Assembly: GCA_030583905.1 (NCBI GenBank) | Contig: CP129481.1 | Span: 2,260,136-2,324,135 of the forward strand | Direction: 5' to 3' | DNA length: 64,000 nt | DNA from: Anaerolineales bacterium | Lineage (GTDB): Bacteria > Chloroflexota > Anaerolineae > Anaerolineales > Villigracilaceae | Shown: positions 1 through 64,000 of the stretch, one piece after another | Numbering within the stretch: position 1 is the stretch's first letter | How the letters are laid out: each line of letters starts with the position of its first letter | The notes under the pieces: model-generated | What the model saw: only the letters and a program-made list of their open reading frames with translations | Databases searched by the model: none | What the model was told of the DNA's origin: nothing | Translations under genes and position numbers: made by a program

Positions 1-2
1 GA

Positions 3-956
3 TGTAGAGATGCTCAGTGACTGGAGAGCGAGCAGGGTGCTGATATCCAAATCTCCGGCGCGTTGTGCGTAGGCTCCCGCCTGCGCTGCCATGCGCTGCG
101 CCTGGGATGCCTTTTGCTGGTTCTGGGCTTCCTGTTCCCTGTCCATTGCCAGTTGTTCACTTGCCTCCGCCTCGGCTTGTTTGGTGAGCGCAAATTGCTC
201 GCGCTCTTCCACCAGCGCCACTTGGGTTTCCAATAACAGCGCGGTATGTTCGGCGTTTTCCGTTTGCCGGAACGCATACAGCATCAGCATGAGACTGAAC
301 AGGGCGAACAGGAGCACGCCGACGATCAGACTTCTTTGCCGTCCGATCGCTCCTTTTCGGCTGGCAATGATGTATTCCGCTTGCAGCGGCGTGACGTGGC
401 GGTCGTCGTAGATGGTTGAATCCGCCATCCAGCGTTCGGCGTCCGTCAGGTCGGAGCCTTGCAGCAGGTGGATGCGTGTTCGCTGTTTGGCGTCCCACTC
501 GGTGGCGCGCTGCAGCAGGCGCGTGTGTTGTTTCACCCAGCCGAGGTCGATCTTGATGCTTTCGATGAGTTGGGCAAGCGCTAGGTTGAAACTTTCCTTT
601 TTGGGGCGCATCAACACCCAATTGGTGGCTGCCAGTTTGGGGTGCATTTTCATCCGTTTGTCCACGTCGCGGTACAAGACCGGGATGATCTTCTTATTCC
701 CCAGAATGGCAAGTTCGAGTTCCTTCGCGCACACTTCGGATTTGATGGAATCCGGGCTGAGGACGAAGACCAGGGCGTCCGCTCCCTCGATGGAGGCGGC
801 GATCTCTGCCATCCAATCGGCAGTGGACGGGATATCCTCCCAGTCCACCCAGGCTTTGATATCCTGCTGTTCGAGGGCGTCATTCAACTTTCGCGCAAAG
901 CGTTTGTCCTTGCGCGAATAGGAAATGAAGACGCTGGTCTTTCGTTCGACGGGCAT
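3..956 (-). CDS. TIR-domain protein with transmembrane helix and coiled coil; partial, runs off the left edge (missing from the ORF track)
   Basis: Manual translation from ATG 956: MPVERKTSVFISYSRKDKRFARKLNDALEQQDIKAWVDWEDI...ADALVFVLSPDSIKSEVCAKELELA (TIR_2 pattern), then TM SLIVGVLLFALFSLMLMLYAF and an Ala/Gln/Glu-rich helix; no stop seen before position 1. Confidence 0.8.
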   Translation of the reverse strand, partial: MPVERKTSVFISYSRKDKRFARKLNDALEQQDIKAWVDWEDIPSTADWMAEIAASIEGADALVFVLSPDSIKSEVCAKELELAILGNKKIIPVLYRDVDKRMKMHPKLAATNWVLMRPKKESFNLALAQLIESIKIDLGWVKQHTRLLQRATEWDAKQRTRIHLLQGSDLTDAERWMADSTIYDDRHVTPLQAEYIIASRKGAIGRQRSLIVGVLLFALFSLMLMLYAFRQTENAEHTALLLETQVALVEEREQFALTKQAEAEASEQLAMDREQEAQNQQKASQAQRMAAQAGAYAQRAGDLDISTLLALQSLSIST

Positions 957-975
957 AAGGGAACTTCGGTTCTTC

Positions 976-2367
976 CTAGCGGGTCAGGAACCAGGCTGCG
1001 ATAAAGCCCGAGTCGGTCGCATCCTTTACGCGGACCCATTGGTTGTTCGCTCCGATCTTTGCCTCGCCGCCTTCCTCGATGATCGTAAACTCATGGTTGA
1101 TCGGCACGCGCTTGATGAGGGTCGAGTCGCTGATATAGGGCTGGCGGCGCAGGGATACCGCTTCCGCCGTGGTGCGAACCTTGATGACCGCGTCCGGGTC
1201 GGTGGAGGTGTACGTCGTTTGGGCGCTGGAGCCGCCTGCGTACTTGACATACCATGCCGCCACATAGCCTTCCTTCTTGTTCCCGTCCTGCACTTTGAGC
1301 CACTGGTTGACCACGCCGACCTTGGCAATCGTCTGTTCGGCGGGTTCAAGGCTGATGATCTGCTCCGTGACGGCGAGCCGGCGGATGAGCGTTTCAGGCG
1401 AGATGACCGGTTTGGAGCGGAAGGACAATTCCTCGGTGGGGAAGAGTGCCAGCGCGCCGACGGGAACGGGAGCCGGAGCCGGGGATGGCGCGGAACCGGG
1501 CGTCGGGGCGGGACCCGGTGCGGGAGCCGGAGCAGGGATTGACGGGGAGGAGGCGGAGTCCTTGCTGTCTGAAACGTACCAGGCAGCCACGTATCCCTGA
1601 TCCCCTTTCGCGTCCTGGATGTGAAGCCACTTTCCATGTGCGCCGAGTTTGGTTTGTACATCCGCTTTTGGTTCGAGGGTTTTCAATTCGGCGCCCATCA
1701 ACATGCGCTTGAACAGATAGCCGTTGACCGACGGCTCGGCGCGCATGGCGAGATCGTCCACGCTGGTGTAGAGCGTGACGCTGTCGGCGGGGACGGGCAC
1801 CTTGGGGATGGTGGGAGGCTTGGGAGGAACGGTGCCGAAGTTATCGAACCACAACACGGCGCTAATCTCGGTTTCGAGCTTTCCACCGTTGAATTTGTAG
1901 CGTGTCGTCAGCAGGACGTCCTTGTCGGGAGCGTCGCCGCTGTATTTGAAAGGGTCGTAAATGACATAGTCATTGCCGCGTTTTTCCTTGACCAATACGA
2001 AATGCGTCTGGATGCCCGCTTGTTTGTTCCAATCCACCTGAAGGATGACGGGTTTGCCCTGTGCCACTGCCGCATCGATCTGTGCCAATGGCGGGGGGAC
2101 GCTCTCGCATGGCTGCATATCGCGGTAGGCGGCATGCGACCAGATATAAGGAAGCACGCTGGGGATAAAAAGCGCCCCCTGAAAACCGCCGGCTTTTTTC
2201 ATTTTGTCATTGACGGTGACAGGGGTTTCGTTATAGCCGATGCCGTTAAGCATCATGGTGACGGATGTGAGCAGGCATCCCCATGAGCCGATGGTTTGGT
2301 TCGATTTTCCAAGAGGGATGTTCTTCCATGCATCGTCGTTCTGGTAAAGGGTATTGGTAACGAACAT
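976..2367 (-). CDS. C39-like cysteine peptidase domain plus three SH3b-like repeats (putative cell-wall hydrolase)
   Basis: N-terminal YQND..W...GCLLTS (Cys), QTHFVLV (His), IYDP (Asp); three repeats ending WLxVxD..G..GYVAAWYV / GFIAAWFL; Pro-Ala linker. Confidence 0.7.
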   Translation of the reverse strand: MFVTNTLYQNDDAWKNIPLGKSNQTIGSWGCLLTSVTMMLNGIGYNETPVTVNDKMKKAGGFQGALFIPSVLPYIWSHAAYRDMQPCESVPPPLAQIDAAVAQGKPVILQVDWNKQAGIQTHFVLVKEKRGNDYVIYDPFKYSGDAPDKDVLLTTRYKFNGGKLETEISAVLWFDNFGTVPPKPPTIPKVPVPADSVTLYTSVDDLAMRAEPSVNGYLFKRMLMGAELKTLEPKADVQTKLGAHGKWLHIQDAKGDQGYVAAWYVSDSKDSASSPSIPAPAPAPGPAPTPGSAPSPAPAPVPVGALALFPTEELSFRSKPVISPETLIRRLAVTEQIISLEPAEQTIAKVGVVNQWLKVQDGNKKEGYVAAWYVKYAGGSSAQTTYTSTDPDAVIKVRTTAEAVSLRRQPYISDSTLIKRVPINHEFTIIEEGGEAKIGANNQWVRVKDATDSGFIAAWFLTR

Positions 2368-2566
2368 ACGGACCTGCCTCCTGAGTTGACGTTAAACTTC
2401 CAGATACAATCCGGTAATTTTACTCCATTTCATTTACACCACCCGTTTTACTTCGGTGTGCTGCGCCGCGCCCCGCCGGAATCGCAAAAGAGATCGTGGA
2501 AACGGGCGCATTTTTTCATTAGTTCTCGCGGGATGTTCGATAAGGGAAGGGATGAAACCAAAGATC

Positions 2567-3307
2567 TCAGCCGGAAGATTGATACTGTCTCAGCCACCAT
2601 TCTGTGCCGGGCAGACCGCTCGCCCTGACCTCCGCCAGCAGGGCGGGAATGTCAAAGTACACGCGGTGCAGGTCGACCTGAAGATCGTTCCCTGACTGGC
2701 TCAGGACGGCATATTCCGCCCAGGGAAGCAGATGCGGCGGGTTGCCGGGCGAATACGCGAACTCGAAGGCATTGCCGACACTGCCGCTGTTGACGACCAG
2801 CCTCTTTCCATAACGGCGGTGCATCTGGATGTGCGAGTGACCGCCGATAAAGACATCGGCGGAGTGACCGTGGAAATAATGATCGAGCGTTTCGGTCGGA
2901 GTGGTGGCAAGGATGATATCGGTGGTGGCAAGCGGCGAACCGTGGAATGCCAGCAGTTTGATCCCGTTCGGAAATTTTATCTCGTGCATGGGCTTGAACG
3001 AACGGATAAAGTCGAAGTCGTCGGCGGTCAGGCGTTCGCGCCCCCAGTGCAGGTCAGGGATCAAATGCGGGGTGATCTCGTATTGCGCCGATCTCTCAGG
3101 CTCGAGGATGGCGGCATCGTGGTTGCCTTTGATGTTAATGCTGTTCACTTCATGCAGCGCCTCAATGACCTCCCGCGGCTGCGGACCCAGGCTGACCACA
3201 TCGCCAAGGCAGACCACTTGATCGGCGCCCTGCTTCTTAATATCTGCAAGGACAGCCTGCAAGGCTGTATGGTTGCCATGTATATCTGATATGAAAGCAA
3301 TGCGCAT
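2567..3307 (-). CDS. Calcineurin-like metallophosphoesterase (YfcE-like)
   Basis: Motifs ISDIHGN, CLGDVV, KGNHD, AFHGSP, GGHSH, NSGSVG. Confidence 0.9.
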   Translation of the reverse strand: MRIAFISDIHGNHTALQAVLADIKKQGADQVVCLGDVVSLGPQPREVIEALHEVNSINIKGNHDAAILEPERSAQYEITPHLIPDLHWGRERLTADDFDFIRSFKPMHEIKFPNGIKLLAFHGSPLATTDIILATTPTETLDHYFHGHSADVFIGGHSHIQMHRRYGKRLVVNSGSVGNAFEFAYSPGNPPHLLPWAEYAVLSQSGNDLQVDLHRVYFDIPALLAEVRASGLPGTEWWLRQYQSSG

Positions 3308-3436
3308 GACGTATCCCTTTGGCGAATGACATCATTGTACACGACGCGCCGAACTTTTGTCGTTGTACTAGAACTTATGGGTGATATGGAGAACGCATCT
3401 TTCCCAAGCCCGTGCCTGACCGCTGCTTCCCCAATT

Positions 3437-3883
3437 TTACCCGCCGCTGACCGTGATCTCGCGTTCGTTCAGCTCCAACTCAAGTTCATCCCCGTAACGG
3501 ATTTGGGGAATCTCGTGCGCGATCACCTCGATCATGGACGGATCCTGGAAGTGTTTCCGTTTTGTCTCCGGGTGCGGATGATACACCCAGCCTGCGTATT
3601 CCACGCCCTTGAAGACGACCTTGCAACGCGAGAAGGAGAACGTCTCCGGCGGGTGCAGATCGGTCCATTCGACGCGCTCGAAGGTGAACTCCGGCGCGGA
3701 CATGGCGAAAGTGAGCGGCGCAATGGAGACGTTAAGCGTGCCGTTATGGAAATTGGAAAGGTCCAAGCCGAGCGCTTGAAAGAAGGGAATTTGTTTTTCC
3801 AATGTGCCGTACGGATAGGCGTCCGAGGGACGCGAAGCGACCTGATGCCCTTGTACCAGAATGCCTTTCAAGCGGATGCCCAT
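3437..3883 (-). CDS. Hypothetical protein resembling the CTP-dependent riboflavin kinase fold
   Basis: LKGILVQG, GTLNV, IEVIA and GDELEL occur in the same order as the motifs of archaeal RibK, recalled from memory. Confidence 0.5.
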   Translation of the reverse strand: MGIRLKGILVQGHQVASRPSDAYPYGTLEKQIPFFQALGLDLSNFHNGTLNVSIAPLTFAMSAPEFTFERVEWTDLHPPETFSFSRCKVVFKGVEYAGWVYHPHPETKRKHFQDPSMIEVIAHEIPQIRYGDELELELNEREITVSGG

Positions 3884-4030
3884 GCGCGGAAGTATATCAG
3901 CGCGGGCAGGGTTTGGGATGGAAAAGGCAGGTTCGAGTTAAGCGCGAAGCGGAAGGCTGGAAATCGGACCCTGTTTTGTGCTACAGTATAGATGCCTGAG
4001 ACCGCCATTCCCTCGGGCAGGAGCAATCTG

Positions 4031-4303
4031 ATGGAAGTGGAAGCAGGAAAGGTGACACACTATTATAGTCATCTCGGTGTGGCGGTATTGACGCTGACCG
4101 ACAGCCTGAAACTGGGGGACAAGATACACATCGTTGGATATTCGACGGATTTTACACAGCGCGTGACCTCCATGGAGGTCGAGCATCACAGCATTATTTG
4201 GGTGAAGCCCGGCGATGATGTGGCGGTGCGCGTCGTACAGCCGGTGCACGTGCATGACACGGTCTATCGGGTGGTGGAAGAGTCGCTGGAGCCGCTGCCG
4301 TAG
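4031..4303 (+). CDS. Small beta-barrel protein (elongation-factor-like / U32 peptidase C-terminal-like)
   Basis: GKVTHYY..LGVAVL.L...LKLGD.IHI.G..TDFTQ.V.SMEVEH pattern; RBS caggag before ATG 4031 (the track starts at 3992). Confidence 0.7.
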   Translation: MEVEAGKVTHYYSHLGVAVLTLTDSLKLGDKIHIVGYSTDFTQRVTSMEVEHHSIIWVKPGDDVAVRVVQPVHVHDTVYRVVEESLEPLP

Positions 4304-4464
4304 CGGATACGATCTCGGAAATCCTTGCCCGATAGACCGTATCTAAAATTCGCATAGGCAAATACGGGCGAGGGGATGGTATTTTTATTGCCGGGAATTA
4401 CCAGCAGTCATGTACGGTCTAATTTTTTTGCGGAGTAACAGGACCGCAGAAACGTGAAAATTCG

Positions 4465-5265
4465 TCACGGGATGATGTAAGACTGCAATTCCATCGTGCC
4501 GTCCAGCCCATCCCCGGCGGTGACGGTTTTGATCAAGCCGATGTTTTCAACATACCAGTTGGTCACATTGAGGGTGAGCGCGTTGCGGCTGGGTTTGTCC
4601 GGGATGTCCACGGTCAGATCCATCGTCGTGCGGCAATCCACGCGGAAGGCGTTGAACGTACCCGCTGTTACGATCACGGATTCAAAGTTTACGGCGGTGC
4701 AATTGTTATTGATGATATTGCGCGCATCATATTGGGCGGCGCCGATCGCCAGCTTGCCTTCGATGGTGACAGACTGCGCCCAGTTATCTCCCGGGTTGAG
4801 CGCGGCGGGCAGGGTGATGCCCGTCTGCGAAACCGTGCGGAACTCCACCCAGACCCCTTCCGAACTGATGCTGATGGACGTGCCGCTGGCGGGGTCCAGA
4901 GCGGTGAGATTGCCGCCCGCGCACTGCCAACTTCCATTGCGGATGATGCCGGAGCCGAAGGTGTCCTGGTCGGTAAAGGTGGTCGGCTGCGCGTTGATGA
5001 TGCGGCGCGTCATGGTATCGTTGATGATGCCCGTTAACCTGTAATTCCAGGTCGCGCCCTGCACGACCGGCAGGTAGCGGTTGGCGCAATCGTTCGCGGC
5101 AGCGGCGGCTTCCAACTGTTCGGCGGCTGGCTGCAGTTCGGGCGTGGGTTGTTCCATCATCAGCGGGACCACGGACTCCGGCGTGGGGGTCTCGGTTCCG
5201 CAGGCAACCAGGGCGAGAAGCAGCATGCTCCCCGCAAGGATTTTCTTCCAGTGACGTTTCATCAT
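4465..5265 (-). CDS. Putative lipoprotein, beta-rich, function unknown
   Basis: Signal peptide with lipobox LALVAC; C-terminal WYVENIGLIK motif. Confidence 0.7.
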   Translation of the reverse strand: MMKRHWKKILAGSMLLLALVACGTETPTPESVVPLMMEQPTPELQPAAEQLEAAAAANDCANRYLPVVQGATWNYRLTGIINDTMTRRIINAQPTTFTDQDTFGSGIIRNGSWQCAGGNLTALDPASGTSISISSEGVWVEFRTVSQTGITLPAALNPGDNWAQSVTIEGKLAIGAAQYDARNIINNNCTAVNFESVIVTAGTFNAFRVDCRTTMDLTVDIPDKPSRNALTLNVTNWYVENIGLIKTVTAGDGLDGTMELQSYIIP

Positions 5266-5384
5266 TTCAGCCTCGCTTTCTCTTTTTGCGAACGGATTCT
5301 GCCATGTGTGGAATGCTGCGCTTCGTCCGCTCCCAGAGTTGATTCCAAGTATATCAGCATGTATCTCCCTCCAACGTTGGGATT

Positions 5385-5660
5385 TCAGGCTTCCTTGATG
5401 ATATGCCCGCCCGCCTCCGCTTCCGCCAGCACGGACAGGATGGTATGCGCCAGTTCCCTCGCTGCGGATTCGCTCAACTCGACCGCCACCCGCGCGGAGG
5501 GACCCTGCGATTCGTCTACGAAATCAATATTCAGGGAATGTTCATAGGGCGCGTCGAAGGGATGGTCATAGGAGACATTCGCCTGCTGCAAGCGGAACCA
5601 GCCTTGCCGCCCCTTGCCGCTGCCTTCCACGCTGATCTTGTGTGTGATCATGGTGCACAT
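5385..5660 (-). CDS. Small conserved protein (DUF6295-like)
   Basis: MCT...GSGKG..GWF.L..A.V.YDHP...EH.LNIDF....GPSARVAVEL pattern recognised from memory. Confidence 0.65.
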   Translation of the reverse strand: MCTMITHKISVEGSGKGRQGWFRLQQANVSYDHPFDAPYEHSLNIDFVDESQGPSARVAVELSESAARELAHTILSVLAEAEAGGHIIKEA

Positions 5661-5783
5661 AGTGATTTCCTTATTCCGTTGGTTGAGTAGGCGGTGTTCG
5701 TCCGCCGTATCGAAACCAACAGGTGACAGAGATGCCCGCCTGATTGCTGGTTTCGATATGCTGCTCGCTGTGCTCGCGCCTAC

Positions 5784-6548
5784 TCAACCAGCGGGCTGTA
5801 GATATTTTTCCAGGAACGCGAAGACCTTCTTCCAGCCGTCCACGGCTTGTTCCTGCCGGTAGTTGGGGCGGTGATAATAAAAGAAGCCGTGCCCTGCCTT
5901 GGGGTACATGTGGAATTCGTAGGTCTTGCCGTGCTTTTTGAGTTCATCTTCGTGGATGCGCACCTGCTCGGGCGTGGGGCTGGAATCTTCTTCGCCAAAC
6001 AAACCCAGGATGGGGCAGGACAGGTCGCGGGTATAGTCGAGAGGCGAAACGGCGCACTTGTCGTTCAATTGTTCGGGCGTCATCACCACGCGTCCGCCCC
6101 AGCAATCCACGATCGCATCGAAGCCTTTCACACGGCAGGCGGCGAGATAGGCGTGCCGTCCGCCGGAGCAGGTTCCGAAGATGCCGACCTTGCCGTTGAC
6201 GTAGTCGAGCGCGCGGACGTGCTGCATGGTGCCTTCGAGGTCGCCGACTGCCTGATCGTCGGGGATGCCGCCGTCGGCGTGAACCTTTGCCGCCACGTCT
6301 TCGGGCGTGCCGTGCCCCGCGCGGAAGTACAGGTTGGGGGTGATGGCGGCATAGCCGTTCAGCGCGAACTTATAGGTGGCTTCGCGATACCAGGCGTCCC
6401 AGCCGGGCATGTGATGCGCCAGCACCACGGCAGGGAACTTGCTTCCGCCCAACGGACGCGCCAAATAGGCGTTGATCGTCTCTCCATTCGCGCCGGTCAT
6501 CGTGACCGTTTCCGCCAGCACGCCTTCGTATTGATCGGTCGTGTACAT
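5784..6548 (-). CDS. Dienelactone hydrolase family protein
   Basis: Nucleophile G-T-C-S-G-G, FGEED, GHGFF; RBS aaggagg. Confidence 0.9.
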   Translation of the reverse strand: MYTTDQYEGVLAETVTMTGANGETINAYLARPLGGSKFPAVVLAHHMPGWDAWYREATYKFALNGYAAITPNLYFRAGHGTPEDVAAKVHADGGIPDDQAVGDLEGTMQHVRALDYVNGKVGIFGTCSGGRHAYLAACRVKGFDAIVDCWGGRVVMTPEQLNDKCAVSPLDYTRDLSCPILGLFGEEDSSPTPEQVRIHEDELKKHGKTYEFHMYPKAGHGFFYYHRPNYRQEQAVDGWKKVFAFLEKYLQPAG

Positions 6549-6599
6549 GGGGTTCCTCCTTGAAGGTTGGTTTCCCTTATTGTAGTGGATTTTTTCGCG

Positions 6600-6679
6600 G
6601 ATTCAGGGTCTCAGGCTCTTCAAAGGGTCTCGTCGTCGGAGTTCGTAGCGGGACGGTTTCTGAGGACGCTGTGTTAGGC
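6600..6679 (-). other. Degenerate attC-like site
   Basis: Minus strand GCCTAAC (R'') + 5 nt + GTCCTCAG, which pairs with CTGAGAC (6614-6608) leaving one extrahelical base; distal GTTRRRY absent. Confidence 0.45.
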
Positions 6680-7229
6680 GTTTTTTTTTGGGGGGGGTAA
6701 TTAAACCTATTAAATTCAAAAGCAATAAAATAGTATAGGCTGTGTTCATCACATAAATCCAAGACTGAGGTGATGATATGGTAACTCTCATAGTAGAGGG
6801 CGTGAAGCAAATTTCTCTAACAACGATATTTGTCATTGGAATTTCAGACCAGATGTAGATTATTAAAAAGGCTGAAAATAGCATAACAAGGAATGTTGAA
6901 AAGATACGTCCTAACTTTTTCTGTACAAAGGAAGTAGCACAAAAGAAGAGGGGAGTGGCGCAAAATAATAAGGTTCCCGCCAAAATGCGAGTGAAAATAA
7001 AACCTGTGCACTGGATGATTTGGAGTGGATTGCGGTCGGGGATTTTGAATAAATCAACGATATTAAATAACAGGGTTATAAATGCAAGGCACAGTGGCAA
7101 GATAACTATCAGTAATGGAGTAAGCCAATTCAAAGAAGGAAAGTACTTAGTTGTTAGTTTAGGGAATTCGAAAGGCGGCGTGAACATTTTCAGCATCATT
7201 GAGTTAGTAATTCTCTGCAAATCTAACAA
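6603..7229 (-). CDS. AT-rich multi-pass membrane protein, probable integron gene cassette ORF
   Basis: Four hydrophobic segments and much lower GC than neighbours; flanked by GTTAGGC / GCCTAAC; the basic C-terminal tail after an A9/C8 homopolymer looks like read-through into attC. Confidence 0.6.
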   Translation of the reverse strand: MLDLQRITNSMMLKMFTPPFEFPKLTTKYFPSLNWLTPLLIVILPLCLAFITLLFNIVDLFKIPDRNPLQIIQCTGFIFTRILAGTLLFCATPLFFCATSFVQKKLGRIFSTFLVMLFSAFLIIYIWSEIPMTNIVVREICFTPSTMRVTISSPQSWIYVMNTAYTILLLLNLIGLITPPKKKRLTQRPQKPSRYELRRRDPLKSLRP

Positions 7230-7232
7230 AAC

Positions 7233-7253
7233 GCCTAACTATTGTTTAGATGG
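7233..7253 (-). other. attI-like integron recombination site
   Basis: Minus strand CCATCTAAA-CAATA-GTTAGGC has the same geometry as class 1 attI (CCCTAAA-ACAAA-GTTAGGC); sits between the cassette and a divergent intI remnant. Confidence 0.6.
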
Positions 7254-7380
7254 TCGTTCACCGTATAACTGCTTATGGACGGTCAGTTCCAACTAACGCC
7301 CTAATTCAATTAGGACATTGGGCAGTCATAGGTTAAAATTGGATAAGCGAATTATAAACTTCCCAAAACCACAGGTCAAT

Positions 7381-7515
7381 ATGCAAAACAGGATAACCGA
7401 TACACCCTCCAAGAGCAAGGAACTTCTCGACCAGCTTCGAGCCCAAATTTGCATCAAGCAATATTCCCCCTGTATCGAACGGTCATCCTATAATCATCCT
7501 ATAACCATCCTATAG
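7381..7515 (+). pseudogene. intI: Integron integrase N-terminal remnant
   Basis: KELLDQLRAQICIKQYSPCIERS matches the IntI N-terminal pattern KLLDQ(L/V)R..IR.K(H/Q)YS.RTE..Y; breaks into tandem repeats and stops after about 35 codons. Confidence 0.6.
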
Positions 7516-7915
7516 TCATCCTATATGCTCGCTATATGCTCCCATATGCTTCCGGGCGCAAACCCAGCACACAAAATCCCGCAAACACCCTTATCCCGCC
7601 CCTAAATTTGTCTGGATGACAAGCATTGCGCCATCCTGGCAACAATCGAGCCCCAATCAACCTCCAACCGAGCACCAATCATCCTGTACTCATCCTGTAC
7701 TGTAGCTCCAATCGAGCTCCAATCAGGCTCCAATCAGGCTCCAACCATCCTACAGCCATCCTGCAACCAAGCTGTAGCCAAGCAAAACGGGATTTGACGC
7801 ACGCTCCATTTCCCCGACCAACTGACTAACCGACCAGTCAGACCATTTAGACGAATCAGACCACTCCGACCATCCGACTAGTCAAACCATTCAGACCAAT
7901 TAGACTAATTAGACT
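7492..7915. repeat. Degenerate 9-11 bp tandem microrepeat tracts
   Basis: (N)CATCCTATA x4, CCAATCAGGCT/CCAATCGAGCT-like units, CAGACCATT/AGACTAATT-like 9-mers; strongly C/A-biased strand. Confidence 0.75.
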
Positions 7916-8393
7916 ACCCAACCTTGATCGTCAAATTCACCACCTCCGCATTGCTAGCCCTCACCAAATTCTCCGGCGTGATCATGATCTCCTCGCCCCA
8001 CTGACCCGCCCCCGTACCCAACAGCGGCTCGTTCATCAATGTCGCCTCGAGGAAAGAACGGAAACCGGCGGGCTGCCAGCCAAAGGCAGGGATCGAACCG
8101 ATCACATATCCCGTCACCTCCTTTACCACCTCGGGCGGAGCCATCTGAATATTGCGCGAACCGATGGCGCGTTTCAGGTTTCCAGAGATGGCGTTCTGGT
8201 CGCCGCCCAGCATCACCAGCACGCACTCGCCCGTATCCACCACACGGAAGATCAGCGTCTTGACCGCCTGCCGTTCGGGAAAACCGAGCGCCATGGCGAC
8301 GTTCGCCGCGCCCTTTTCCGTATCGGGCGGGAAACTGCGCGCCTCATAGGGGATATTGTGCTGGTCGAGATGCAGGTGAGCGGGGAGTTTCAT
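7914..8393 (-). CDS. ybaK: YbaK/EbsC aminoacyl-tRNA deacylase
   Basis: QAVKTLIF, VTGYVIGSIPAFG, GAGQWGEEIMI. Confidence 0.85.
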   Translation of the reverse strand: MKLPAHLHLDQHNIPYEARSFPPDTEKGAANVAMALGFPERQAVKTLIFRVVDTGECVLVMLGGDQNAISGNLKRAIGSRNIQMAPPEVVKEVTGYVIGSIPAFGWQPAGFRSFLEATLMNEPLLGTGAGQWGEEIMITPENLVRASNAEVVNLTIKVG

Positions 8394-8860
8394 AGGTCGA
8401 GTCCTTTGCGGATAATGGCAGTGATCTCCTGCGGCGCGCGCATGATGTCAACCCGCAGCGCGTCCGCCGGTTCTTCGAGCGCTTCGAACTGGCTCTTCAA
8501 CAATTGTACCGGCATATAATGCTCCCTGCGCAGCGCCATGCGCGCCTCGATCTGTTCATACGTCCCCGTCAAGTGGACGAAGCGCACGCCCTTGTCCACC
8601 CGCAGGATGCCGCGATACGCCTCTTTCAACGCCGAGCATGCCAGCACACAGTCGGCATTTTCCTGCAGGACGGCTTTCAGCGCCGCCAGCCATTCGGCGC
8701 GGTCTTCATCATTCAGTGGAATGCCCTGAGACATTTTCATGCGGTTCGCATCGGAGTGGAAATCGTCAGCATCGAAGAACCGCGAGCCCAGTTCCTGCGC
8801 CAGCAGTCTGCCGACCGTGGTCTTTCCCGACCCCGACACACCCATGATGATGATCTTCAC
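8390..8860 (-). CDS. gntK: Gluconokinase
   Basis: MGVSGSGKTT, DADDFH..AN..KM..GIPL.DEDR..WL, VLACSALK..YR, LL.SQF..LE. Confidence 0.9.
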   Translation of the reverse strand: MKIIIMGVSGSGKTTVGRLLAQELGSRFFDADDFHSDANRMKMSQGIPLNDEDRAEWLAALKAVLQENADCVLACSALKEAYRGILRVDKGVRFVHLTGTYEQIEARMALRREHYMPVQLLKSQFEALEEPADALRVDIMRAPQEITAIIRKGLDL

Positions 8861-9784
8861 TTACGCCTGTCTCGATGCCAGATAAATACCAAGCAGGATC
8901 AACGCCCCGCCTGCCATCACGCCCGGTGTTGGCGTCTCGTTCAACAACACATACGCCAGCGCCGCCGAACCGATCGGTTCGGCGAGCGTCACCACCGCCA
9001 CCAGCGTCGCGGAGAGATACTTCAATAACCAGTTATAGGTCGAGTGCCCGAGCAATTGCGGCACCGCCGCCAGCAGGAAGATCCAGCCGTAGATGCGCGG
9101 CGAATAACCAAGCGGGGAGTATCCGCTGGCGAACATAAAGACCAGCAGGATGACCGCCGCCAAGCCGTAAACGAGGAAGATATACGACATCAACGACATC
9201 TGCGGACGCAGCTTACGCCCGATGATGAGATAACCCGTCACCGTCCATGCGCCGACCAATGCCAGGAAGTTTCCCCACATCGCGCGTCCCTGCAAAACAT
9301 CCCCGAGCGCGGGGCAGGTGAGACCCGCATCCCATGTGCACGCATCCGCCAAGCCGATGATGCTCCCGCCGATGAAAGCCAGCGCCAGCCCTGCGATCGC
9401 CAGGCGTGAGATCGTTTCCTTCAACAGCATCGGCGAGAGCAGCGCAACCCACAACGGACCCGTACTCACGAACACCACCGAACTCGCCACGCTGGTGTAT
9501 TCCAGCGAACTGATCCATGTGGCGAAGTGCACAGCGAGGAAAACGCCCGAGAAACCGCCGAGCAGTATTTCGGTGCGTGTGAAGCGGCGGATCTCATCCA
9601 GATGGCGGGTCAGCGCGAGCGGCGCAAGCAGGATCGTGGCGAAGGTCAATCTCAGGGCGGCGATCACAAGCGACGGCGCGCCGTCGTTCTGGGCATAGCG
9701 GATAAAAATGCTCGCTGTGGATACAGCGAGGGTGGCAAGCAGAATGGCGAATGGAACGAGGAAGCGCGCGCGGGCTTCGGTCAC
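8861..9784 (-). CDS. DMT/EamA family transporter
   Basis: About ten hydrophobic helices, ALRLTFA, TLAEPIGS. Confidence 0.9.
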   Translation of the reverse strand: MTEARARFLVPFAILLATLAVSTASIFIRYAQNDGAPSLVIAALRLTFATILLAPLALTRHLDEIRRFTRTEILLGGFSGVFLAVHFATWISSLEYTSVASSVVFVSTGPLWVALLSPMLLKETISRLAIAGLALAFIGGSIIGLADACTWDAGLTCPALGDVLQGRAMWGNFLALVGAWTVTGYLIIGRKLRPQMSLMSYIFLVYGLAAVILLVFMFASGYSPLGYSPRIYGWIFLLAAVPQLLGHSTYNWLLKYLSATLVAVVTLAEPIGSAALAYVLLNETPTPGVMAGGALILLGIYLASRQA

Positions 9785-9935
9785 GGAGTGGTCCTCAATT
9801 TGTATGATTTTTGTATAATAATTGTCTAAATTCTTGCGGGCTGACTGGTTACAAGGTAAAATGAAAACATACCCAAGTTATGGGTAATTATACGCTACAC
9901 TAAAAGTAAATCATCCCAACCAAGGAGAGACACTC

Positions 9936-10538
9936 ATGGCTTTTGAACTTCCCAAGCTCGCTTATGCATACGACGCCCTCGAGCCGCACATCGATGCGCG
10001 CACGATGGAGATCCATCACACCAAGCACCACCAGACCTATATTACCAACCTGAACAACGCCGTGGAAAAGACGCCCGAACTGCAGGGCAAATCGCTCGAA
10101 GAACTGCTGGGCGGCATCAACTCGCTTCCCGAGGCTGTGCGCGGCGTGGTCCGCAATCATGGCGGCGGCACGCACAACCACAATTTGTTCTGGGAGATCA
10201 TGGGTCCCAACGCCGGCGGCGCTCCCTCCGGTGATCTTGCCAAGGCGATCGACGCCTCCTTCAAATCCTTTGACGACTTCAAAGCGGAATTCACCGCCGC
10301 CGCGACCACGCGCTTCGGCTCCGGCTGGGCATGGCTCGTCAAAAAGGGTAGCGGACTCGCCGTGATCTCGACCGCCAATCAGGATTCACCCCTGATGGAC
10401 GGCTTGACTCCCATCCTCGGCATCGACGTGTGGGAACACGCCTACTATCTCAACTACCAGAACCGCCGTCCCGATTACATCACCGCCTTCTGGAACGTCA
10501 TCAACTGGGATGCGGTCGCCGCGAAGTTCTCGGCGTAA
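9936..10538 (+). CDS. sodA: Superoxide dismutase, Mn-type signature
   Basis: [37 protein letters not shown]. Confidence 0.97.
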
Positions 10539-10560
10539 GTTTACACATCGAACAGAACGG

Positions 10561-10605
10561 AATGGTCTGACCGGTCACATACATGACCGGTCAGACCATT
10601 TTTTT
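10561..10605 (+). terminator. Rho-independent terminator after sodA
   Basis: AATGGTCTGACCGGTCA-loop-TGACCGGTCAGACCATT followed by a T run. Confidence 0.85.
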
Positions 10606-10708
10606 AAACCGCCATCCCTTATGACGTTTTGCACCTTGCCACGTTGATAAAGGACGTTATAATAGAACCGTCGCGTTTGATTAAAACCTCACAAGGAGAA
10701 AAAATCCT

Positions 10709-11122
10709 ATGACCCACATTATCACCAGTTTGTGTATTCGTGACCGCGGTTGCATTGAAGTATGCCCGGTCGAATGTATCATCCCCGGTCAGCCGGTTGC
10801 CGAATGGCCCTGGATGTACATCGACCCCGACACCTGCATTGACTGCGGCGCGTGCGTGCCGGAATGCCCGTATTCCGCGATCTTCCCCGAAGATGAAGTC
10901 CCCGCCGCATACACCGCCAAAGGCGGCGAGTATATCAGCAAGGTCGGTCTTACCGGTCACTACGAAGGCACCAACCATCACGGCAAGCAGGTTGTGCTCG
11001 AAACCACTCGGCAGCTTGAAGCTGGTGAAGTGTTGGACCTCACCGCCGACATCAAACCCAATTACGATTTCTTCCAGGGCGGTCCCGGTTACTCCGCCAA
11101 GGACAGCGACGACGGCATGTAA
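10709..11122 (+). CDS. Ferredoxin (7Fe/dicluster type) with C-terminal extension
   Basis: C..D..C.EVCPVECI and YIDPD.CIDCGAC.PECP. Confidence 0.9.
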   Translation: MTHIITSLCIRDRGCIEVCPVECIIPGQPVAEWPWMYIDPDTCIDCGACVPECPYSAIFPEDEVPAAYTAKGGEYISKVGLTGHYEGTNHHGKQVVLETTRQLEAGEVLDLTADIKPNYDFFQGGPGYSAKDSDDGM

Positions 11123-11132
11123 TTCGCCAAAT

Positions 11133-11165
11133 AAAAAGGTCGGGCACATGTGCCCGACCTTTTTT
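11133..11165. terminator. Bidirectional terminator
   Basis: Perfect 32-bp palindrome AAAAAGGTCGGGCACA|TGTGCCCGACCTTTTT between convergent genes. Confidence 0.85.
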
Positions 11166-11173
11166 GATTCCTG

Positions 11174-13594
11174 TTACTGGCTCATGCCGGCGCTCATCAG
11201 GTTCTCGGCGATGAACTCCGCCAGGAAGGTATTGTTCTCCTCCAGCACCACCACCAACGCCAGCGGCGCGCCGCGCCAGTCCGGCACGGTGCCCGCCAGC
11301 AGCCAGGTGACGATGGTCTCATCCAGACTTCCCTGCCCAACGTGACTCCAATACGGCTTGCCCTGCTTGATCAAGGATAACGCCGCTTCATCCGCCGCCT
11401 GAGCTTGTGCCGCTTCGAGGGACTCGCCCAACACCGGAAGGATCACCCAGCCCTGTTCCGGCGTGTTGACCGCAGTCGCGATACGGGGCGCGGGCGCGAT
11501 TCCATGGCTGCTGATGGCTGCCACGGCGAGGGTCATTTGCAAGGGGCTGACGCGCAGATTCCGCACGCTGGTACTGCCCGTATCCGATGCGACCGGCAAA
11601 TTCAACAGTGGCGCGCGGTAAAAGCCGAATTGTTGATAGAGCGTGCGCAGCTGCAGGTCGGTGGGCGGCTCCTCCCCGAACCCCGCGCGGATGAACGGCA
11701 GTCCCGCCGTGCCGATGGGGTACAGTCCCTGTGTGGCGCGGTTGAGCAAGGGGGAGTGCTGGTTTTGCGCCAGCGCTTCACCTTCCTCGGTCAGTTTGTT
11801 GGGATCGTAGGTCGGGTGCGAAGCGATGGCGAGGATCTCGCCGGTTTCGGCATTCACCAGAATGATCGCGCCGCGCCGCAGACCGAGAAGCTGGTCTGCG
11901 CGATTCTGCAAGTTTAGGTCAAGGCTGAGGCGGACATCCAGCCCCGGAGGCGGCGTGCCGTAGATGACTTGATTCCACAGGATCAAGCTGGTGGGGTTTC
12001 CCTGCAAGCCGCGCAAATAACCGTCCAAGCGTGCTTCCAGCCCAGCCTGCCCATAGACGGGATGCGTATAGCCAATTATAGGTCCAAGGCTGGGGTGGAG
12101 ATAACTTCGTATGTACGAGCCGCTTTGTCCCTCCGTGATGTTGATGGGACGGTTATTCCTATCCACAAGTTCGCCGCGCGGCACGTAACGGTCTGCGATG
12201 GCGCGGCGCGGATTGTCGGTGCGGGTGAGCAGGTCGGGTCCGCGGATGATCGCCCACCAGGCAGTGCTGAAGGCGCTGGCGGCAAGTCCCAGCGCGAGCA
12301 CGCCCGCCAGTATGGTGAACGGCTTGGGATCGTGCAGGGAGGCGGGTTCTTCATCCTCCGTGTTGCTGATCGTAAGCAGGATGAACAGCGCGATGAAGGA
12401 CGTCAGCATGGAGGAGCCGCCGTAGGAGACGAAGGGCAGGGTGACGCCGGTGAGCGGCAGCAGGCGGATGTTCCCGCCGATGATAAGCAGGCTTTGCACG
12501 CCGAGGTAGGTCACGATGCCGGCGGCGAGGTAGCGGCGGAAGCGGTCCGTAGCGCGCAGGGAGACGATCAAACCGCGGGAGAGGATCAGCCAGATGGTGG
12601 CGATCAAGCTCAGGCTCCCGATAAGACCCGTTTCCTCCGCTATGGCTGAGTAAATGAAATCGGAGATGGCGACCGGCACGAGCAGCGGACTTCCGATCCC
12701 CAATCCGCGCCCGATGGTGCCGCCGTTGGCAACCGCCAGCAGGGATTGAACGATCTGGTAGGAGTTGCCGCTCGGGTCATCCCATGGGTTCAACCAGCCG
12801 ACCACGCGGACGTGGATGATGTCGATGAAGAAGTAACCGACCAGCAGGGTCAGCGCGAGAAAGATGCTGGAACTGAGCAGGATGCGTCGTTTGCTGGTGG
12901 CGATGAAGATGATGATGGTGAAGATGCAGACGAAGATGGATGCGGTTCCAAGGTCGCGCTGGACGAGCAGCAGCAGAAGCGCCAAGCCGGTGACGACCAA
13001 TGTAGGCACCAACAGAGGGAAGGAAAATAACTGGATGCTGGCGCGGTCGGCGAGGTAGGCGGAGAGGTAGATGACCAGCAGGATCTTGAGCGGCTCGGAG
13101 GGTTGGAAGTACACGCCGCAGCATCCCAGCCACAGGCGCGGACCAAAGCCGAGCGGATTCGTGCCGAAGATCAAGGTCAGCGCGGTGATGAGCAATCCGC
13201 CGCTCAGAATGATGTATTTGTATCTTCTTAAAAAGGAAATATCTTTCAGGAAGCGCAGAGCGAATACGAAGACCAGTACGCTGACCGCCAGCCAGATGGT
13301 CTGACGCAAGCCAAAGGTCGTGTCCAGCCGCCAGACGGTCAGCATGCCCCACCCGCTGAGCAGCGCCGCAGCGGGGAGGATGTACGGATCATGCTCCGAT
13401 AAAAGCCGCATGGTGGCGCGGTGTGCAATACTGACGAGGATGCACCAGGCAAGGAAGCCGACCCAATGGAGCAGGCGGTAATCCACCTCCCAGGAGCGTT
13501 CGCGCACGGCGGGCGACAGCGTGAGAATGATGGATTGAATGAAGAGGAAGAGCGCTGCCCAGCGCAGCAGACGGCTTTGGGTCTGGTTGGTCAT
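11174..13594 (-). CDS. FtsW/RodA (SEDS) protein fused to a degenerate PBP transpeptidase-like domain
   Basis: QPSEPLK, QRDLGTA, DFIYSAIAEETG, LPLTGVTLPFVSYGGSS; then VPRGELVDRN, GLEARLDGYLRG, ASHPTYDPN, LLNRATQGLYP. Confidence 0.9.
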   Translation of the reverse strand: MTNQTQSRLLRWAALFLFIQSIILTLSPAVRERSWEVDYRLLHWVGFLAWCILVSIAHRATMRLLSEHDPYILPAAALLSGWGMLTVWRLDTTFGLRQTIWLAVSVLVFVFALRFLKDISFLRRYKYIILSGGLLITALTLIFGTNPLGFGPRLWLGCCGVYFQPSEPLKILLVIYLSAYLADRASIQLFSFPLLVPTLVVTGLALLLLLVQRDLGTASIFVCIFTIIIFIATSKRRILLSSSIFLALTLLVGYFFIDIIHVRVVGWLNPWDDPSGNSYQIVQSLLAVANGGTIGRGLGIGSPLLVPVAISDFIYSAIAEETGLIGSLSLIATIWLILSRGLIVSLRATDRFRRYLAAGIVTYLGVQSLLIIGGNIRLLPLTGVTLPFVSYGGSSMLTSFIALFILLTISNTEDEEPASLHDPKPFTILAGVLALGLAASAFSTAWWAIIRGPDLLTRTDNPRRAIADRYVPRGELVDRNNRPINITEGQSGSYIRSYLHPSLGPIIGYTHPVYGQAGLEARLDGYLRGLQGNPTSLILWNQVIYGTPPPGLDVRLSLDLNLQNRADQLLGLRRGAIILVNAETGEILAIASHPTYDPNKLTEEGEALAQNQHSPLLNRATQGLYPIGTAGLPFIRAGFGEEPPTDLQLRTLYQQFGFYRAPLLNLPVASDTGSTSVRNLRVSPLQMTLAVAAISSHGIAPAPRIATAVNTPEQGWVILPVLGESLEAAQAQAADEAALSLIKQGKPYWSHVGQGSLDETIVTWLLAGTVPDWRGAPLALVVVLEENNTFLAEFIAENLMSAGMSQ

Positions 13595-13703
13595 CCGTTA
13601 ATGGTACTTCATTTTATGGATCGTGAAAAAAAGAAACATCCCGCCGGGTGATGGTGCGGTCGTATGCCTCCATGCCTGTGCGGGATGTTCGAGTTCGTTC
13701 TGT

Positions 13704-14567
13704 TTACTTGTAATACTTGTTGACCAGCAGGTCCAGTTTTTTGCGGGTTTCGGCAGGGATGACCTTGGGATCGGTGATCAACGCCGTGGCGAGCGCGCTT
13801 CCGCAATGGCAGTCGCGCCCGGATTTCAGTCCGCGCACCAGGTTGCGGATGGCATCCTGCGCGACCTCGGTGTTCTTGTTCAGGGTTTGAATGACCATCT
13901 CCACGGTCACCGGCGATTCGCTTTCATGCCAGACGTCATAGTCTGTGACGTGCGCCATGACCGCATAGCACATCTCGGCTTCGCGCGCGAGGAACGCCTC
14001 CGGCGAGGCGGTCATGCCGATGATGGACATGCCCCAACTGCGATAGGTGTGCGATTCGGCTTTGGTGGAAAAGCGCGGACCTTCGATGGTGATGAAGTTC
14101 CCGCCGCGGTGCGTCGCCGCGCCTGTCTCACGGACGGCTGATTCAAGCTGCGCCGACAGGTCGCCGCAAAACGGATCCGCCACGCTGACGTGGGCAACCA
14201 ATCCATCCCCGAAGAAGGAGCGCGCGCGTTCCTTTGTGTGATCGAAAATATTATCGGGGATGACGATATGACCGGGCGCGTACTCCTCGCGCAATGAACC
14301 GCAGGCGCTGATGCTGATGATGCGTTCCACGCCGAGCGATTTCAAGGCATAGATATTGGCGCGATAAGGGACTTCGGTGGGGGTGATGTGATGTCCGATG
14401 CCGTGCCTGGCGAGGAACGCCACACGCTTCCCTTCCAGCATGCCGATCGTGATGGGCGCGCTGGGCTCCCCGAACGGAGTATGCGGCGTGATCTCTTCGA
14501 CCCCTTCCAGTCCCTTCATATGGTACAGCCCCGAACCTCCAATGATGCCGATGGTCGCATTATCCAT
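13704..14567 (-). CDS. mtnP: S-methyl-5'-thioadenosine phosphorylase
   Basis: IGIIGGSG, FLARHG, YRANIYALK, IEGPRFSTKAES, GMT..PEA.LAREAE, VTDYD. Confidence 0.92.
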   Translation of the reverse strand: MDNATIGIIGGSGLYHMKGLEGVEEITPHTPFGEPSAPITIGMLEGKRVAFLARHGIGHHITPTEVPYRANIYALKSLGVERIISISACGSLREEYAPGHIVIPDNIFDHTKERARSFFGDGLVAHVSVADPFCGDLSAQLESAVRETGAATHRGGNFITIEGPRFSTKAESHTYRSWGMSIIGMTASPEAFLAREAEMCYAVMAHVTDYDVWHESESPVTVEMVIQTLNKNTEVAQDAIRNLVRGLKSGRDCHCGSALATALITDPKVIPAETRKKLDLLVNKYYK

Positions 14568-15036
14568 TTTCTTTTTTTCCTATTCTCAGGGTTGGCTCGA
14601 TGATGATATTTTCAGAAAGACCGACAAGCAGTTGCGCCTCCCCGCAGCGGATCTCATCGCCGGAGGTGATCACCGTCGGCATGGTGATGGGCGTGTCGTT
14701 CAACATGGTCCCATTGGTGGATGCCAGGTCCTCCAGCCACCATTGTCCGTGGTGATAGGTCAACTGGGCGTGGCGGGTGGAGACAGTGTCGTCGGGCAGC
14801 GGGATGTCGCTGCCGGGGTCGCGCCCGAGAGTGATCTCCGGCTGGGAAAATTGTTTCACGGAGGAAGTGCCGCCTCCGTGCCGGACCGTGATGCTGATCC
14901 GCGGAACCCGGCGGCTTGCCAATGTGCTGCTTTGCCGCTGGACCTCGCGGTAGAGGTAGATCAACGCCCAGGCGAGAAATGCAAAAAGAGCCAGCGTGGT
15001 GACCAGCCGCAATGCCAGAACGATGGAACCGCTCAT
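14560..15036 (-). CDS. Membrane-anchored FHA domain protein (FhaB-like)
   Basis: N-terminal TM; LGR, VSTRHA, DLASTNGT. Confidence 0.9.
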   Translation of the reverse strand: MSGSIVLALRLVTTLALFAFLAWALIYLYREVQRQSSTLASRRVPRISITVRHGGGTSSVKQFSQPEITLGRDPGSDIPLPDDTVSTRHAQLTYHHGQWWLEDLASTNGTMLNDTPITMPTVITSGDEIRCGEAQLLVGLSENIIIEPTLRIGKKENG

Positions 15037-15893
15037 TTATCTTCTTCTTTTGGCTTCTTGTTCTTCAAGTCCGCCGTGGAGCGTTCCTTCGTGGAGTGTT
15101 CCTTGAGCGTCGCAGTCGGGCGTTCGGATGCGGTATCGGGTAATGGGGCGGTATCTTTCAGGTCGGGGTGCGGAGGCGGTGTATCCTGCCCGAAGATGAG
15201 CGCCACGCCTGCCAGCGAAATGACATCCCCCGGGTAGAGCACGCTCTGGCTTGTGCGCTGTCCGTTGACAAAGGTCCCGCCGGTGGAATTCAGATCGAAG
15301 ATCACATAGCGTCCCTTGATGGTGCGCAGTTGGGCGTGGTTGCGCGAAACGCGCGGGTCGTCGATGATGAGCTGGTTATCCAGCCTGCGTCCGATATTGA
15401 CCACGGGCAATTTCAAGGGAAAGACCTTCACGCCCTCCACGATCAGGAAAGCGTTCTCCGGCGCCATTTCGTTATCTTCAAGACTTCCGGTGTTCAAAGG
15501 GGTTGCATTTGTTTCTGCCATAGATTCGACCCGATGCGACGCCACAACTTCGGCATCATTTAGTGGAATTTTCTCGTCCGTTGAAACCGTTATGGTGGGG
15601 GCAATTGTAAACCGAAATCCCGCCTCCTGAGCCACCGTTGTGATCGAATTCAACAGAACCGCAAGGATCTTCTGATCCTGCCAATGTTTGGATGTTTCCG
15701 GGTGCATGACCAGTGTATATACATCCGGCGCAATGGATCCATCGGCGGCGACAGTTGCATTGATCTGAATCGCTGCCGCCAGTTTCTGGATGATGATGTC
15801 CTCCACCTTTTTGCCGGGAAGCACATTCAATAGATCCACTTCGATAAGATTTTGCAGGCGGGCTTCGATCTCTCTTAAATTCATACGCGGCAC
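15033..15893 (-). CDS. DUF3662/FHA protein (FhaA-like)
   Basis: N-terminal domain with APDVYTL; C-terminal IGR, VSRNHA, DLNSTGGT. Confidence 0.85.
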   Translation of the reverse strand: MPRMNLREIEARLQNLIEVDLLNVLPGKKVEDIIIQKLAAAIQINATVAADGSIAPDVYTLVMHPETSKHWQDQKILAVLLNSITTVAQEAGFRFTIAPTITVSTDEKIPLNDAEVVASHRVESMAETNATPLNTGSLEDNEMAPENAFLIVEGVKVFPLKLPVVNIGRRLDNQLIIDDPRVSRNHAQLRTIKGRYVIFDLNSTGGTFVNGQRTSQSVLYPGDVISLAGVALIFGQDTPPPHPDLKDTAPLPDTASERPTATLKEHSTKERSTADLKNKKPKEEDK

Positions 15894-15958
15894 TCTGGTG
15901 CCATTATAGAAGGTGCTGGATTATTATGCAAGACTTGTCCAGTCAATGCCGGGCGAAT

Positions 15959-16543
15959 CTACAGATTTTTCCCGCAATTCGGGCAATTTGTCTGCCCAAC
16001 CTTCACCACGAACCCGCAACTCCGGCAGGTGTTCGGCTGCACCCGTCCGAGCGGCGCCCCGCAGGCAACGCAGGATGGCTCGCCGACGGGATTCGCCACA
16101 TGGCAGTATTCGCAGGTTGTGCGCCGCAAATTCTCTGAAAGCTCGGCAGATGCCCCCGCCGCGCGCGCCGCTTTCGAGATCACCTGCCAGACGCGCTCGC
16201 GGAGTTTCAGGCTTTCAAGGTCCTGGGCAATGTCATCCAGCCGCCCCAACAGGCTGAAGGGATTTTTCAACGCTGTGAACGCGCTCACCCCGATGCTGGC
16301 GGCAACCCCGAGCCAGGCTTGCTCGCCCAACTCTACAATGATGCCCTCTTCAAGTGTCTGTACGGTCACGGTCATGGCGGTCTGACCGCCGGAGCGGGCA
16401 TCGGGGCGCGTGCCAACCTGCACCACCACCCGTTCACTCTGCCCGATCATCTGCGCGCGGAAATTGCCGCGGTTGAACTCCCCGATCAACGCCTGCGCCA
16501 CGTCCACTGGTTTGATGTTTCCGTGAAAAATTCTTCGTTCCAT
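15959..16543 (-). CDS. Double zinc-ribbon domain protein
   Basis: Four C-terminal CxxC pairs (CEYC, CVAC, CRSC, CPNC). Confidence 0.8.
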   Translation of the reverse strand: MERRIFHGNIKPVDVAQALIGEFNRGNFRAQMIGQSERVVVQVGTRPDARSGGQTAMTVTVQTLEEGIIVELGEQAWLGVAASIGVSAFTALKNPFSLLGRLDDIAQDLESLKLRERVWQVISKAARAAGASAELSENLRRTTCEYCHVANPVGEPSCVACGAPLGRVQPNTCRSCGFVVKVGQTNCPNCGKNL

Positions 16544-16592
16544 GAAGTGGATTATAATCGCCTTTGCGATTCTCCTTTAGGAATTCTACGAA

Positions 16593-17195
16593 ATGAAGCG
16601 ACACTGGTTTCACATTCTCATCCTTTCCATACTCACAACCCTGCTTCTCACAGGGACATTTTTCGCATCCAACCCGCCCTCGGTCCTGGCTCAACAACCG
16701 ACGAATTCCCCCACCGGCATCTTTATCACCGTACTCTTCGACGAACCGCAGATCAACGTGCGCATGGGACCAAGCTCCACGGTCTATCCCGTTGTCGGGA
16801 CGATGGTATCCGGGTCCACCGCGCCAGCTCTCGGCAGGTCCCCCGGAGGCGACTGGATCCAGATCGAATTCCCGTCCGCGCCGGGCGGCAAGGCTTGGGT
16901 CTATTCCGCGCTGGTTTCCTTATCCCCCGGCACGCTGCAGATCGCCGAACCGCCTCCGACGCCCGTCCCGCCTGCCACATCCACCATCGACCCGACGCTC
17001 GCGGCGCAGTTCGTCATCGTGCCGACCAGCACGCGCCCGCCCACGTTCACGCCGGCTCCGGTGTTGACGGTCCCGTCTTATACGCAGCCCTTCTCGCTTT
17101 ATACGGAAGATTCCATGCCGCTGGCGCTGATCATCATTGCGCTTGCCATTCTGGGTCTGGTGGGCTTCCTGCTTTCGCTTGTCCGTCGTCAATGA
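16593..17195 (+). CDS. Secreted SH3b-domain protein with Pro/Thr linker and C-terminal TM
   Basis: INVRMGP...YPVVG...ALGRSP.GDWIQIEF...AWV. Confidence 0.8.
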   Translation: MKRHWFHILILSILTTLLLTGTFFASNPPSVLAQQPTNSPTGIFITVLFDEPQINVRMGPSSTVYPVVGTMVSGSTAPALGRSPGGDWIQIEFPSAPGGKAWVYSALVSLSPGTLQIAEPPPTPVPPATSTIDPTLAAQFVIVPTSTRPPTFTPAPVLTVPSYTQPFSLYTEDSMPLALIIIALAILGLVGFLLSLVRRQ

Positions 17196-17821
17196 ACGTG
17201 ATACCCGATAAAAGACTGCGCCTGACGCTCTTTGTTGTTCTGATGCTGGCTGGCTTTGGCATTGCATTCCGCCCATCAAATCGTTTGGCGGTGCACGCCC
17301 AACAGCCGACCGGTTCTGTGCCGACCGTCACCGGCACGGCAGCCGGGATGATCGTGGCTGTCAATCTTGATATCAATATCGTCAATGTATATGCCGGTCC
17401 GAGTTCATATTTGTATCCCACCGTTGGCGTTCTGTTAAAGGGGCAGGAAGTGCCTGCTTTCGGCATTTCCGAGGACGGGAACTGGATTCAGATCTATTAT
17501 CCGGGCGTGCCCGATTCGGTCGCCTGGATCTATGGACCGTACGTGAACATCAAGCGGCAGGGACCGTTGCCTGTGCTGAGGTCGCCAGCCACGCCAACGC
17601 CGCTTTCCACGCCGACCCTCAACCCAACGCTGGAAGCCGCATTCATTCCGCCGGTCACTCCAACCCGCCTGCCAACCTTTACACCTCCCGCGCCGCTGAT
17701 CATTGCCACGTTCCTGCCCGATCAGTCGGCGGTCAATCGTGTGCCAGCCGGGTTGATCATCTTCGGTCTTGGTTTCATCGGCGCGCTTGGCACGTTGATC
17801 TCATTCCTGCGCGGACGATAG
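17192..17821 (+). CDS. Secreted SH3b-domain protein, tandem paralogue of 16593..17195
   Basis: ATGA overlap with the previous stop; VNVYAGP...YP.VG...GNWIQIYY...AWI; C-terminal TM. The track's start at 16319 is a spurious extension. Confidence 0.8.
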   Translation: MNVIPDKRLRLTLFVVLMLAGFGIAFRPSNRLAVHAQQPTGSVPTVTGTAAGMIVAVNLDINIVNVYAGPSSYLYPTVGVLLKGQEVPAFGISEDGNWIQIYYPGVPDSVAWIYGPYVNIKRQGPLPVLRSPATPTPLSTPTLNPTLEAAFIPPVTPTRLPTFTPPAPLIIATFLPDQSAVNRVPAGLIIFGLGFIGALGTLISFLRGR

Positions 17822-17823
17822 CG

Positions 17824-17867
17824 GATAATAAAAAATGGACAGCGTACGCTGTCCATTTTTTATTATC
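17824..17867. terminator. Bidirectional terminator
   Basis: Perfect 44-bp palindrome GATAATAAAAAATGGACAGCGT|ACGCTGTCCATTTTTTATTATC between convergent genes. Confidence 0.85.
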
Positions 17868-17876
17868 AATTTCAGC

Positions 17877-18290
17877 TTAGTGTCCACCGCACCCGCAGGA
17901 ACCGCCGCCGCAGCCGCATGAGCCGCCGCCGTCACTGCCGCAGGCACATCCGCCTTCACCGTGGCTGTGTCCGCTCTTGGCGTTGGGGCTGTTGACCGCA
18001 AAGCCTGCGCCGTGATGAGGATCGTTGACGAAGTCAACCGTGGCATCGCGCAGATAATCGATCGAGACTTCATCCACAACCACCTTGACGCCGTTGGCTT
18101 CGAAGGTGGTGTCCGTATCACGGAAGTTGTTGTCGAGCGCCATGCCGAAGTTCACGCCGCAGCATCCGCCGCTGGCAACATACACGCGCAGGGCGAACCC
18201 TTCCAGTTTGCGCTGTTCAAGAATATCTTTAACTGCCTGACTGGCGGCAGGGGTGAGTGTAAAAAGCTGGGTGCTGATCTCTTGGAGCAT
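17877..18290 (-). CDS. A-type Fe-S carrier (IscA/ErpA/HesB) with Gly/Cys-rich tail
   Basis: LRVYV..GGCCG..FGM, VDFVND, F.VNSPNA...CACG; RBS aaaggag before ATG 18290. Confidence 0.88.
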   Translation of the reverse strand: MLQEISTQLFTLTPAASQAVKDILEQRKLEGFALRVYVASGGCCGVNFGMALDNNFRDTDTTFEANGVKVVVDEVSIDYLRDATVDFVNDPHHGAGFAVNSPNAKSGHSHGEGGCACGSDGGGSCGCGGGSCGCGGH

Positions 18291-18517
18291 GGAATTTCTC
18301 CTTTGGTTTGTTAACAATTTTGCTGAATATTATCAGATTTGGATGCCGTTGTCAATTTTACTTCTCAGTATCCGCTCATGGAAGATGTATTGCATGTTTG
18401 GCTTATCTTTCAGGTTCTCTGTGTTTCTTGACACAATCAATTTGCGCCTGTAAAATCCCCCTGCTAAATCTATCGGCGTCAGAGCCGATATTCTTTTTGT
18501 CTCAACGGAGGAGTATT

Positions 18518-20806
18518 ATGCAGTTCGAAATGTTTTTAGCCCCGATGGCTGTCCGAAGTCCGCTGCCTTTGCTGTGGTGGCTTGGACCCATTGCGGCTCT
18601 GATCGCGCTCGGCTTTGCCTTTTACCTGTATCGCCAGTTGATGCAGTTAAGTGAAGGGACCGAGCGTATGCAGGAGATCGCCCAGGCTGTCCGCGAGGGT
18701 GCCATGGCGTACCTGCGCAGGCAATACAAGGTGGTTTCCATTGTATTTGCCGTGTTGTTTGTGCTCTTTTTGGTTCTTTCCTGGCTCCATCTCCAGAATC
18801 CGATCGTGCCGTACGCCTTCCTGACCGGCGGTCTGTTCTCCGGTCTGTGCGGTTATATCGGCATGAAGACGGCAACGAACGCCTCGGCGCGCACCACCTT
18901 CGCTGCCACGAAAAGCCTGAACAGCGCATTGCAGGTTGCCCTGCGCGCCGGCGCTGTGATGGGGCTGGTGGTGGTGGGCTTCGCCCTGTTGGATATCACG
19001 GTCTGGTTCCTGCTCCTGTATAACGTGTTCCCCGTGGCATTCCCCGATTCGTTCGGATTCCTGCTGACCGAGAATCCGCTGCCGACGATCACAGCGATCA
19101 TGCTTAGCTTTGGCATGGGCGCTTCGACCCAGGCATTGTTCGCCCGTGTCGGCGGCGGTATCTACACCAAGGCTGCCGATGTCGGCGCGGACCTGGTCGG
19201 TAAGGTCGAAGCAAACATCCCTGAGGATGATCCGCGCAATCCCGCTACCATTGCCGATAACGTCGGCGACAACGTCGGTGACGTGGCAGGCATGGGCGCG
19301 GACCTGTATGAATCCTATGCCGGTTCCATTCTGGCTACCTCCGCGCTCGGCGTGGCGGCGGTTGGTTTGGACGGCGCGGATGTCCCAATGAGCATGTTGT
19401 TCATCACCGCTCCGATTGCGTTGGCGGCATTGGGCGTAGTGCTTTCGATCATCGCCTTGTACGTGGTCCGCTCGAACGAAGACGCCACGCAGGCGCAGTT
19501 GATCGGCGCGTTGAGCAACGGTCTGTATGTCAGTTCGGCTGGCATCGCATTGCTGTCCCTGCCGGTGTTTTACTTCATGGGTCTTCCCAACTGGCTTGCC
19601 CTTTGGGTGGTTGTGTTGACGGGTCTTGCCGTCGGCATCGCGGTTGGCAAGTTGACCGAGTACTACACATCCCATGCCTTTTCTCCCACCCGCAGGATCG
19701 CTGAACAGGCGAACACCAGCACCGCCACTGCCATGATCGAAGGTATTGCGCTCGGTATGCGCTCCAGCGGCGCGCCGGTGGTGGCTGTCCTTGTCGGTAT
19801 CGTGATCAGTTACTATGTGGCGGGCGGCGCCAGCAACATCCTGATGGGCTTGTACGGTGTTGGTCTGGCGGCGGTTGCCATGCTTTCCACGCTCGGCTTC
19901 ACCCTTGCCACCGATGCATACGGTCCGATCGCGGATAACGCGGGCGGTAACGCTGAAATGTCCGGGCTTGATCCGCAGGTGCGCCACCGCACCGACCAAT
20001 TGGATGCGGTTGGAAACACGACGGCTGCCATCGGCAAGGGCTTTGCGATCGGTTCCGCCGCGTTGACCGCCATGGCGTTATTGGCGGCGTATCTTGAGGA
20101 AATCCGTCTCGTGCTGGGTGAACTGCGCGGCGTGAGTGAATTGATGGTCAATGGCGTGGCTGTGAAGGTCGCCGAATTGACCGTGCAGGACTTCATGACG
20201 TACTACAACGTCAGCCTGCTCAACCCCGCCGTGCTGGTGGGTGTGTTCAGCGGCGTTGCCACGGCATTCTACTTCTCCGCGTTGACCATGAGCGCGGTCG
20301 GACGCGCCGCTGGCGGCATGGTGGATGAAGTCCGGCGTCAGTTCCGCGAGATCCCCGGTATTCTCGAAGGTACAGCTAAGCCCGATTACGCGCGCTGTGT
20401 GGAGATCAGCACGGTTTCCGCCCAACGTGAGATGATCGGACCCTCCGTGCTTGCGATCGTCATCCCGGTGTTGGTCGGCTTGATCTTCGGGGTGGCTGGT
20501 GTGCTCGGCTTGCTGGCGGGGTCCCTCGCTGCGGGCTTTGCGTTGGCGGTGATGATGTCCAATGCCGGCGGCGCATGGGACAACGCCAAGAAATACATCG
20601 AAGCCGGTGAGTATGGCGGCAAGGGTTCTCCCGCCCACAAAGCGGCGGTCGTCGGTGATACCGTCGGCGATCCGTTCAAGGATACGTCCGGTCCCTCGCT
20701 CAACATTCTGATCAAGTTGATGTCCATGGTCTCGGTGGTGTTCGCCGGTCTGATCGTGGCGTTCGATAACGGTCAGGGCTTGTTGATGATGCTGCTGGGC
20801 GGATAA
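18518..20806 (+). CDS. hppA: Membrane-bound K+-dependent, Na+-translocating pyrophosphatase
   Basis: KAADVGADLVGKVE..IPEDDPRNP, DNVGDNVGD, GNTTAA (Ala = K+-dependent type), ADLYESY, GDTVGDPFKDT; RBS ggaggag before ATG 18518. Confidence 0.95.
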   Translation: MQFEMFLAPMAVRSPLPLLWWLGPIAALIALGFAFYLYRQLMQLSEGTERMQEIAQAVREGAMAYLRRQYKVVSIVFAVLFVLFLVLSWLHLQNPIVPYAFLTGGLFSGLCGYIGMKTATNASARTTFAATKSLNSALQVALRAGAVMGLVVVGFALLDITVWFLLLYNVFPVAFPDSFGFLLTENPLPTITAIMLSFGMGASTQALFARVGGGIYTKAADVGADLVGKVEANIPEDDPRNPATIADNVGDNVGDVAGMGADLYESYAGSILATSALGVAAVGLDGADVPMSMLFITAPIALAALGVVLSIIALYVVRSNEDATQAQLIGALSNGLYVSSAGIALLSLPVFYFMGLPNWLALWVVVLTGLAVGIAVGKLTEYYTSHAFSPTRRIAEQANTSTATAMIEGIALGMRSSGAPVVAVLVGIVISYYVAGGASNILMGLYGVGLAAVAMLSTLGFTLATDAYGPIADNAGGNAEMSGLDPQVRHRTDQLDAVGNTTAAIGKGFAIGSAALTAMALLAAYLEEIRLVLGELRGVSELMVNGVAVKVAELTVQDFMTYYNVSLLNPAVLVGVFSGVATAFYFSALTMSAVGRAAGGMVDEVRRQFREIPGILEGTAKPDYARCVEISTVSAQREMIGPSVLAIVIPVLVGLIFGVAGVLGLLAGSLAAGFALAVMMSNAGGAWDNAKKYIEAGEYGGKGSPAHKAAVVGDTVGDPFKDTSGPSLNILIKLMSMVSVVFAGLIVAFDNGQGLLMMLLGG

Positions 20807-20824
20807 ACATATTTTCACAACTTT

Positions 20825-20858
20825 ACACCGCTTCCGACCGGAAGCGGTGTTTTGTTTT
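20825..20858 (+). terminator. Rho-independent terminator after hppA
   Basis: ACACCGCTTCCG-ac-CGGAAGCGGTGT followed by TTTGTTTT. Confidence 0.8.
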
Positions 20859-20907
20859 AACATCTTTGTAATTTTGAATTTGAATGTTGCCGGCTATAAT
20901 TTAAATC

Positions 20908-22206
20908 ATGGATGTCTTGTTGCCTTTTGAGCGCTTAAGAAAATGGGGGATGAAGGGCGGGCTTGCAATTCTTGACCAGGGTGTGTTTTCCGGCGCGAAT
21001 TTTCTATTAACGATCCTGTTGGCTCGCTGGCTGGTTCCGGATCAATACGGTGCCTATGCCATCGGTTTTTCTGCGTTGGTTTTTTTCTTACAACTCCTTT
21101 TTTCCTTTGTTTTGGAACCGATGGCGGTCTTGGGACCATCCTCGCATGGAGAAGATCTGTCGGATTATCTTTCGGCACAGGTCCGCTTATATTTTATTTT
21201 TATCGGGGTATTGGGCTTGATCATTGCCGGTGCAGTATTTATTTATGGTCTTATTGGACAGAACTCCCTGCTCTCCAGCGTGTTGGTAGTATTGGGTCTG
21301 GTTCTTCCATTTCTTCTTTTTCCATGGCTGATGCGCAGGATCTTTTATGTACTTGGAAAACCGGAGATTTCACTGGCGGGCAGCATCGTATATTTGCTGA
21401 TCTTGCTTCTTCTTGTTATAAGCGCAAAATGGGTGGGAGTCCTTACAGGTGCATCCAGTGTGCTTATAGTCGCATCAGCGGGATTATTAAGCGGTTTATT
21501 TCTTGTATTGTTTTTTAGGCGGAATTATGGATACGGAAAGAAAATAACTGTCGGCAAATTGTTTCGTGAAAACTGGGTCTTTGGAAAGTGGTTGGTTCTT
21601 TCAGGAATTTTGATGATCGCCGCTGGACAGGTGCAAATTTACCTTGCAGGGACTATTTTAGGTCTGGAAGAAGCAGGTGTGATATACGCATTGCAGACCC
21701 TTTCCCAACCGATCACACTTAGCATCACCGCGGTGACTGCGGTGATCACTCCCAGTCTTGCCGCTGACTTCGCCAGAGGTGATATTGATTCCCTTAAGAA
21801 AAAGGTAAAGCTCATGACCATCACTTTGGCAGGGCTTGCGATGCTATTCGAATTATTCTTGTTTTTTTTCCGGGTGCCACTTGAGCAAATAGTGTTTGAT
21901 GGAATATTCTCAAACCATGTTGATTTGATCCCAATTTTGGGATTGTGTCCGCTGATTGCCTCGCTATTTTCCGGTATGCAATATGCCTTACAAGCTGCGA
22001 AGCGACCGGATGCGCTGCTTTTTGCATCCCTTATTTGGTTTCCGGTCAGTCTTGGGCTTGGATTGTTTTTTATTCGCTCTTGGGGATTATGGGGGGGGGC
22101 GTGGGCAACGGTTTTAGGCTATCTGGTGCTGGGTGTGACTTTAGCCCTTTTATATTGGCTCTGGCTTGTAAAACGTCCGAATCTTAAGTGGCCCGGGACA
22201 GTATGA
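20908..22206 (+). CDS. Polysaccharide flippase (Wzx/MATE-like)
   Basis: About 12 TM helices; ILDQGVFSGANF..ILLARWL.P.QYG; first gene of the EPS cluster. Confidence 0.8.
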   Translation: MDVLLPFERLRKWGMKGGLAILDQGVFSGANFLLTILLARWLVPDQYGAYAIGFSALVFFLQLLFSFVLEPMAVLGPSSHGEDLSDYLSAQVRLYFIFIGVLGLIIAGAVFIYGLIGQNSLLSSVLVVLGLVLPFLLFPWLMRRIFYVLGKPEISLAGSIVYLLILLLLVISAKWVGVLTGASSVLIVASAGLLSGLFLVLFFRRNYGYGKKITVGKLFRENWVFGKWLVLSGILMIAAGQVQIYLAGTILGLEEAGVIYALQTLSQPITLSITAVTAVITPSLAADFARGDIDSLKKKVKLMTITLAGLAMLFELFLFFFRVPLEQIVFDGIFSNHVDLIPILGLCPLIASLFSGMQYALQAAKRPDALLFASLIWFPVSLGLGLFFIRSWGLWGGAWATVLGYLVLGVTLALLYWLWLVKRPNLKWPGTV

Positions 22207-23414
22207 TGAGAGTTGTAGTTGCACATAATTTTTATCGTCAATCAGGCGGCGAGGACGCCGTATTTACATCTGAAAGCAGTTTATTGGAACAGTACGGACA
22301 TGAAGTGATACGTCATACGGTTTCCAATCAAGACGTAGATTTTCATTCGCGGCTTAAGTTGGCGGGGGCGACTTTATGGAATCATTCCGAATATAAGAAA
22401 ATAAAAAAGTTACTTCGCGAGAAGCGTCCGGATATTATTCATGTTCATAACACTCTCCCCTTGCTTTCTCCTTCGATCTATTATGCTGCTGGGGCGGAGG
22501 GGGTTCCGGTAGTTCAAATGTTGCACAATTACAGGCCGTTTTGTCTAAACGGCGTTTTATATCGTGATGGCCATCTTTGTGAAGATTGCATAGGGCGTAT
22601 TCCCCTTCCAGGCGTTTTGCACAAATGCTATCGGGGTTCGTACGCAGCCTCCGCCGGGGTGCTTTCTCTTAATGTTGCTTATTTTCGATTATTAAAGACA
22701 TATCAAAAGCATATATCGGTTTTTATCACCAGCACTCAATTTGCCAAGAATCTTTTTATTAAGATGGGATTGAAGGAAGACAATATAATAGTGAAGCCAA
22801 ATTTGGTGAAGGTGTTCGATTCTGTTGAAAAAATTCGCGTAGATTCCGAAGCAAGAAGCGGTGCCATATTTGTTGGCCGTTTGGACTCTCGTAAAGGGAT
22901 ATGGACGTTGCTCTCTGCAATTGAACGAACAAATATCCCCCTGACACTCGTGGGTGATGGGGATCTACGCATGGAAATTGAGGAATGGCTGCTGGAAAGG
23001 CCGAATCTAAAAGTTGAAATTACGGGCTGGCTGGATTCGGTTGAAGTTGCCGGTCGGATAAAAAGATCATCCGTGCTTGTCCTGCCATCCGAGTTCTATG
23101 AAAGTTTTGGCAATGTGATCGTTGAAGCTTTTTCGTGCGGGATTCCGGTTGTTACCACGAATATCGGAGCGCAATCGGAATTGGTCCAACATGGACGAAC
23201 CGGCTATTTGTATGCATATGGAGATGTTGATGCTCTGGCAAAGGCTCTGCAGACATTATTGGATAACCCAGAGTTGAGTTTGGTAATGGGAAAAAATGCA
23301 AGGCGTGAGTTTGAAATGAAATATACAGCCGAGCGAAACTATCGCGCTTTAATGGATATATATTCCGGTGTTATTGGTACGAAGTCAGTATTCCCTGACG
23401 GCAATATCGTTTAA
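22203..23414 (+). CDS. Glycosyltransferase family 4
   Basis: PDIIHVHN, LHNYR, FVGRL...KG, PSEFYESFG.VIVEAF..G.PVV. Confidence 0.92.
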   Translation: MMRVVVAHNFYRQSGGEDAVFTSESSLLEQYGHEVIRHTVSNQDVDFHSRLKLAGATLWNHSEYKKIKKLLREKRPDIIHVHNTLPLLSPSIYYAAGAEGVPVVQMLHNYRPFCLNGVLYRDGHLCEDCIGRIPLPGVLHKCYRGSYAASAGVLSLNVAYFRLLKTYQKHISVFITSTQFAKNLFIKMGLKEDNIIVKPNLVKVFDSVEKIRVDSEARSGAIFVGRLDSRKGIWTLLSAIERTNIPLTLVGDGDLRMEIEEWLLERPNLKVEITGWLDSVEVAGRIKRSSVLVLPSEFYESFGNVIVEAFSCGIPVVTTNIGAQSELVQHGRTGYLYAYGDVDALAKALQTLLDNPELSLVMGKNARREFEMKYTAERNYRALMDIYSGVIGTKSVFPDGNIV

Positions 23415-23440
23415 AGTTTCTGTGCTTGGAAGAATTAATC

Positions 23441-24178
23441 ATGAATATAATTGGCCTGAAAATCAGTTTAACAGATTATTCGAACGCAACAGGCTCTGTG
23501 ATGTTGTGGTCGCAGAATGACAAATCTCATTACATTTGTGCCGCCAACGTCCATATGTTGATGGAAGCGCATGACTCGCCGGATTTCGCGAAAATAATCA
23601 ATGGAGCCGATCTCATTGTGTCAGATGGCATGCCGCTGGTGTGGATGATGCGTTTGAAAGGACAGCGGGACCAACAACGTGTCTATGGACCCACCCTGAT
23701 GCTTCACGTGCTTGCGATGGCAGCATGGGAGAATATTCCGGTCGGGTTTTACGGCGGCACGCCGCAGGTTCTTGATGCGCTGGTCGAGCGGATGAAGGAA
23801 CGATATAACGGATTGAATGTCGTTTACGCATATAGTCCGCCGTTTCGGGAACTAAACCGGCAGGAAAAAGAAGAGATTGTGGAAAATATCGACCGGTCCG
23901 GCGTGCGCATTCTGTTTGTAGGGCTTGGCTGTCCCAAACAGGAGATATGGATGGCAGAACACCGCGGAAAGGTACATGCCGTCATGCTTGGTGTGGGGGC
24001 AGCATTCGATTTTCATTCAGGCTTAAAATTACAGGCTCCCTCCTGGATGCAGTGTTTGGGGTTGGAGTGGTTGTTTCGACTGTTGACCGAACCGCGCAGA
24101 TTGTGGAAGCGCTATCTATATCACAACTCCCGTTTTATATTCCTTGCAATAGCCGACCTGTTGGGTTTTCGTCGGTAA
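23441..24178 (+). CDS. WecB/TagA/CpsF family glycosyltransferase
   Basis: ANVH, DGMPLVW, RVYGP.LM, GLGCPKQE, GVGAAFD, GLEWLFRL..EPRRLW.RY. Confidence 0.95.
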   Translation: MNIIGLKISLTDYSNATGSVMLWSQNDKSHYICAANVHMLMEAHDSPDFAKIINGADLIVSDGMPLVWMMRLKGQRDQQRVYGPTLMLHVLAMAAWENIPVGFYGGTPQVLDALVERMKERYNGLNVVYAYSPPFRELNRQEKEEIVENIDRSGVRILFVGLGCPKQEIWMAEHRGKVHAVMLGVGAAFDFHSGLKLQAPSWMQCLGLEWLFRLLTEPRRLWKRYLYHNSRFIFLAIADLLGFRR

Positions 24179-24187
24179 AATCAAATC

Positions 24188-25597
24188 ATGCTGAGAAGAT
24201 TTTCGGTCAATTTTGCGCTTTTTTCCATGGTGGTTGACAGCGTTTTCGTTGCCTTCTCGCTGTGGTTGGCGTCATGGATACGCCCTCAATTAAACCAGGT
24301 GCCCGGAATTGCCCCCATTTCGACGTCCGTGGTTGTGCCTGTATTCCTGTATCTCATTTTTCCGACCATTTGGGTGCTCGTTTATTCGACTGCATCCATT
24401 TATGATGGAAGGAAGTATCTGCGGATTGTCGATGAGTTTTCCGCATTGACCTTGGGAGTGTTGATCGCATCTGTCTCCTCGGCAGGGGTTTTGTACTTTT
24501 CGTACCGCGAAGTTTCGCGCGCTCAATTCGTCGTTTTCGTTCTTCTTGTGTATGCTTTTCACCTGGTGTGGCGGCTTTTTGTCCGTTACTATTTTCGGGC
24601 GCAGAATGTTTTTTCGGAACAACCGCGTCGCGTGCTGGTCGTGGGCACCGGTTCATTGGGGGAAAAGGTCCGTGAGCAGATGCGGCTTGCTCATGTCCCG
24701 AACCTGAAGTTTTTAGGGTTTGTCGATCGAATCAAACAGGAAAAAACTCTGCCGTATTTTCTGGGCGACAGCGATGCCATTGCCTCGGTCATTGCAAAGC
24801 ACCGGATCTCTGATGTGGTCATCGCGCTGCCTCATTCCGAGTATCATCAGATGGGCGAGATCGTTCAGAAGATCGAACGGCTGCCTGTGCAGGTATGGGT
24901 TGCCCTGGGCTTTTTCGATCTGGCATTGTACAAGACCGCGATTGAAGATTTCGCAGGGATACCCATGCTGGATCTGCGCGCTTCTGCAATGGACGATTAC
25001 CAGCGGATGACGAAACGCGCCTTTGATCTCTTTTTCGGTCTTGCCGCGTTGCTGCCTGCCCTGCCTCTCATGGCGGTTGCCGCCCTGATGGTCTATCTCG
25101 ATGACGGTTCGCCTGTTCTATTTCGACAGAAGCGGGCGGGGGAGAACGGACGTTTTTTCAACATGCTCAAATTCAGGACCATGGTCAGGAATGCCGAGCA
25201 GCTCCAGGGTCAGGTGGAGAAGCGCGATGAAAAAGGGAATGTCATCCATAAATCAAAGGATGATCCCCGTGTGACGCGGGTTGGCCGTTTTCTCCGTCGT
25301 TTCAGCTTGGATGAACTTCCACAGCTTTTTAATGTCCTGCGCGGCGATATGAGCCTGGTGGGACCTCGCCCAGAAATGCCTCAATTGGTGGAAAAATACC
25401 AGCCCTGGCAGAGAAAGCGCTTTGCCGTGCCGCCCGGCATGACGGGGTGGTGGCAGGTCAACGGCAGGAGCGACAAGCCGATGCATCTGCATACCGAGGA
25501 TGACCTGTATTACATTCAGAATTATTCGATCTGGCTGGATGTGCAGATCCTGTTCCGCACGGCATGGGTCGTGATCATGGGGCGCGGATCGTATTAG
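24188..25597 (+). CDS. Priming sugar transferase (WcaJ-like undecaprenyl-phosphate phosphoglycosyltransferase)
   Basis: N-terminal TMs, [54 protein letters not shown]. Confidence 0.95.
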
Positions 25598-25611
25598 TTT
25601 GGAGAATTGAG

Positions 25612-26880
25612 ATGCACGGGAAATTTGATAAAGTTTTCGACGGGCTTGTGCTTGGACTGGTCACATTTCTAACCCATTTGACCCTATATGTCTGTTACCT
25701 GGAGGGATTGACACCGAAACGCTCCTGCAATTACGGCTCGGCACAAAGTCAATTGAGCGTATTGTTCTTCATTCTGGTCGTGATCTTCCTTTTCCTGCGC
25801 ATGCGCCGCCTTGAAAGGAATTACTGGGATGGTTGGCGGCGCAATTGGGTCATGGGCGCATTTGTTACAGTGTCGGTCCTGTCGTTGTTTTGGAGCGCCT
25901 ATTTGCCCGCGACGATCTATCGGGCTCTTTTGCTCCTGCTTGTCACGTTCATTGCCGCTTATGCCGGGATGCGCTTTTCTGTAAAGGGTCTGGTTAATTT
26001 TGTGGCGGTTGTGGCGGGAATTTTTGCGCTGGTGAGCTTGTTTACGGCTGTTGCGTTCCCGCGGGTTGGCATCATGACAAATTTCCCTTATGAGGGATTG
26101 TGGCGCGGAGTATTCTGGCACAAGATCTACCTTGGGGCAATGATGGCTCTGGGGTACATTTCCTATCTTGTGATCTTATTTTCACCCTCTGGCGAGTACA
26201 ACCGCAGACAGAAAATATTTTCCGCATTTCTGCTGGCGCTTGGTGTGATCCTCGCAGTATTGAGCGACTCAGCTTCCGGCTTGGTCGTTTTTGCAATTCA
26301 ATCGGCATTGTTCGTGCTGGTTGTGCTGTGGTTGAAATGGGGGCATCTTGTTTCCCGGCGGATATATTTCATCATGCTGGGAGCGGCTTCCTTTGTGGCG
26401 CTATTGATCGTTACAAACCTGGAATTCATCTTTGGGCTTTTCAATCGCTCCGCCAACATGACCGGGCGTATTCCGATGTGGCTGCATGTTCTTGAGGCGT
26501 ATGCGGCTGAGCGCCTGGTGCTTGGCTATGGCTTTGGGACGTTCTGGCTGCAGCCCGGCATCAACCAGAAGGTGCAGGAGGTGGTGGGCTGGGGATATCC
26601 GGTCAAGGTCGCCGACAACGGTTATCTGGATATATTGCTGAATTTGGGCGTGGTTGGTCTGGTGCTGTTGTTGATCATGTTGGTGATCGGTGTTATCCGC
26701 GCGCTCAGGGTTGCACTGGCAGGACGTGACCTGATCCATTTCTTCCCGTTATTTGTGCTGGTTCATATTATTTTTATCAACATCAGCCTGAGCTATTTCA
26801 TGGAAATGGAATCCTTTGTTTGGTTCCTGTTTGTTGCGGTCTTGTTTATGCGTTCCGAGCGCGGACCAGTTCCATCGTAA
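25612..26880 (+). CDS. O-antigen ligase / Wzy polymerase family protein
   Basis: Multi-TM; RGVF.HK..LG, MTGR..MW, GYG...FW, DNGYLDILL.LG. Confidence 0.85.
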   Translation: MHGKFDKVFDGLVLGLVTFLTHLTLYVCYLEGLTPKRSCNYGSAQSQLSVLFFILVVIFLFLRMRRLERNYWDGWRRNWVMGAFVTVSVLSLFWSAYLPATIYRALLLLLVTFIAAYAGMRFSVKGLVNFVAVVAGIFALVSLFTAVAFPRVGIMTNFPYEGLWRGVFWHKIYLGAMMALGYISYLVILFSPSGEYNRRQKIFSAFLLALGVILAVLSDSASGLVVFAIQSALFVLVVLWLKWGHLVSRRIYFIMLGAASFVALLIVTNLEFIFGLFNRSANMTGRIPMWLHVLEAYAAERLVLGYGFGTFWLQPGINQKVQEVVGWGYPVKVADNGYLDILLNLGVVGLVLLLIMLVIGVIRALRVALAGRDLIHFFPLFVLVHIIFINISLSYFMEMESFVWFLFVAVLFMRSERGPVPS

Positions 26881-26887
26881 AGATTTC

Positions 26888-28432
26888 ATGGTGACCGTAA
26901 AAAAGACCCTTTCCGCTGGCGAATGGATCATCCTCCTCCTTGGCATTTCCATCCTCTTTGGCGGACTTGTTCGCTTTTTGCCGGGGCTGCAAGCGGGCTT
27001 TCCGCTCAATGACGGTGGGATGTTCCTCAGCATGGTGCGCGACCTGCGCGAAAGCGGGTATGCTCTGCCGGTCTTCACCTCCTACAATCACTTGCAAATT
27101 CCGTATGCGTATCCTCCGTTTGGATTCTATGCCGCCAGAATCCTTTCGGATGTATTCCGCATCTCCGAATTGGATCTGTTGCGCTGGCTGCCGCCTGTTG
27201 TAAACACCCTGTCCGTTGGTGCGTTCCATCTTTTGGCATCGGAATTACTTGGCTTGAAACTGCGGGGGGCGTTGGCATCCGCTTTTTATGCATTGACTCC
27301 CGGCGCCTTCGGCTGGTTCATCATGGGCGGCGGGCTGACGCGCAGTTTTGGTTCGCTGTTCCTGCTGTTGACCGTCTTTTTTGTGTTGCGTCTCTTTCGG
27401 GAGGGCGGCTGGAAAACTGTCGGGTTGGCGGCGGCTTGCGGCGGGCTGGCAGTTCTCAGTCATCCTGAAGCGGGAATCCATGCGGCGGCGACCTGCATCC
27501 TGTTGTGGATATTCTTCGGGCGTACCTTCCGTTCGTTTCTTGATTCCGTCTTTGTTGCGTTGGGCGTGCTGGCGTTGACAGCGCCCTGGTGGGGGACGGT
27601 CCTGTTTCATCATGGACTTGCGCCGATCCAATCCGCGTTGCAGACGGGTTCGCATGGGGCATCCTTGTGGCAGGCGTTGTATAAGGCGGTCTTTGTCAGT
27701 GAAGGGCTTTTGCCCCTGCTGGTCGTTTTGCGCGTGATCGGGATCGCGTGGGGGCTGTGGCGAAAACAATATTTTCTCGTGGTCTGGGTGGTTTTGCCGT
27801 ATTTAGTGGAGCCGCGCAGCGCGCCGAGTGTGACGTTTTATCCGCTGACGATGCTTGCCGCGCTGGCGTTTGCGGATGCGATCCCGCATTTGATCTCCCG
27901 CCTGAGAAAAATGGAAATGGATCTTGGCGAACTGTATAAGAGCAGGGTTTTCAATGCCGTCTTGTTTCTTGTGCTGACCCTGCTGTTCATTGAATCGGGG
28001 TTGTACGGCTTTCGATTGGTGAACAACAGCCTGAAGCCCGCTGACCTTCAGGCGATGGAATGGATCCGTACCAACACGGACGACAGCGCCTCCTTCCTCC
28101 CGTTGACCGGCGTGCAAAGCCCGGAGATCGATCCATTCGTCGAGTGGTTCCCCGCGCTGACGGAGCGCCGCAGTCAGTCCACAATTCAGGGATTTGAGTG
28201 GCTGTTGGGCGATGCGTTCTACACGCGATATTCCGAGTTGGCTGGACTGCAGCGATGCGCTTCAGTCGCCTGCGTGGAGGATTGGTCGGCGGTGACGGGT
28301 TTGGATTATGACCTTGTCGTCCTCCGCGAAGCCCGCACCGGGGACCTGACCGATTTATTCCGGGATGAAGATGGATATGCAGAAATATATTCTGTGGACG
28401 GAATCGCTGTTTTCGAATTGCGAAGTCCGTAA
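26888..28432 (+). CDS. GT-C (PMT/ArnT-like) membrane glycosyltransferase
   Basis: Multi-TM; NDGGMF, YPPFGF, GGGLTRS.G, LSHPE; C-terminal soluble domain. Confidence 0.65.
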   Translation: MVTVKKTLSAGEWIILLLGISILFGGLVRFLPGLQAGFPLNDGGMFLSMVRDLRESGYALPVFTSYNHLQIPYAYPPFGFYAARILSDVFRISELDLLRWLPPVVNTLSVGAFHLLASELLGLKLRGALASAFYALTPGAFGWFIMGGGLTRSFGSLFLLLTVFFVLRLFREGGWKTVGLAAACGGLAVLSHPEAGIHAAATCILLWIFFGRTFRSFLDSVFVALGVLALTAPWWGTVLFHHGLAPIQSALQTGSHGASLWQALYKAVFVSEGLLPLLVVLRVIGIAWGLWRKQYFLVVWVVLPYLVEPRSAPSVTFYPLTMLAALAFADAIPHLISRLRKMEMDLGELYKSRVFNAVLFLVLTLLFIESGLYGFRLVNNSLKPADLQAMEWIRTNTDDSASFLPLTGVQSPEIDPFVEWFPALTERRSQSTIQGFEWLLGDAFYTRYSELAGLQRCASVACVEDWSAVTGLDYDLVVLREARTGDLTDLFRDEDGYAEIYSVDGIAVFELRSP

Positions 28433-28436
28433 ATTC

Positions 28437-30980
28437 CTATTTCAAAAACTTCTTCTGCCACTCGAACAACTTGTTCAATGCCTCGATGGGGGAAAGCGCG
28501 TTCACATCCAGTTCCTTCAACTCATCTAATAGCGGATTGGTCTCCGGGAACAGCGCCACTTGCTGTGCCGCCTGCGGATTGATCTTCACGCCGCGCGCAG
28601 CAGAACGCTCGAGTTCCGCCATGATCTCGTTCGCGCGCCCGATGACGGGGGAAGGCAGTCCCGCCAGTTGCGCGACATGGATGCCGTAGGAACGGTCTGC
28701 GCCGCCGGGGATGATCTTATGCAAAAACACCACTTTGTTATCCGCTTCGCTGACCGCCACGTTGTAATTGCGCACGCCGGGCAGTAACTCGGCGAGTTGG
28801 GTCAGTTCGTGATAGTGCGTGGCGAATAATGTTTTCGCCCGCAGCTGCGGATGATTGTGGATGTATTCGATGATGCCCCACGCAATGGACAACCCGTCAT
28901 AGGTCGAAGTGCCGCGCCCGATCTCGTCCAGGATCAGCAGACTGCGCGGCGTGGCGTGATGCAAAATGTTCGCCGCCTCCACCATCTCCACCATGAAGGT
29001 GGACTGCCCTGCATGGATTTCATCCTGCGCGCCGATACGGGTGAAGATGCGGTCCACCAAGCCGATTCTTGCCGATGCGGCAGGCACGAACGAACCCATC
29101 TGTGCCATCAACACGATCAGCGCGGTCTGCCGCAGGTAGGTGGACTTGCCGCTCATGTTCGGTCCCGTGATGACGCGCACCACCTCGCCTTTTTCGAAGA
29201 TGACATCGTTCGGGATGTAGCGCTCGGACTTCAACAACTGTTCGACGACGGGATGCCGTCCGTCGCGGATCTCCAGCCCGCCGCCCTCGTGCACCTCCGG
29301 CTTGACGTACCCGTTCAAAGCGGACACTTCGCCCAGCGCAGACAACACGTCCAATTCGGCGATGGCTCTTGCAGTGGACAGTAATTGATGCGCCGCCTTG
29401 GCGATCTCGGCACAAATTTCTTTGAACAAGCGCAGTTCAATTTCGCGGATGCGCTCTTCCGCGTTCAGCACCAGCGTTTCGTATTCCTTCATCTCCGGTG
29501 TGATGAAGCGCTCGGCATTGACCAGTGTCTGCTTGCGGATGTAATGTCCGGGGGCTTTGTCTGCCGCGCCGCGCGAGATTTCGATGTAATAGCCGAAGAC
29601 CTTGTTGTAGCCGACCCTGAGCGTTTTGATGCCTGTTTTCTCGCGTTCCACGCCTTCGAGGTTGGCGATCCAATCGCGGGCATGTTTCGAGGCGTCGATG
29701 ACCGCATCCAGTTCCTGCGAATACCCGGCGCGGATGATGCCTGTGTTCTGCAGGGTGGCGGGCGGATCGTCATCCAGCGCGTTCTGCAGTAACCTCAACT
29801 GCTCCGCACAAACTGACCACTGCCTTCCGCCTTCTGCCTTCTGTTCGCCAATTATCTCTTTCACTTTCGGCAATTGTTCCAGTGTTGCGCGCATCGCGGC
29901 TAGATCGCGCGGCTGTGCCTGACCCGCGATCACGCGGTTGACGAGTCGTTCCAGGTCGGCGAGCGGCTTGAGCGCGTCGCGTAATTCGGCGCGCACCATG
30001 CCCTGTTGGACGAAGTGCTCCACGCCGTTCTGACGTTTCTGGATCTTCTCCACGTGCAGGAGCGGCTGGCTGACCCACTGGTGGATCAGGCGTTTGCCCA
30101 TCGGGGTGATGGTCAGGTCGAGCGTGCCGAGCAGGGAGCCTTTGCGTTGTCCGCGCAGGGTCTCATCCAATTCCAGATTGCGGCGCGTGGAGGCGTCCAG
30201 CGTCATGAACTCGTTCAGGCTGTACGAGCGCAGGGAGTTGAGCAGGTGCAGCGCGTCGGGCTGGGTCTCTTTGAGATATTGCACGATCGCCCCCGCCGCG
30301 CGCACGGAGAGACTGTTCGCCTTGAGCCCGAAGCCGTCCAGCGTGGAGGCGTTGAACTGCGTCAATAGGGTGTCGTTGCATTTGCCCGCTTCGAACTTCC
30401 AGGAAGGCAGTGCGGTGACATGACCGGAGATGCCGTCGGGCAGGGTCTGGCTGTCGGGGTAAAGGATCTCGGCAGGGTGCAGTCTCGTCAACTCGGCGCG
30501 TAAGGCTTCCAGCGGCAGTTCGGTGACGGCGAACTCCCCGGTGGTGACGTCGGTATAGGAAACAGAGGCAGTCTGCCCGTCGAGGAAGAGCGAGGCGAGA
30601 TAGTTGTTCGCATCCCCCGGCAGCAGCCCCGGTTCGGTCACCGTCCCGGGCGTGACCACGCGCACGACCTTGCGCGGAAAGATGCCCTTGCTGGGCTGGT
30701 CGCCGACCTGTTCGCAGATGGCGACGTGATAGCCCTTTTCGATCAGGCGCGCAAGATAATTCTCGACGGCATGATACGGGATGCCTGCCAGCGGCACGCG
30801 CACACCGCCGCCGACCGGGCGCGACGTGAGCACGATGTCCAGTTCGCGCGCGGTGATCTCGGCGTCTTCATCGAAGGTTTCGTAGAAGTCGCCGAGGCGG
30901 AAGAACAGGATGCTGCCGGGATATTCTTTTTTGATATCGAGGTATTGCTGGCGGACGGGGGTGACGTCATCTTTGGGCAT
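28437..30980 (-). CDS. mutS: DNA mismatch repair protein MutS
   Basis: FFRLGDFYETF, ITGPNMSGKSTYLRQ, STFMVEM, LDEIGRGTST, ATHYHEL, SYGIHVA. Confidence 0.98.
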   Translation of the reverse strand: MPKDDVTPVRQQYLDIKKEYPGSILFFRLGDFYETFDEDAEITARELDIVLTSRPVGGGVRVPLAGIPYHAVENYLARLIEKGYHVAICEQVGDQPSKGIFPRKVVRVVTPGTVTEPGLLPGDANNYLASLFLDGQTASVSYTDVTTGEFAVTELPLEALRAELTRLHPAEILYPDSQTLPDGISGHVTALPSWKFEAGKCNDTLLTQFNASTLDGFGLKANSLSVRAAGAIVQYLKETQPDALHLLNSLRSYSLNEFMTLDASTRRNLELDETLRGQRKGSLLGTLDLTITPMGKRLIHQWVSQPLLHVEKIQKRQNGVEHFVQQGMVRAELRDALKPLADLERLVNRVIAGQAQPRDLAAMRATLEQLPKVKEIIGEQKAEGGRQWSVCAEQLRLLQNALDDDPPATLQNTGIIRAGYSQELDAVIDASKHARDWIANLEGVEREKTGIKTLRVGYNKVFGYYIEISRGAADKAPGHYIRKQTLVNAERFITPEMKEYETLVLNAEERIREIELRLFKEICAEIAKAAHQLLSTARAIAELDVLSALGEVSALNGYVKPEVHEGGGLEIRDGRHPVVEQLLKSERYIPNDVIFEKGEVVRVITGPNMSGKSTYLRQTALIVLMAQMGSFVPAASARIGLVDRIFTRIGAQDEIHAGQSTFMVEMVEAANILHHATPRSLLILDEIGRGTSTYDGLSIAWGIIEYIHNHPQLRAKTLFATHYHELTQLAELLPGVRNYNVAVSEADNKVVFLHKIIPGGADRSYGIHVAQLAGLPSPVIGRANEIMAELERSAARGVKINPQAAQQVALFPETNPLLDELKELDVNALSPIEALNKLFEWQKKFLK

Positions 30981-31024
30981 CTGCTAATTTTACTATGGGC
31001 GAATGACTTGGGCTATAATCTCAA

Positions 31025-31108
31025 GTCATTGCGAGGAGGGCGCAGCTCGACGCGGCAATCTCCTCATAAGCGGGGGGATTGCTTCGCCCCTGCGGGTCTC
31101 GCAACGAC
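31025..31108. repeat. REP/RPE-like palindromic element
   Basis: GTCATTGCGAG...GCAATC...GATTGCTTCG...CTCGCAACGAC nested inverted repeats. Confidence 0.75.
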
Positions 31109-31139
31109 ATGAAAGATAGGATGGTGGATGTGATGAGCA

Positions 31140-31218
31140 ATCCACAGATTGCGCCGATGTCCGCAGAGCATTTCCTTGTTTGGGTTTCAATCTGCCCAAT
31201 TCTGCGTCATCTGCGGAT
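31140..31218. repeat. REP-like element of a second family
   Basis: ATCCACAGATTGCGCCGAT ... TCTGCGTCATCTGCGGAT imperfect inverted repeat. Confidence 0.55.
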
Positions 31219-31247
31219 CGATACCGGAATGACATAGGAGCCGATAT

Positions 31248-31994
31248 ATGTATAAACTCGTACTCGTCCGTCATGGACAAAGCACATGGAACCTCGAGAA
31301 CCGTTTCACCGGCTGGACGGATGTGGACCTGACCGATCTCGGCAGGACCGAAGCCGCCGAAGCGGGGAAGTTATTGAAGGACGAAGGCTATGACTTCGAC
31401 ATCGCCTACACGTCCGTGTTGAAGCGCGCCATCAAGACCCTGAACATCATCCAGGACGTCATGGACCGCGACTGGCTGCCGGTCGTGCGCGCCTGGCAGT
31501 TGAACGAACGCCACTACGGCGCACTGCAGGGATTGAACAAAGCCGAAACGGCGGAAAAGTTCGGCGACGAGCAGGTCTTGATCTGGCGGCGCAGTTACGA
31601 TACCCCGCCGCCCGCGCTGGAACCCAGCGACGAGCGCCATCCGAAGTTCGACCGCCGCTATGCCGGGTTGACCGCCGGACAACTGCCTGCCACCGAATCG
31701 CTCAAGATCACCCTGGAGCGCGTCCTGCCGTACTGGCATTCCACGCTCGCGCCGGAGATCAAGGCGGGCAGGCGCGTGATGATCGTCGCGCACGGCAACT
31801 CGATCCGCGCGATGGTCAAATACCTCGATGACATGTCCGAAGCGGATATCGTCGCCTTGAACATCCCGACCGGCTTGCCGCTGGTCTATGAACTGGATGG
31901 GAACCTGAAGCCGCTCAAGAAGTATTATCTCGGCGACCCCGAAGAAGCCGCCAAGAGAGCCGAAGCGGTGGCGAAACAGGCGCAGGTTAAATAG
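31248..31994 (+). CDS. gpmA: 2,3-bisphosphoglycerate-dependent phosphoglycerate mutase
   Basis: [48 protein letters not shown]. Confidence 0.97.
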
Positions 31995-32001
31995 ATGTTC
32001 C

Positions 32002-32033
32002 AGCCCCTAAAGGTTTCAAGACCTTTAGGGGCT
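32002..32033. repeat. Hairpin (REP-like or terminator) between gpmA and the oxidoreductase
   Basis: AGCCCCTAAAGGT-ttcaag-ACCTTTAGGGGCT. Confidence 0.6.
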
Positions 32034-32040
32034 TTATCAA

Positions 32041-35000
32041 ATGACCCTCTCCCCCGACTTTTTCCACGAACTCAAAAAGCGCTTCACGGGCGACATCCGG
32101 CTGGACCCCGCCTCGAAAGCCTTATATTCCACCGACGCCTCGGTCTATCAGATCGAGCCGCTGGGAGTCGCCCTGCCGAAGACGCAGGACGACCTGCATG
32201 CCGCGGTTGAGCTGGCGGCGAAGCACCGCGTTCCCATCCTGCCGCGCGGATCGGGCTCCTCGCTGGCGGGACAAGCCGTGGGGGACGCCCTGATCCTGGA
32301 TTGCTCGCGTCATCTCGATGCCATCCTTTCGATTGATCCCGAGACCCATTCCGCCGTTGTGGAACCCGGCGTGGTGCTGTCCGATCTCAACCGCGCGTCC
32401 GCAGCGTATGGCTTGACCTTCGGTCCCGACCCGGCTTCGGCGGAGCGCGCCACGCTGGGCGGCGTGATCGGCAACAATGCCACCGGCGCGCACTCCATCG
32501 TATACGGCATGTCGGCGGACCATTTGCTCGCGGCGGATGTGATCCTTTCGGACGGGAGTTTGGCGATTTTCGATGATTCGATATTCGATGCTTCGAGAGC
32601 AGGTATGAGCGTTTCGAATACTCGCTTATCGAATATCGTTTCCGCAGTTCAAGATATCCGCACACACCACGCCAACGCCATCAAACAGAACCATCCCAAG
32701 TCGTGGCGCAACTCGGCGGGCTACCGGCTCAATTACCTGCTGCCGTGGAGTCCCTCCGCGCCGCCGCAATGGGATGCGCATGATTTCGGTCTACCAGCGG
32801 CGGTCTACCGCCCAACGTCCACCGTCAATCTGGCGCATCTATTAGCAGGCAGTGAAGGCACGCTGGCAGTCATGCGCCACCTGACCGTCAACCTCGTCCC
32901 CAAGCCACGGCACACGATACTGGGCGTGCTTGCCTATGACAGCATCGCCTCTGCCTGCGACGACGTGCCGCGCCTGTTGGAGTTCAAGCCCAGTGCCGTG
33001 GAGTTGATTCCCCGCATGATCCTCGAGCTGGCGCGCAGCGTACCCGCCTATGCGCGGCAAATGGGCTGGGTGGTGGGCAGTCCCGCCGCGGTGTTGGTGG
33101 TGGAGTTCAGCGGCGACCAGCCGTCGGGGTTGAAAGAGGCGCTGCGCCGTCTGGCTGTGCCACGTCCCGGCAGTCCGGTCAGCGGTCCGCTGTTGACCAT
33201 CGCCGAGAGCGCCGAAGAGCAGGCGCGCATCTGGAACGTGCGCAAGGTGGGGCTGGGCATATTGGATTCGCGCCCGCAGGCGGCGCGACCGCTGGCGTTC
33301 ATCGAAGACTGCGCCATCCCGGTGGAGCGTTTGGGCGAGTTCGTGCGCGAGGTGGAGCGCATGCTCGAAGCGCACGGCACGTTCGGCGGCATCTATGCCC
33401 ATGCCTCGGCGGGCTGCCTGCACATCCGCCCGGTGCTGAACGCGCAGACCGGCGAGGGCGTGCGCGCCATGCGCAGCATCAGCGAACAGGTCTTCGCGTT
33501 GACGATGCGGCTGGGCGGCTCGATGAGCAGTGAGCACGGCGACGGACTCGCGCGCGGGGAATACATCGAACGCACCTACGGGAAGGAAGTCACCGATGCC
33601 ATGCGGCGCTTGAAACATGCCGCCGACCCGCATCATCTTCTGAACCCCAGAAAGATGTTCGACGCGCCGCCGATGGACACGCACCTGCGCTACCGCACAG
33701 ACCAGACACCGCAGGCATGGGAAGCCGCCCTGCACTTCGAGCACGAGCGCGGGCTGAGCGGGGCGGTCGAAATGTGCAACGGGCAGGGCGTGTGCCGCAA
33801 ACAAACCGGCGTGATGTGCCCGTCGTTTCAAGCCACGCGCGAGGAAGGCTTGAGCACCAGAGGCAGGGCGAATTTGTTGCGGGGTTTGTCGAAGATCGAA
33901 TATTCGAATACTCGATATTCGGAACTCGAATTGGCGGCTTTCCAAACGTTGGATTTGTGCCTCGCCTGCAAGGGCTGTACCTCCGAGTGCCCCAGCGGCG
34001 TGGACATGCCCAAACTCAAGTACGAGTTCATGCACCAGTATTACAAGCGTCACGCGCGCCCGTTGCGCGACTACCTGTTCGGCTACTTCCACCTCGCCGC
34101 GCAGGTCTTGAGCCCCATCGCGCCGCTGGCGAACCTCTTCATGGATATGACCTTTTCGCGGAAGATGATCGCACGCCTGCTGGGGCTTGCCGAACAGAGA
34201 CCGTTCCCGCGCTTTACGAAGCCGCGCTTCCGAGCCGACCTGCAAACGGGTCGTTCCAAGTCGGTCATTTTCCTGTCCGATGTCTTTTCGCATTACATCG
34301 AGCCGGAGGTGGAAGAGGCGGCGGTCTTCCTCTTGAACGGACTCGGCTACGACGTAAAACTCCTGCCGGTGATCGGCGCGGGCGCGTCCCTGCTCTCGAA
34401 GGGATTCATCCCAGCCGCGCAACGCCACGCAGAAAAAGTTCTGGACGAGATACAACGTCTGGACGGGGGGGCAGGCTTGAGCGTGGTGGGATGCGAACCG
34501 CCGGAGGTCTATTGCCTCAAGGACGAGTACACGTCCTTATTGCCGGGTCGTCGTGAGGAGATCCGCGCGTTGATCGGACGGGTCTGGCTGGTGGAGGAAT
34601 TCATCCTGCGCGATGCGACCTCACCCCCAGCCCCTCTCCTAGCAGGAGAGGGGGGGAAGTTGGTATTCCAGCCGCATTGCCACCAGCGCGCGCAGGGACC
34701 GGCGGATGACGGCTTGCCCTCCGGCACAGCTGCCACGGTCGAGATGTTGAGGCTGTTCGGCTTCGAGGTGGAAACGCTCGAGGCAGGCTGCTGCGGCATG
34801 GCGGGCACGTTCGGGTATGATGCCGGGCATTACGAGCTTTCGATGAAGGTGGGGGAGTTGGGGGTGCTGCCGAAAATACGTTCGCTTTCCCCCTCCCAGC
34901 CTCCCCCACATCCGAAAGGAACATTTGGAGGAGTGAGGGAAACCCCCGGCACGGATGTGGGGGAGGTGTCACGCAGTGACGGAGGGGGTAGTGGAATCGT

Positions 35001-35118
35001 TTCCAGCGGCGCGGCGTGCCGGATGCAGATCCAGCAGGGGGCGGGGGTGGAGGCGCGGCATCCGCTAGTGGTGGCGGCAGAAGCATGGCGTACAGGTACG
35101 ATCAATCCAGTGAGGTGA
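32041..35118 (+). CDS. FAD-binding (Fe-S) oxidoreductase, GlcD/GlcF-fused type (YdiJ-like)
   Basis: PRGSGSSLAGQA, GPDPAS, GSEGTL, HAS.GCLH.RP, SEHGDG, C..C.GC..ECP, HCHQ, CCGMAG.FG. Confidence 0.92.
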   Translation: MTLSPDFFHELKKRFTGDIRLDPASKALYSTDASVYQIEPLGVALPKTQDDLHAAVELAAKHRVPILPRGSGSSLAGQAVGDALILDCSRHLDAILSIDPETHSAVVEPGVVLSDLNRASAAYGLTFGPDPASAERATLGGVIGNNATGAHSIVYGMSADHLLAADVILSDGSLAIFDDSIFDASRAGMSVSNTRLSNIVSAVQDIRTHHANAIKQNHPKSWRNSAGYRLNYLLPWSPSAPPQWDAHDFGLPAAVYRPTSTVNLAHLLAGSEGTLAVMRHLTVNLVPKPRHTILGVLAYDSIASACDDVPRLLEFKPSAVELIPRMILELARSVPAYARQMGWVVGSPAAVLVVEFSGDQPSGLKEALRRLAVPRPGSPVSGPLLTIAESAEEQARIWNVRKVGLGILDSRPQAARPLAFIEDCAIPVERLGEFVREVERMLEAHGTFGGIYAHASAGCLHIRPVLNAQTGEGVRAMRSISEQVFALTMRLGGSMSSEHGDGLARGEYIERTYGKEVTDAMRRLKHAADPHHLLNPRKMFDAPPMDTHLRYRTDQTPQAWEAALHFEHERGLSGAVEMCNGQGVCRKQTGVMCPSFQATREEGLSTRGRANLLRGLSKIEYSNTRYSELELAAFQTLDLCLACKGCTSECPSGVDMPKLKYEFMHQYYKRHARPLRDYLFGYFHLAAQVLSPIAPLANLFMDMTFSRKMIARLLGLAEQRPFPRFTKPRFRADLQTGRSKSVIFLSDVFSHYIEPEVEEAAVFLLNGLGYDVKLLPVIGAGASLLSKGFIPAAQRHAEKVLDEIQRLDGGAGLSVVGCEPPEVYCLKDEYTSLLPGRREEIRALIGRVWLVEEFILRDATSPPAPLLAGEGGKLVFQPHCHQRAQGPADDGLPSGTAATVEMLRLFGFEVETLEAGCCGMAGTFGYDAGHYELSMKVGELGVLPKIRSLSPSQPPPHPKGTFGGVRETPGTDVGEVSRSDGGGSGIVSSGAACRMQIQQGAGVEARHPLVVAAEAWRTGTINPVR
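34889..34988 (-). repeat. MITE/REP-like element copy, in frame inside the oxidoreductase
   Basis: Reverse complement reads CCCCCTCCG..CACCTCCCCCACATCCG...CGGATGTGGGGGAGGCTGGGAGGGGG, matching 35692 and 49251. Confidence 0.7.
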
Positions 35119-35123
35119 TAACA

Positions 35124-35690
35124 ATGCTCAAACGGACTTCGGATTTCTTCTATTCCATTTCGAAAGGCTGGCTGGCGCTGGTCGCGCTGGCGGTCTTCGC
35201 GGTCTTTATCGGCGTCATCCTGCCGGGGCAGGCGGCGCAGGCAGAGACGTACAGCGCGGAGGCGGGCTCGCCCGATACATCCTTCTTCTATACGCCCGCC
35301 GACCTGTACCGCATGGCGGAGGCGTACGGCGCGGAGGGACGGGACGCCTATATCCGCGCGCGCCTGACCTTCGATGTGGTCTGGCCCCTCGCGTATCTGT
35401 TCTTTCTCGGTACCGCCGTCAGTTGGGCGTTGACGCGCGCCCTGTCCGCAGGGAACCGCTGGCGGTTGCTCAACCTGTTTCCGCTGGCGGGCGTGGTCTT
35501 CGACTATCTCGAGAACGTCTCTGCCGTGCTGGTGATGAGGCACTACCCCGACCCGACCCCGTTCGTGGATGTGATGACGCCGGTCTTCACAGCGCTGAAG
35601 TGGTTCTTCGTCAACGGCAGTTTTGTGATCCTGCTCGCGGGACTGGTCTGGGCGGGCTGGCGTTGGTTGCGGCGTCGTTCGGCGGGGTGA
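35124..35690 (+). CDS. Hypothetical membrane protein
   Basis: Four hydrophobic segments; RBS gaggtg before ATG 35124. Confidence 0.7.
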   Translation: MLKRTSDFFYSISKGWLALVALAVFAVFIGVILPGQAAQAETYSAEAGSPDTSFFYTPADLYRMAEAYGAEGRDAYIRARLTFDVVWPLAYLFFLGTAVSWALTRALSAGNRWRLLNLFPLAGVVFDYLENVSAVLVMRHYPDPTPFVDVMTPVFTALKWFFVNGSFVILLAGLVWAGWRWLRRRSAG

Positions 35691-35691
35691 G

Positions 35692-35817
35692 ACCCCCCTC
35701 CGCCTTCGGCACCTCCCCCAACTCCGACGATTCAAACTCTGAATCATTTTGTAAGCGCTTTATTGTCGGATTTGGGGGAGGATGGGTGGGGGCGGGGGAG
35801 GACGGGTGGGGGCGGGG
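35692..35817 (+). repeat. MITE/REP-like element copy
   Basis: Core CCGACGATTCAAACTCTGAATCATTTTGTAAGCGCTT.ATTGTCG.ATTTGGG.GAGGA.GGGTGGGGGCGG nearly identical to 49298-49379. Confidence 0.85.
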
Positions 35818-35836
35818 TGTGCGGGGTGAGGCGCGT

Positions 35837-36811
35837 TTACGGTTCCCATTGGAAGTGGATCAGCGCGAAGAGCGTCGGCTTGCCTTCTACGTATTCCACA
35901 CCGACCGTCCATGCGCGCCAATCCAACCCGCCGTATTGCTCCGTGCCGGGTTTGTAGATGGTATAGAAATTGATGTTGGCATATTCGGGGGACCAGGGCT
36001 GCAGGGCAAAGGTGGCGAGGTCGAGCGTGTCGTTGCAGTGCATGGAATAATTGCCGCCGAACACTTCCTGTAATTTCGGCAAAGGCTGGGCGGTGAACGT
36101 GCCTTTTGTCTCTTCGCCGCTGCCGGGCGCGGCTCCCCAGCTGACCTCATACTCCGACTGAAATGCCCATTGCGCTTCTTCCGGTGAGTAGTTCGCCACC
36201 GTGCCATAGCGCCACAAGCGCAGGTCCAAGCCGTGGACGGGGCTGACCAGTGCACGGAGCAGGTCGCCGTTGCTGTTGAGCAGGGCGCTCTTTAGATCGT
36301 TGAGCAGACTGGTCACACGCGCATCCGCGCAGAAGGCGGAGGAGGACACGTGCTCGGTCAGGAAGTTGGCATTGACCCAGCCTGTGCCGCCGCCCGGGTT
36401 CTGGATCTCGACCCAGCGGTCTCCGCCCGCGCTGGCGGCTGGACCGGTGCGGTTCACGCCGGACGCCGTTGGCTGGAGCGTGCCGACGATGCTGTTCCCC
36501 ACTCCCGCGCCGGTGCGGATGTTGAGCACATCGCCGGGCAATACCAGCACCACGGCATAGGGATTATTCATGCCGGTCACTGGCGGCAGGGACGTGGCAG
36601 TAACCGCCGGGTTGAGCGTCGGCGCGAGGGTGGCGCTCGGTACGAGCGCCGTCTCTATGACGATGGGCGTGGCGGAGGCGGGGATGAGGGTGGCGGTTTC
36701 AAAGGCAGGCAGGGGGCTGGGGGGAGGCGTGGCGGTCGGCGGAGCTTGCGGGGCGCACGCCGCGGCGGCGAGGGTCACGATCAACATGCAAAACAGGGAT
36801 TTGGTCTTCAT
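35837..36811 (-). CDS. SH3b-domain lipoprotein
   Basis: Lipobox LAAAAC, Pro/Thr linker, VLNIRTGAG...WVEI..P.GGTGWVNA.FL; RBS aaggag before ATG 36811. Confidence 0.8.
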   Translation of the reverse strand: MKTKSLFCMLIVTLAAAACAPQAPPTATPPPSPLPAFETATLIPASATPIVIETALVPSATLAPTLNPAVTATSLPPVTGMNNPYAVVLVLPGDVLNIRTGAGVGNSIVGTLQPTASGVNRTGPAASAGGDRWVEIQNPGGGTGWVNANFLTEHVSSSAFCADARVTSLLNDLKSALLNSNGDLLRALVSPVHGLDLRLWRYGTVANYSPEEAQWAFQSEYEVSWGAAPGSGEETKGTFTAQPLPKLQEVFGGNYSMHCNDTLDLATFALQPWSPEYANINFYTIYKPGTEQYGGLDWRAWTVGVEYVEGKPTLFALIHFQWEP

Positions 36812-36843
36812 GGGTTCTCCTTCCATCTCCATATTAACGCCAA

Positions 36844-37023
36844 ACGGACATATTTTGTGCCCCCCATATATGGGGGGTGGAATCGGCATTTCTGTACGTT
36901 TCAGGGACCCTCAAAGCCGCTGAGACCTCAACACATGTCAACAGATGTCAACACATCTCAACACATCCCAGCACATCCCAACACGGACAAGGAGACCCCC
37001 ATATATGGGATTTGCATTTTTGT
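36844..37023. repeat. Duplicated CCCCCATATATGGG palindrome flanking a 10-mer tandem array
   Basis: CCCCCCATATATGGGGGG at 36860-36877, second copy at 36996-37009; six (C/G)TCAACACAT-like units at about 36927-36985. Confidence 0.65.
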
Positions 37024-37153
37024 CAGGAGGGGGGTGGGAAGGCGGGACAGAGGGGCGCACACTGGCGCATGGGATGCGTTGCAGGATGGTGGAAATTCAT
37101 TAAAAGACGGGTTTTCACCGTATAATTGCGCCATCTAGATTATGAGGTGGGCT

Positions 37154-39910
37154 TTGCGCCGAATTAGTGAGGATACAACCCGCAAGGAAATGATCGACCC
37201 GCAGTTGGAAAGGGCGGGTTGGTATCTTGCTGACCATTCCAGGGTAAAGACCGAAATCCCTGTGGACGGCTACGATGCCGAGCCGTGGAATGGAATTTCG
37301 GATTACACGCTATACCGCGAAAATGGGGAAGTATTAGCGGTGGTCGAAGCCAAGAAGACATCGGTTGACGTCCGCCTGGCAGAAGCACAACTCACGCATT
37401 ATGTGACTGAAATTGAAAAACACCAGAGTTTCCGTCCGTTCGGCTTTTTAGCCAACGGACTGGAAATCCATTTTGTGGATGTAGGAGTTGCTCCCAAGCG
37501 GGAAGTGTTCGGATTCTTCACGCGCGAAGATTTGGAGAACCTGCTCTACATTCGTCAGAATGCGGTGCCGTTGAGTTCGGTTGAAATCAATAATCAAATT
37601 GTTGACCGTTCCTACCAGCACGAAGCCATCCGCCGCGTGGGCGAAGCCTTCGCCAATGGCAAGCGCAAAGCCCTGATCGTCATGGCGACAGGGACAGGCA
37701 AGACGCGTACCACAATGGGCTTGATAGATGTATTCATGCGGGCGGATCAGGCGAAGAAAATCTTATTCGTAGCGGACCGTGACGCACTCGTGGAACAAGC
37801 CATTGACGATGGTTTCCAAAAATATCTTCCAACGGAACCATGTACACGCTTGCACAGTTGGAAAGTGGAAACCAGCCAGCGCCTGTACGCGGTGACGTTG
37901 CAAACGCTGAGCAATATCTTCGAGCAGTTCTCGCCTGCCTTCTTTGACTTGATCGTCTTCGATGAAGTCCATCGCTCGATCTACAACAAATTCAACGAAG
38001 TGCTGGAGTATTTCGATGCCCGCCAGGTGGGATTGACCGCCACGCCCGCCAATTACATCAACCGCGACACCTTTCTTGCCTTCGATTGCACGGATGGCAA
38101 GCCGACCTATCTTTACACCTACGAACAAGCCATCGAAGACAAGTATCTCGTGGATTATGAACTCTACGCCGCGCGGACCAAGTTCCAGCGGCAGGGCATT
38201 CACGGCGTGGACTTAACCGAAGAGGAACGCAACGCCCTGATCGAAAAGGGACTTGACCCCGACGACATCAATTACGAAGGCACAGAACTGGAAAAGGAAG
38301 TCAGTAACCGCGATACGCTTCGTAAACAGTGGGAAGAGATTTGGGACGTGTGCCGAAAAGATTCGTCGGGACAATTGCCAGGCAAGACCATCGTCTTTGC
38401 GATGACACAAGACCACGCCTTGCGTTTGCAGGATGCGTTTTATGAGATGTATCCGCAATTCCCAGACTTGGCGAAGGTCATCACGCATAAATCGGAATAT
38501 CGCGGCACATTGGTGGAAGCGTTCAAGAAGAAGGATTTCCCGCGCATTGCTATTTCCGTGGACATGCTCGATACGGGCATTGATATTCCCGAAGCCGTCA
38601 ATCTGGTGTTCATGAAGCCTGTGCAATCGCCCATCAAGTTACAGCAGATGATCGGGCGCGGGACGCGCGTGCAGGCGGCGTGCAGAAATCTGGCGTTACT
38701 GCCGAACTTCGAGAAGAAGGATTTTCTCATCATTGACTTCTGGGAGAACAATTTCAGCAGGGATGCCAAGGAAGTCGTTGACCAATCTACGCCTGTGCTG
38801 GTGACGATCTTCAACACACGTTTGAAATTGTTGGAGACCTATCTCAAAGACCAGAAAGACCCCGATTGTAAGCAAGTGATCGCTGACCTGCGCGAGCAGA
38901 TTCAGGGCATCCCAACCGACTCGTTTACCATCCGCAAGCATATGCCAGAGATCGAAGAAGCATGGACAGATGCCTTCTGGGACTATCTCATCCCCAGCAA
39001 GATCGAATTCTTGAAATTGAAAGTCGCCCCGCACCTGCGACTCGTCCCTGGCGTGGACGTTGCTGCGGCGACCTTCATCAGCAAAGTGGAACGGTTGAAA
39101 CTACTCAAACGCACAGGCAGGGAAACCAGTGGAACGATTCAATCCATCGTAGAAGATGCCCAGAGTTTGCGCGATACGATTTTGTCTGACGCGGAAATCA
39201 AAGCCAAGAGCATGTGCGTTCCTGAAAAATTGGTGGAGTTCTCGAACAACGAATTGGACCTGCTTCGAGATGTGCTTTCACCGTGTATGAAGAACAAAAT
39301 ACGGTATGACTCTTTCCTGGAACTCGATCTACTGGATTCCATTGCGGTCAGCGGCTACATTTTGCTCACCAAGAGCGGAGAGAAAATGTACGTGGCGGAA
39401 TATCGCCGTTTGGTGGAAGAGCGCATTTTGCAATTGGTGGCGAACCACCCCACAATAAAGGCAATTCAAAACAGTTATGGTAGGGGCGAAGCATTGCTTC
39501 GCCCTTACATCGACGACTGGCAACTGCTCGAACTCGAACGCACACTGACCAAAGAACTCGGCGAAGGCGACCTGGAAGTGACGCCAGAAAACTTGAAGAA
39601 GGTTTTCGCTCACACCGCCGATAGTTTTCTCGGCTTGGTGCGCCAGGTGCTGGACATGCAGTACCTGCCCGATTACAAGGATTTGGTGGCGCGGCAGTTT
39701 GAAACCTATGTGACCCAACACAACTACAACGCTGACCAGATTCGCTTCTTGCGCGCGGTGCAAAGCGTGTTCTTGCAAAAGCGCCACCTCGAAACTGCCG
39801 ACCTATACGAGCCGCCGTTGGATATGTTTGGCGCGGACGCGGTGGAGCGGTGGTTTACGGAGAAGGAAGTGGAAGAAGTGGTTGAGTTTGCAAATAAGAT
39901 GGCGGTATAG
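37154..39910 (+). CDS. hsdR: Type I restriction endonuclease subunit R (EcoAI/EcoEI-like)
   Basis: Nuclease DY.L...AVVEAKK, MATGTGKT, DEVHRS, GLTATP, VDMLDTG.D, QMIGRGTR, EcoEI_R_C-like tail; TTG start after gaggtg (the track starts at 37142). Confidence 0.93.
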   Translation: MRRISEDTTRKEMIDPQLERAGWYLADHSRVKTEIPVDGYDAEPWNGISDYTLYRENGEVLAVVEAKKTSVDVRLAEAQLTHYVTEIEKHQSFRPFGFLANGLEIHFVDVGVAPKREVFGFFTREDLENLLYIRQNAVPLSSVEINNQIVDRSYQHEAIRRVGEAFANGKRKALIVMATGTGKTRTTMGLIDVFMRADQAKKILFVADRDALVEQAIDDGFQKYLPTEPCTRLHSWKVETSQRLYAVTLQTLSNIFEQFSPAFFDLIVFDEVHRSIYNKFNEVLEYFDARQVGLTATPANYINRDTFLAFDCTDGKPTYLYTYEQAIEDKYLVDYELYAARTKFQRQGIHGVDLTEEERNALIEKGLDPDDINYEGTELEKEVSNRDTLRKQWEEIWDVCRKDSSGQLPGKTIVFAMTQDHALRLQDAFYEMYPQFPDLAKVITHKSEYRGTLVEAFKKKDFPRIAISVDMLDTGIDIPEAVNLVFMKPVQSPIKLQQMIGRGTRVQAACRNLALLPNFEKKDFLIIDFWENNFSRDAKEVVDQSTPVLVTIFNTRLKLLETYLKDQKDPDCKQVIADLREQIQGIPTDSFTIRKHMPEIEEAWTDAFWDYLIPSKIEFLKLKVAPHLRLVPGVDVAAATFISKVERLKLLKRTGRETSGTIQSIVEDAQSLRDTILSDAEIKAKSMCVPEKLVEFSNNELDLLRDVLSPCMKNKIRYDSFLELDLLDSIAVSGYILLTKSGEKMYVAEYRRLVEERILQLVANHPTIKAIQNSYGRGEALLRPYIDDWQLLELERTLTKELGEGDLEVTPENLKKVFAHTADSFLGLVRQVLDMQYLPDYKDLVARQFETYVTQHNYNADQIRFLRAVQSVFLQKRHLETADLYEPPLDMFGADAVERWFTEKEVEEVVEFANKMAV

Positions 39911-39916
39911 ATTGCG

Positions 39917-42871
39917 ATGAAGAAAAAAGCCTTGCCCCTAACCCTTGTTCTCATTGGCGCAGCGTTATTGATAACGACTGTGGTCTTTTGGATTGATTCG
40001 AGCACAACCACCGAGCCGCAGAGTTTCGGGAAAACTTTACTCGACTGGGTAACACTCATTGCTGGGCTTGGGGCAAGTATCAAAGGTTGGATGGATTTAT
40101 TTAAGCCTGATAAACCAAAACCACCGACCACGAAAATTGAAGTGAAAGGCGAAAGATCGCAAGTTTCTACTGGCGATAATTCCCCAAATATTCAAACTGA
40201 GACTTACATCGGCACTCAGATTGTTCAACAACCATCAGAGCCAAAAACGCCAAGGTCTCTAAACCAATTACCTTCGCCACCTTTGGATTTTATTGGACGG
40301 GAAAAAGAATTAGCCCAACTTCGCCAGAACATTGAAAAAGGAGTGGTAATTTCAGGTGTTCAAGGTATGGGCGGAATTGGCAAAACTGCACTTGGTTTGA
40401 AACTCGCTGAACAAATTTCACCCAATTATCCAGATGGGCAAATATATCTTGACTTGCGCGGCGCGCATGAGCAGACACCACTTACACCTGAACAAGTTAT
40501 GGCGCACCTGATTCGGAGTTTTCACCCTGAAACCGCTTTACCGCTTGATTTTGGGGAATTAGGCGCAATGTATCGATCTGTGCTAAGCGGTAAGAAAGCA
40601 TTGCTTTTTTACGATAATGCACGTGACGAAAAACAGTTGGATTCATTGTTGCCCCCCAGAGGGTGTACTTTATTTGTCACTTCACGTCAGTACTTTACCT
40701 TGCCTGGACTTGTGGCAATTGACCTGGAGACTCTAGACTCCAAAGACGCAGTTGAATTGGTACAAGAAATATCGTCAAGAGTTAATAATAAAGACGCTGA
40801 AACGCTTGCGAAACTATGCGGTTACCTGCCGCTGGCGATTCGCGCGGCTGTGAGCGTTTTGCCCAGAAGACCCGATTGGTCTCCCACCGAATTGATAAAA
40901 CGGCTGAGTGATAGCAGGGCAAGATTGGGGCTGGTTGAAAGTTCGCTGAGTTTAAGTTACGACGCCCTTGATTCCGAATTACAAAAATATCTGCGCCAAC
41001 TTGGAGTGTTTGCTGCACCCTTTGACAAAGCAGCAATTCTGGCGGTGTGGTTTGATGAAAGAGATTTGCGCTTGCGACAATTAGGGTTGACATTAAGCTC
41101 ATCATCAGGCACAGATGATGAAATTGTCAATAAAAAATCGCCCGAACGGGAAGCAGATGATATTCTCGGTGAGTTATTAAAGACCAGCCTGTTGAAATAC
41201 GATCAAAACACAAATGAATATTATTTTCATGACCTGACACATATATTTCTTGAGGAAAAGGTTCGGCAAGACGAAAATTCTGATGATGTTTTATGGCGAT
41301 ATGCACAGCACTATTTGAAACTTGCAAGCCAGGCTGATGACGATTATCGAAAAGGCGAAGGACAATATCTTGTTGCTATTGCCCGTTTTCGACAATTGTG
41401 GTTACATGTCAATAAAATATCTGAAAGATTATCAATCGAATCAAATTGGAAAAAGCCAATTTCGGCTGAACGATGGTTGGAAAGATCTGCTTACACAGTT
41501 AGTGAAATGCTCACTATTGGCTTAACGCCAAATAACTATATCTCTTATGTCCAACGGAGTCTTAACGCTTCAAGACGAAACAAAAACCAAGAAGTAGAAA
41601 GTTACAATTTGAATAAACTGGGTCTCGCCTACTCCGCCTTGGGGGATGCGCGCAAAGCGATTGAGTACTACGAGCAGGCGCTTGCCATTGCCCGCGACAT
41701 CGGCGATAGAAAGAGCGAAGGCGGTATTCTTGGCAACGTGGGTCTCGCCTACTCCGCCTTGGGGGATGCGCGCAAAGCGATTGAGTACTACGAGCAGGCG
41801 CTTGCCATTGCCCGCGACATCGGCGATAGAAAAACGGAAGGAATGTTTCTTGGCAACGTGGGTCTCGCCTACTCCGCCTTGGGGGATGCGCGCAAAGCGA
41901 TTGAGTACTACGAGCAGGCGCTTGCCATTGCCCGCGACATCGGCGATAGAAAGAGCGAAGGCGGTATTCTTGGCAACGTGGGTGGAGCCTACTCCGCCTT
42001 GGGGGATGCGCGCAAAGCGATTGAGTACTACGAGCAGGCGCTTGCCATTGCCCGCGACATCGGCGATAGAAAAACGGAAGGAATGTTTCTTGGCAACGTG
42101 GGTCTCGCCTACTCCGCCTTGGGGGATGCGCGCAAAGCGATTGAGTACTACGAGCAGGCGCTTGCCATTGCCCGCGACATCGGCGATAGAAAAACGGAAG
42201 GAATGTTTCTTGGCAACGTGGGTGGAGCCTACTCCGCCTTGGGGGATGCGCGCAAAGCGATTGAGTACTACGAGCAGGCGCTTGCCATTGCCCGCGACAT
42301 CGGCGATAGAAAGAGCGAAGGCGGTATTCTTGGCAACGTGGGTGGAGCCTACTCCGCCTTGGGGGATGCGCGCAAAGCGATTGAGTACTACGAGCAGGCG
42401 CTTGCCATTGCCCGCGACATCGGCGATAGACGAAGTGAGAGTTTTTTTGTCAGTAATTTAGGGGCAATAAATCGAACACTTGGTAATCTTGATATTGCTT
42501 TGGATTTTCTAAAACAAGGTCTGGAGATTTCAAAAGAGGTTGGTGATAGGCACGGGGAAGGTGCAGATTGGGATAATCTTGCCAACGTTTATGCTGATAA
42601 GCAGGATTATGAGAATGCGCTCATTGCCTACAAAAATGCTATGGACATCTCTAGAGAAGTTGGCGATCCATCTCTGGAAGCCAATATCGCCTGGAACGTT
42701 GCTACAATTTACTATGAAAAAGAACAGTATGAAATGGCATGTAAATATATGCAAATCACGGTTGACTTTGAGAATAAGATAAATCATCCAAATGCAAATA
42801 CAGACTTGGAAGCCTTGAATAAGGTACGCGCTAAAATTCAGAATATAACCAAGCCCGAGGAACTGAATTAA
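39917..42871 (+). CDS. NB-ARC/STAND NTPase with N-terminal hydrophobic helices and C-terminal TPR array (NLR-like)
   Basis: FIGREKEL, GMGGIGKT, LLFYDNA, LFVTSR, CGYLPLAI, SL.LSY..L, MHD-like FHDL; 40-aa TPR repeats. Confidence 0.9.
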   Translation: MKKKALPLTLVLIGAALLITTVVFWIDSSTTTEPQSFGKTLLDWVTLIAGLGASIKGWMDLFKPDKPKPPTTKIEVKGERSQVSTGDNSPNIQTETYIGTQIVQQPSEPKTPRSLNQLPSPPLDFIGREKELAQLRQNIEKGVVISGVQGMGGIGKTALGLKLAEQISPNYPDGQIYLDLRGAHEQTPLTPEQVMAHLIRSFHPETALPLDFGELGAMYRSVLSGKKALLFYDNARDEKQLDSLLPPRGCTLFVTSRQYFTLPGLVAIDLETLDSKDAVELVQEISSRVNNKDAETLAKLCGYLPLAIRAAVSVLPRRPDWSPTELIKRLSDSRARLGLVESSLSLSYDALDSELQKYLRQLGVFAAPFDKAAILAVWFDERDLRLRQLGLTLSSSSGTDDEIVNKKSPEREADDILGELLKTSLLKYDQNTNEYYFHDLTHIFLEEKVRQDENSDDVLWRYAQHYLKLASQADDDYRKGEGQYLVAIARFRQLWLHVNKISERLSIESNWKKPISAERWLERSAYTVSEMLTIGLTPNNYISYVQRSLNASRRNKNQEVESYNLNKLGLAYSALGDARKAIEYYEQALAIARDIGDRKSEGGILGNVGLAYSALGDARKAIEYYEQALAIARDIGDRKTEGMFLGNVGLAYSALGDARKAIEYYEQALAIARDIGDRKSEGGILGNVGGAYSALGDARKAIEYYEQALAIARDIGDRKTEGMFLGNVGLAYSALGDARKAIEYYEQALAIARDIGDRKTEGMFLGNVGGAYSALGDARKAIEYYEQALAIARDIGDRKSEGGILGNVGGAYSALGDARKAIEYYEQALAIARDIGDRRSESFFVSNLGAINRTLGNLDIALDFLKQGLEISKEVGDRHGEGADWDNLANVYADKQDYENALIAYKNAMDISREVGDPSLEANIAWNVATIYYEKEQYEMACKYMQITVDFENKINHPNANTDLEALNKVRAKIQNITKPEELN
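41621..42430 (+). repeat. 120-bp tandem repeat x7 encoding TPRs
   Basis: Lines at 41641, 41761, 41881, 42001, 42121, 42241 and 42361 are identical; variation is confined to two sites. Confidence 0.97.
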
Positions 42872-44670
42872 TGCTCACCGACCCTAAACTCCGCAGCCAA
42901 GTAGACGCCCTCTGGGATAAGTTCTGGACGGGTGGATTGACGAACCCGCTCGATGCGATCGAGCAGTTTTCGTATTTGTTGTTCCTCAAGCGGTTGGATG
43001 ACCGCGAGAACGCGGCGGAAAGACAGGCAAAACGCAAGGGGACGACGTATCAGCCCAACGTTAAGAAAGAGATGCGTTGGAGCGTCTGGAAGCAGATGAA
43101 GGCGGAAGAGATGCTCAAGCATCTTAAGTCGGTCGTCTTCCCGCAGTTGGCGAGTCTCACTGATGAAGCATCATCATTTGGTATCTACATGCGCGGGGCG
43201 GAGTGCAAGATCAATAAGCCGAGTCTGCTGGTGGAGGCGGTGAACCTGATCGACCAGATGGAGATCAGCCAGCAAAATCAGGATGTGCAGGGCGACCTGT
43301 TCGAGTACCTGCTGAGTCATTTGAGCATCGCCGGGCGCAATGGACAGTTCCGCACGCCGCGTCACATCATCCGCATGATGGTGCAGATGCTCGACCCCAA
43401 GCCGCGTGAACGCATCGGCGACCTGGCGGCGGGCACGGGCGGATTTTTGATCAACGCGCACCAGTATATTTTGGAGAAGGCGACGTCGAAGAACATCCTT
43501 GAATTCGATGCGGACGGCAGCGCACATCATCTGATCGGCGACCTGCTGAAGGATGACGAGCGCAAGTTCATGAATAGCAAAAAATATCTGCGCGGCTTCG
43601 ACAACGACTCAGGCATGACCATGCTGCGCATCGGCTCGATGAACCTGATGTTGCACGGCATTCAGGAGCCGCAGTTCTTTTACATGGACACGCTCTCCAA
43701 GGGCTATGGGGAGGTGGGCGAGTACGATGTCATTTTGATGAACCCGCCCTTCAAAGGCGCGGTGGACAAAGGCGACGTGCATCCCGACCTGCCCAGCGAT
43801 ACGACCAAGAGCGAGTTGCTCTTTTTGCATTTGATTTTGCGCGCGCTCGATATGGGCGGACGCGCGGCGGTGATCGTGCCCGATGGCGTGCTGTTCGGGT
43901 CGAGCCGCGCCCATGTGGAACTGCGCAAACGCCTCATCGAAGAGAATCGGCTGGACGGCGTGGTCTCGATGCCTTCGGGCGTCTTCAAGCCCTACGCGGG
44001 CGTCAGCACGGCGGTGCTGTTCTTCACGCGCGGCGCACAGACGAAAAACATTTGGTTCTATGACATGGCGCACGATGGTTTTTCGCTGGATGATAAGCGG
44101 ACAAAAGTGGATGAGAACGACATCCCCGATATTTTGGATTGTTGGAAGAAGCGGGGGGATAAGAAGTTCATAGAGAGTAGAGAACAGAGAATCGTGGAGT
44201 TGCGGAAGGAGTTGACTCCGTTGAAGGAAAAGAGATTGAAGTTGCAAGCGGAAGTCAACCGCCTCACGTTCGAACTGGCAATTGCCCCTGTTTCTGACGG
44301 CTCTTCTGCCCCGCAACCTGTCACCGCAGAGACGCGGAGCGACGCAGAGAAAACCAAAGAAAAACTCGGCGCTCTCGGCGTCTCCGCGGTCAATGCTCTT
44401 GCTGATGCGCAAGAACAACTCTCTACTCTCCAATCTCTACTCTCTTCTCCGCAAGGGGAACTCGACCGCCTGACCCGCCAATTCTGGGTGACCAAGGAGC
44501 AGGTCAAGGCGAACAAGTACGATCTCTCTGCCAGCCGTTACCGCCAAGTGGAAGCGGACGCGGCGTATCACGAACAGCCGTCTGTGACGCTGGAACGTTT
44601 GGCGCGGTTGGAGAGTGTGATGTTGGATGAAATTGCGGAATTGAAGAAAACGATGAAGGCTGAAGGATGA
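42871..44670 (+). CDS. hsdM: Type I R-M methyltransferase subunit M
   Basis: GQFRTPRHII, DLAAGTGGF (motif I), NPPF (motif IV), VPDGVLF, FKPYAGVST, YDLS..RY. Confidence 0.95.
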   Translation: MLTDPKLRSQVDALWDKFWTGGLTNPLDAIEQFSYLLFLKRLDDRENAAERQAKRKGTTYQPNVKKEMRWSVWKQMKAEEMLKHLKSVVFPQLASLTDEASSFGIYMRGAECKINKPSLLVEAVNLIDQMEISQQNQDVQGDLFEYLLSHLSIAGRNGQFRTPRHIIRMMVQMLDPKPRERIGDLAAGTGGFLINAHQYILEKATSKNILEFDADGSAHHLIGDLLKDDERKFMNSKKYLRGFDNDSGMTMLRIGSMNLMLHGIQEPQFFYMDTLSKGYGEVGEYDVILMNPPFKGAVDKGDVHPDLPSDTTKSELLFLHLILRALDMGGRAAVIVPDGVLFGSSRAHVELRKRLIEENRLDGVVSMPSGVFKPYAGVSTAVLFFTRGAQTKNIWFYDMAHDGFSLDDKRTKVDENDIPDILDCWKKRGDKKFIESREQRIVELRKELTPLKEKRLKLQAEVNRLTFELAIAPVSDGSSAPQPVTAETRSDAEKTKEKLGALGVSAVNALADAQEQLSTLQSLLSSPQGELDRLTRQFWVTKEQVKANKYDLSASRYRQVEADAAYHEQPSVTLERLARLESVMLDEIAELKKTMKAEG

Positions 44671-45857
44671 ATATGAATCAGCCATTCGTTGAGTTGCAAG
44701 AAGTTTGTCGGTTTATCAGCGGCGGAACGCCAAGCACAAAAGTTCCTGAATATTTCATGGGAACGATTCCTTGGATTACTGGCGCAGATATGAACGGCAA
44801 CGTGATAACTAAAGCGCGACAATACATTACCGAAGAAGCAATTCAGAACTCGGCAACAAATATTGTTCCAAAAGGAAATATCTTGCTTGTCACTCGCACT
44901 GGTGTTGGCAAAGTTGCCATTGCTGGTGTTGATATTTGCATAAGCCAAGATTTTACGGGATTGGAACTCGACAAAACAAAAGTAGATGAATGGTTCTTGC
45001 TCTATTATTTGCGCTCTCAAGAAGAAGCCCTTACTTCTCAACAGCGTGGTGCGACCATTCAAGGAATTACAAGAGATGTAGTTGAAACTCTAAAACTTCC
45101 CCTGCCCCCGCTGACCGAGCAAAAGCGGATTGCGTCCCTACTGGCGCGGGCTGACCGTCTCCGCTCCCTGCGGCGGACAGCGCACGATCTCGGCGAGTCC
45201 CTGCTCCAGTCCGTGTTTTTGGAGATGTTTGGGGATGAACAAAAGCAAAACTATGTAACGATTCAAGAGTTGATGGACTCAGAAGTCATTATTGATATGC
45301 AAGACGGAAATCATGGTGGTGACTATCCAAGAACATCAGAATTTGTTTCTGAAGGCATACCATTTCTAACTGCAACTAATGTAATTGGCAACCGAGTTTT
45401 TCTTGACGCTGCTCCTAGATTGAAACCAGAAAGAGCGCATAAATTACGAATTGGTTGGGTAAAGCCAAATGATGTTTTGCTGTCTCATAACGCTACAGTT
45501 GGACGTGTTGCTATCATGCCATACTTTGAAGGCGAAGTTGTACTTGGCACATCATTAACTTATTACAGATTAAATCCTGAAATTCTTTTACCCCGATATT
45601 TTTCTGGTCTTTTGCAGTCAAGGCATTTTCAATCCCAACTTGAAAGTTTTATGGGGCAAACAACGCGCAATCAAGTTCCAATAACTCGCCAAAGGGAATT
45701 GTTTGTTCCTGTTCCGCCACCGCTGAATCTGCAAGAAGAGTTTGCGGGCATGGTGGCGCGGGTCGAGTCGCTGCGGGGGAGGATGTCCGAGGCGGGGAGG
45801 CAGGTCGAGGGGTTGTTTGAGAGTCTGTTGGCGAAGAGCTTCGGAGGAGGAAGGTAA
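44667..45857 (+). CDS. hsdS: Type I R-M specificity subunit S
   Basis: TRD1 (GGTPST..PEYF.G.IPWI), central PLPPLTEQKRI, TRD2, terminal PPPLNLQEEF...LFESLL. Confidence 0.93.
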   Translation: MNMNQPFVELQEVCRFISGGTPSTKVPEYFMGTIPWITGADMNGNVITKARQYITEEAIQNSATNIVPKGNILLVTRTGVGKVAIAGVDICISQDFTGLELDKTKVDEWFLLYYLRSQEEALTSQQRGATIQGITRDVVETLKLPLPPLTEQKRIASLLARADRLRSLRRTAHDLGESLLQSVFLEMFGDEQKQNYVTIQELMDSEVIIDMQDGNHGGDYPRTSEFVSEGIPFLTATNVIGNRVFLDAAPRLKPERAHKLRIGWVKPNDVLLSHNATVGRVAIMPYFEGEVVLGTSLTYYRLNPEILLPRYFSGLLQSRHFQSQLESFMGQTTRNQVPITRQRELFVPVPPPLNLQEEFAGMVARVESLRGRMSEAGRQVEGLFESLLAKSFGGGR

Positions 45858-45860
45858 AGA

Positions 45861-46976
45861 ATGCCATTCGAAACTGCTCGTGTCGCGTTGTTAGGTGAGT
45901 TAGCTGTCGTAATCTCTGGATATTCGCCAAAACCAAGCGAAAGACAAAGGGTTGGAAAATATCTATTACTAGGTGGACGAAATATTGGTGATAGAAGGAT
46001 ATCTTTAACTGTCAAAGATTCTTATATTGAAGATGTAGATAAAGTCAGTTTTCGAAGCGCTATAGCCCGAGCAGGTGATATTATCGTTTCAACACTTTTT
46101 AAAGATCGAAAAATTTATTTTTTCAGAGAAAGTGACCTACCATCTGTAGTCAATAATAGCTGCAAAATAATTAGAGCAACAGCGAACAATGATTATATTC
46201 TGTCATATTTGAGAACTGAGAAAGGACAAAAACAATTTCTTTCGGATGCAGATAATACTGCTAAGGGAGCCTTGATTCCATTCATATCCACAAAAGATAT
46301 TCTAAATATTGAAATACCAATCTTGCCTTTTGAAGAACTACAGCATTTGGGTGATAGCTACATTCAAAATGCTACTTTAGATGATTTGGTTGTAATTCGT
46401 GATGAACTCAAGAGCAAAGAGAAAGAAGTGGCAGTACTTCAAAGTAGACTGACTGATATAACGACTTATTACGAAGACAGATTAAAGAAAGTAGAAACGC
46501 GAATAACAAATTTAGAGTCTATTCCAATAGTTGAGAGACCATTAAAAGTGTTTTTATGCCATTCAAGTTCAGATAAGCCTTATGTTAGGAATCTATATGA
46601 AAATTTAACCGAATTACCAAATGTTGATCCTTGGTTGGATGAAAAAAAACTCTTACCAGGTGATGATTGGCAATTGGAAATCGAAAATGCAGTAAGAACA
46701 TCTGACGTTGTTCTTGTGTGTCTATCCAAAATGTCAACAACCAAAGAGGGATTTGTTCAAAAAGAAATAAAATACGCTTTGGATGTTGCTGAAGAAAAAC
46801 CACCAGGCACCATCTTCATTGTCCCCTTGAAAATAGAAGAATGCTTAGTTCCCAAACGACTTAACCAATTTCAATGGCTTGATTATTTTGCTGATGATGC
46901 AAATGAAAAGCTACTCAAATCTCTTGAAAAACGTGCTCGAACATTGGGAATTGAGTTTAGATATGAAAGCAGATAA
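45861..46976 (+). CDS. HsdS-like TRD fused via a coiled coil to a C-terminal TIR domain
   Basis: N-terminal LGEL..ISG..P...RNI...GDIIVS...DYILSYL...GALIPFIS.KDI.NIEIP..P; C-terminal KVFLCHSSSDK..V..LY..L...DPWLD..KLLPG.DW..EI..AVR.SDVV.VCLS......GFVQKEI. Confidence 0.85.
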   Translation: MPFETARVALLGELAVVISGYSPKPSERQRVGKYLLLGGRNIGDRRISLTVKDSYIEDVDKVSFRSAIARAGDIIVSTLFKDRKIYFFRESDLPSVVNNSCKIIRATANNDYILSYLRTEKGQKQFLSDADNTAKGALIPFISTKDILNIEIPILPFEELQHLGDSYIQNATLDDLVVIRDELKSKEKEVAVLQSRLTDITTYYEDRLKKVETRITNLESIPIVERPLKVFLCHSSSDKPYVRNLYENLTELPNVDPWLDEKKLLPGDDWQLEIENAVRTSDVVLVCLSKMSTTKEGFVQKEIKYALDVAEEKPPGTIFIVPLKIEECLVPKRLNQFQWLDYFADDANEKLLKSLEKRARTLGIEFRYESR

Positions 46977-47152
46977 TCTTTTTGTATTTATTTACCATAC
47001 TCTGCAAGAAGAGTTTGCGGGTGTGGTAGCACGGTCGAGTCGCTACGTGGGCGGATGTCCGAGGGCGGGAAGCAGGTCAAGAGGTTGTTTGAGTCCCTGC
47101 TGGCGGAGTGTTTTGGAATAACATAATTGTCGTAACTATATAGGAGGCTGAA

Positions 47153-48028
47153 ATGAGTATTTTTGATTTCATCGGTAATTTATTTTTTATCCTGTTGGGA
47201 ACAATTTTTCAATTATTCGTGGAAAAATTCAAAGGTAAGCAGAAATTTGTTAGTTGGTTATCCTTTGTACTTATAAGTGTTGGGATGTTTTGGCTCGGAT
47301 TGGAAATAGGCACAAAAGGTTCTTTTGAACTCGTTAGTGATAGTGGACGGAAAAACGTTGAGATTTCTGTACCAATGACAAATTGGGATGTAAACGGTGA
47401 GACCATAGGAAATTCAATTTTAGGCAACAACTCTCATCACGGGGAATTTGAATTATCTTCTGTTCAAGCGGAAAATTCTTACACAAGACCTGAGCAACAG
47501 TTGATATATTCTTGGGATTCCTTAGGCGCCTTTATTGAGCTAAATGGGATGCCCTTGCGTGGAGTTCAGTCTGTTATTTCAATCTTCCCCGTAGAAACAA
47601 AGTACTATGCTGAAAAAGTGTTTTGTCACTATACAGCAAAATATGATGGACGATATTACTCAAGTGTTGAACAGTATATCCCTTTTCGTCAGCCTGTAAT
47701 TATGATCTGGGACTTTACTGGAAGTGTTGACCCATCTGCTTTTGACATAACAGAAGAAGATCGAGCTTATCTAGAAAATTCAATTGACCTCCTTCATCAA
47801 AAAGGCTCAAGTTTTACTTATTATACGAGAAGACTTAGAGAACTTTGGCAATGGCAGGAATTAGTTGCAAACAGTTATGACCCAAACACAGTAGAGAAAC
47901 TTATTGTCACCTGTAATACTTCAGCAACAAAAGAATATCGTGGTGGCAATACAGGTGATCGATTTGTGTTCAGAGGTGAGTTTAATTTCGGTGACGTTAT
48001 AGTTTATCCGTATGAACAAGTAAAATGA
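47153..48028 (+). CDS. Hypothetical protein with two N-terminal TM segments
   Basis: AT-rich 291-aa ORF, RBS aggagg, lies between hsdS-tail copies. Confidence 0.75.
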   Translation: MSIFDFIGNLFFILLGTIFQLFVEKFKGKQKFVSWLSFVLISVGMFWLGLEIGTKGSFELVSDSGRKNVEISVPMTNWDVNGETIGNSILGNNSHHGEFELSSVQAENSYTRPEQQLIYSWDSLGAFIELNGMPLRGVQSVISIFPVETKYYAEKVFCHYTAKYDGRYYSSVEQYIPFRQPVIMIWDFTGSVDPSAFDITEEDRAYLENSIDLLHQKGSSFTYYTRRLRELWQWQELVANSYDPNTVEKLIVTCNTSATKEYRGGNTGDRFVFRGEFNFGDVIVYPYEQVK

Positions 48029-48369
48029 AGTCCTTCTTACAAGAAGAGTTTATGTGTACGGTGGCGCGAGACGAGTCGCTGCGGGGCGGATGTCCGAGGG
48101 CGAGAGGCAGGCGCCGTGTCGAGTTCATCGAGACATCGAGGGGTTGTTTGAGTCCCTGCTGACGCAATCTTTTGACGGTAGACGATGGATGACGGAAAAC
48201 TACTCTCTACTCTCGAATATCTAATCTCTGCTCTTGCGGGCGTGGTGGCGACCGAAGGGAGTGTCGAGTCGCTGCGAGGGAGGATGGGCGAGTCCACGAG
48301 GCAGGTCGAGGGGTTGTTTGAGTCATTGCTGAGTGAGAGTTTTGGAACATAAAAACAAAGGAGAAAATC

Positions 48370-48666
48370 ATGTCTGCTGAACATTTTGAAGCACTGGAAG
48401 CCGTTTATGAGGAAGTCATTGACTCCATGCCAGATACATTTGACGCGCATGAGTTTATTCTGAAACTCGCGCAAAGGCATCAACGCCTTTATGTTCAAGC
48501 TCTCATTGAATATGCCGAAAGTGAAAGACCATTTCAGATTGCTCATGGGCAAATCGCACAACGTTTACGCAATTTTCCAAATCTCGTTGCTTATGATGGA
48601 GAACACAATAGTAAGGATATTTTTCTCCAAGTTAACTCTGCATCGCTATGGCGCAAGGTAAGATAG
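48370..48666 (+). CDS. Hypothetical 98-aa protein
   Basis: RBS aaggag; lies between hsdS-tail copies. Confidence 0.75.
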   Translation: MSAEHFEALEAVYEEVIDSMPDTFDAHEFILKLAQRHQRLYVQALIEYAESERPFQIAHGQIAQRLRNFPNLVAYDGEHNSKDIFLQVNSASLWRKVR

Positions 48667-48851
48667 CGATTATGCAGGATGAGTTTGCGGGCGTGGTGGC
48701 GACCGAAGGGAGTGTCGAGTCCCTGCGGGGGAGGAATAGCATCCCCTTTGGGGACTCGGCGTTTGAGCCTCGCGAGGCGAGGAGGCAGGTGGAGAATCTT
48801 TTCGAGTCATTACTTGCTCAATCATTTGCAGCAGGATAAGGAGTTGAGAAC

Positions 48852-49163
48852 ATGCAAGTCTACATAAATTATCCCAATCCACACTTTACAATTCACAAGA
48901 ATTCTTCCTGTCCGCAAATCCATATACACCAAAAGAGCGGGCAACGGATCGTAAAAGTCAATCCGGTAACTTTGAAGAATGTTCTCAGTCAATTTATCAA
49001 TGATGCCTACGATTTCAAATCCGAAGCGCAATGGAATGATTTGTGGTTGGATGTGTCGTTGTCCACGTATGAGCAGGAAATTGGATTCGTTCATGTAATT
49101 CAAGCATTAATTGGTCAGCGATACAAACCGCTTGGAAATGCGCCGATAAGTGACCATTGCTAA
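48852..49163 (+). CDS. Hypothetical 103-aa protein
   Basis: RBS aaggag; AT-rich; lies between hsdS-tail copies; Cys/His residues near both ends. Confidence 0.72.
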   Translation: MQVYINYPNPHFTIHKNSSCPQIHIHQKSGQRIVKVNPVTLKNVLSQFINDAYDFKSEAQWNDLWLDVSLSTYEQEIGFVHVIQALIGQRYKPLGNAPISDHC

Positions 49164-49250
49164 TGCAAGTCGTGTCGACTGCCCGATAGGGCGTGTCGAG
49201 ACATCGAGGGGCTGTTTGAGAGTCTGCTGGCGGAGGCGTTTGAGCAATAA

Positions 49251-49590
49251 CCCCCTCCGCCCTGCCTGCGGCGGGCACCTACCCAAAGGGCACGCTGTCC
49301 CCCAAATCCGACGATTCAAACTCTGAATCATTTTGTAAGCGCTTCATTGTCGTATTTGGGAGAGGACGGGTGGGGGCGGTAGGTGAAAATCAAGTGACAG
49401 TCACCTTTGCGAAGCACCCTTTAGGGCACAGGTGACTGTCACTTTTGGTGCAAGGCGGAATTGCGCGGGTATGTGAAGGGCACGGCTTGTGCCACGAAGT
49501 GGTACCTCCGTGCCCTTGGGCGGCAAGACGCCGCCCCTACGTGTGTGTAGGGGCGGATTGGGTGGGGGCGGGCGACAGGACGTCGCCCCT
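49251..49590. repeat. Cluster of REP/MITE-like elements
   Basis: Copy of the 35692 element (49251-49379); AAGTGACAGTCACC..GGTGACTGTCACTT (49392-49444); AGGGCACGG..CCGTGCCCT; GTAGGGGCG..CGCCCCTAC. Confidence 0.75.
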
Positions 49591-49978
49591 ACTTATTGTT
49601 ATACAAAGCTCCGGCGATCACGGCAAAGACCAATACCGCCAGCCCGGTCACTTGTTCGGGGAAGGCATAGCCGAGGATCGTGCCGCCCATTGCCATTGCC
49701 CAGAGCGGGTAGGCAAGCAGGGTCAGGATCACGTTGAGCGTTTTGCCTTCGCCTTCGGTGCCCTGCCAGCGCAGGAACAACGCCAGCGCCCAGCAGATGA
49801 CCGCCCAGGTCCCTTCAAAGGTCGGCGCGAGGGACTTGCCGAGCACATAGATGCTGATGACCTCGCCCGGCACGTGCGCGGCGACTTTCCCCAGAAAATC
49901 TTGAAACTGCTCGAGGGCGGTCCGGGCTTTGGGTCTCACCTGCCCCATGCCGCCGATGGTCTTGTATAGCGTTGCCAT
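49589..49978 (-). CDS. Hypothetical membrane protein
   Basis: 129 aa, four hydrophobic segments, RBS aaaggag. Confidence 0.7.
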   Translation of the reverse strand: MATLYKTIGGMGQVRPKARTALEQFQDFLGKVAAHVPGEVISIYVLGKSLAPTFEGTWAVICWALALFLRWQGTEGEGKTLNVILTLLAYPLWAMAMGGTILGYAFPEQVTGLAVLVFAVIAGALYNNK

Positions 49979-50070
49979 TCTTTCTCCTTTTGTGTGTGAT
50001 TCGAACTTGCATTGACACCTTAGATTATAAGGATTTCAACGCGGAATTCAAACCCGGCGGTGCTCCAGGG

Positions 50071-50949
50071 TCACCTGCCGAACATCTCGCGGATGAGCGG
50101 GCGGATCGCCTCCCAGTTCGGCGCGAGCACCTGCGCACCCTGCGAGGTCTGGAATGGGATGACCATCTCGCGCGTAATACTGCGGTTGTCCAAGCCGGTG
50201 AGCAGGGCGCGCAGCATGGCAAACCCGAGGCGCGGGTACTGCCAGGCGGGCAGGTTGGTCTCGACCGCGCGGAAGAGCGGCGGCAGGATTTCGGGCAGTT
50301 TGCTCCACGAGGCGGGCTGGATGATCTTCTTGATCACGGCGGTCAGCAGGACTTGCGTGCCAGCCATGCGCCCGAAGTCGTCGCCCATGCTCCTGTCGCG
50401 GGCAAAGGCAAGTGCCTGGAGTCCGTTCAGATGGTGGGTGCCAGCCGGAAGTCCGCCCTGAGGCGCCGCCAGTTCGACATCCACTCCGCCCAGCGCATCC
50501 ACAAGGAAGATGAGTTCGGTCATGCGGATCAGCGCATAGTAGCGGACGGGCACGTTGAAGTTCTGGCGGATGGTTTCAAGCGCCGCCTCGGACCCCGCCC
50601 CGGGCTGGTCTGCTTCGGCGAAGAAATACGCCGTGTTGATTCTTTGTTCGCCCACGCCGGGAATCGGCACCCACAGGTCGCGCGGGATGGAAAGCATGCC
50701 GACGTACGGCTGGAGCGGGACGATGGTGGTCAGGATGATCGTATCGGTGCGCCCGGTGCCCCCGCGCTCGGGGGAGGCATCTGTGCCGAGCAGGAGGATA
50801 TTGGTGCGCAGGGGCGCGAGGAAGTAGGCAGCAATGAACAGGGATGCGAATACCAGCCAGTTCCATCGTTTGGGGCGTTTTTGTCGCGGCACGGCGCGCA
50901 CTGCCTGCATGCGGCTCATGCGGTCGGTGGGTCGGGTGTCTTCGAGCAT
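50071..50949 (-). CDS. LCP (LytR-CpsA-Psr) family protein
   Basis: NILLLGTD, RTDTIIL, SIPRDLWV, RINTAY, VDALGGV, ALAFARDR..DDFGR. Confidence 0.92.
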   Translation of the reverse strand: MLEDTRPTDRMSRMQAVRAVPRQKRPKRWNWLVFASLFIAAYFLAPLRTNILLLGTDASPERGGTGRTDTIILTTIVPLQPYVGMLSIPRDLWVPIPGVGEQRINTAYFFAEADQPGAGSEAALETIRQNFNVPVRYYALIRMTELIFLVDALGGVDVELAAPQGGLPAGTHHLNGLQALAFARDRSMGDDFGRMAGTQVLLTAVIKKIIQPASWSKLPEILPPLFRAVETNLPAWQYPRLGFAMLRALLTGLDNRSITREMVIPFQTSQGAQVLAPNWEAIRPLIREMFGR

Positions 50950-51045
50950 GGGAAAAATTGTACAGAGGCAGTATGAAGCGATGATGAGAGATAATCTTCA
51001 TGCCAAAAGAAAGAATTAACCGTATAATGTGGGTATTCCATTCAC

Positions 51046-51378
51046 GAGGTGGGCTGTTGCGCCGAATTAGTGAGGATACAATCCGCAAGCGGATGATCGA
51101 CCCGCAGTTGGAAAGGACGGGTTGGTATTTGCGCGACTTCTCAAATGGGGAAATTATTGGGTGGTAATTTTATGATTACATTGTTCAGTACGATAACCCT
51201 TGTTAGTTTCGCTTCCTGTGCGCCGTGCCAAGTATGTTCTTGCAGAAGCGCCATCTCGAGACCACCGACTTATACGAACCGCTCTTGGACATGTTTGGCA
51301 CGGATGCAGCGGCGCGGTGTTTTACGGAGAAGGGGTGTAAGAAATGGTGGAGTTTGCTAACCGATTGGCGATTCAATA
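51046..51378 (+). pseudogene. hsdR: Internally deleted hsdR remnant (5' about 90 bp joined to 3' about 200 bp)
   Basis: 51046-51130 matches 37144-37225 (GCGCCGAATTAGTGAGGATACA...ATGATCGACCCGCAGTTGGAAAGG); 51207-51370 matches 39743-39905 with frameshifts. Confidence 0.88.
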
Positions 51379-51429
51379 ATTTTGAGCCATTACACCGATT
51401 CGATTGCCACGAGATGAAAAGGAGACAAA

Positions 51430-53043
51430 ATGAATGGCAAAATTAGCTTCATTCCAAATGCAGATTTGGGCAGATATCTTCAATCCCTTGACTCTGTGCG
51501 ATTCCTTGAATCAAATGAGATTGCTTGTAATGTCCAAGCAAAATTAGAAATTTTTACGTCTTTGATGTTAGGTAGAACTATCCCTGTCGGTGAGCACCAG
51601 TTCATTGATTCGTACGGGCTTCTGTCGAATGCGTATCACATGATTAAAGCCTTAGATAAGTTGCCAAAAACAGATCGCTCCCAAATTGAACATATATTTC
51701 CTTTTCAACTTTATTTCCGAGGCGAATATAAGACCATAGATGGTTTGATTGCCGCAAAACTGGGCGACCCTAATTACAAACTTTCTTTGTGGCGTTATTT
51801 AAGCAAACCTGATGACCAAAAAATGCTAGATAATCGCCAAAAGATAAAGGCAAAAGTGGAAGATGGTACTTTTAAGTACGAGGATGACGATCTCGTGCCA
51901 AACAAAGATTATGATGCAGCAAAAATGCTTCACAAAGTTCGAAATCACTTCTTTCACGGCGAAAGAGAGCAAATCTACACACTCTACGGTTCTAAGACAA
52001 TTGGGATTGCACCTTACATTGGGCTTCTTGAAGCAGGAATTTCGAGGATTAGTAATCTGACTAGAAAGGATTTGAACAGTCAGATTAAACATCAAGCAAA
52101 GCTAATGGATAAGGGAATAATTGCCACAGAGATACTCGATCCTAAGTTAAAAGAAATAGCCGTTGAACTAATCATGATTCTGAGGCAACTAAAGAAACTT
52201 GGATTGATGACGGGAAATCGCTCTAATATCCGAATCGGTAATGCGAGAATTAGGTCACGGGGGAAAGAAAAAATTCAAAAGTTCAGAGAGATTGTAAACA
52301 ATGATCTAATGTATGACGCCATACTTGAAATTTTTGATTTGCTTTACAATAGTTCAATTGCTAAATCGTGTTTTGCACATAGCGAAAGTGTTTCATCAGC
52401 TCGGAGTATTACTGATAATCATTATGTCCAAGCGGCAATAGCACTTTCTACAATGGCAAAAAACGAGATTACCGATCAGGCAGACTTGAAAGGGAATTAC
52501 TTTAACCCGCCCTGGATACAAGATTTTACGTTCAACCTAAACGTGCCTTCCGAGGCAAAACTTATGCTTGATTCTATGCCATGGGAGCGTGTTTGGGAGG
52601 CGTTTTTGGATACAAAATGGCGAGATACTGTTTCTAATTTAAACGGTATTCTCTTGAAATGGGACAAATTTATCAATGACCCAACTACATCTGAACAAGA
52701 ATATATGGATGTGACCTACGAGTTGGATTATGCTTACGATGCACATATAGACAATATAAGCAGGATTCTTAAAGAGTCAGGGTGGAATTTTGTTAAAAAC
52801 CAGAAAACCAACCAAACCATAATTAAGTTTTTACCTTGGGTAGGTGGGTTAGCTACTAAGGCAGTAGCAAAGATTGCTCTTGATCGCGTTGGCATAGATC
52901 CATTTTGGGAGGAAACAATACCAGATTCAATTGGTACCGCAACGGGAATTGGCATAAATAAAACTATCGAACCTGTTGGCAAATGGATAACTAAAGGTTA
53001 CATTAGAAAGACATTTGCCCGCTTGGTTTTGCCAGAAAAATAA
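51430..53043 (+). CDS. Hypothetical 537-aa protein
   Basis: Long AT-rich ORF with RBS aaggag; no family recognised. Confidence 0.85.
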   Translation: MNGKISFIPNADLGRYLQSLDSVRFLESNEIACNVQAKLEIFTSLMLGRTIPVGEHQFIDSYGLLSNAYHMIKALDKLPKTDRSQIEHIFPFQLYFRGEYKTIDGLIAAKLGDPNYKLSLWRYLSKPDDQKMLDNRQKIKAKVEDGTFKYEDDDLVPNKDYDAAKMLHKVRNHFFHGEREQIYTLYGSKTIGIAPYIGLLEAGISRISNLTRKDLNSQIKHQAKLMDKGIIATEILDPKLKEIAVELIMILRQLKKLGLMTGNRSNIRIGNARIRSRGKEKIQKFREIVNNDLMYDAILEIFDLLYNSSIAKSCFAHSESVSSARSITDNHYVQAAIALSTMAKNEITDQADLKGNYFNPPWIQDFTFNLNVPSEAKLMLDSMPWERVWEAFLDTKWRDTVSNLNGILLKWDKFINDPTTSEQEYMDVTYELDYAYDAHIDNISRILKESGWNFVKNQKTNQTIIKFLPWVGGLATKAVAKIALDRVGIDPFWEETIPDSIGTATGIGINKTIEPVGKWITKGYIRKTFARLVLPEK

Positions 53044-53079
53044 GAATTTTTCAATACAAATACGGAAGAAGGATATGTC

Positions 53080-53757
53080 ATGAATTACTATGAGCTGCTT
53101 AGCAAATTCCCAAATCTTATCGGCGATAATGATGCCTTAATAAAGATCGTGCAAGAACCTGATGCTATCAAGGACTGGCAAGAACAGCGCCAAAAAGAAC
53201 TTGCCAGTAAAAACCTTCCGCAAAATTGGGCTGATATTGGTGTCGTATTTCATGATCCGTATTTTTTCGTTGTCCGTGACTTGGTTCAATTTCCTAATGG
53301 ACGTTTGAATGGTTATTGTCGTGTTCTAAGTGAAGCTAATCTGAGCGGAGGGCATGGGGCGGTTGTTTTGCCTGAATACGAAGGTAAAGTAATGTTGTTA
53401 CACCAGTATCGCCATCCAACGCGTAAATGGCACTATGAAGTTCCGCGTGGATATGGCGAATTGAACACTCCTGCTGAAGAAAATGCCCGAAAGGAAGTTG
53501 AAGAAGAAACAGGTGGAACAATTGAAAAGCTTGTGAATTTAGGGGAGTTCTATAATAATACTGGTTTTGAGGGTGGAGCGGTTTCGTTGTTTTATGCCAA
53601 GTTGTCATCCATAGGCCAGCCAAACGAAGATGAAGGCATTGAGTCCTTCGTCTGGCTCACTGTCAAAGAACTCGAAGAATGGATAGCCAACGAGAAGATC
53701 ACCGATGGCTTTACCATTGCCGCGTACACCAAAGCCAAACTCAAAGGATTGATCTAG
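53080..53757 (+). CDS. NUDIX hydrolase (ADP-ribose pyrophosphatase-like) with N-terminal extension
   Basis: HQYRHP..KW.YEVPRG, NUDIX box GYGE...AEENARKEVEEETG, I.DGFTIAA. Confidence 0.9.
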   Translation: MNYYELLSKFPNLIGDNDALIKIVQEPDAIKDWQEQRQKELASKNLPQNWADIGVVFHDPYFFVVRDLVQFPNGRLNGYCRVLSEANLSGGHGAVVLPEYEGKVMLLHQYRHPTRKWHYEVPRGYGELNTPAEENARKEVEEETGGTIEKLVNLGEFYNNTGFEGGAVSLFYAKLSSIGQPNEDEGIESFVWLTVKELEEWIANEKITDGFTIAAYTKAKLKGLI

Positions 53758-53909
53758 GAGGGATTCTTGCTATGAGCGGAATAGATAAGTTCTATGGTTA
53801 ATTAAGGAAGAAATCTATTCGGTTTCGTTTTCCCAATGGCAATAAGACTCCGAATCCGCTGCCCCAGAACTACCGCCATGTGAAAGCCGTCCGCGGACTG
53901 CTGAATTTT

Positions 53910-54354
53910 ATGCCCAGGGGACACCACATTGCAAGTATTGGCTTCAAAATCAGTGAGGAGGCCTTTGTGGTTCTGTCCAACCTTGAAAATGACCTGAAGT
54001 GGCGAAACGAATGGGTTGATACCCGGAAAACTTCAGAGGGTCCGATTGGACCTAGCACCTGTTTCGGTCTGGTTGCCAAAGCGTTTGGACGGCAGGCTCG
54101 AGACGGTCTACGAGACGATCCAATGCGAACCAAATCGGATTGTGGCGTGGAAAGCCATGTCGGGACCGCTTCCGCTGACATTCCGGAGGACCGTCGAGCG
54201 CGTCGAAGGCGGTACCCGCCTGACCATCAGATACGAAGTGGAACCGCGTAGCTTCCTAAAGCTGCTTATGCCGCTCATCGCTGGCTCGGTCACGCGACAA
54301 CATACAGGTGACCTGCGTAAGGTGAAGGAACTGCTGGAAACCCGCGCGTTGTGA
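53910..54354 (+). pseudogene. Frameshifted SRPBCC (polyketide cyclase-like) gene
   Basis: N-half EEAF..LSNLEND.KWR.EW..T.KTSEGPIG in one frame; C-half RLETVYE...EPNR.VAWK..SGPLP in the next; shift near 54090. Confidence 0.7.
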
Positions 54355-54455
54355 GCATGTTCTGAACATGTCAACAAACACCCGATCACGGGGTTATCTT
54401 GTCATAGCAGATATTTCCGACTACACATCGCTCGTTGCCAAGACAGATCTCAAAA

Positions 54456-54570
54456 ATGAGCGAAACTCAGATAACCCGAAGAAAACCCGAACAGGCCGCG
54501 AAACTCTTGCGCAAAGCCGATGAAGAAATGACAAGGGGCAAATCGGTGGAAGATTCCTACCCGGGAAAAG
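54456..54570 (+). mobile_element. Possible IS3-family OrfA N-terminal fragment
   Basis: RRKPEQ.AKLLRKAD....GKSVE resembles IS3 OrfA starts; short and degenerate. Confidence 0.4.
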
Positions 54571-54654
54571 CCACAACCTGCCTTGCAACCGGCAAAACCA
54601 AAGTCCCGCCTCAAAGCGGGACTTTGGTTTCTTGATAATGGAACTATCTTTTCC

Positions 54655-55851
54655 TCACTCGTATCGAAACCTCATCACGCCCACTGCAAAAAAGACAGCC
54701 GCAAACCCGAGCAGGACTCCCGCCTCGGGCAGAATTTCCATCAAGCCTCCGCCGCGCAAGCCCAGGTCCAACATGCCTTCCATCGCCCAGGTGGTGGGGA
54801 GGATTCTTACAGTATTCTGCACCGCAGGTGGGAACAGTTCCAGTGGATACATACATCCGCCCATCATGGCGAAGAGCATGCCGAACATGACGCTCAATCC
54901 GACGGCTTGCCCTGTGGTCTTGATGAACGTTCCCAATGCAGTGCCGAACGCTGCCGCCGCAAGCGCGGATGCGAATAACAGAACGAACAGGGCAAAGGGT
55001 TCACGTCCCCAATTGAGTTTCATCGCAAAGATGCCGAATCCAACCAGTAGAAACATTTGAATCAACGCCATCCCCACCTGACCTGAGATCGTGCCAAATA
55101 AAAATGTCGATTTACGCGCTGGGGTTGTCAGCATACGGCGCAACGTCCCTCCCTGACGTTCGGACGCGAACAATGCCGAGATCCCGAACAATGGGATAAA
55201 CACCCACGTGATCAATTGCCCGGCAGACGTATTGGTGCGCGGGTCATAATCGATTCCATCTGGCGTTGTGCTTTCGATCACAGTCACACGTTCTGGCGCA
55301 TCCTTCTGAATGGACTGCGCCATTTCCAAAGAGTTCTCGAAGTATGTTTGCTTCTCTGCGCCTGAGGCGAAAGGCTGTTTTGCCTCACGCACATTGACTG
55401 CATTCTGCGCCGCGGAGATGGAACTGCTCACCCTTCGGATCGCTGTCAGCACAGCCCGCTCGGCAATGGTTGCATTCAGGTTATTTGGCTGTTGAAATAA
55501 TTCGACCTCTGCTGAGCCGTTTTGCAGTAATTCGATGTCGATACCAGCAGGGATAATAAACACAACCGAGGCGCGGCGGTTTTCGAATTGGCTTTCAGCC
55601 TCTTCACGCGCAACAATTTCTGTGCGGACGGCGGACGAGTTTTCGAGATCAGAAATAATCTGCTGTGAAATGGATGTTTGTGCCTCATCCACGACCAGCA
55701 AGCGGATGCGGTGATCGTCATCCCCTGACGGGACCCCACCTGCAATCAGGAAAGTAAAGGTGATGGGTAAAATAAGGAAGAATAGCCACTCTGATTTACT
55801 TGCAAATCGAATGACGGCGTCCTTCCATGCGATGGCAAATATTTTTTTCAT
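54655..55851 (-). CDS. ABC-2 type exporter permease
   Basis: N-terminal TM, large loop, ERQGGTLRRML.TP, GGCMYP. Confidence 0.92.
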   Translation of the reverse strand: MKKIFAIAWKDAVIRFASKSEWLFFLILPITFTFLIAGGVPSGDDDHRIRLLVVDEAQTSISQQIISDLENSSAVRTEIVAREEAESQFENRRASVVFIIPAGIDIELLQNGSAEVELFQQPNNLNATIAERAVLTAIRRVSSSISAAQNAVNVREAKQPFASGAEKQTYFENSLEMAQSIQKDAPERVTVIESTTPDGIDYDPRTNTSAGQLITWVFIPLFGISALFASERQGGTLRRMLTTPARKSTFLFGTISGQVGMALIQMFLLVGFGIFAMKLNWGREPFALFVLLFASALAAAAFGTALGTFIKTTGQAVGLSVMFGMLFAMMGGCMYPLELFPPAVQNTVRILPTTWAMEGMLDLGLRGGGLMEILPEAGVLLGFAAVFFAVGVMRFRYE

Positions 55852-57107
55852 TTCTGTACCAACCCATTCCGATTGAATAACACAACTGCAACTCCAAACA
55901 AGACAGTTCCCATAACGAGCAGGGCGGTGACGGGTTCTGTTAGATTTTTCAAAGTGCCACCGAGGGCTAACGTTGTAAAACCGTCCAAGCCCCAGGCATT
56001 GGGCATGATCTTGCTGATGGTTTGAATGAACGGCGGGAAATTCTCAAGATCGATGAAACTACCGCCCAAAACGCTGAAGATCAACATGACAACGGTACCT
56101 GTATTGGCAACCTGTGCAGGTGTATGGGCAAAGGCCGTGATCAGCATTCCCCAGCCTGTCGCACCGAAGACCGCCGCAAGGATCAGGACAATCACTCCGA
56201 GCGCATCCCCCCATCTGACTTGAAAGAACAGGGTCGATATGAGGATCAATATGCCGACTTGGGCAACGCCCATGAAGAAGATACCCAGTACTTTGCCGCC
56301 CAAAACCTGTGTGGTCTGTGTGGGGGCGATCATCAGCCGCGGCAATGTGCCTCCCGCGCGTTCAGCCAGAATCGAGCGTCCGCCATAGGAGACGGTGTAC
56401 ATCAGGAACATCAATGCCATGCCAGGCGCAAAGTAGGAGAGCAGGTCGAGCTCGACAGCATCAGAGCCTTCTATATTTGTTTTAAGTGTGATGGCGGACG
56501 ATTCGGCTTCAGCTGCATTTTGAAATAACTTGCTCGCTTCTTTCTCAGCGTTGAGCGGATTCAACAACCCATCATTCATCAACCCGACAATGGATGTCAT
56601 GCCGCTCGTTCGTCCCTCCTCGACACGTGAGATAAATTCATCCACAACGGCTTTGACGATGCCTGCGCTGGTGGGACTGGATGGATTCGTATACATTTCA
56701 ATTTTTACAGGTTCGGGTTGGACGTAACCTTGAGAAAACCGTGTGTCTTCTGCCGGGATGATCGAACGGGTGAATCCTTCAGGGATGATGACAACGGCAG
56801 CAGCTTTATCCTCGTCCATTAAACGGCGGGCAGCTTCGGGGTCGGAGGAAGCGCTGGGCTCCATCAACCCCGATAGTTCTTCCGAGTTGAATAGATCTTC
56901 GAGCGCATTCCCCAAATCCCCTTGATCCAAATTGACGATGACGACAGGAATGTCAGATAGTCCTGTGGAGCCGCCACTGAAACGCCCCGTGACAAATCCC
57001 ATGCCGATGGTGAGGAGAAAGGGTGCGAGGAGCATGAACGTAAGCGCGACGCGGTCGCGGAACATGAGCTTGAGGTCTTTGATACCGATGAGTAAAAGCT
57101 TTTTCAT
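55848..57107 (-). CDS. ABC-2 type exporter permease
   Basis: ER.GGTLPRL.IAP, LGGSF, P.AWGLDG. Confidence 0.92.
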   Translation of the reverse strand: MKKLLLIGIKDLKLMFRDRVALTFMLLAPFLLTIGMGFVTGRFSGGSTGLSDIPVVIVNLDQGDLGNALEDLFNSEELSGLMEPSASSDPEAARRLMDEDKAAAVVIIPEGFTRSIIPAEDTRFSQGYVQPEPVKIEMYTNPSSPTSAGIVKAVVDEFISRVEEGRTSGMTSIVGLMNDGLLNPLNAEKEASKLFQNAAEAESSAITLKTNIEGSDAVELDLLSYFAPGMALMFLMYTVSYGGRSILAERAGGTLPRLMIAPTQTTQVLGGKVLGIFFMGVAQVGILILISTLFFQVRWGDALGVIVLILAAVFGATGWGMLITAFAHTPAQVANTGTVVMLIFSVLGGSFIDLENFPPFIQTISKIMPNAWGLDGFTTLALGGTLKNLTEPVTALLVMGTVLFGVAVVLFNRNGLVQK

Positions 57108-57203
57108 AATTTAACTTTCATATGTCATTGCGAGCACATGTTGTGAAGCAATCGTATATTCAATGAGGAGATTGCTTTCCGATGGCTCGCAACGACATGG
57201 ATG

Positions 57204-58148
57204 TTAGTCACGCAACGCTCTACCAGTAAGATGCAAAAAAACCGCTTCGAGATTCGGCTCGCGGATATCAATGGAACGGATCTTGATGCCGCGCTCATTG
57301 GCTTTGCTGACAACCGATGCGAGAACATCTTCTGCTGCTGGTGTAATGATCGAGACCTCGTGATCGACTGCAATGGCTTCGAGCACGCCGTCCAAGCTTT
57401 TGAGCGATTCAGCCAACGCTTCGGTGTCTTCATTTTCGTTGATGTGCAAAATGAGCGTATCGGTTTGCCCGACCTGTTTGGTCAGTTCATCCTGTGTGCC
57501 GAGCGCGATCAGTTCACCATGATCGATGATGCCAACGCGGTCCGAGAGTTCCTCGGCTTCTTCCATATAGTGCGTCGTATAAAGGACGGTCATGCCCTGC
57601 TTGTTCAGGTCTTTGACCGTATCCAGGATCGCGCGGCGTGATTGCGGATCGATGCCGACGGTGGGTTCGTCCATGAATAGCAGACGCGGCTTGTGGAGCA
57701 GCCCCACGCCAATGTTGACGCGTCGCTTCATGCCTCCCGAATAGGTTTTGACCTGGTTTTTGGCTTTATCCACCAAACCGATCTGCTCCAACACTTCATC
57801 CACGCGGCTGTTGAGGGACTTGCCGCTCAACCCGTACATCTGCCCCCAGAAGATGAGATTTTCGCGCGCGGTCAAGTCTTCGTAGAGGGCGAGTTCCTGC
57901 GGCACAACGCCAATGACCTGTTTGACAGCCATCGGCTCCTTCGAGATGGAATGACCGCCAATGGACGCATCGCCTGCGATGGGTGTGTATAGGGTCGACA
58001 ACATCGAGATGGTGGTGGTCTTGCCTGCTCCGTTCGGACCGAGCAGGCTGAAGATCTCGCCCTCTTTGATATTAAAGGTGATGCCTTTGACGGCGGCAAA
58101 ATCACCATAATTCTTTTGGAGGTCTTTTACCTCGAGAATGGATTCCAT
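57204..58148 (-). CDS. ABC exporter ATP-binding subunit (DrrA/LnrL-like)
   Basis: GPNGAGKTT, YSGGMKRR, DEPTVG, TTHYMEEAE; RBS caggag before ATG 58148. Confidence 0.95.
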   Translation of the reverse strand: MESILEVKDLQKNYGDFAAVKGITFNIKEGEIFSLLGPNGAGKTTTISMLSTLYTPIAGDASIGGHSISKEPMAVKQVIGVVPQELALYEDLTARENLIFWGQMYGLSGKSLNSRVDEVLEQIGLVDKAKNQVKTYSGGMKRRVNIGVGLLHKPRLLFMDEPTVGIDPQSRRAILDTVKDLNKQGMTVLYTTHYMEEAEELSDRVGIIDHGELIALGTQDELTKQVGQTDTLILHINENEDTEALAESLKSLDGVLEAIAVDHEVSIITPAAEDVLASVVSKANERGIKIRSIDIREPNLEAVFLHLTGRALRD

Positions 58149-58172
58149 AACTTGCTCCTGCAACATCTGTGC

Positions 58173-58538
58173 TTACGATCTTCGCAAGCGACCCAGGATC
58201 AAACCAAGGCCAAGGACAATGAGGATGATGGGCCAGTACGTCCTCAGGTTGAGATCGATCGCATTGCCAAACAGCAGGCTCACGAACATCAGAAGCATGA
58301 ACAGACCGACCAATGCGGGTACCATCGTACCCATTTCAAATAAATCATTTGTAGAACGGTAGCGGTTGTATGCGCTGATAAGTGCGCCGAAGGCGGGGAA
58401 AAGGATCAAGAGTGCCCACCAATTCAATACGAAAGGCAGGACGTTAAGTTGATTGAGCAGGATCATTGCCCCCGCAACGATTAATACCAGTCCAATCCAA
58501 AAACTTGTGTTGCCGCTGATAGATTTGTTTTCTTCCAT
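58173..58538 (-). CDS. LiaF/LiaI-like small membrane protein
   Basis: G..LI..G...LL..L, WWAL.LL, YWP.ILIVLG pattern. Confidence 0.7.
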   Translation of the reverse strand: MEENKSISGNTSFWIGLVLIVAGAMILLNQLNVLPFVLNWWALLILFPAFGALISAYNRYRSTNDLFEMGTMVPALVGLFMLLMFVSLLFGNAIDLNLRTYWPIILIVLGLGLILGRLRRS

Positions 58539-58550
58539 TTTGTCTCTCCT

Positions 58551-58633
58551 TTTTGATGAAGGAATTGTAGAATACCTTTATCGGGATGTCATCAAGAGAC
58601 AGATGGATTTCTCAATCAATCAAAAGTTGGATT
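58551..58633 (-). promoter_or_regulatory. Duplicated upstream regulatory region, copy 1
   Basis: Highly similar over about 83 bp to 61346-61428; both lie just upstream of minus-strand start codons. Confidence 0.75.
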
Positions 58634-58736
58634 GAGAAGGTCATAATATTGTATGCAGTTCTCGTTCAAGTTGAAATTTACGCATGAAAACATATTAAGT
58701 TTCCACCTCCCTGTAAAGAGTGTGGATTTCACAAAA

Positions 58737-59366
58737 CTATTTAATTTGAATGACCTTCTTTTTTACTGCCTCGGTTACCGCTGATGTGCGATCAGTTACT
58801 CCCAATTTGGAAAAGATATGGACGAAATGAGATTTAACAGTTGCCTCGGTAATGAACAATATCTTTGCTATTACCTTATTAGAATTGCCTTGCGATGCAA
58901 GCTCCAACACTTCAATTTCACGGCTGCTCAATATATTTTTAGAAGAATTTGTCAAACGCCGCGTTACTCTTTCTGCCACACGCGGCGCTAGCGACATCTC
59001 GCCCCTTGCTGCATTGCGAATCGCTTGAAATAGTTGTTCAGGGGGAGTGTCTTTTAGTAAATAACCAATTGCTCCAGCTTCGAGTGCCGGCAATATATCT
59101 GCATCTGTTTCATAAGTAGTAAGTACTAAAATATTTGCCTTTGGCAACTTGTCTCGAATAAGTTTTATCGCCCCCAGTCCGTCTAAATTGGGCATTTGCA
59201 GGTCCATGAGAATTAAATCTGGGACGAGAGAGATTGCCAGCTTGGCAGCCTCTTCGCCGTTTTCGGCATCAGCGACTATATCAAAATCCGGTTGTGATGA
59301 TAATAAAGCTCGCAACCCACTGCGGACAACAGGGTGGTCATCAGTAATTATTATGTTAATCGTCAT
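58737..59366 (-). CDS. NarL/LuxR family response regulator
   Basis: IITDDHPVVR.G, LMDLQMP..DG, GYLLK, LS.RE.EVL...GNSNK.IA..LFITEATVKSH. Confidence 0.95.
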   Translation of the reverse strand: MTINIIITDDHPVVRSGLRALLSSQPDFDIVADAENGEEAAKLAISLVPDLILMDLQMPNLDGLGAIKLIRDKLPKANILVLTTYETDADILPALEAGAIGYLLKDTPPEQLFQAIRNAARGEMSLAPRVAERVTRRLTNSSKNILSSREIEVLELASQGNSNKVIAKILFITEATVKSHFVHIFSKLGVTDRTSAVTEAVKKKVIQIK

Positions 59367-60549
59367 TTTCTTCTGAAACAGGAATAGAAACAGCAATTGC
59401 TGTTCCTGTTCCTCGCTCACTTTCTATGTTTAGTGTTCCATTCAATTCTTCTGCTCTGTCTCGCATTGTTCTCATTCCGAAACCATTCTTGATTTTTGAA
59501 GGGTCAAACCCCAGTCCATCATCGGCAATATCCATCACAAAAATATCTTCCATAAACGAAAAGGTGATATTGACGTTTTTAGCTTGAGCATGTTTATTTA
59601 TATTCTGCATGGCTTCCTGTGAAATGCGGAGTAGTGCCGTTTCGGTAGATGATGTGAGAGAGCGCGGATTACCCGTCACTTTCATCTTTACCTGTATATT
59701 ATTTTCTGCAGACCAACGTGCCGCTAATTCTTCAACAGCCTCGATAAGAGAAGCGCTTTCAAATTGTTCCGGTTGCATGTCCCAAACGATCCTGCGAATC
59801 TCGTCAAGCCCTTCCCGTGCAGCATCTTCGGCTTGTTGAACTTCTGATTGGACTGCTCCCGGGTTGCTGTGCTTTGCCGCAGAGAGATGCATGATAATGG
59901 ACGTGAAATGTTGGGCAAGCGTGTCGTGAATGTCACGGGCGATGCGTTGTCGTTCAGTCAGCCGACCCGCTTCCCGTTCAATCCTCATCAAATCTGCCCG
60001 GGACCGGGTTAATTCATCAATAAGACGTTGGCGTTTTGTACTCTGTATTAAGATGGATGAAATAAAAGCACCAATGATCGTCGAGATGATCAGCATACCT
60101 AGGATGATCAATAGGATTGCGAACCAATGCTCAGTTGGATATAACATGATATATAGAACATAAAGACCTAAAGTCTGAAAAACAGTTATTCCAATTGACC
60201 ACCGAATGGGGAATCGGCTAAAAATTAATGGAAAGAATATCCCTATCAACAAAAGCGAATCGGCGGCGAGTGAGAGCAAACCACCCCAGATTACCCATCC
60301 TGGTACCAGATAAAGTGCGCCGCGTTTAGGATTATCCCAAATGCGCAAATTTGAAATGGTTATAAATGGGATGTACCATACACCCAATGCCGCAGAAAGA
60401 ATAAGAAAGAACGAAAAGTTTATGATTTTAGGTTCACGGTTGTATACAAATATGATGTTCAAGATAAGAAAACTGTAGGCTGAAAAGTGCCATACCCAAT
60501 CCCATTGTTCCCATACCTCGGGGGGTTTGCTTTTTTGTATTTTCGTCAT
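59356..60549 (-). CDS. Membrane sensor histidine kinase (HisKA_3, DesK-like)
   Basis: N-terminal TMs, ERQRIARDIHDTLAQ, QEAMQNI.KHA, DDGLGFD, GFGM..M. Confidence 0.93.
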   Translation of the reverse strand: MTKIQKSKPPEVWEQWDWVWHFSAYSFLILNIIFVYNREPKIINFSFFLILSAALGVWYIPFITISNLRIWDNPKRGALYLVPGWVIWGGLLSLAADSLLLIGIFFPLIFSRFPIRWSIGITVFQTLGLYVLYIMLYPTEHWFAILLIILGMLIISTIIGAFISSILIQSTKRQRLIDELTRSRADLMRIEREAGRLTERQRIARDIHDTLAQHFTSIIMHLSAAKHSNPGAVQSEVQQAEDAAREGLDEIRRIVWDMQPEQFESASLIEAVEELAARWSAENNIQVKMKVTGNPRSLTSSTETALLRISQEAMQNINKHAQAKNVNITFSFMEDIFVMDIADDGLGFDPSKIKNGFGMRTMRDRAEELNGTLNIESERGTGTAIAVSIPVSEENDD

Positions 60550-60626
60550 GATGGCATTATACCTTGCGATATCTGGCTGTGTTTTTTGTGCCCAGAATAT
60601 CGCAAGGTAATGGTTTGAACTTACTT

Positions 60627-61328
60627 CTAAGCACCCGGTGCCAGAAATATGAGCATTGTTGCAAAGGGCTCCGCAATGAGGACAACAAGACTATGCCCAA
60701 GAATGACTGGAGTAAGACTGCGCTTGCCCCATAAGAACAATCCGCCCAGCAATAATCCATAGATCACGCTAAAGACAAATGAAAAGGCATTGAAGCCCCA
60801 GATCGTGTGATAAAGTGCAAAGATCAAGGCGGGGACAATTACCTGCACCCATTTCGATGAGCCGATTTTATTCAACTGATTCATCATGAAGCTGCGCGTA
60901 ATTAAATCTTCCAGGAGTGCGCCGCCCGCCGCTAATAATGCAGTCAGAATGCGGAAGCCATTGATCTGAGTTATGTTGGCATCCGGGTCAAATTGAAGTG
61001 TGCTGGATAGGAATAGAAGCGCCCATGCTATTCCCAGTATTAGTCCCGCAATGTTCGCACCGATTCCAGAAGGTGCACCTAGTCCGTGGGATTTAAGAAA
61101 TTCGCCAATGGATGTGCTCTTAATCATCCTAAAAATTACGGCAAGGATGATCATAAAGGCGACACAGAACCAAATTAGAACGCCAGTAACGGAACCTTCC
61201 AGAGATAAACTCCGACGAAGCAGGTGTGGGAGCGGACCGAAGTTGGGTCCGACCAGCACCAGCAATAGAAGCGTAACAATTGCGATCCTTCGCCAAACGG
61301 TACTTCTTTCATTAGTTGTAGTATTCAT
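60627..61328 (-). CDS. CPBP/CAAX (Abi) intramembrane protease-like protein
   Basis: Multi-TM; LEDLITRSF (variant of EExxxRG), FALYH, GHSL. Confidence 0.8.
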   Translation of the reverse strand: MNTTTNERSTVWRRIAIVTLLLLVLVGPNFGPLPHLLRRSLSLEGSVTGVLIWFCVAFMIILAVIFRMIKSTSIGEFLKSHGLGAPSGIGANIAGLILGIAWALLFLSSTLQFDPDANITQINGFRILTALLAAGGALLEDLITRSFMMNQLNKIGSSKWVQVIVPALIFALYHTIWGFNAFSFVFSVIYGLLLGGLFLWGKRSLTPVILGHSLVVLIAEPFATMLIFLAPGA

Positions 61329-61345
61329 TTCTACCTCCATGTAGA

Positions 61346-61428
61346 TTTTGATGAAGGAAGTGTAGAATACTTTTACTAGGGTGTAATCAAGAGAGAGATG
61401 GATTTATCAGTCAATCAAAAGTTGGATT
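61346..61428 (-). promoter_or_regulatory. Duplicated upstream regulatory region, copy 2
   Basis: TTTTGATGAAGGAA.TGTAGAATAC...ATCAAGAGA.AGATGGATTT.TCA.TCAATCAAAAGTTGGATT shared with 58551-58633. Confidence 0.75.
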
Positions 61429-61430
61429 AA

Positions 61431-62004
61431 TTAGAGAAGCCCCCTTCGATCGGGTCCTTCCTTCACAGCTTCCATTGAATAGTCCTGATACCTGCCATAC
61501 CAGCGATAGAAGGTGCTTTTGGGAATACCCAACTCCGCCAGCGTTTTCTTGACCGGCAAGCTGGAATGTTCCACCAGAAGGATGATCTCGCGTTTTTCTG
61601 CCGGGTTGTGGCGCATACTGGCAGGCGCTAGTCCTCCCATGTTGTGTCCTTGCCCAGCAAGCTTTTTTTGAGTACGCGATTCTTGAGCGACAGTTCCGCC
61701 ACCAACTGCTTGAGCTGTTCGATCTCGCTGCGCATCTCGTTTACTTCGCGGCTGTCTGCTTCACGGCGGCATAGTTCTGCGATGCTGGTTTCGCCCCGCA
61801 GGCCTTCCAAGACAATCCGCATCTTTTCTTCCGCGTTATACTTCTTGCGGGTCTTGCGGCGGATCTCCCGTACGACGGACTCCACGGGTACATTTTCTTC
61901 GTTCATGGTCTACTCCTTGGTCTTCCTGATTTAATCAGATTTTTGACCGGGAGTTACACCTTATTTTTTCCACCATCCTGTCCCACTAGTTCTGACACCG
62001 GACA
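61431..62004 (-). mobile_element. Truncated IS3-family element (OrfA with internal deletion, OrfB N-terminus only)
   Basis: RRKTRKKY.AEEK.RIVLEGLRGE.SIAELCRRE; LKQLVAELSL.NR.LKKS; OrfB MRH.PAEK.EII.LVE.S.LP...TL..LGIPKSTFYRWY; probable left end TGTCCGG at 62004. Confidence 0.8.
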
Positions 62005-62757
62005 CGGACGAAGAAAACTTTCCTCGTTGTAGTCCGTATCGATGAACCAGCAAGCGATACCTGCGGCACTGTCGCTGCGGACCTCACCACTGCTCGGGTC
62101 GAAGACATCCACACTATTGATCTTGATCTGGATCTGTCCGTTGGGTAAGTCGATCTTTTCGATATCCGGCTTGCCAAAGATAACGAAGAGATTGCCCTTG
62201 CCGGTGTTCTTGAGGTCATCTGCCATTTTTAGGGCGATACGTTCCAAGCCGGGGTTGGCTTTATTGCTTGAACTGGATAAGCGCTCCAGCAGTTCATGTT
62301 CGCGCTTCCCGTCTTTCGGTGCCACCTCTGTCAGCCAGATCAGGGTCTCCACCGCCTCCACCTGACAGAAAAATGGTCTGACATTCGTAAACGGATAGTG
62401 TCGCCAATGTTGAAGTAAACGAGCCGTCTCCGGCGTCACTTTCCAGTCATTCGGGTCGGGGATCATCCGCCGCTTATCGATATACTCCCTGACCAGGTTG
62501 ATCGTGCCGGTGGGATCATACTGCTGGTCCGCGGTCGAGAGTCCCTTGCCTTCGTCCATGACCAAAGCAAGTCGTTCGCCTTGTTTCTTGGACCGTTTCT
62601 GCTTCCTTGGCTTGGGGATGGGCGTGATGAATTCCGCGCTGCGGCGACGCTCAATGATCTGCTGTGTTGGCTGCCCATTCTTGTCCAACTCGAAGTGACG
62701 AGATGGATACTCATACGGGGAGTTGAGAATGGGCTGGCTGAAAAAATCATGTTCCAT
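61954..62757 (-). pseudogene. Type III R-M scar: Res N-terminus fused in frame to Mod C-terminus, truncated by the IS
   Basis: PILNSPYEYPSRH.EL..GQPT, PFFCQ.EAVETLIWLTEVAP, RIALKMA (TGxGKT missing), then DDLKNTGKGNLFVIFG.PDI, DVFDP..GEVRS, IACWFIDTDYNEESF. Confidence 0.8.
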
Positions 62758-63296
62758 GCGACGATCCTTGATAGTCGATTATGATGACCAACGAGATGCC
62801 CTGTACTAAAAAAAACAACCGCCCACGCAATGGAATATGCGCAGGCGGTAGGATTGTGCTATGATTTCCCTATCCGCTACGCGCCCTATCGCGTAGTCCA
62901 TTCGCCTCACAGGATGCCAGTCCTGTGAGGCTTCTCGCTTAAGTATAGACGAGAGCCATGTATTTGTCGAACAAAATAACTTAATTGTAAGGTTTGCAAA
63001 CCTGTCCACCATATCGAGCAACAGCTGGTCGGAGATGGGTCGGAGTTCCACGCAGACGTGAGTCGCACGCGCATTGCGCGTTACACTAATGCTTCCTGGG
63101 CAACCAGATAGACACGCTGTTCCTCGGTAAGGGTGAGAATCGGCAGTTCGTTCGCCAGTTTGAGTTCTAGGGAGAGATTCGCGCGCCGCCGCCATCGCGG
63201 TCGCTGCGCAAAGAGGATTGTTTGGGAAGTAAGCAGGGATATTACGAGCAGCGGTCGATTTTTCCGGTTTCAGAAATAATCCCCAGCCTCATCGAA

Positions 63297-63340
63297 AAGT
63301 AAAATCGCGCCGAAATTATTTTTTCGACGCGATTTTACTT
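63297..63340 (-). terminator. Probable terminator hairpin
   Basis: AAGTAAAATCGCGCCGAAA..TTTCGACGCGATTTTACTT downstream of the TPR gene. Confidence 0.55.
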
Positions 63341-63378
63341 TGTGTTTGATGGATCTGCTGGTGCACTTGTGGGACCGC

Positions 63379-63999
63379 TTAATGGACTATCTTCTGTAGC
63401 GCCAACTCAATAGCCTGTTCCAATTCCATGGATCGCCCGGTTTTCCATGCTGATGTCGCGGCCGATTCCGGCAGGGATTTGCGCGCGGGAGCGATCATCC
63501 GTTCAACGCGTGCCTGCTCGGATGGCGGAAGTGGGGCGCCGATCGAATCGCGCAGGGCGGATGAAAAACCAGCTAGTTTCAAAGCCAGTTCCAGTTTGGA
63601 TTCTGCGGCTGCCAATCCGCCATAATCTTCAAGCAGGTAAGCAATGGCTGTCTTATCTCCCAGCTCGCGGCTGATCATTAAACTTTCATCGAGAACAGAG
63701 CGGACATCCGCAAACTCGCCCTCATCCAGCATGACATCTGCCAGGGTGTTAAGAGAGAGAGCCAGTCCGGCTTTATCGCCCAGTTGCCGGCGGATCATCA
63801 AGCTTTCGTGAAGCAGCCGACGCGCTTCGGCATATTCCATCTGGTCGCTGGCAACACATGCCTGATTATTTAGCAGCTGTCCGACTGCCCAGCGATCTCC
63901 TATTTTTCGGAATAGAATCAGGCTTTCCTCGTTCATCTGCCAGGCGGCGGCGAGGTCTCTTTGGAAGCGGGCGATAATGCCAAGGTTGTTAAGGAGCGT
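63379..63999 (-). CDS. TPR-repeat protein C-terminus (ATPase/MalT-like regulator type); partial, runs off the right edge
   Basis: Frame is open from 63999 (TLLNNLGIIAR...); 40-aa repeats ESL.I.R.LGD; typical tail AAW..G..M.LEQAI.LAL. Confidence 0.8.
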   Translation of the reverse strand, partial: TLLNNLGIIARFQRDLAAAWQMNEESLILFRKIGDRWAVGQLLNNQACVASDQMEYAEARRLLHESLMIRRQLGDKAGLALSLNTLADVMLDEGEFADVRSVLDESLMISRELGDKTAIAYLLEDYGGLAAAESKLELALKLAGFSSALRDSIGAPLPPSEQARVERMIAPARKSLPESAATSAWKTGRSMELEQAIELALQKIVH

Positions 64000-64000
64000 C

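Follow-up and report, generated by a model that had tools for sequence, protein, structure and literature searches.

The gene lying between hsdR and hsdM in the 64-kb stretch of DNA analysed here (the window) may encode an autonomous NLR-like abortive-infection receptor, whose N-terminal membrane module would be the effector and which would be carried as cargo in a slot of a type I restriction-modification (R-M) locus. This reading is held with about even confidence. It is based on the domain architecture of the protein, on relatives in which the same parts are encoded by two adjacent genes, and on the fate of the gene in loci where the R-M genes have decayed.

Gene Organization and Domain Architecture

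The features of the locus, all on the forward strand, are as follows.

37142..39910, +: hsdR, type I restriction subunit of 922 aa, first gene of the operon (Pfam ResIII, Helicase_C, HSDR_N, and EcoEI_R_C; PADLOC REase_I, E 2.7e-116)
39917..42871, +: NLR-like STAND gene encoding 984 aa (two-helix membrane module, motif, NB-ARC, and TPR array)
39929..40003, +: helix 1, aa 5-29, strongly hydrophobic TM helix after KKK (Kyte-Doolittle maximum 2.53; AF2 helix 5-29)
40025..40099, +: helix 2, aa 37-61, glycine-rich and conserved (GxGxSIKGWxDLF), then KPDKPKPP (Kyte-Doolittle maximum 1.22; AF2 helix 37-61)
40133..40228, +: Q/N/G/I-rich signalling motif, aa 73-104, KIEVKGERSQVSTGDNSPNIQTETYIGTQIVQ, predicted to be disordered in the monomer model (motif HMM E 3.5e-15)
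40259..41566, +: NB-ARC NTPase with winged-helix and helical domains, aa 115-550, with the lead-in LNQLPSPPLDFIGRE (Pfam NB-ARC, NCBIfam, motifs, AF2, and Foldseek)
41591..42790, +: TPR array, ten 40-aa units, aa 559-958 (TPR_12 E 9e-103, 10 stretches; units in register)
41619..42430, +: near-perfect tandem repeat, 120 bp x 6.8, GC 0.59 (TRF; DNA in register)
42871..44670, +: hsdM (Pfam HsdM_N and N6_Mtase; PADLOC)
44667..45857, +: hsdS with two target-recognition domains (two Methylase_S domains)

The STAND gene corresponds to the open reading frame from the first start to the stop codon. The hsdR gene ends with TAG, followed by 6 nt (ATTGCG) and the STAND ATG at 39917. At the other end, the STAND stop codon TAA overlaps the hsdM ATG at 42871 (TAATG), and the GAGGA Shine-Dalgarno sequence of hsdM sits within the STAND 3' end. 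The hsdM start at 42871 is supported by the HsdM_N match, which begins at aa 7, and by orthologues aligning from aa 1. Both junctions between the STAND and R-M genes were spanned by assembled unitigs from three independent sludge metagenome runs. These data confirmed the hsdR-hsdM position and the gene boundaries given in the original prediction. Judged by the domains of hsdR, hsdM, and hsdS, the flanking genes constitute an intact type I system, and the STAND gene shows the features of an embedded gene, being located between intact R-M genes on the same strand.

A perfect TATAAT occurs upstream of hsdR at 37121-37126; promoter and terminator consensus scans carried no information here, yielding fewer sites than were found in shuffled sequences. 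Metatranscriptome contigs covered hsdR (with 0 mismatches), hsdM relatives, and the TRD-TIR gene; they never covered the STAND gene, and are therefore uninformative for its co-transcription. From the gene spacing, the STAND gene is probably co-transcribed with the R-M operon. Its description as AT-rich holds outside the repeats, with a GC content of 0.43 for aa 1-567 and 0.385 for the tail (hsdR, 0.52; hsdM, 0.56), but not for the repeat array (0.59).

According to its motifs and predicted fold, the NTPase is a STAND protein of the NB-ARC (AP-ATPase) clade. The motifs are found in order: the P-loop GMGGIGKT (150-157), Walker B LLFYDNA (229-235), TSR as sensor-1 (RNBS-B TxR; 255-257), GYLPLA as the GLPL motif (302-307), and FHD as the MHD motif (437-439); their columns are invariant in 64 homologues. 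The PF00931 profile matched with 26.1 bits against a cut-off of 23.5, and the NCBIfam AfsR NB-ARC region matched with an E value of 1.5e-47. The AF2 model has a pLDDT above 90 over the NB-ARC region, and its top Foldseek matches were Apaf-1 (1z6t, E 1e-13), plant NLRs (NRC1 and ZAR1), and CED-4, with Avs3 at rank 35. As for bNACHT, no match to PF05729 was obtained, the NTPase being of the NB-ARC type.

The TPR array follows the NTPase at the C-terminus, as in NLR-like proteins with a TPR sensor. An 87-bp core is 100% identical in seven copies (seven exact matches versus zero expected). The repeats differ at four positions only, and their variation is confined to two short cassettes (KSEGGI/KTEGMF and L/G). 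Placed from the general TPR pattern rather than a computed structure, the four variable positions would lie in TPR helix A. The unitig depth of 347 in the repeat core versus 46-49 in the flanks fits about seven repeat copies; close orthologues have 1, 2, 3, or 7. Thus, the three-part architecture originally predicted was recovered in full, as a hydrophobic N-terminus, a complete NB-ARC NTPase, and about 10 TPRs; what had been overlooked is the conserved motif (aa 73-104) between the hairpin and the NB-ARC domain.

N-Terminal Membrane Module and the Q/N/G/I-Rich Motif

By hydropathy, helix 1 is a clear TM helix. Its Kyte-Doolittle maximum (2.53) exceeds the usual TM threshold of 1.6, the hydrophobic core on the same scale spans aa 6-26, and the Eisenberg <H> and muH are 0.83 and 0.09, respectively. 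Helix 2 (<H> 0.52, muH 0.27; hydropathy window aa 40-62) stays below the threshold at 1.22, and its AF2 pLDDT of 56-64 indicates low confidence; six of its residues (G50, G52, K56, G57, W58, and D60) are invariant. The two-TM N-terminus proposed earlier is consequently well founded for helix 1 and, since helix 2 is only marginally hydrophobic though predicted helical and conserved, probable rather than certain as a whole. The window protein and its family begin with M-(x)-K-K, followed by a hydrophobic helix of about 20-21 residues. The KKK before helix 1 and the KPDKPK after helix 2 fit an N-in/C-in topology with a cytoplasmic ATPase. The basic start MKKK and the hydrophobic stretch behind it would also be expected of a cleaved signal peptide on an exported protein. 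This is extremely improbable, because the stretch of about 21 residues is longer than a typical Sec h-region, a conserved second helix with basic residues behind it follows, and the remainder of the protein appears to be an ATP-dependent NB-ARC switch, which needs the cytoplasm. For aa 1-135, dN/dS was 0.05-0.11, not exceeding the HsdR value, also in lineages without R-M; these values are rough because dS (0.4-2.0) is near saturation.

The module was assigned to no family in PADLOC, NCBIfam, PHROGs, and Pfam scans, even at E values up to 10. The window module did not match Phage_holin_3_6 (superfamily III, PF07332) at E up to 10, and two relatives (P0152 and P0145) reached about 20 bits against this profile, below its cut-off of 28.4. 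The PHROG and NCBIfam holin profiles did not match the module, and no relative was found in the IMG/VR scan. One relative is named "phage holin family protein" at NCBI, which was not reproduced above threshold in the profile scans. The start of the Bell, Babybell, or HeLo-like type, with an acidic residue at position 2-3 ("MEPIS"-type), is absent from the family. Overall, the module could not be placed with known pores, holins, or Bell proteins, as judged by profiles and, for Bell, by the described signature.

With 116 clusters among 1.84 billion representatives, the module is rare; it is always N-terminal and is shuffled among NB-ARC, NACHT, nSTAND, TIR, and kinase proteins. Fusion partners among 35 long members included NB-ARC (16), NACHT (7), nSTAND1 (3), and nSTAND3 (3) domains; TIR domains occur in P0123 and P0166 and a histidine kinase (HisKA-HATPase) in P0148. 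A NACHT protein with the same N-terminal module (L130) occupies the same R-M slot. An apparent free-standing 168-aa module protein (L073) is probably a frameshifted NLR. Homologues of the STAND protein with about 35-48% identity have other elements in place of the module at the N-terminus, namely TIR, DUF4062, different TM hairpins, or short Gly-rich motifs, and this swapping fits the logic of STAND/NLR proteins.

The motif lies within aa 63-112, for which the AF2 monomer model has a pLDDT below 50. Across 12 instances it contains 13% I, 12% Q, 10% N, and 9% G, with 0.8% L, 2.3% P, and 4.4% K; this class of composition, rich in I, Q, N, T, and G and poor in L, P, and K, agrees with the description of BASS motifs. 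In relatives, the motif is shared between the C-terminus of an effector and the N-terminus of an adjacent NLR, and in the window both are parts of one chain. The contig L173/L174, which is the same contig in two samples and so represents one independent membrane-module split pair, encodes a complete 122-aa protein made of the module and a C-terminal motif only, with an NB-ARC-TPR gene beginning 21 nt downstream. The motif occupies aa 88-116 of the former and aa 14-43 of the latter (motif HMM E 1e-11 and 6.5e-11), with 48% identity over 33 aa. In L015, a helical-motif-TIR protein is encoded 23 nt upstream of a motif-NB-ARC-TPR gene, and the motif is found at aa 171-200 of the TIR protein and aa 16-47 of the next NLR. 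Because an effector gene and a distinct NLR gene have it in common in L015 and in L173, the motif would work in trans in these loci. A complete free-standing version of 105 aa is present in L172. The free-standing proteins P0219 and P0198 contain nothing beyond the module and the motif. By comparison with these arrangements, the window protein is the fused form of a two-gene effector/NLR layout, and the motif it retains is probably, by analogy, a homotypic cross-beta element. A second type of C-terminal motif was observed on small module proteins (P0182, P0201, and others) and traced into L176; no claim is made for it because the neighbouring NTPase is frameshifted and a similar stretch lies between Walker A and B.

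The original prediction of a membrane-disrupting effector accords with the 122-aa module-plus-motif protein encoded beside an NLR, but the TIR and kinase fusions make an anchoring role possible. In these fusions the module cannot be the sole output and, from the domain composition, gives the impression of an anchoring or sensing part, not a killing one. Accordingly, the module of the window protein might merely hold the receptor at the inner side of the membrane or respond to an event at the membrane, such as phage DNA entry, while the motif would recruit separate motif-bearing effectors (TIR or small membrane proteins). The sharing of the motif between separate effector and NLR genes and the weak hydrophobicity of helix 2 are in line with such an adaptor. 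It is nevertheless considered unlikely, since the motif HMM detected no other motif-bearing ORF of at least 45 aa in the 64-kb window, and the proteins consisting of module and motif only (P0219 and P0198) are hard to explain unless the module itself is the output, as in Bab and Bell.

Cargo of the hsdR/hsdM Junction

Orthologues of the STAND protein with 64-86% identity were found in Chloroflexota/Anaerolineales MAGs. The gene order hsdR-STAND-hsdM, with tight or overlapping boundaries, occurs in at least five related contigs; the same layout as in the window is seen in L009, L003/L011, and L006/L007, and the orthologues retain the hsdR-X-hsdM position or scars of it. Only aa 6-70 and aa 863-922 of HsdR and 25 codons of hsdM remain in L004/L010, while the STAND gene is intact (797 aa) and under purifying selection, with an approximate dN/dS of 0.10-0.16. 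Only 47 nt of hsdM are left in L008. More distant members of the family (35-43% identity) are solo genes; tblastn with the window Hsd proteins, by which unrelated R-M families would be missed, detected no R-M beside them.

The slot occupants in relatives were inspected, as the original prediction had suggested. Of 54 related R-M loci, 43 carry a different cargo at this junction. Genes for NACHT, HEPN-STAND, Roc-COR, caspase, GmrSD, and TIR proteins are among it, and the slot contents fall into about 57 clusters of unrelated proteins. Most slot ORFs (90 of 102) are on the same strand. From this comparison of loci, the hsdR/hsdM junction is a general cargo slot, and the STAND gene is probably swappable cargo rather than a functional subunit of the R-M system. 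The idea that the embedding marks a specific functional marriage with R-M was not borne out, given the generality of the slot, the solo distant members, and the intact STAND gene where R-M has decayed.

Genes embedded in type I R-M loci ("guilt by embedding") are on the same strand in 96.7% of cases, and PrrC/EcoprrI is an Abi gene found almost exclusively inside such loci (Payne et al. 2024, 10.1101/2024.01.29.577857). The STAND gene resembles R-M-embedded defence genes in sharing the strand of the R-M genes on either side of it and in leaving hardly any space to them. With PrrC as a precedent, and with the conserved gene order and tight boundaries in related contigs, it might be a guard that monitors the host type I R-M system and is triggered once a phage anti-restriction protein has inactivated this system. 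Such a role is improbable: unlike PrrC, the STAND protein has no PrrC-type domain (PrrC-like ABC-ATPase and anticodon nuclease domains gave no PADLOC or Pfam match), and it persists under constraint beside the remnants of hsdR and hsdM and as solo genes, contrary to what a PrrC-type guard predicts; the slot itself accepts many unrelated proteins. The candidate (PDC) models of PADLOC-DB v2 did not match the STAND protein except via generic TPRs.

A further possibility is an NLR with a non-antiviral function, namely a kin-recognition or developmental death switch of filamentous Chloroflexota, or an AfsR/MalT-like regulatory STAND, hitch-hiking in the R-M locus. The nearest curated matches of the protein are indeed regulatory STANDs (the AfsR region), and NB-ARC/TPR NLRs whose repeats are highly identical typify multicellular bacteria as well as fungal allorecognition genes. 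We give this explanation little probability, as Pfam assigned the protein neither a DNA-binding domain nor another regulatory output, genes of defence type strongly predominate both around it and in the slot, and the tested system with a related layout, Bab/Agp, acts against phages.

Comparison with Known Systems and Proposed Mechanism

Bab/Agp of E. coli ECOR25 (BASS11) is a tested Abi system, in which the 109-aa Bab relocates to the cell periphery and membrane alterations occur (Ibarlosa et al. 2024, 10.1101/2024.11.07.622273). Like the L173/L174 pair, it has a protein of about 110 aa with a hydrophobic helix domain at the N-terminus and a motif at the C-terminus (about 20-25 aa in Bab/Agp), an adjacent sensor gene beginning with the same motif, and TPRs as the sensor. 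Its output, membrane targeting and abortive infection, is the one proposed here. The Bab/Agp sensor is of the TPR-GreA/B-C-PIN type, whereas the sensor here is an NB-ARC NTPase, and the window protein differs in that module, retained motif, and NTPase form one chain.

In the Bell-BASS/BASS-NLR pairs (BASS1-10) of filamentous bacteria, the motif identity between effector and NLR is 43-56%, and Bell domains in Chloroflexota have been reported from the genus Chloroflexus only (Dyrka et al. 2020, 10.1101/2020.01.06.895854). Common to these pairs and to the proteins studied here are an NB-ARC and TPR NLR in a filamentous phylum, TPR units of very high internal identity, a Q/N/G/I-rich, K/P/L-poor motif of about 25-30 aa that is shared by effector and NLR (48% identity here), and TIR as an alternative motif-linked effector (L015). 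The module lacks the acidic residue at position 2-3 described for Bell, and in place of the "MEPIS"-type start of Bell/Hell domains the window protein has MKK-, the comparison being made by descriptions. Its helix 2 has a signature of its own, GxGxSIKGWxDLF. Unlike in BASS pairs, its motif lies between effector and NTPase in one polypeptide. In the "all-in-one" NLRs described so far, the effector is joined directly to the NTPase; none keeping the motif was found in the literature.

The protein is similar to Avs/AVAST and bNACHT systems (Avs1-7; PMC13581612, 10.1101/2022.07.19.500537) in having an N-terminal effector, a STAND NTPase, and a C-terminal repeat sensor; these systems are likewise single-gene, with mostly TPR-like sensors and swappable N-terminal domains. 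It differs in the NTPase, which is of the Apaf-1/plant-R NB-ARC type with an MHD motif. The defence HMM screen with PADLOC-DB v2.0 gave no match to Avs or bNACHT models and only matches to generic TPR models, C3a156, and PDC-S39, all in the TPR region; by these models the protein is not an Avs, to which it had been compared. In plant CC-NLR resistosomes (ZAR1, Sr35, and NRC), the NB-ARC switch oligomerises and the N-terminal helices attack the membrane. The NB-ARC fold is shared with them (Foldseek probability 1.0). The window protein departs from them in its N-terminus, which is far shorter, would by prediction already sit in the membrane at rest, and precedes a disordered motif, and in its sensor, which consists of TPRs instead of LRRs.

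For the reading as an abortive-infection receptor of a sludge Chloroflexota bacterium, the following mechanism is proposed. The C-terminal TPR array would bind an infection-derived ligand, releasing the NB-ARC switch for nucleotide exchange and oligomerisation. Oligomerisation would gather the N-terminal regions, so that the motif (aa 73-104) could assemble homotypically, probably as cross-beta, and drive the two-helix module (aa 1-62) into a membrane-damaging assembly. The infected cell would then die or stop growing. Expressed probably from the operon transcript, the STAND protein may provide a second line of defence beside R-M.

A wider proposal is put forward tentatively and with some doubt. 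Residues 1-104 may comprise two undescribed elements, a two-helix death module, which would be a counterpart of Bell/HeLo unrelated in sequence, and a new prion-like motif existing in split and motif-keeping fused forms, the fused receptors, once activated, templating their own copies. Recombination would make the hsdR/hsdM junction of one type I R-M lineage a hotspot for the exchange of NLR-type receptors, whose TPR sensors might be retuned by shuffling two cassettes on a 120-bp unit that is identical in all other respects.

Immunity in bacteria, fungi, plants, and animals is connected through NLR-type receptors and amyloid-controlled cell death. To our knowledge, Bab/Agp is the only bacterial amyloid-signalling system tested so far. 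The locus offers a compact, testable case in which both the membrane module and the motif are different from those of Bab/Agp, and the matched split and fused forms make the roles of motif and module separable by simple constructs. The identical TPR units, with two binary cassettes and a variable copy number, may serve as a clean natural case of sensor diversification by repeat shuffling. In Chloroflexota, one precise type I R-M junction appears to serve for the exchange of immune genes of many kinds, STAND genes among them. Since this phylum is, as far as we know, absent from experimental defence studies and the junction cargo is diverse, the hsdR/hsdM junction would be a practical place to mine for new systems.

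Position and domain structure of the STAND gene

The STAND gene is located within a type I R-M system, which is complete according to the domain profiles of HsdR (ResIII, Helicase_C, and EcoEI_R_C), HsdM (HsdM_N and N6_Mtase), and HsdS (two target-recognition domains).

37142-39910, hsdR, ending with TAG, followed by six bases (ATTGCG) and the ATG of the STAND gene
39917-42871 (+), STAND gene, 984-aa reading frame

The last A of the TAA of the STAND gene is the first base of the hsdM ATG at 42871. Both the 6-bp distance from the hsdR stop and the one-base overlap with hsdM, described in the original prediction, were thus read in the sequence, and both junctions were bridged by unitigs assembled from three independent sludge metagenome runs. 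The GAGGA Shine-Dalgarno sequence of hsdM is located within the 3' end of the STAND ORF, and a perfect TATAAT was found at 37121-37126, 5' of hsdR. No promoter- or terminator-like sites were detected at either junction by consensus scans, which carry no weight since shuffled sequence gave more sites overall. The description of the gene as AT-rich holds outside the repeats (G+C content of 0.43 in aa 1-567, 0.385 in the tail) and fails in the repeat array (0.59); the values for hsdR and hsdM are 0.52 and 0.56.

The central part of the protein is a bona fide NB-ARC NTPase. The score of its Pfam NB-ARC match exceeds the cut-off, and the NCBIfam AfsR NB-ARC region matched with an E value of 1.5e-47. 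The motifs follow in the order P-loop (GMGGIGKT), Walker B (LLFYDNA), TSR, GYLPLA (GLPL), and FHD (MHD), and their columns are invariant in 64 homologues. The AlphaFold2 model of aa 1-550 had a mean pLDDT of 85, mostly >90 in the NTPase. The top Foldseek matches were Apaf-1 (E 1e-13), tomato NRC1, ZAR1, Sr35, CED-4, and an archaeal STAND-TPR protein, with Avs3 at rank 35. The three-part layout given in the original prediction, with a hydrophobic N-terminus, NB-ARC, and TPR array, is correct. The defence-system HMM screen proposed along with that prediction, carried out with PADLOC, gave generic TPR matches only and no Avs, bNACHT, or other defence model, and the protein was absent among the candidate families of PADLOC-DB v2.

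The N-terminal module and the Q/N/G/I-rich motif

Helix 1 (aa 6-26) of the N-terminal module (aa 1-62) is a classical TM helix (Kyte-Doolittle 2.5, <H> 0.83, muH 0.09), and helix 2 (aa 40-62) reaches a Kyte-Doolittle value of just 1.2 (<H> 0.52, muH 0.27). The helices were modeled by AlphaFold2 at 5-29 and 37-61 with modest confidence, and residues 63-112 were disordered. The stretches before helix 1 (MKKK) and after helix 2 (KPDKPKPP) contain basic residues, and the interhelix loop is acidic and Ser/Thr-rich. This charge pattern is in line with a hairpin whose two ends are both cytoplasmic, a placement that is required by the ATP-dependent NB-ARC; a cleaved signal peptide is very unlikely. 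Helix 2 is more than a generic hydrophobic segment, since its residues G50, G52, K56, G57, W58, and D60 stay unchanged even where overall identity falls to 37%. The dN/dS values, rough because dS is near saturation, were 0.05-0.11 for aa 1-135 (versus five orthologues), 0.10-0.11 for HsdR, and 0.12-0.20 for the NB-ARC part, which puts aa 1-135 on a level with HsdR and below the NB-ARC part.

A profile of aa 1-110, run against 1.84 billion representative proteins, retrieved no more than 116 clusters, 78 of them at E 1e-10 or better, and the match was N-terminal in every case. The 35 long proteins bearing the module included fusions with NB-ARC (16), NACHT (7), nSTAND1 (3), nSTAND3 (3), TIR (2), and histidine-kinase ATPase (2) domains. 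Because its NTPase, TIR, and kinase partners are so varied, the module is, as judged from sequence, a shuffled N-terminal cassette. Many other matches were short proteins; two complete ORFs, P0198 (105 aa, within its contig) and P0219 (122 aa), comprise the two helices and the motif and nothing else. The module matched no family of Pfam, NCBIfam, PHROG, or PADLOC, and no relatives were found in IMG/VR. Two relatives matched Phage_holin_3_6 below the threshold, and NCBI gives one relative the name 'phage holin family protein'. Assignment to the Bell domain was rejected by the published signature of the latter, an acidic residue at position 2-3 with a 'MEPIS'-type start, as the module starts with MKK.

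The second conserved element, the motif (aa 73-104), is located beyond a Pro-rich linker and has the approximate consensus GGxPQIsTGdHARNIQtETYIEnQ. Its composition (I 13%, Q 12%, N 10%, T 9%, and G 9%; L 0.8%, P 2.3%, and K 4.4%) agrees with what has been published on amyloid signalling sequences of bacteria. Among 14,862 ORFs (176 loci and the window), the motif HMM matched only N-termini of family members and the genes of the pairs in L173/L174 and L015. In loci L173/L174, an NB-ARC-TPR gene bearing the same motif in its first 45 residues starts 21 nt after the P0219 gene (motif HMM, E 1.1e-11 and 6.5e-11). Over 33 aa, the two motif copies have an identity of 48% and a similarity of 76%. 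Another pair was found in a Chloroflexia MAG:

L015, 8790-12136, gene pair; the upstream gene encodes 383 aa with a helical domain, the motif (aa 171-200), and TIR_2

The NB-ARC-TPR gene of this pair, 23 nt downstream, has the motif at its start (E values for the two genes, 1.8e-15 and 4.7e-16). Just 5' of the pair, at 7725-8786, a pentapeptide-repeat-like protein with a TIR-like C-terminus is encoded. Five small module proteins (P0182, P0155, P0169, P0201, and P0229) have a different conserved C-terminal motif (~SPDAEQxMxGxGG...SPxSKQTME), and the NTPase gene adjoining a small module protein with this alternative motif in L176 (6001-8500) is frameshifted.

The layouts in L173/L174 and L015 correspond to the gene-pair signature of NLR-associated amyloid signalling, described for the Bell-BASS/NLR pairs of filamentous bacteria (10.1101/2020.01.06.895854). 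For Bab/Agp of E. coli, abortive infection was shown, with the 109-aa Bab going to the cell periphery and the membranes being altered (10.1101/2024.11.07.622273). Compared with the Bell/BASS and Bab/Agp pairs, the window protein is a fused form in which the motif is kept. In the most likely reading, to which we give an about even chance, it is an autonomous NLR-type abortive-infection protein, in which the TPRs would bind a trigger, the NB-ARC would oligomerise, the motifs would assemble, and the membrane modules would be pushed into a damaging state. The main rival, which is rather unlikely, is that the hairpin serves as an anchor or membrane sensor only and the motif recruits other effectors. 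The TIR and kinase fusions of the module favour such an anchor, but the small proteins made solely of module and motif argue against it, as does the lack of any other motif-bearing ORF within the window.

The TPR repeat array

The C-terminus of the STAND protein contains ten 40-aa TPRs (TPR_12, E 9e-103), in which TRF recognized a 120-bp unit with 6.8 copies. In register, seven units have an 87-bp core in common, with 100% identity of the DNA. All differences between units fall within two cassettes, AAGAGCGAAGGCGGTATT versus AAAACGGAAGGAATGTTT (KSEGGI/KTEGMF) and CTC versus GGA (L/G), the alleles of which combine differently among units. Based on the general TPR pattern, the four variable residues were all assigned to helix A of the repeat, the helix that in TPR proteins at large lines the concave, ligand-binding face. 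The unit number in close orthologues is one (P0003), two (P0001), three (P0004), or seven; P0003 and P0004 are identical apart from it, and the same two cassette alleles recur in close orthologues. The TPRs of more distant orthologues are ordinary and divergent. The unitig depth of the core was 347 versus 46-49 in the flanks in one run, indicating about seven copies, with lower ratios in two other runs.

The 120-bp unit is 100% identical between the window (41619-42430) and locus L001 (11922-12232), in contrast to about 85% for the flanking gene sequence. This difference, together with a G+C content of 0.59 versus 0.43 in the rest of the gene, suggests that the units were recently exchanged, transferred, or gene-converted. 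According to the cited literature, highly identical repeats diversifying through unit shuffling are already known from NLRs of fungi and bacteria.

The hsdR/hsdM junction and the fate of the R-M operon

The sources of the 14 closest homologues (64-86% identity) are MAGs of Chloroflexota/Anaerolineales as well as samples of wastewater, sludge, and bioreactors. The host phylum is filamentous, which would be compatible with a non-antiviral cell-death or regulatory role; we regard such a role as improbable. Locus L009 has exactly the window layout (hsdR, 9 nt, STAND, overlap, hsdM, and hsdS). In L003/L011 and L006/L007, an IS200 transposase separates STAND from hsdM:

L003, 9018-9596, IS200/Y1 transposase gene directly 3' of the STAND orthologue
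L006, 12621-13199, IS200/Y1 transposase gene directly 3' of the STAND orthologue

In L001, hsdR is gutted. L004/L010 share the chromosomal site of the window (the same FAD-oxidase gene upstream) and contain an intact STAND gene with R-M remnants (HsdR aa 6-70 and 863-922, plus 25 codons from the hsdM start). L008, located in an integrase-bearing island, has kept 18 nt upstream of the STAND gene and 47 nt of hsdM downstream. From these layouts and remnants, all close orthologues derive from an R-M-embedded ancestor, and the STAND gene persists after loss of the R-M. Family members with 35-43% identity stand alone, P0015 amid transposases and P0024 beside housekeeping genes.

The occupants of the junction in relatives, a check proposed with the original prediction, were surveyed in 80 metagenome loci (L090-L169) with HsdM 62-95% identical, and the hsdR end and hsdM start were placed in 54. 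The junction is filled (200-7,400 bp) in 43 of these, empty (7-28 bp) in ten, all with HsdM of ≤66% identity, and has a gap of 92 bp in one. About 57 protein clusters occupy it, with 90 of 102 ORFs on the operon strand, and many of the clusters are STAND/NACHT, HEPN, Roc-COR, caspase/CHAT, SIR2, TIR, GmrSD, PIN, and DUF3800 genes.

Cargo between hsdR and hsdM in related R-M loci
Trypsin-NACHT-FGE-sulfatase
Two further NACHT proteins, including that of L130
L130, 3008-7505: 599-aa protein with the module, motif, and NACHT NTPase (48% identity over aa 3-105, E 1e-26), then 903-aa protein without a Pfam match
HEPN-AAA_16-TPR, 1,965 aa
KAP-NTPase-HEPN
bDLD1-LRR-Roc-COR-EAD7
Caspase and CHAT proteins
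SIR2 and TIR proteins
GmrSD
AAA_15/AAA_21 ATPase, then UvrD-like helicase; NERD helicase
DUF3800 pair, 7 loci
PIN toxins, 7 loci
IS200 transposases, 5 loci

In related strains, RNA contigs break precisely where hsdM starts and run on into differing upstream sequence. By the loci compared, the hsdR/hsdM junction of this R-M lineage is a cargo hotspot. Genes nested in type I R-M, BREX, and DISARM operons have the same orientation in 96.7% of cases, and nesting predicts a defence function (10.1101/2024.01.29.577857). A PrrC-like guard role for STAND has a low probability in our view: the gene survives without the R-M, and the junction is a generic cargo site. Extra copies of the hsdR 3' end were found in L101, L106, L125, L126, and L134, and these duplicated fragments suggest that recombination breakpoints lie at the 3' end of hsdR and the 5' end of hsdM.

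Further defence genes may be present in the window, and several other ORFs and remnants were recorded:

705-971 (-), near the window start, TIR-like stretch, 31% identity to the TRD-TIR protein
45861-46976 (+), directly 3' of hsdS, 371-aa TRD-TIR ORF with a single HsdS-like TRD (aa ~5-200) and TIR_2 (aa 230-349, E 6e-25), G+C content of 0.35
47153-48028 (+), same AT-rich island, 291-aa ORF, G+C content of 0.37
51057-53757, gutted hsdR (aa 5-33 joined to aa 841-912), 537-aa protein without a Pfam match, and 225-aa NUDIX protein (G+C content of 0.43)
63532-63996 (-), TPR-rich ORF leaving the window end, similar to the STAND TPRs

The TRD-TIR protein has just three close TRD-TIR homologues (75-95% identity). 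Its TRD half shares 45-62% identity with proteins of ~375 aa that form a widespread family with TRD and PF04326 (AlbA_2/Schlafen-like), and its TIR is 60% identical to that of P0166, a bearer of the two-helix module of STAND. RNA contigs cover 46227-46498 of the gene with 0 mismatches. The 291-aa ORF had no Pfam, PADLOC, or NCBIfam match and no relative among the fetched loci. The 537-aa and NUDIX cargo resembles, by size and Pfam content alone, the 500-aa and NUDIX cargo at the hsdR/hsdM junction of L096 and L167, and L096 has the same hsdR deletion form. The last ~40 codons of hsdS occur in four further copies downstream of the operon (47019-47117, 48037-48185, 48233-48346, and 48672-48836), and recurring hsdS 3' codons were also found in L004 and L001. 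These repeated ends look like scars or recombination arms of successive cassette exchanges.

NLR-like STAND proteins, amyloid-signalling pairs, and the embedding of defence genes in R-M operons are already-known kinds. The membrane module and the motif as sequence elements, the fused architecture with the motif kept, the presence in Chloroflexota of the Anaerolineales type, the wealth of STAND-type cargo at a single exact R-M junction, and the unusually clean two-cassette repeat system appear to be new. In the favoured reading of an autonomous abortive-infection protein, the R-M operon would give the STAND gene its position, and probably its transcription, but not its function.

Follow-up and report, generated by a model that had tools for sequence, protein, structure and literature searches.

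Introduction

Can a bacterial receptor of the NLR type diversify its own sensor by recombination between near-identical repeats? In fungi, self-diversifying NLR repeats of this kind are well documented, and for bacteria the literature notes both their existence and their possible diversification. Marold et al. are said to have described in 2015, under the name 42PR, NTPase-linked bacterial TPR-like repeats with high internal identity. Such repeats in bacterial NLRs, it was later proposed, "might similarly" diversify (Dyrka et al. 2020, 10.1101/2020.01.06.895854). Here we analyse a locus in a stretch of 64,000 nucleotides of Chloroflexota DNA, referred to below as the window, in which an NLR-like gene carries seven tandem 120-bp units. 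An earlier note, made from the letters of the window alone, had read these units as a two-site binary code that is reshuffled by ongoing unequal crossover or gene conversion.

Results and Discussion

An NLR-like gene within a Type I restriction-modification operon

The gene lies in a cluster of five genes with the following features, given in coordinates of the window.

37142..39910, + strand: hsdR, Type I restriction subunit (Pfam ResIII, HSDR_N, EcoEI_R_C; PADLOC REase_I, E=3e-116)
39917..42871, + strand: NLR-like STAND gene, 984 aa (ORF list, Pfam, AF2 model, Foldseek)
39929..40102, + strand: N-terminal hydrophobic helices, aa 5-62 (AF2 helices 5-30, 38-49 and 55-62; hydrophobic sequence)
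40157..40219, + strand: conserved motif SQVSTGDNSPNIQTETYIGTQ, aa 81-101 (disordered linker, low pLDDT)
40289..41266, + strand: NB-ARC oligomerisation module and winged helix, aa ~125-450 (Pfam, invariant columns, Foldseek Apaf-1)
41621..42430, + strand: homogenised TPR array of seven 120-bp units (TRF, unit alignment, X4 unitig depths)
42431..42868, + strand: degenerate AT-rich C-terminal TPRs and cap, without homogenisation (GC 0.385, sequence comparison)
42871..44670, + strand: hsdM, Type I methyltransferase (Pfam N6_Mtase, HsdM_N)
44667..45857, + strand: hsdS specificity subunit (Pfam Methylase_S, two stretches)
45861..46976, + strand: fusion of an HsdS-like target-recognition domain with TIR, last gene of the cluster (Pfam TIR_2, aa 230-349; PADLOC)

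Only 6 nt separate the end of hsdR from the start codon of the NLR-like gene, the stop codon of which overlaps the ATG of hsdM. The order hsdR-NLR-hsdM is kept in relatives down to 65% identity; two orthologues (P0006 and P0008) are located outside R-M operons. There is a precedent for defence genes nested in Type I R-M operons (10.1101/2024.04.04.588119). On the fusion gene, PADLOC places Specificity_I models on aa 5-200 as well as TIR models. On the NLR-like gene itself it returned generic "TPR repeats containing protein" models and no family-specific defence model, which places the gene outside the validated defence families. Judged from its operon context, the NLR-like gene may nevertheless serve in defence.

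The 984-aa protein consists of a membrane hairpin followed by a short conserved motif, an NB-ARC NOD and a 40-residue TPR sensor (AF2 model, mean pLDDT 82). The Pfam NB-ARC profile (PF00931) matches aa 136-320 with 28.2 bits against a cut-off of 23.5, and the full-length protein with 26.1 bits. Four motifs are invariant or near-invariant in 40 homologues, namely GMGGIGKT (150-157), LLFYDNA (~229-235), TSR (255-257) and GYLP (302-305), corresponding to Walker A (GxxGxGKT), Walker B (hhhhD), the sensor TSR and GxP. In line with this, Foldseek matches the NOD to a STAND-TPR protein (6mfv, E=4e-17), to Apaf-1 (1z6t/3sfz, E ~1e-9 to 5e-10) and to Avs3 (8dgc, E=1e-8), and an APAF-1-like WHD at aa 412-445 gives a weak Pfam match. 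By profile, motifs and fold alike, the protein is a STAND / NB-ARC (AP-ATPase) NTPase. Its sensor is a TPR solenoid of the 40-residue LGN type, as seen both from the Pfam TPR_12 match (E=9e-103) and from the repeat fold of the model, in which 17-18-residue helices alternate at a pLDDT >90. The hydrophobic segment at aa 5-62, for which a Pfam profile search gave no match, presumably forms a membrane-inserting effector or anchor.

The motif at aa 81-101 follows the pattern S-Q-I/V-S/A-T-G-D-x-x-x-N-I-Q...Y-I-E/G, which recurs at the N-terminus of another NLR (P0019) and in an adjacent TIR protein (L017). This occurrence in an NLR and a neighbouring effector was compared with NLR-associated amyloid signalling motifs (BASS-like); what is seen is the sharing of sequence.

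A homogenised array with two variable sites

TRF reports a single array at 41619-42430 with a period of 120 and 6.8 copies. In the register starting at 41621 its elements are as follows.

41621, 41741, 41861, 41981, 42101, 42221 and 42341, + strand: starts of the seven units
41624..41626, + strand: variable site A, TPR helix-A position 9, CTC (Leu) or GGA (Gly), from the unit alignment
41744, 41864, 41984, 42104, 42224 and 42344, + strand: recurrences of site A at 120-bp spacing; states from the first unit on L L L G L G G
41711..41728, + strand: variable patch B, 18 nt, TPR positions 38, 39, 40, 1, 2 and 3, from the unit alignment
41831, 41951, 42071, 42191 and 42311, + strand: recurrences of patch B at 120-bp spacing; states from the first patch on S T S T T S

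The first six units are complete, and the seventh matches them over its first 90 nt before decaying into RRSESFF. The 90-nt cores are identical to the base across all seven units, and a 75-nt core string occurs seven times with 0 mismatches (0 expected in shuffles). Units 1-6 share 91-100% DNA identity with one another, with all differences confined to the two patches. At site A (unit nt 4-6) CTC and GGA differ in all three bases. Patch B reads either AAGAGCGAAGGCGGTATT (KSEGGI, state S) or AAAACGGAAGGAATGTTT (KTEGMF, state T), with 8 of 14 bases changed over unit nt 93-106, some of them silent (in the codons for K and G). The junctions follow one another in the assembled order S-L, T-L, S-G, T-L, T-G, S-G, so that four of four combinations of patch and site are present, both across the 15-nt linker and across the 86-nt core inside units. 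The anatomy put forward in the earlier note (seven 120-bp units, identical cores, this junction order, all four combinations) is thus exact to the base. Its two-state code holds for the window; in relatives the patch can also read NSEGKF or KTEGIF, and position 9 can be Ala (GCA, in the P0004 lineage), so that the code is multi-allelic and not binary. A frame-2 ORF of 271 aa (41646-42461) was dismissed as a gene, being the automatic outcome of a repeated unit without stops.

The array also differs from its surroundings in base composition. Its GC content is 0.59 compared to 0.43 and 0.385 in the remaining gene, and its GC3 is 0.68 compared to 0.37 and 0.35. That the array is the GC-richer part, as had been remarked before, is correct in numbers. 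Its GC3 is, however, in line with that of the host genome's ordinary genes (0.6-0.8), and the reading has to be turned around: an AT-rich gene surrounds a host-like array.

The variable residues lie on one face of helix A

The variable residues correspond to TPR helix-A positions 39, 2, 3 and 9, all of which fall within +/-60 degrees of Asn6 on a helical wheel; helix A is continuous over aa 598-614 in the AF2 model (pLDDT >90). Position 2 is occupied by G, M, K or I and position 9 by L, G or A, through changes of two to three bases per codon, compared to 30 core codons that are invariant between units. Across the family, within-protein mismatch is highest at positions 2, 9, 13, 3 and 12. The canonical concave TPR positions are 2, 5, 9, 12, 13, 33 and 34 (PMC1261162). 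Positions 2 and 9, which the earlier note had counted among the groove residues, are hence documented ligand positions of the concave face and hypervariable family-wide. As to selection on the variable positions, the alleles known (~4 at the patch, 3-4 at position 9) are too few for dN/dS; the coincidence of positions 2 and 9 with documented concave positions stands beside this count.

A structural template is provided by LGN/GPSM2/Pins (PDB 3sf4, 3ro2, 4a1s, 4wnd, 6hc2), which has the 40-residue TPR period in common with the array. Phmmer matches LGN/Pins at E ~1e-54, the alignment to LGN is gapless over 183 residues at ~34% identity, and Foldseek against LGN/Pins complexes gives TMt values of 0.75-0.87. 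In this alignment position 9 falls on the Asn of the Leu-Gly-Asn triplet and position 2 on an LGN Arg. The inner groove of the LGN superhelix binds extended peptides via helix-A Asn and Arg, with the triplet Asn residues hydrogen-bonding the peptide main chain (review, PMC3438535). LGN differs in being eukaryotic, in having repeats that are not homogenised and in not being part of a STAND protein, and it is used here only as a template, structural and mechanistic, for positions 2 and 9. Taken together, DSSP, helical geometry and LGN homology suggest that the variable residues would be exposed in the groove in three dimensions.

Concerted evolution of the array among relatives

Between the near-isogenic loci of P0003 and P0004, 5.7 kb of sequence shows 6 SNPs and a single array indel of exactly 240 bp, i.e. 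two units; the two forms, with one and three units, are each found in 2-3 independent assemblies. The P0004 lineage carries 5 core substitutions that are fixed in all its units and absent from all units of the window and of P0002; compared to the window, three of the five are non-synonymous. On this core of its own, the lineage carries the same patch strings as the window. A core fixed by lineage together with shared patch alleles is evidence of concerted evolution. At 4-fold synonymous sites, the core is identical between lineages at 13/14 and 15/15 positions, compared to fractions of 0.45 and 0.57 in the flanks (P ~2e-4). By this measure of divergence the array is much younger than the flanking gene, which suggests that arrays or units were exchanged between lineages, a point that the earlier note had not raised. 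GC-biased conversion could be another cause of the young, GC-rich core.

The orthologue comparison that the earlier note had put forward as a check accordingly turned up different copy numbers, additional alleles and fixed lineage-specific core changes. The 240-bp indel, the fixed core changes with shared alleles and the unitig graphs described below, which differ between samples, bear out the ongoing unequal crossover or gene conversion that it had inferred; the array is recombinationally reshuffled.

Proposed mechanism and a neutral alternative

We consider it probable that the array is the TPR solenoid through which a bacterial STAND ATPase of NLR-like type senses its ligand, and that recombination there re-sorts groove cassettes and thereby tunes the receptor repertoire. 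In such a mechanism, the NLR-like gene would be co-transcribed within the Type I R-M operon. A recently homogenised array would result from misaligned units undergoing unequal crossover and gene conversion, which keep the scaffold (90-nt core plus 15-nt linker) identical and shift the number of units. The same recombination would re-sort a few alternative cassettes at the groove-facing helix-A positions 38/39, 2, 3 and 9, and related lineages may also swap arrays or units. With each arrangement the inner groove would offer a distinct surface to an extended ligand (peptide or protein), and a population would consequently hold a repertoire of receptor variants; reshuffling would in this way alter ligand specificity. 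Ligand binding would then release NB-ARC oligomerisation and, together with the membrane-directed N-terminal effector, could lead to abortive infection.

A bolder version can be offered only tentatively. The groove may be built from a small pre-existing library of helix-A cassettes, re-dealt in the array and passed between co-occurring lineages by homologous recombination to give a combinatorial repertoire, with the receptor functionally coupled to the co-transcribed Type I R-M complex. If the former part were true, the receptor would in concept resemble receptors assembled from cassettes more than it would the usual variation between alleles; the coupling, if true, could for instance add a second layer, one responsive to phage proteins or anti-restriction peptides.

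Alternatively, the pattern could be a neutral by-product of a recent tandem amplification homogenised by conversion, in which the mismatch-dense patches (3/3 and 8/14 bases) abort heteroduplex extension at the least constrained surface positions and specificity is not selected. Dense mismatches could indeed block conversion, so that alleles might persist without selection, and multi-nucleotide clusters that include synonymous differences are expected of old haplotypes rather than of new mutations. A young array common to the lineages would moreover account for allele sharing with no need for long-term balancing selection, and it is at positions 2, 3 and 9 that TPRs in general vary most (PMC1261162, and the family comparison above). 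However, the occurrence of all four combinations over the 15-nt as well as the 86-nt interval indicates that conversion does separate and re-sort the patches. A neutral origin also has to accommodate that all amino-acid differences between units lie on one helix-A face, with radical codon changes next to 30 unchanged codons, that identical positions vary within proteins throughout the family, and that the between-lineage core differences are themselves non-synonymous in three of five cases. We regard it as unlikely and retain the re-sorting of groove cassettes as the preferred reading.

Polymorphism of the array in natural populations

Read depth was evaluated in k=31 unitig graphs from seven sludge metagenome runs (X1-X7) with flanks 100% identical. 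X6 contains core-TEGMF-CTC-core unitigs alone, i.e. only L/TEGMF units. X1, X2 and X3 are without the SEGGI>L junction, at core depths of 3.7-7x, and in X5 and X7 the ratios are non-integer or different. Junction sets and copy number thus differ between runs, as the earlier note had expected such a check to show. A co-occurring P0002-type strain that raises core depth was ruled out, P0002 flanks and NSEGKF being absent from X1, X3, X4 and X6.

Among close relatives and samples the copy number ranges from 1 to 7. This range would suit a length ruler or scaffold, in which the number of identical repeats is what counts, by way of the solenoid's length or its avidity, and the residue differences play no part. 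Such a role, however, leaves unexplained why the differences are confined to groove-type positions and why alleles are conserved across lineages, and runs of like core multiplicity differ in allele content. We consider it quite improbable.

A further concern is that the assembler or polishing collapsed or mis-ordered the repeat. Short reads cannot order 120-bp units with 90-nt identical cores, and several public contigs (P0005, L011) are broken within the array. Against this, the contig that carries the window protein is 4.13 Mb long, and independent assemblies of relatives show the same architecture. In X4, furthermore, the junction depths are 49.2 (S>L), 100 (T>L), 100 (S>G) and 50 (T>G), with 149.5 for S, 141.8 for T, 145.3 for G, 347.4 for the core and 45.8-49 for the flanks. 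Per flank copy, this corresponds to 1:2:2:1 for the junctions, 3:3:3 for the alleles and 7 cores, which is the composition of the window. The multiplicity of every allele and junction is hence reproduced independently as an integer, and an artefact is highly improbable. Neither of two outcomes that would have spoken against reshuffling, a misassembled pattern or an array invariant across strains, was found: arrays vary among X1-X7, and P0003 and P0004 differ by the 240-bp indel.

In X1 and X3, the known junctions together fall short of the "core-end+AA" and "L-start" unitigs by ~0.5-1 genome copy; a relaxed search at 80% identity for a hidden third patch allele in these two runs gave no additional allele.

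Least credible of all is that a dedicated enzyme diversifies the array in a programmed way, be it that of a DGR, as known to diversify STAND-type sensors in multicellular bacteria (PMC10907252), or the product of the 192-aa Y1_Tnp (Y1, HUH transposase) gene directly downstream of the array gene in the P0002, P0003 and P0004 loci, since the changes between units (G>A, G>C, C>G, C>A, G>T, T>G, A>T, CTC>GGA) form discrete shared haplotypes without adenine-specific scatter and the window has no Y1_Tnp gene at that place, the NLR stop overlapping the hsdM start. A Pfam scan of the five cluster genes (37142-46976) gave no reverse transcriptase, the window holds no template-like second copy of the unit, and no inverted repeats were found flanking the array. 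A DGR, a CRISPR-like element and an RNA element were all ruled out, given changes that are not adenine-specific, the lack of spacers, the lack of an Rfam match and the lack of a second unit copy.

Comparison with known systems

The closest counterpart is found in the fungal NLR repeats (2014, PMC4986451). Both are NB-ARC-TPR proteins with near-identical tandem repeats, repeat-number polymorphism and concerted evolution, and in both the few variable positions lie on helix A, here on what is predicted to be the concave face. Units of the fungal type are more than ~85% identical, polymorphic in number and subject to concerted evolution, all of which applies here. The likeness drawn in the earlier note therefore holds for internal identity, number polymorphism, concerted evolution and the placement of variable sites (PMC4986451). 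In contrast to the fungal repeats, which mostly have 42 residues and many point variants, the array is bacterial, has 40-residue units and carries a handful of discrete multi-nucleotide cassettes common to lineages. It is also younger than its gene, compositionally distinct and free of RIP, and the gene belongs to a Type I R-M operon, its product starting with a membrane hairpin.

Repeats of the 42PR type likewise belong to bacterial STAND/NLR proteins with TPR-type repeats at least 80-90% identical, for which diversification was proposed by fungal analogy. Here the units have 40 residues and 90-100% identity, and the data directly show copy-number and order polymorphism in populations, cassettes common to lineages and core changes fixed by lineage. 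The Avs families and bNACHT (PMC13581612, 10.1101/2022.07.19.500537) share with the present protein the combination of effector, STAND NTPase and TPR-like sensor and a location among defence genes, and by analogy their logic of ligand-triggered oligomerisation may be expected here too. Characterised Avs sensors are non-repetitive in sequence and detect the shape of conserved folds in phage proteins, as opposed to a homogenised variable array, and the NLR-like gene matched no specific Avs/PADLOC model of the validated antiphage STAND families (Avs1-21, bNACHT). Conflict systems of multicellular bacteria whose sensors are diversified by DGRs (PMC10907252; PMC7159879) share the idea of diversifying a sensor or effector surface in STAND-type systems. 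There, however, a reverse transcriptase directs mutagenesis of adenines in a C-type lectin/FGS fold, whereas here TPR units recombine pre-existing cassettes.

The array represents a clean bacterial instance of a phenomenon known from fungi and anticipated in bacteria. It brings together, in a bacterial NLR from natural populations, the full signature of number and order polymorphism, a concerted scaffold, reassorting cassettes and probable exchange between lineages. With seven units and two variable sites, the locus offers a compact, testable system for the tuning of specificity by repeat shuffling in bacterial NLRs, and it bears on the link between such shuffling and defence genes nested in R-M operons. 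In many metagenome assemblies arrays like this one are collapsed, broken or frameshifted, so that variation of this kind is systematically under-reported.

Finally, we looked for a paralogue from which the array might have been donated. A scan of GTDB species genomes and JGI metagenomes for exact copies of a 51-nt core string returned orthologous loci only. A protein search with the array likewise gave no donor; it retrieved short, often frameshifted pieces of other arrays with 50-79% identity, which indicates that such arrays are common.

Results and Discussion

The array is part of an NLR-like STAND gene, the features of which are listed here together with those of the repeat unit (window numbering).

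39917-42871 (+): array-bearing ORF, 984 aa
aa 5-62: hydrophobic helices
aa 81-101 (40157-40219): disordered linker with a conserved motif
NB-ARC module: Pfam match above threshold; fold matches to a STAND-TPR protein and to Apaf-1
TPR region: about eleven 40-residue TPRs
nt 4-6 of the unit: first variable patch, CTC vs GGA (Leu/Gly)
nt 93-106 of the unit: second variable patch, 8 bases changed, AAGAGCGAAGGCGGTATT (KSEGGI) vs AAAACGGAAGGAATGTTT (KTEGMF)

All P-loop/STAND motifs of the NB-ARC module are invariant among 40 homologues. Tandem Repeats Finder detects a single strong array (41619-42430, period 120, 6.8 copies), in which units 1-6 are whole in a register from 41621 and unit 7 is identical over 90 nt and degenerate beyond. 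Seven copies of a 75-nt core string are present with 0 mismatches, where shuffles predict zero occurrences, and units 1-6 differ at the two patches only. This bears out the base-identical cores and two variable sites described in the earlier note, whose order of junctions is reproduced exactly. Two of the eight base changes in the second patch are synonymous (K codon and G codon). All four allele combinations are present over the 15-nt linker as well as over the 86-nt core. Since haplotypes of three and eight bases cannot arise repeatedly by mutation, recombination or patchy conversion must have been active in both intervals.

The metagenome runs are all k=31 unitig sets, from which multiplicities can be read but unit order cannot.

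Unitig depths in sludge metagenome run X4 (S, KSEGGI; T, KTEGMF; L, CTC; G, GGA)
S>L junction: 49.2
T>L junction: 100
S>G junction: 100
T>G junction: 50
SEGGI allele: 149.5
TEGMF allele: 141.8
GGA allele: 145.3
Array core: 347.4
Array flanks: 45.8-49

The ratios of these depths, 1:2:2:1:3:3:3:7 (S>L, T>L, S>G, T>G, SEGGI, TEGMF, GGA, core), are exactly those of the window array. With regard to a possible misassembly, the composition of the array is thus reproduced and genuine, while the unit order is that of the original assembly. In runs X1 and X3, "core end + AA" and "L-start" unitigs (window 41640-41900; L006:1900-2900 in a related locus) exceed the summed SEGGI and TEGMF junctions by about 0.5-1 genome copy, which may point to another patch allele or to unresolved heterogeneity; mapping with relaxed settings in these two runs yielded no candidate for an extra patch allele. 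Similar TPR arrays of near-identical units are often called in public metagenomes as short fragments entering the +1 frame (P0122, P0123, P0125, P0126, P0129), e.g. '...RPSSTTSRLWPS...'. The +1 repeat frame is also open through the window array (41646-42461), and frameshifts or truncations seem to be routine for such arrays in assemblies.

As had been anticipated, the array is polymorphic in copy number. Unitig comparison reveals different array graphs between the same flanks (100% identity) in other samples. Run X6 contains four unitigs only (flank, core-TEGMF-CTC-core, CTC+core, flank), corresponding to L/TEGMF units exclusively, roughly three in number. In X1, X2 and X3 the SEGGI unitig is joined straight to GGA, so that the SEGGI>L junction is absent, and core depth is 3.7-7x flank depth. 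The non-integer or different junction ratios of X5 and X7 suggest mixtures of arrays. Independently, a comparison of the loci of the relatives P0003 and P0004 over 5.7 kb shows six SNPs and, in the array, a single indel of exactly 240 bp (two units), each form being found in two or three separate assemblies. In the one-unit form L-start is joined to the terminal patch, as expected for unequal crossover within the core.

In the P0004 lineage five core substitutions are each present in every unit, and the patch strings are the window's two, bar one synonymous base; judged from the sequences, this pattern is one of concerted evolution with shared cassettes. The core of P0002, another relative, is base-identical to the window core, with flanking coding DNA 74-84% identical. 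Four-fold degenerate sites are 45% and 57% identical in the flanks and identical at 13/14 and 15/15 sites in the core (P about 2e-4). Because these sites are diverged in the flanks and near-identical in the core, the common ancestor of the array is far more recent than that of the surrounding gene; the array was either exchanged between lineages or is constrained at the nucleotide level. The code is not binary, as first proposed, but multi-allelic, since relatives carry NSEGKF (P0002), KTEGIF (L011) and Ala at position 9 (P0004).

The array is indeed GC-richer (GC 0.59, GC3 0.68) than the remaining gene (GC 0.39-0.43, GC3 0.35-0.37). As ordinary window genes have a GC3 of 0.6-0.8, the array looks host-like and the remainder of the gene foreign-like. 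Where orthologues lack a homogenised array, the repeats in the corresponding place are AT-rich. GC-biased conversion or import from a GC-rich paralogue are possible origins; a core sequence scan of GTDB species genomes and JGI metagenomes and a protein search with the array found no donor. Further genes of GC 0.35-0.46 (20908-23414, 44667-46976, 51430-53043, 59356-60549; ordinary window genes 0.58-0.63) indicate several patches of foreign or defence-island-like DNA beyond the NLR gene.

With TPR numbering anchored on V7-G8-x9-A10-Y11...A20...Y24...A27, the variable residues occupy positions 38/39, 2, 3 and 9. In the predicted structure these share one continuous helix A (e.g. 598-614, pLDDT >90), and a helical wheel places them no more than 60 degrees to either side of the conserved Asn6. 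Alignment of the repeats to LGN/Pins is gapless for 183 residues, position 9 corresponding to the Asn of the Leu-Gly-Asn triplet and position 2 to an LGN Arg, and the fold predicted can be superposed on complexes of LGN with peptides (TMt 0.75-0.87). Within the inner groove of such complexes, hydrogen bonds link the triplet Asn residues to the main chain of the ligand (PMC3438535). Helix geometry and LGN homology thus predict a groove placement of the variable residues. Positions 2 and 9, which the earlier note had named as groove residues, belong to the variable concave-face positions of TPRs generally (2, 5, 9, 12, 13, 33, 34; PMC1261162). Among similar repeats, within-protein mismatch is highest at positions 2, 9, 13, 3 and 12 (507 repeats, 102 homologues). 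The main rival explanation holds that mismatch-dense patches persist neutrally at unconstrained positions. A DGR target was rejected for the array from the pattern of patch differences.

The best-supported reading is that unequal crossover and gene conversion maintain the sensor array. These processes would keep the scaffold identical, alter unit number and re-deal a few groove cassettes, and arrays or units may additionally be exchanged between lineages. If LGN and antiviral STAND proteins (PMC13581612) are a guide, an extended stretch of a foreign protein could bind in the groove, and this binding might license oligomerisation of the NB-ARC module and the membrane-hairpin N-terminus. PADLOC found no specific match of the NLR-like gene among validated antiphage STAND models. 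The proposed likeness to hypervariable fungal NLRs holds for the phenomenon: their TPR/ANK/WD repeats are highly conserved, polymorphic and variable on the concave face (PMC4986451), and the array matches in its highly conserved units, polymorphism and variation at concave-face-type positions. For bacterial NLR repeats, high internal conservation has been noted and diversification suggested, not demonstrated (10.1101/2020.01.06.895854). The locus is an unusually clean bacterial case of the diversification known from fungal NLRs, particular in its discrete shared cassettes, its young host-like array in an AT-rich gene and its nesting in a Type I R-M operon.

Between its membrane hairpin and NB-ARC module the window protein has a motif of about 21 residues, SQ[IV][SA]TGDxxxNIQx[EQ]xYI[EG]; this motif forms the extreme N-terminus of the related NLR P0019 and recurs inside a TIR-domain protein encoded directly upstream of P0019 (L017:7001-9172 and L017:5826-6977). 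A short motif common to an NLR N-terminus and an adjacent effector is a genomic hallmark of amyloid-type NLR signalling motifs.

The window protein is encoded on a 4.13-Mb contig, homologues are annotated in Chloroflexi/Anaerolineales MAGs, and the window DNA occurs in sludge metagenomes. The NLR gene begins 6 nt past hsdR and overlaps with its stop codon the start of hsdM, which is followed by hsdS and by a gene for an HsdS-TRD/TIR fusion. The P0003/P0004 lineage shares the hsdR-NLR-hsdM order, as does P0009 (65% identical); the orthologues P0006 and P0008, located elsewhere, adjoin an integrase or a HEPN_AbiU2 gene. Tight or overlapping junctions of hsdR-NLR-hsdM(-hsdS) (window 37142-46976; L001, L004, L005, L016) persist down to 65% protein identity. 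This conservation across lineages suggests that the NLR and the Type I R-M genes are co-transcribed and that the NLR is perhaps functionally coupled to the R-M complex; there is a precedent for defence genes nested within operons of this type (10.1101/2024.04.04.588119). A Y1 (HUH) transposase gene (192 aa) sits between NLR gene and hsdM in relatives (L001:10621-11199, L004:9018-9596, L006:3118-3696) and is absent from the window locus with its overlapping stop codon and ATG. The last gene of the cluster (45861-46976), strongly AT-rich (GC 0.35, GC3 0.24), combines an HsdS-like target-recognition domain (aa ~5-200) with a TIR domain at the C-terminus (aa 230-349); its product may be a TIR effector guided by DNA sequence, or else a decoy specificity subunit.

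Follow-up and report, generated by a model that had tools for sequence, protein, structure and literature searches.

A single TRD-helix module joined to a TIR domain behind a type I hsdS gene: a rare member of an apparently undescribed restriction-derived sensor-effector family

Domain searches, structure prediction and sequence comparison revealed that the gene located at 45861..46976 (+ strand; 371 aa) encodes a target recognition domain (TRD), a long helix and a TIR domain in a single chain, and that it is a rare TIR variant of an apparently undescribed sensor-effector family derived from restriction-modification (R-M) systems. Our working interpretation, to which we assign a probability of roughly 0.4, is that the protein would combine a dimeric, half-S-like, DNA-engaging sensor with a TIR NADase and form an abortive second layer of defence beside type I restriction; we infer that members of the family dimerise, bind DNA, act as NADases and protect against phages. 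All positions given below refer to the window, i.e. the entire 64,000-nt stretch of DNA analysed.

The gene is the first cassette of an array described below. Its ATG lies 3 nt downstream of hsdS, the stop codon of which is at 45857, and is preceded, inside the end of hsdS, by the GGAGG-rich stretch GGAGGAGGAAGG, likely its ribosome-binding site. The TRD covers aa 1-165 (45861..46355, +), the long helix, presumed to form a dimerising coiled coil, aa 157-219 (46329..46517, +), and the TIR domain aa 230-349 (46548..46907, +), with the codon of the presumed catalytic glutamate, E302, at 46764..46766 (+). PADLOC Specificity_I models matched aa ~5-199 with E-values down to 5e-8, and the protein was not reached by Methylase_S in the Pfam search. 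A first AF2 model of the full-length protein gave only the helix and the TIR domain with confidence, the TRD being unusable (shallow alignment), and a second one, of aa 1-225 and based on 78 homologous sequences, reached a pLDDT of 89.8 (~90 over the TRD). In Foldseek searches the latter model matched best the Esub1 structures 8VSR/8VSQ (E 2e-11) and also the PacII S subunit, HsdS structures 5YBB, 3OKG and 1YF2, EcoR124I and EcoKI, the E-values for Esub1, PacII S, 5YBB, 3OKG and 1YF2 spanning 2e-11 to 3e-7. Helices were predicted by AF2 at aa 157-170 and 173-219, the long helix being the equivalent of an HsdS conserved region. The protein thus has one TRD and one helix, not the HsdS layout of two TRDs and two conserved regions, and its N-terminal 220 residues correspond, as judged from sequence and model, to half a specificity subunit.

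The C-terminal half was assigned to Pfam TIR_2 (aa 230-349; E 6.4e-25, 88.5 bits versus a cut-off of 28), and its model matched best SPARTA TIR-APAZ, AbTir and MyD88 in Foldseek. E302, the glutamate of FVQKEI, aligned with residue 77 of SPARTA TIR-APAZ, mutated in the catalytic mutant E77A (PMC9097488), and with the PdTIR motif WPQKEL; it is kept in all aligned homologues, in which the TIR core motifs are conserved as well. Membership in Thoeris was not indicated, with ThsB_TIR scoring 17 bits (below the cut-off of 21.2), NCBIfam ThcB4 scoring 17 bits against 220 needed, and no Thoeris match among the nine proteins scanned between 37142 and 53043. The preliminary description, which had read from the letters a TRD-like N-terminus, a helix and a TIR domain with the FVQKEI glutamate 3 bp after hsdS, was correct in every detail: the TRD fold was borne out by the Specificity_I, Esub1 and HsdS matches, and the TIR domain with its presumed catalytic residue by Pfam, Foldseek and the alignment of E302 with E77.

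The N-terminal ~215 aa (up to YYEDRLKKVE) proved to be 45-60% identical to proteins of ~375 aa in which an SLFN_AlbA_2 domain takes the place of TIR at the identical junction point. Of the 120 clusters listed as best, 64 consist of such TRD-helix-SLFN_AlbA_2 proteins; the TRD-helix module also occurs on its own, in proteins of ~210-245 aa. Over 78 aligned sequences the module has 23 invariant columns, and the window gene conforms to the common order of motifs (GGRN, STLF, VVNNSC.IIR, DYI.SYL, IPILP..L..LGD and YYEDR, followed by the effector domain). Ordinary TRDs, in marked contrast, are hypervariable. Conservation of this kind is unexpected in a TRD that tells self from non-self DNA, and may point to a protein, or to HsdM, as the ligand. 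Hosts of the TRD-helix-SLFN_AlbA_2 proteins include Bryobacterales, Thermodesulfobacteriota, Verrucomicrobiota and others; one member carries the NCBI label 'RNA-binding domain-containing protein', and the literature searched yielded no description of TRD-TIR or TRD-SLFN proteins. An exhaustive search of representatives at 50% identity retrieved 240 clusters, 91 of them at E<1e-10, and a domain census of 83 representatives gave N6_Mtase in 41, SLFN_AlbA_2 in 17, HSDR_N_2 in two, and Abi_2 and a Tle1-like lipase in one each, TIR being limited among the 50%-identity representatives to the window's own cluster. No relatives of the module were found in plasmid and phage collections, and a scan of species-representative genomes returned eight loci only, none from the host lineage.

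The distant relatives are single-chain N6_Mtase-TRD-helix-effector proteins, with N6_Mtase at the N-terminus. Four of them (P0123, P0126, P0128 and P0149) end in SLFN_AlbA_2, and in three others (P0131, P0132 and P0145) the N6_Mtase-TRD-helix part is followed by a domain with the RNKxAHP motif, conserved at the end of several members of ~750-870 aa. The C-terminal domain of these three proteins had no Pfam match and is putatively HEPN-like, a call based on the RNKxAHP motif together with the single Abi_2 match of the census; a 2013 HEPN survey stated that no fusions to methylases occur among the HEPN domains linked to R-M systems (PMC3710099). Regular-expression searches of the fused methyltransferase domains in 58 long representatives found motif I mostly kept; a candidate motif IV was recognised in 26 of them, with one canonical form (DPPF) and ~11 having N/D at the first position. 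A split-off methyltransferase as a conserved upstream partner of the TRD-AlbA_2 genes was considered and rejected, the upstream ORFs at L002, L014 and L015 being mutually unrelated and not methyltransferase-like. Proteins of the same TIR clade (55-65% identity) carry the TIR domain behind various other modules, among them BglII-type endonuclease folds, CSD, MarR and FtsZ, and since both the TIR clade and the TRD-helix have other partners, both halves of the window protein are modules re-used elsewhere. The proteins with a BglII-type fold (P0077, P0084 and P0104, 63-65% identity; P0111, 44%) represent a second R-M-derived DNA-recognition module joined to this TIR clade. The domains that follow the TRD-helix module are effectors of kinds typical of abortive infection; SLFN domains of prokaryotes have been described as immune nucleases that cut tRNA (PMC13462974). 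The exchangeability of SLFN_AlbA_2, Abi_2 and putative HEPN domains fits a sensor-effector logic.

The fusion itself is rare, although not the singleton without homologues that would have spoken against it: three full-length relatives, with 95, 80 and 75% identity, were found among 5.8 billion proteins, and DNA copies of the gene occur in contigs L003, L076 and L052 (3' end only) and in run X8. The dN/dS values were 0.137 versus L003 and 0.134 versus L076, with dS up to ~1.0, and ranged from 0.10 to 0.22 when TRD, helix and TIR were taken separately; each of the three parts is under purifying selection. An accidental, decaying fusion devoid of function is consequently barely credible, given a dN/dS of 0.13 over such distances, constraint on every part and full-length orthologues at 75-95% identity, even though the neighbours of the gene are degenerate hsdS fragments and the copy in L076 departs from it beyond aa 334, where that contig ends. 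The host is an Anaerolineales bacterium (Chloroflexota), its MutS being 99% identical to that of a MAG from this order and 86% to that of Ca. Villigracilis. The window sequence was found in sludge metagenomes, and two sludge metatranscriptomes each contained one contig, at ≥99% identity and a depth of ~2, over positions 46227-46498, a 270-nt stretch comprising the end of the TRD and the helix. Within 42800-48100 these were the only contigs at ≥99% identity; the other RNA contigs were short ones on the hsdS 3' end at 45791-45833, none mapping elsewhere on hsdM or hsdS. The contigs at 46227-46498 weakly suggest expression of the TRD-TIR gene and could also represent DNA carry-over, sampling noise or a stable RNA fragment.

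The genes around the fusion make up a full type I system, consisting of hsdR (37142..39910, +; Pfam ResIII, HSDR_N and EcoEI_R_C; PADLOC REase_I 2.7e-116), hsdM (42871..44670, +; Pfam N6_Mtase 1e-52 and HsdM_N; PADLOC MTase_I 4.7e-160) and a full-size hsdS with two TRDs and two conserved regions (44667..45857, +; Pfam Methylase_S twice; PADLOC Specificity_I 1.6e-58). Between hsdR and hsdM, 6 nt after the former and overlapping the start of the latter, lies a gene for a membrane-anchored NB-ARC/TPR (STAND-type) protein (39917..42871, +; Pfam/PADLOC), in which 6.8 tandem TPR units of 120 nt with 94% identity (41619-42430) suggest a recent expansion. Farther downstream, an hsdR remnant (51057-51360; 82% nucleotide identity to the 3' end of the live hsdR) joins aa 5-33 to aa ~841-912 through an internal deletion, and a remnant with the identical deletion occurs in contig L070 (~3966-4168). 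Just behind the window's remnant are a low-GC ORF of 537 aa without family assignment (51430-53043) and a gene for a NUDIX hydrolase (53080-53757).

The terminal ~130 nt of hsdS (CR2; LQEEFAGMVARVESLRGRMSEAGRQVEGLFESLLAKSFGGGR; 45725..45857, +), coding for LQEEFAG…FESLLAKSFGG, are the master copy of a repeat from which an array extends (45725-49250), formed by short, co-oriented, low-GC ORFs between decaying direct copies. Behind the TRD-TIR gene follow, all on the + strand, CR2 remnant 2 (47003..47120; 82% to CR2, frameshifted), cassette 2 (47153..48028; an ORF of 291 aa with N-terminal membrane helices and no family match), remnants 3 (48038..48178) and 4 (48232..48350), a 98-aa ORF (48370..48666) with a related ORF in the L048 array, remnant 5 (48673..48838), a 103-aa ORF (48852..49163) with copies 83-88% identical at the nucleotide level in L086, L055 and L017, and the partial remnant 6 (49190..49250). 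The segment 45721-47034 is 93.6% identical in L003, where both neighbours are different; there, as in L076, the TRD-TIR gene follows only a CR2 remnant, with an identical TAA-AGA-ATG junction. Compared with window positions 44464-47117, X8, which represents a related strain, has the same hsdS frame with a replaced TRD2 (476 nt between 45237 and 45717), the same CR2 and TRD-TIR cassette and then a different cassette, the similarity stopping at the end of CR2 copy 2, a pattern that shows both TRD swapping and cassette swapping at one locus.

An exact-pattern scan of metagenome contigs yielded 72 loci, of which 67 were matched by a CR2 profile. Between two and 13 copies, always in one orientation, are present in 49 of these 67 contigs, with a median spacing of 571 nt and an interval GC of 0.43, and the longest ORF lies on the strand of the repeat in 86 of the 91 longer intervals. 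In contigs that extend upstream of the array, an intact hsdS of ~350-396 aa, preceded by hsdM, ends in the first copy, and the ORFs that end in later copies do not exceed 131 aa. The 91 cassettes group into 53 families, 17 of which recur in different arrays and in different orders; the arrays lie in loci L017-L087, in particular L048 with 13 repeats, L085, L086, L064, L056 and L032. Their contents include NUDIX, DUF559, DUF5615/PIN, ParE, pentapeptide and KaiC-like proteins, another TIR protein and many unknowns; NUDIX cassettes recur at L048 (3192-3641 and 11428-11877) and L085 (6496-7032).

These hsdS-anchored cassette arrays, hitherto unreported, resemble sedentary chromosomal integrons in their short, co-oriented, promoterless, low-GC ORFs, in repeats of ~120 nt and in the reordering of cassettes between genomes; they differ from them in using a piece of coding sequence, the 3' end of hsdS, as the repeat in place of a hairpin attC. 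An integron reading was rejected, the single strands of the repeats folding no better than shuffled sequences (z +0.2 to -1.8), and no integrase gene was present among the ORFs listed for four annotated arrays. Breakpoints occur at varying places inside CR2, which, together with the lack of an attC-like fold, suggests that cassettes are exchanged at the 3' end of hsdS by homologous recombination and not by a site-specific mechanism. CR2-CR2 joints in DNA-run contigs were discarded as evidence of excision, as assembler contigs break and join at repeats. A scan for promoters and terminators gave no enrichment over shuffled sequences, so that co-transcription with hsd is deduced from the layout, the promoterless TRD-TIR cassette being presumably placed for read-through from the hsd operon.

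The array also bears on what the position of the gene can tell. The 3-bp linkage to hsdS does not speak for coupling to restriction: the cassette platform places each unit behind a copy of the hsdS 3' end, which accounts for the tight linkage in the window, and in L003 and L076 the TRD-TIR gene has only a remnant before it. The gene might accordingly be a passenger cassette with no relation to restriction, for instance an addiction-type toxin or a regulator that binds DNA and carries a TIR domain for signalling or without catalytic activity, its place behind hsdS merely resulting from recombination at the repeat. The array does explain the position, and most of the other cassettes contain genes that are unrelated, do not belong to defence or are unknown (PADLOC defence models matched three of 51); this explanation is nevertheless rather improbable, given that the catalytic glutamate and the TIR core motifs are conserved and that TRD-helix relatives outside the lineage are R-M-linked in the absence of CR2 repeats. 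Genes for the TRD-helix module adjoin type I R-M genes in seven of nine contexts outside the window (L001, L002, L011, L012, L013, L014 and L015), or eight of ten counting the window, the two exceptions, L004 and L007, having no R-M genes within 10 kb. No CR2-type repeats were found at the TRD-AlbA_2 loci of other phyla, and the family-wide association with R-M is therefore independent of the cassette platform. Order and orientation relative to the R-M genes are variable, some family genes being convergent to them or at least 10 kb away, and the adjacency could be mere clustering in defence islands.

As to the partners with which the module might work, sharing of specificity with the neighbouring HsdS was dismissed, with TRD identities of ≤29% and weak E-values, and the helix showed no sequence similarity to CR1 or CR2 of the local HsdS. 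The helix is ~50% identical across hosts whose HsdM proteins share just 29-43%, an observation that makes family-specific docking on HsdM less likely. Truncated, half-size HsdS proteins such as those of EcoDXXI and EcoR124I are known to form dimers and to work with HsdM. By this precedent the window protein could be an effector-bearing alternative S subunit: two copies with two HsdM would form a methyltransferase marking a palindromic self site, and unmethylated sites on incoming DNA would fire TIR in place of HsdR, giving restriction by NAD+ depletion. The single-chain N6_Mtase-TRD-helix-effector relatives would be its fused equivalent, and the TRD-TIR gene is positioned for co-expression with hsdM. 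We give this possibility low credence, as the module co-varies neither with HsdM nor with the local conserved regions, its TRD is conserved, whereas the specificity of an R-M reader would be expected to diversify, and many fused relatives have no canonical catalytic motif in the regular-expression search.

Few back-up layers that fire on restriction failure are known (PrrC, Ronin and PARIS), and most of them were chance discoveries. In PrrC-EcoprrI and Ronin (RonA with HsdMS), as at the window locus, a toxic effector is genetically tied to type I hsd genes, and firing when restriction is countered has been proposed or shown for them (PMC3710099; bioRxiv 10.1101/2023.04.06.535777). Their effectors are separate proteins (an ABC-HEPN anticodon nuclease and a 61-aa membrane peptide, respectively) masked by a complete HsdMS, whereas the window protein unites an S-like part and its effector, a TIR domain, in one chain; the genetic linkage typical of PrrC and Ronin is present 3 bp after hsdS, although the cassette array explains it. 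With these two systems as precedents, the half-S dimer might act as a guard or decoy, docked on HsdM or mimicking the DNA groove of a methyltransferase and silent until a DNA-mimic anti-restriction protein of the Ocr/ArdA type, or the loss of HsdM, frees or clusters the TIR domains. Such a mechanism agrees with the R-M linkage of the TRD-helix family, with a conserved TRD, which would suit an unvarying ligand, for example a DNA mimic, and with the candidate motif IV of the fused N6_Mtase domains, mostly non-canonical in the regular-expression search, which would fit a pseudo-enzyme decoy. It remains unlikely, though deserving some weight, in view of a helix unlike the local HsdS conserved regions, the lack of co-variation with the HsdM family, the family genes that are convergent to R-M genes or at least 10 kb off, and the unclear binding of HsdM by Esub1 (PMC11754733).

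Esub1 (SpyM3_0890) of Streptococcus pyogenes (PDB 8VSQ/8VSR), a half-HsdS homodimer formed via helices (PMC11754733), is the best match to aa 1-200 in both sequence and fold, at an identity of ~18-19%. Like the N-terminal part of the window protein, it has one TRD-like head and one C-terminal helix, half of an S subunit; unlike the window protein, it has no effector domain, no linkage to R-M and no known function. The TRD-helix-SLFN_AlbA_2 proteins share with the window gene the N-terminal module, the junction and the type I R-M neighbourhood, and differ in carrying a Schlafen-type (RNase-like) domain for TIR and in lying outside CR2 arrays. Finally, SPARTA (short pAgo/TIR-APAZ) provides the closest solved TIR structures, with a catalytic glutamate aligned with E302, and in it the TIR domains oligomerise and deplete NAD+ once nucleic acid is recognised; its sensor is a guide-loaded Argonaute and not a TRD, and it has no link to R-M.

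Among DNA, a DNA mimic and HsdM as possible triggers, we slightly favour an autonomous DNA-engaging dimer, because the TRD and helix are unlike the local HsdS, the module does not co-vary with HsdM and HsdM binding by Esub1 is not clear. By analogy with truncated HsdS and with Esub1 as seen in its crystal structure, two copies of the protein would pair via the helix into an S-like dimer with two identical DNA-reading heads. The antiparallel helix pair would place the two C-terminal TIR domains at opposite ends, apart from each other and inactive. Engagement of a ligand by the TRD pair, for which a DNA site or DNA feature on nucleic acid entering the cell is the likeliest candidate, would gather several dimers and allow the TIR domains to self-associate, an activation that may be likened to the oligomerisation-gated NADase of SPARTA; in the clustered TIR domains E302 would hydrolyse NAD+, and the infected cell would be stopped. 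The sensor-effector back-up layer proposed in the preliminary description thus retains support from the architecture, the selection on all its parts, the R-M-linked module and the exchangeable effectors, and has lost that of the 3-bp linkage and of any similarity to the local HsdS.

A broader and speculative proposal, which we hold to be improbable, is that TRD-helix-effectors are effector-bearing specificity subunits spread by an integrase-free platform at the hsdS 3' end. Together with HsdM or with their own fused methyltransferase they would read a DNA site, and an unmodified or mimic-occupied state of that site would fire TIR, SLFN or HEPN-like domains, resulting in a nuclease-free, restriction-like immunity; the coding 3' end of hsdS would serve as recombination site and the hsd operon as promoter.

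The TRD-helix-effector proteins make up a whole family in which a DNA-reading part of R-M systems is covalently joined to interchangeable suicide domains, and they offer a direct handle on the re-use of R-M parts as infection sensors. The window protein is a candidate for a compact TRD-guided NADase that may be re-targetable. The hsdS-tail arrays suggest that accessory genes can be stockpiled and shuffled without a dedicated integrase and, if confirmed, would widen the concept of the cassette platform beyond integrons.
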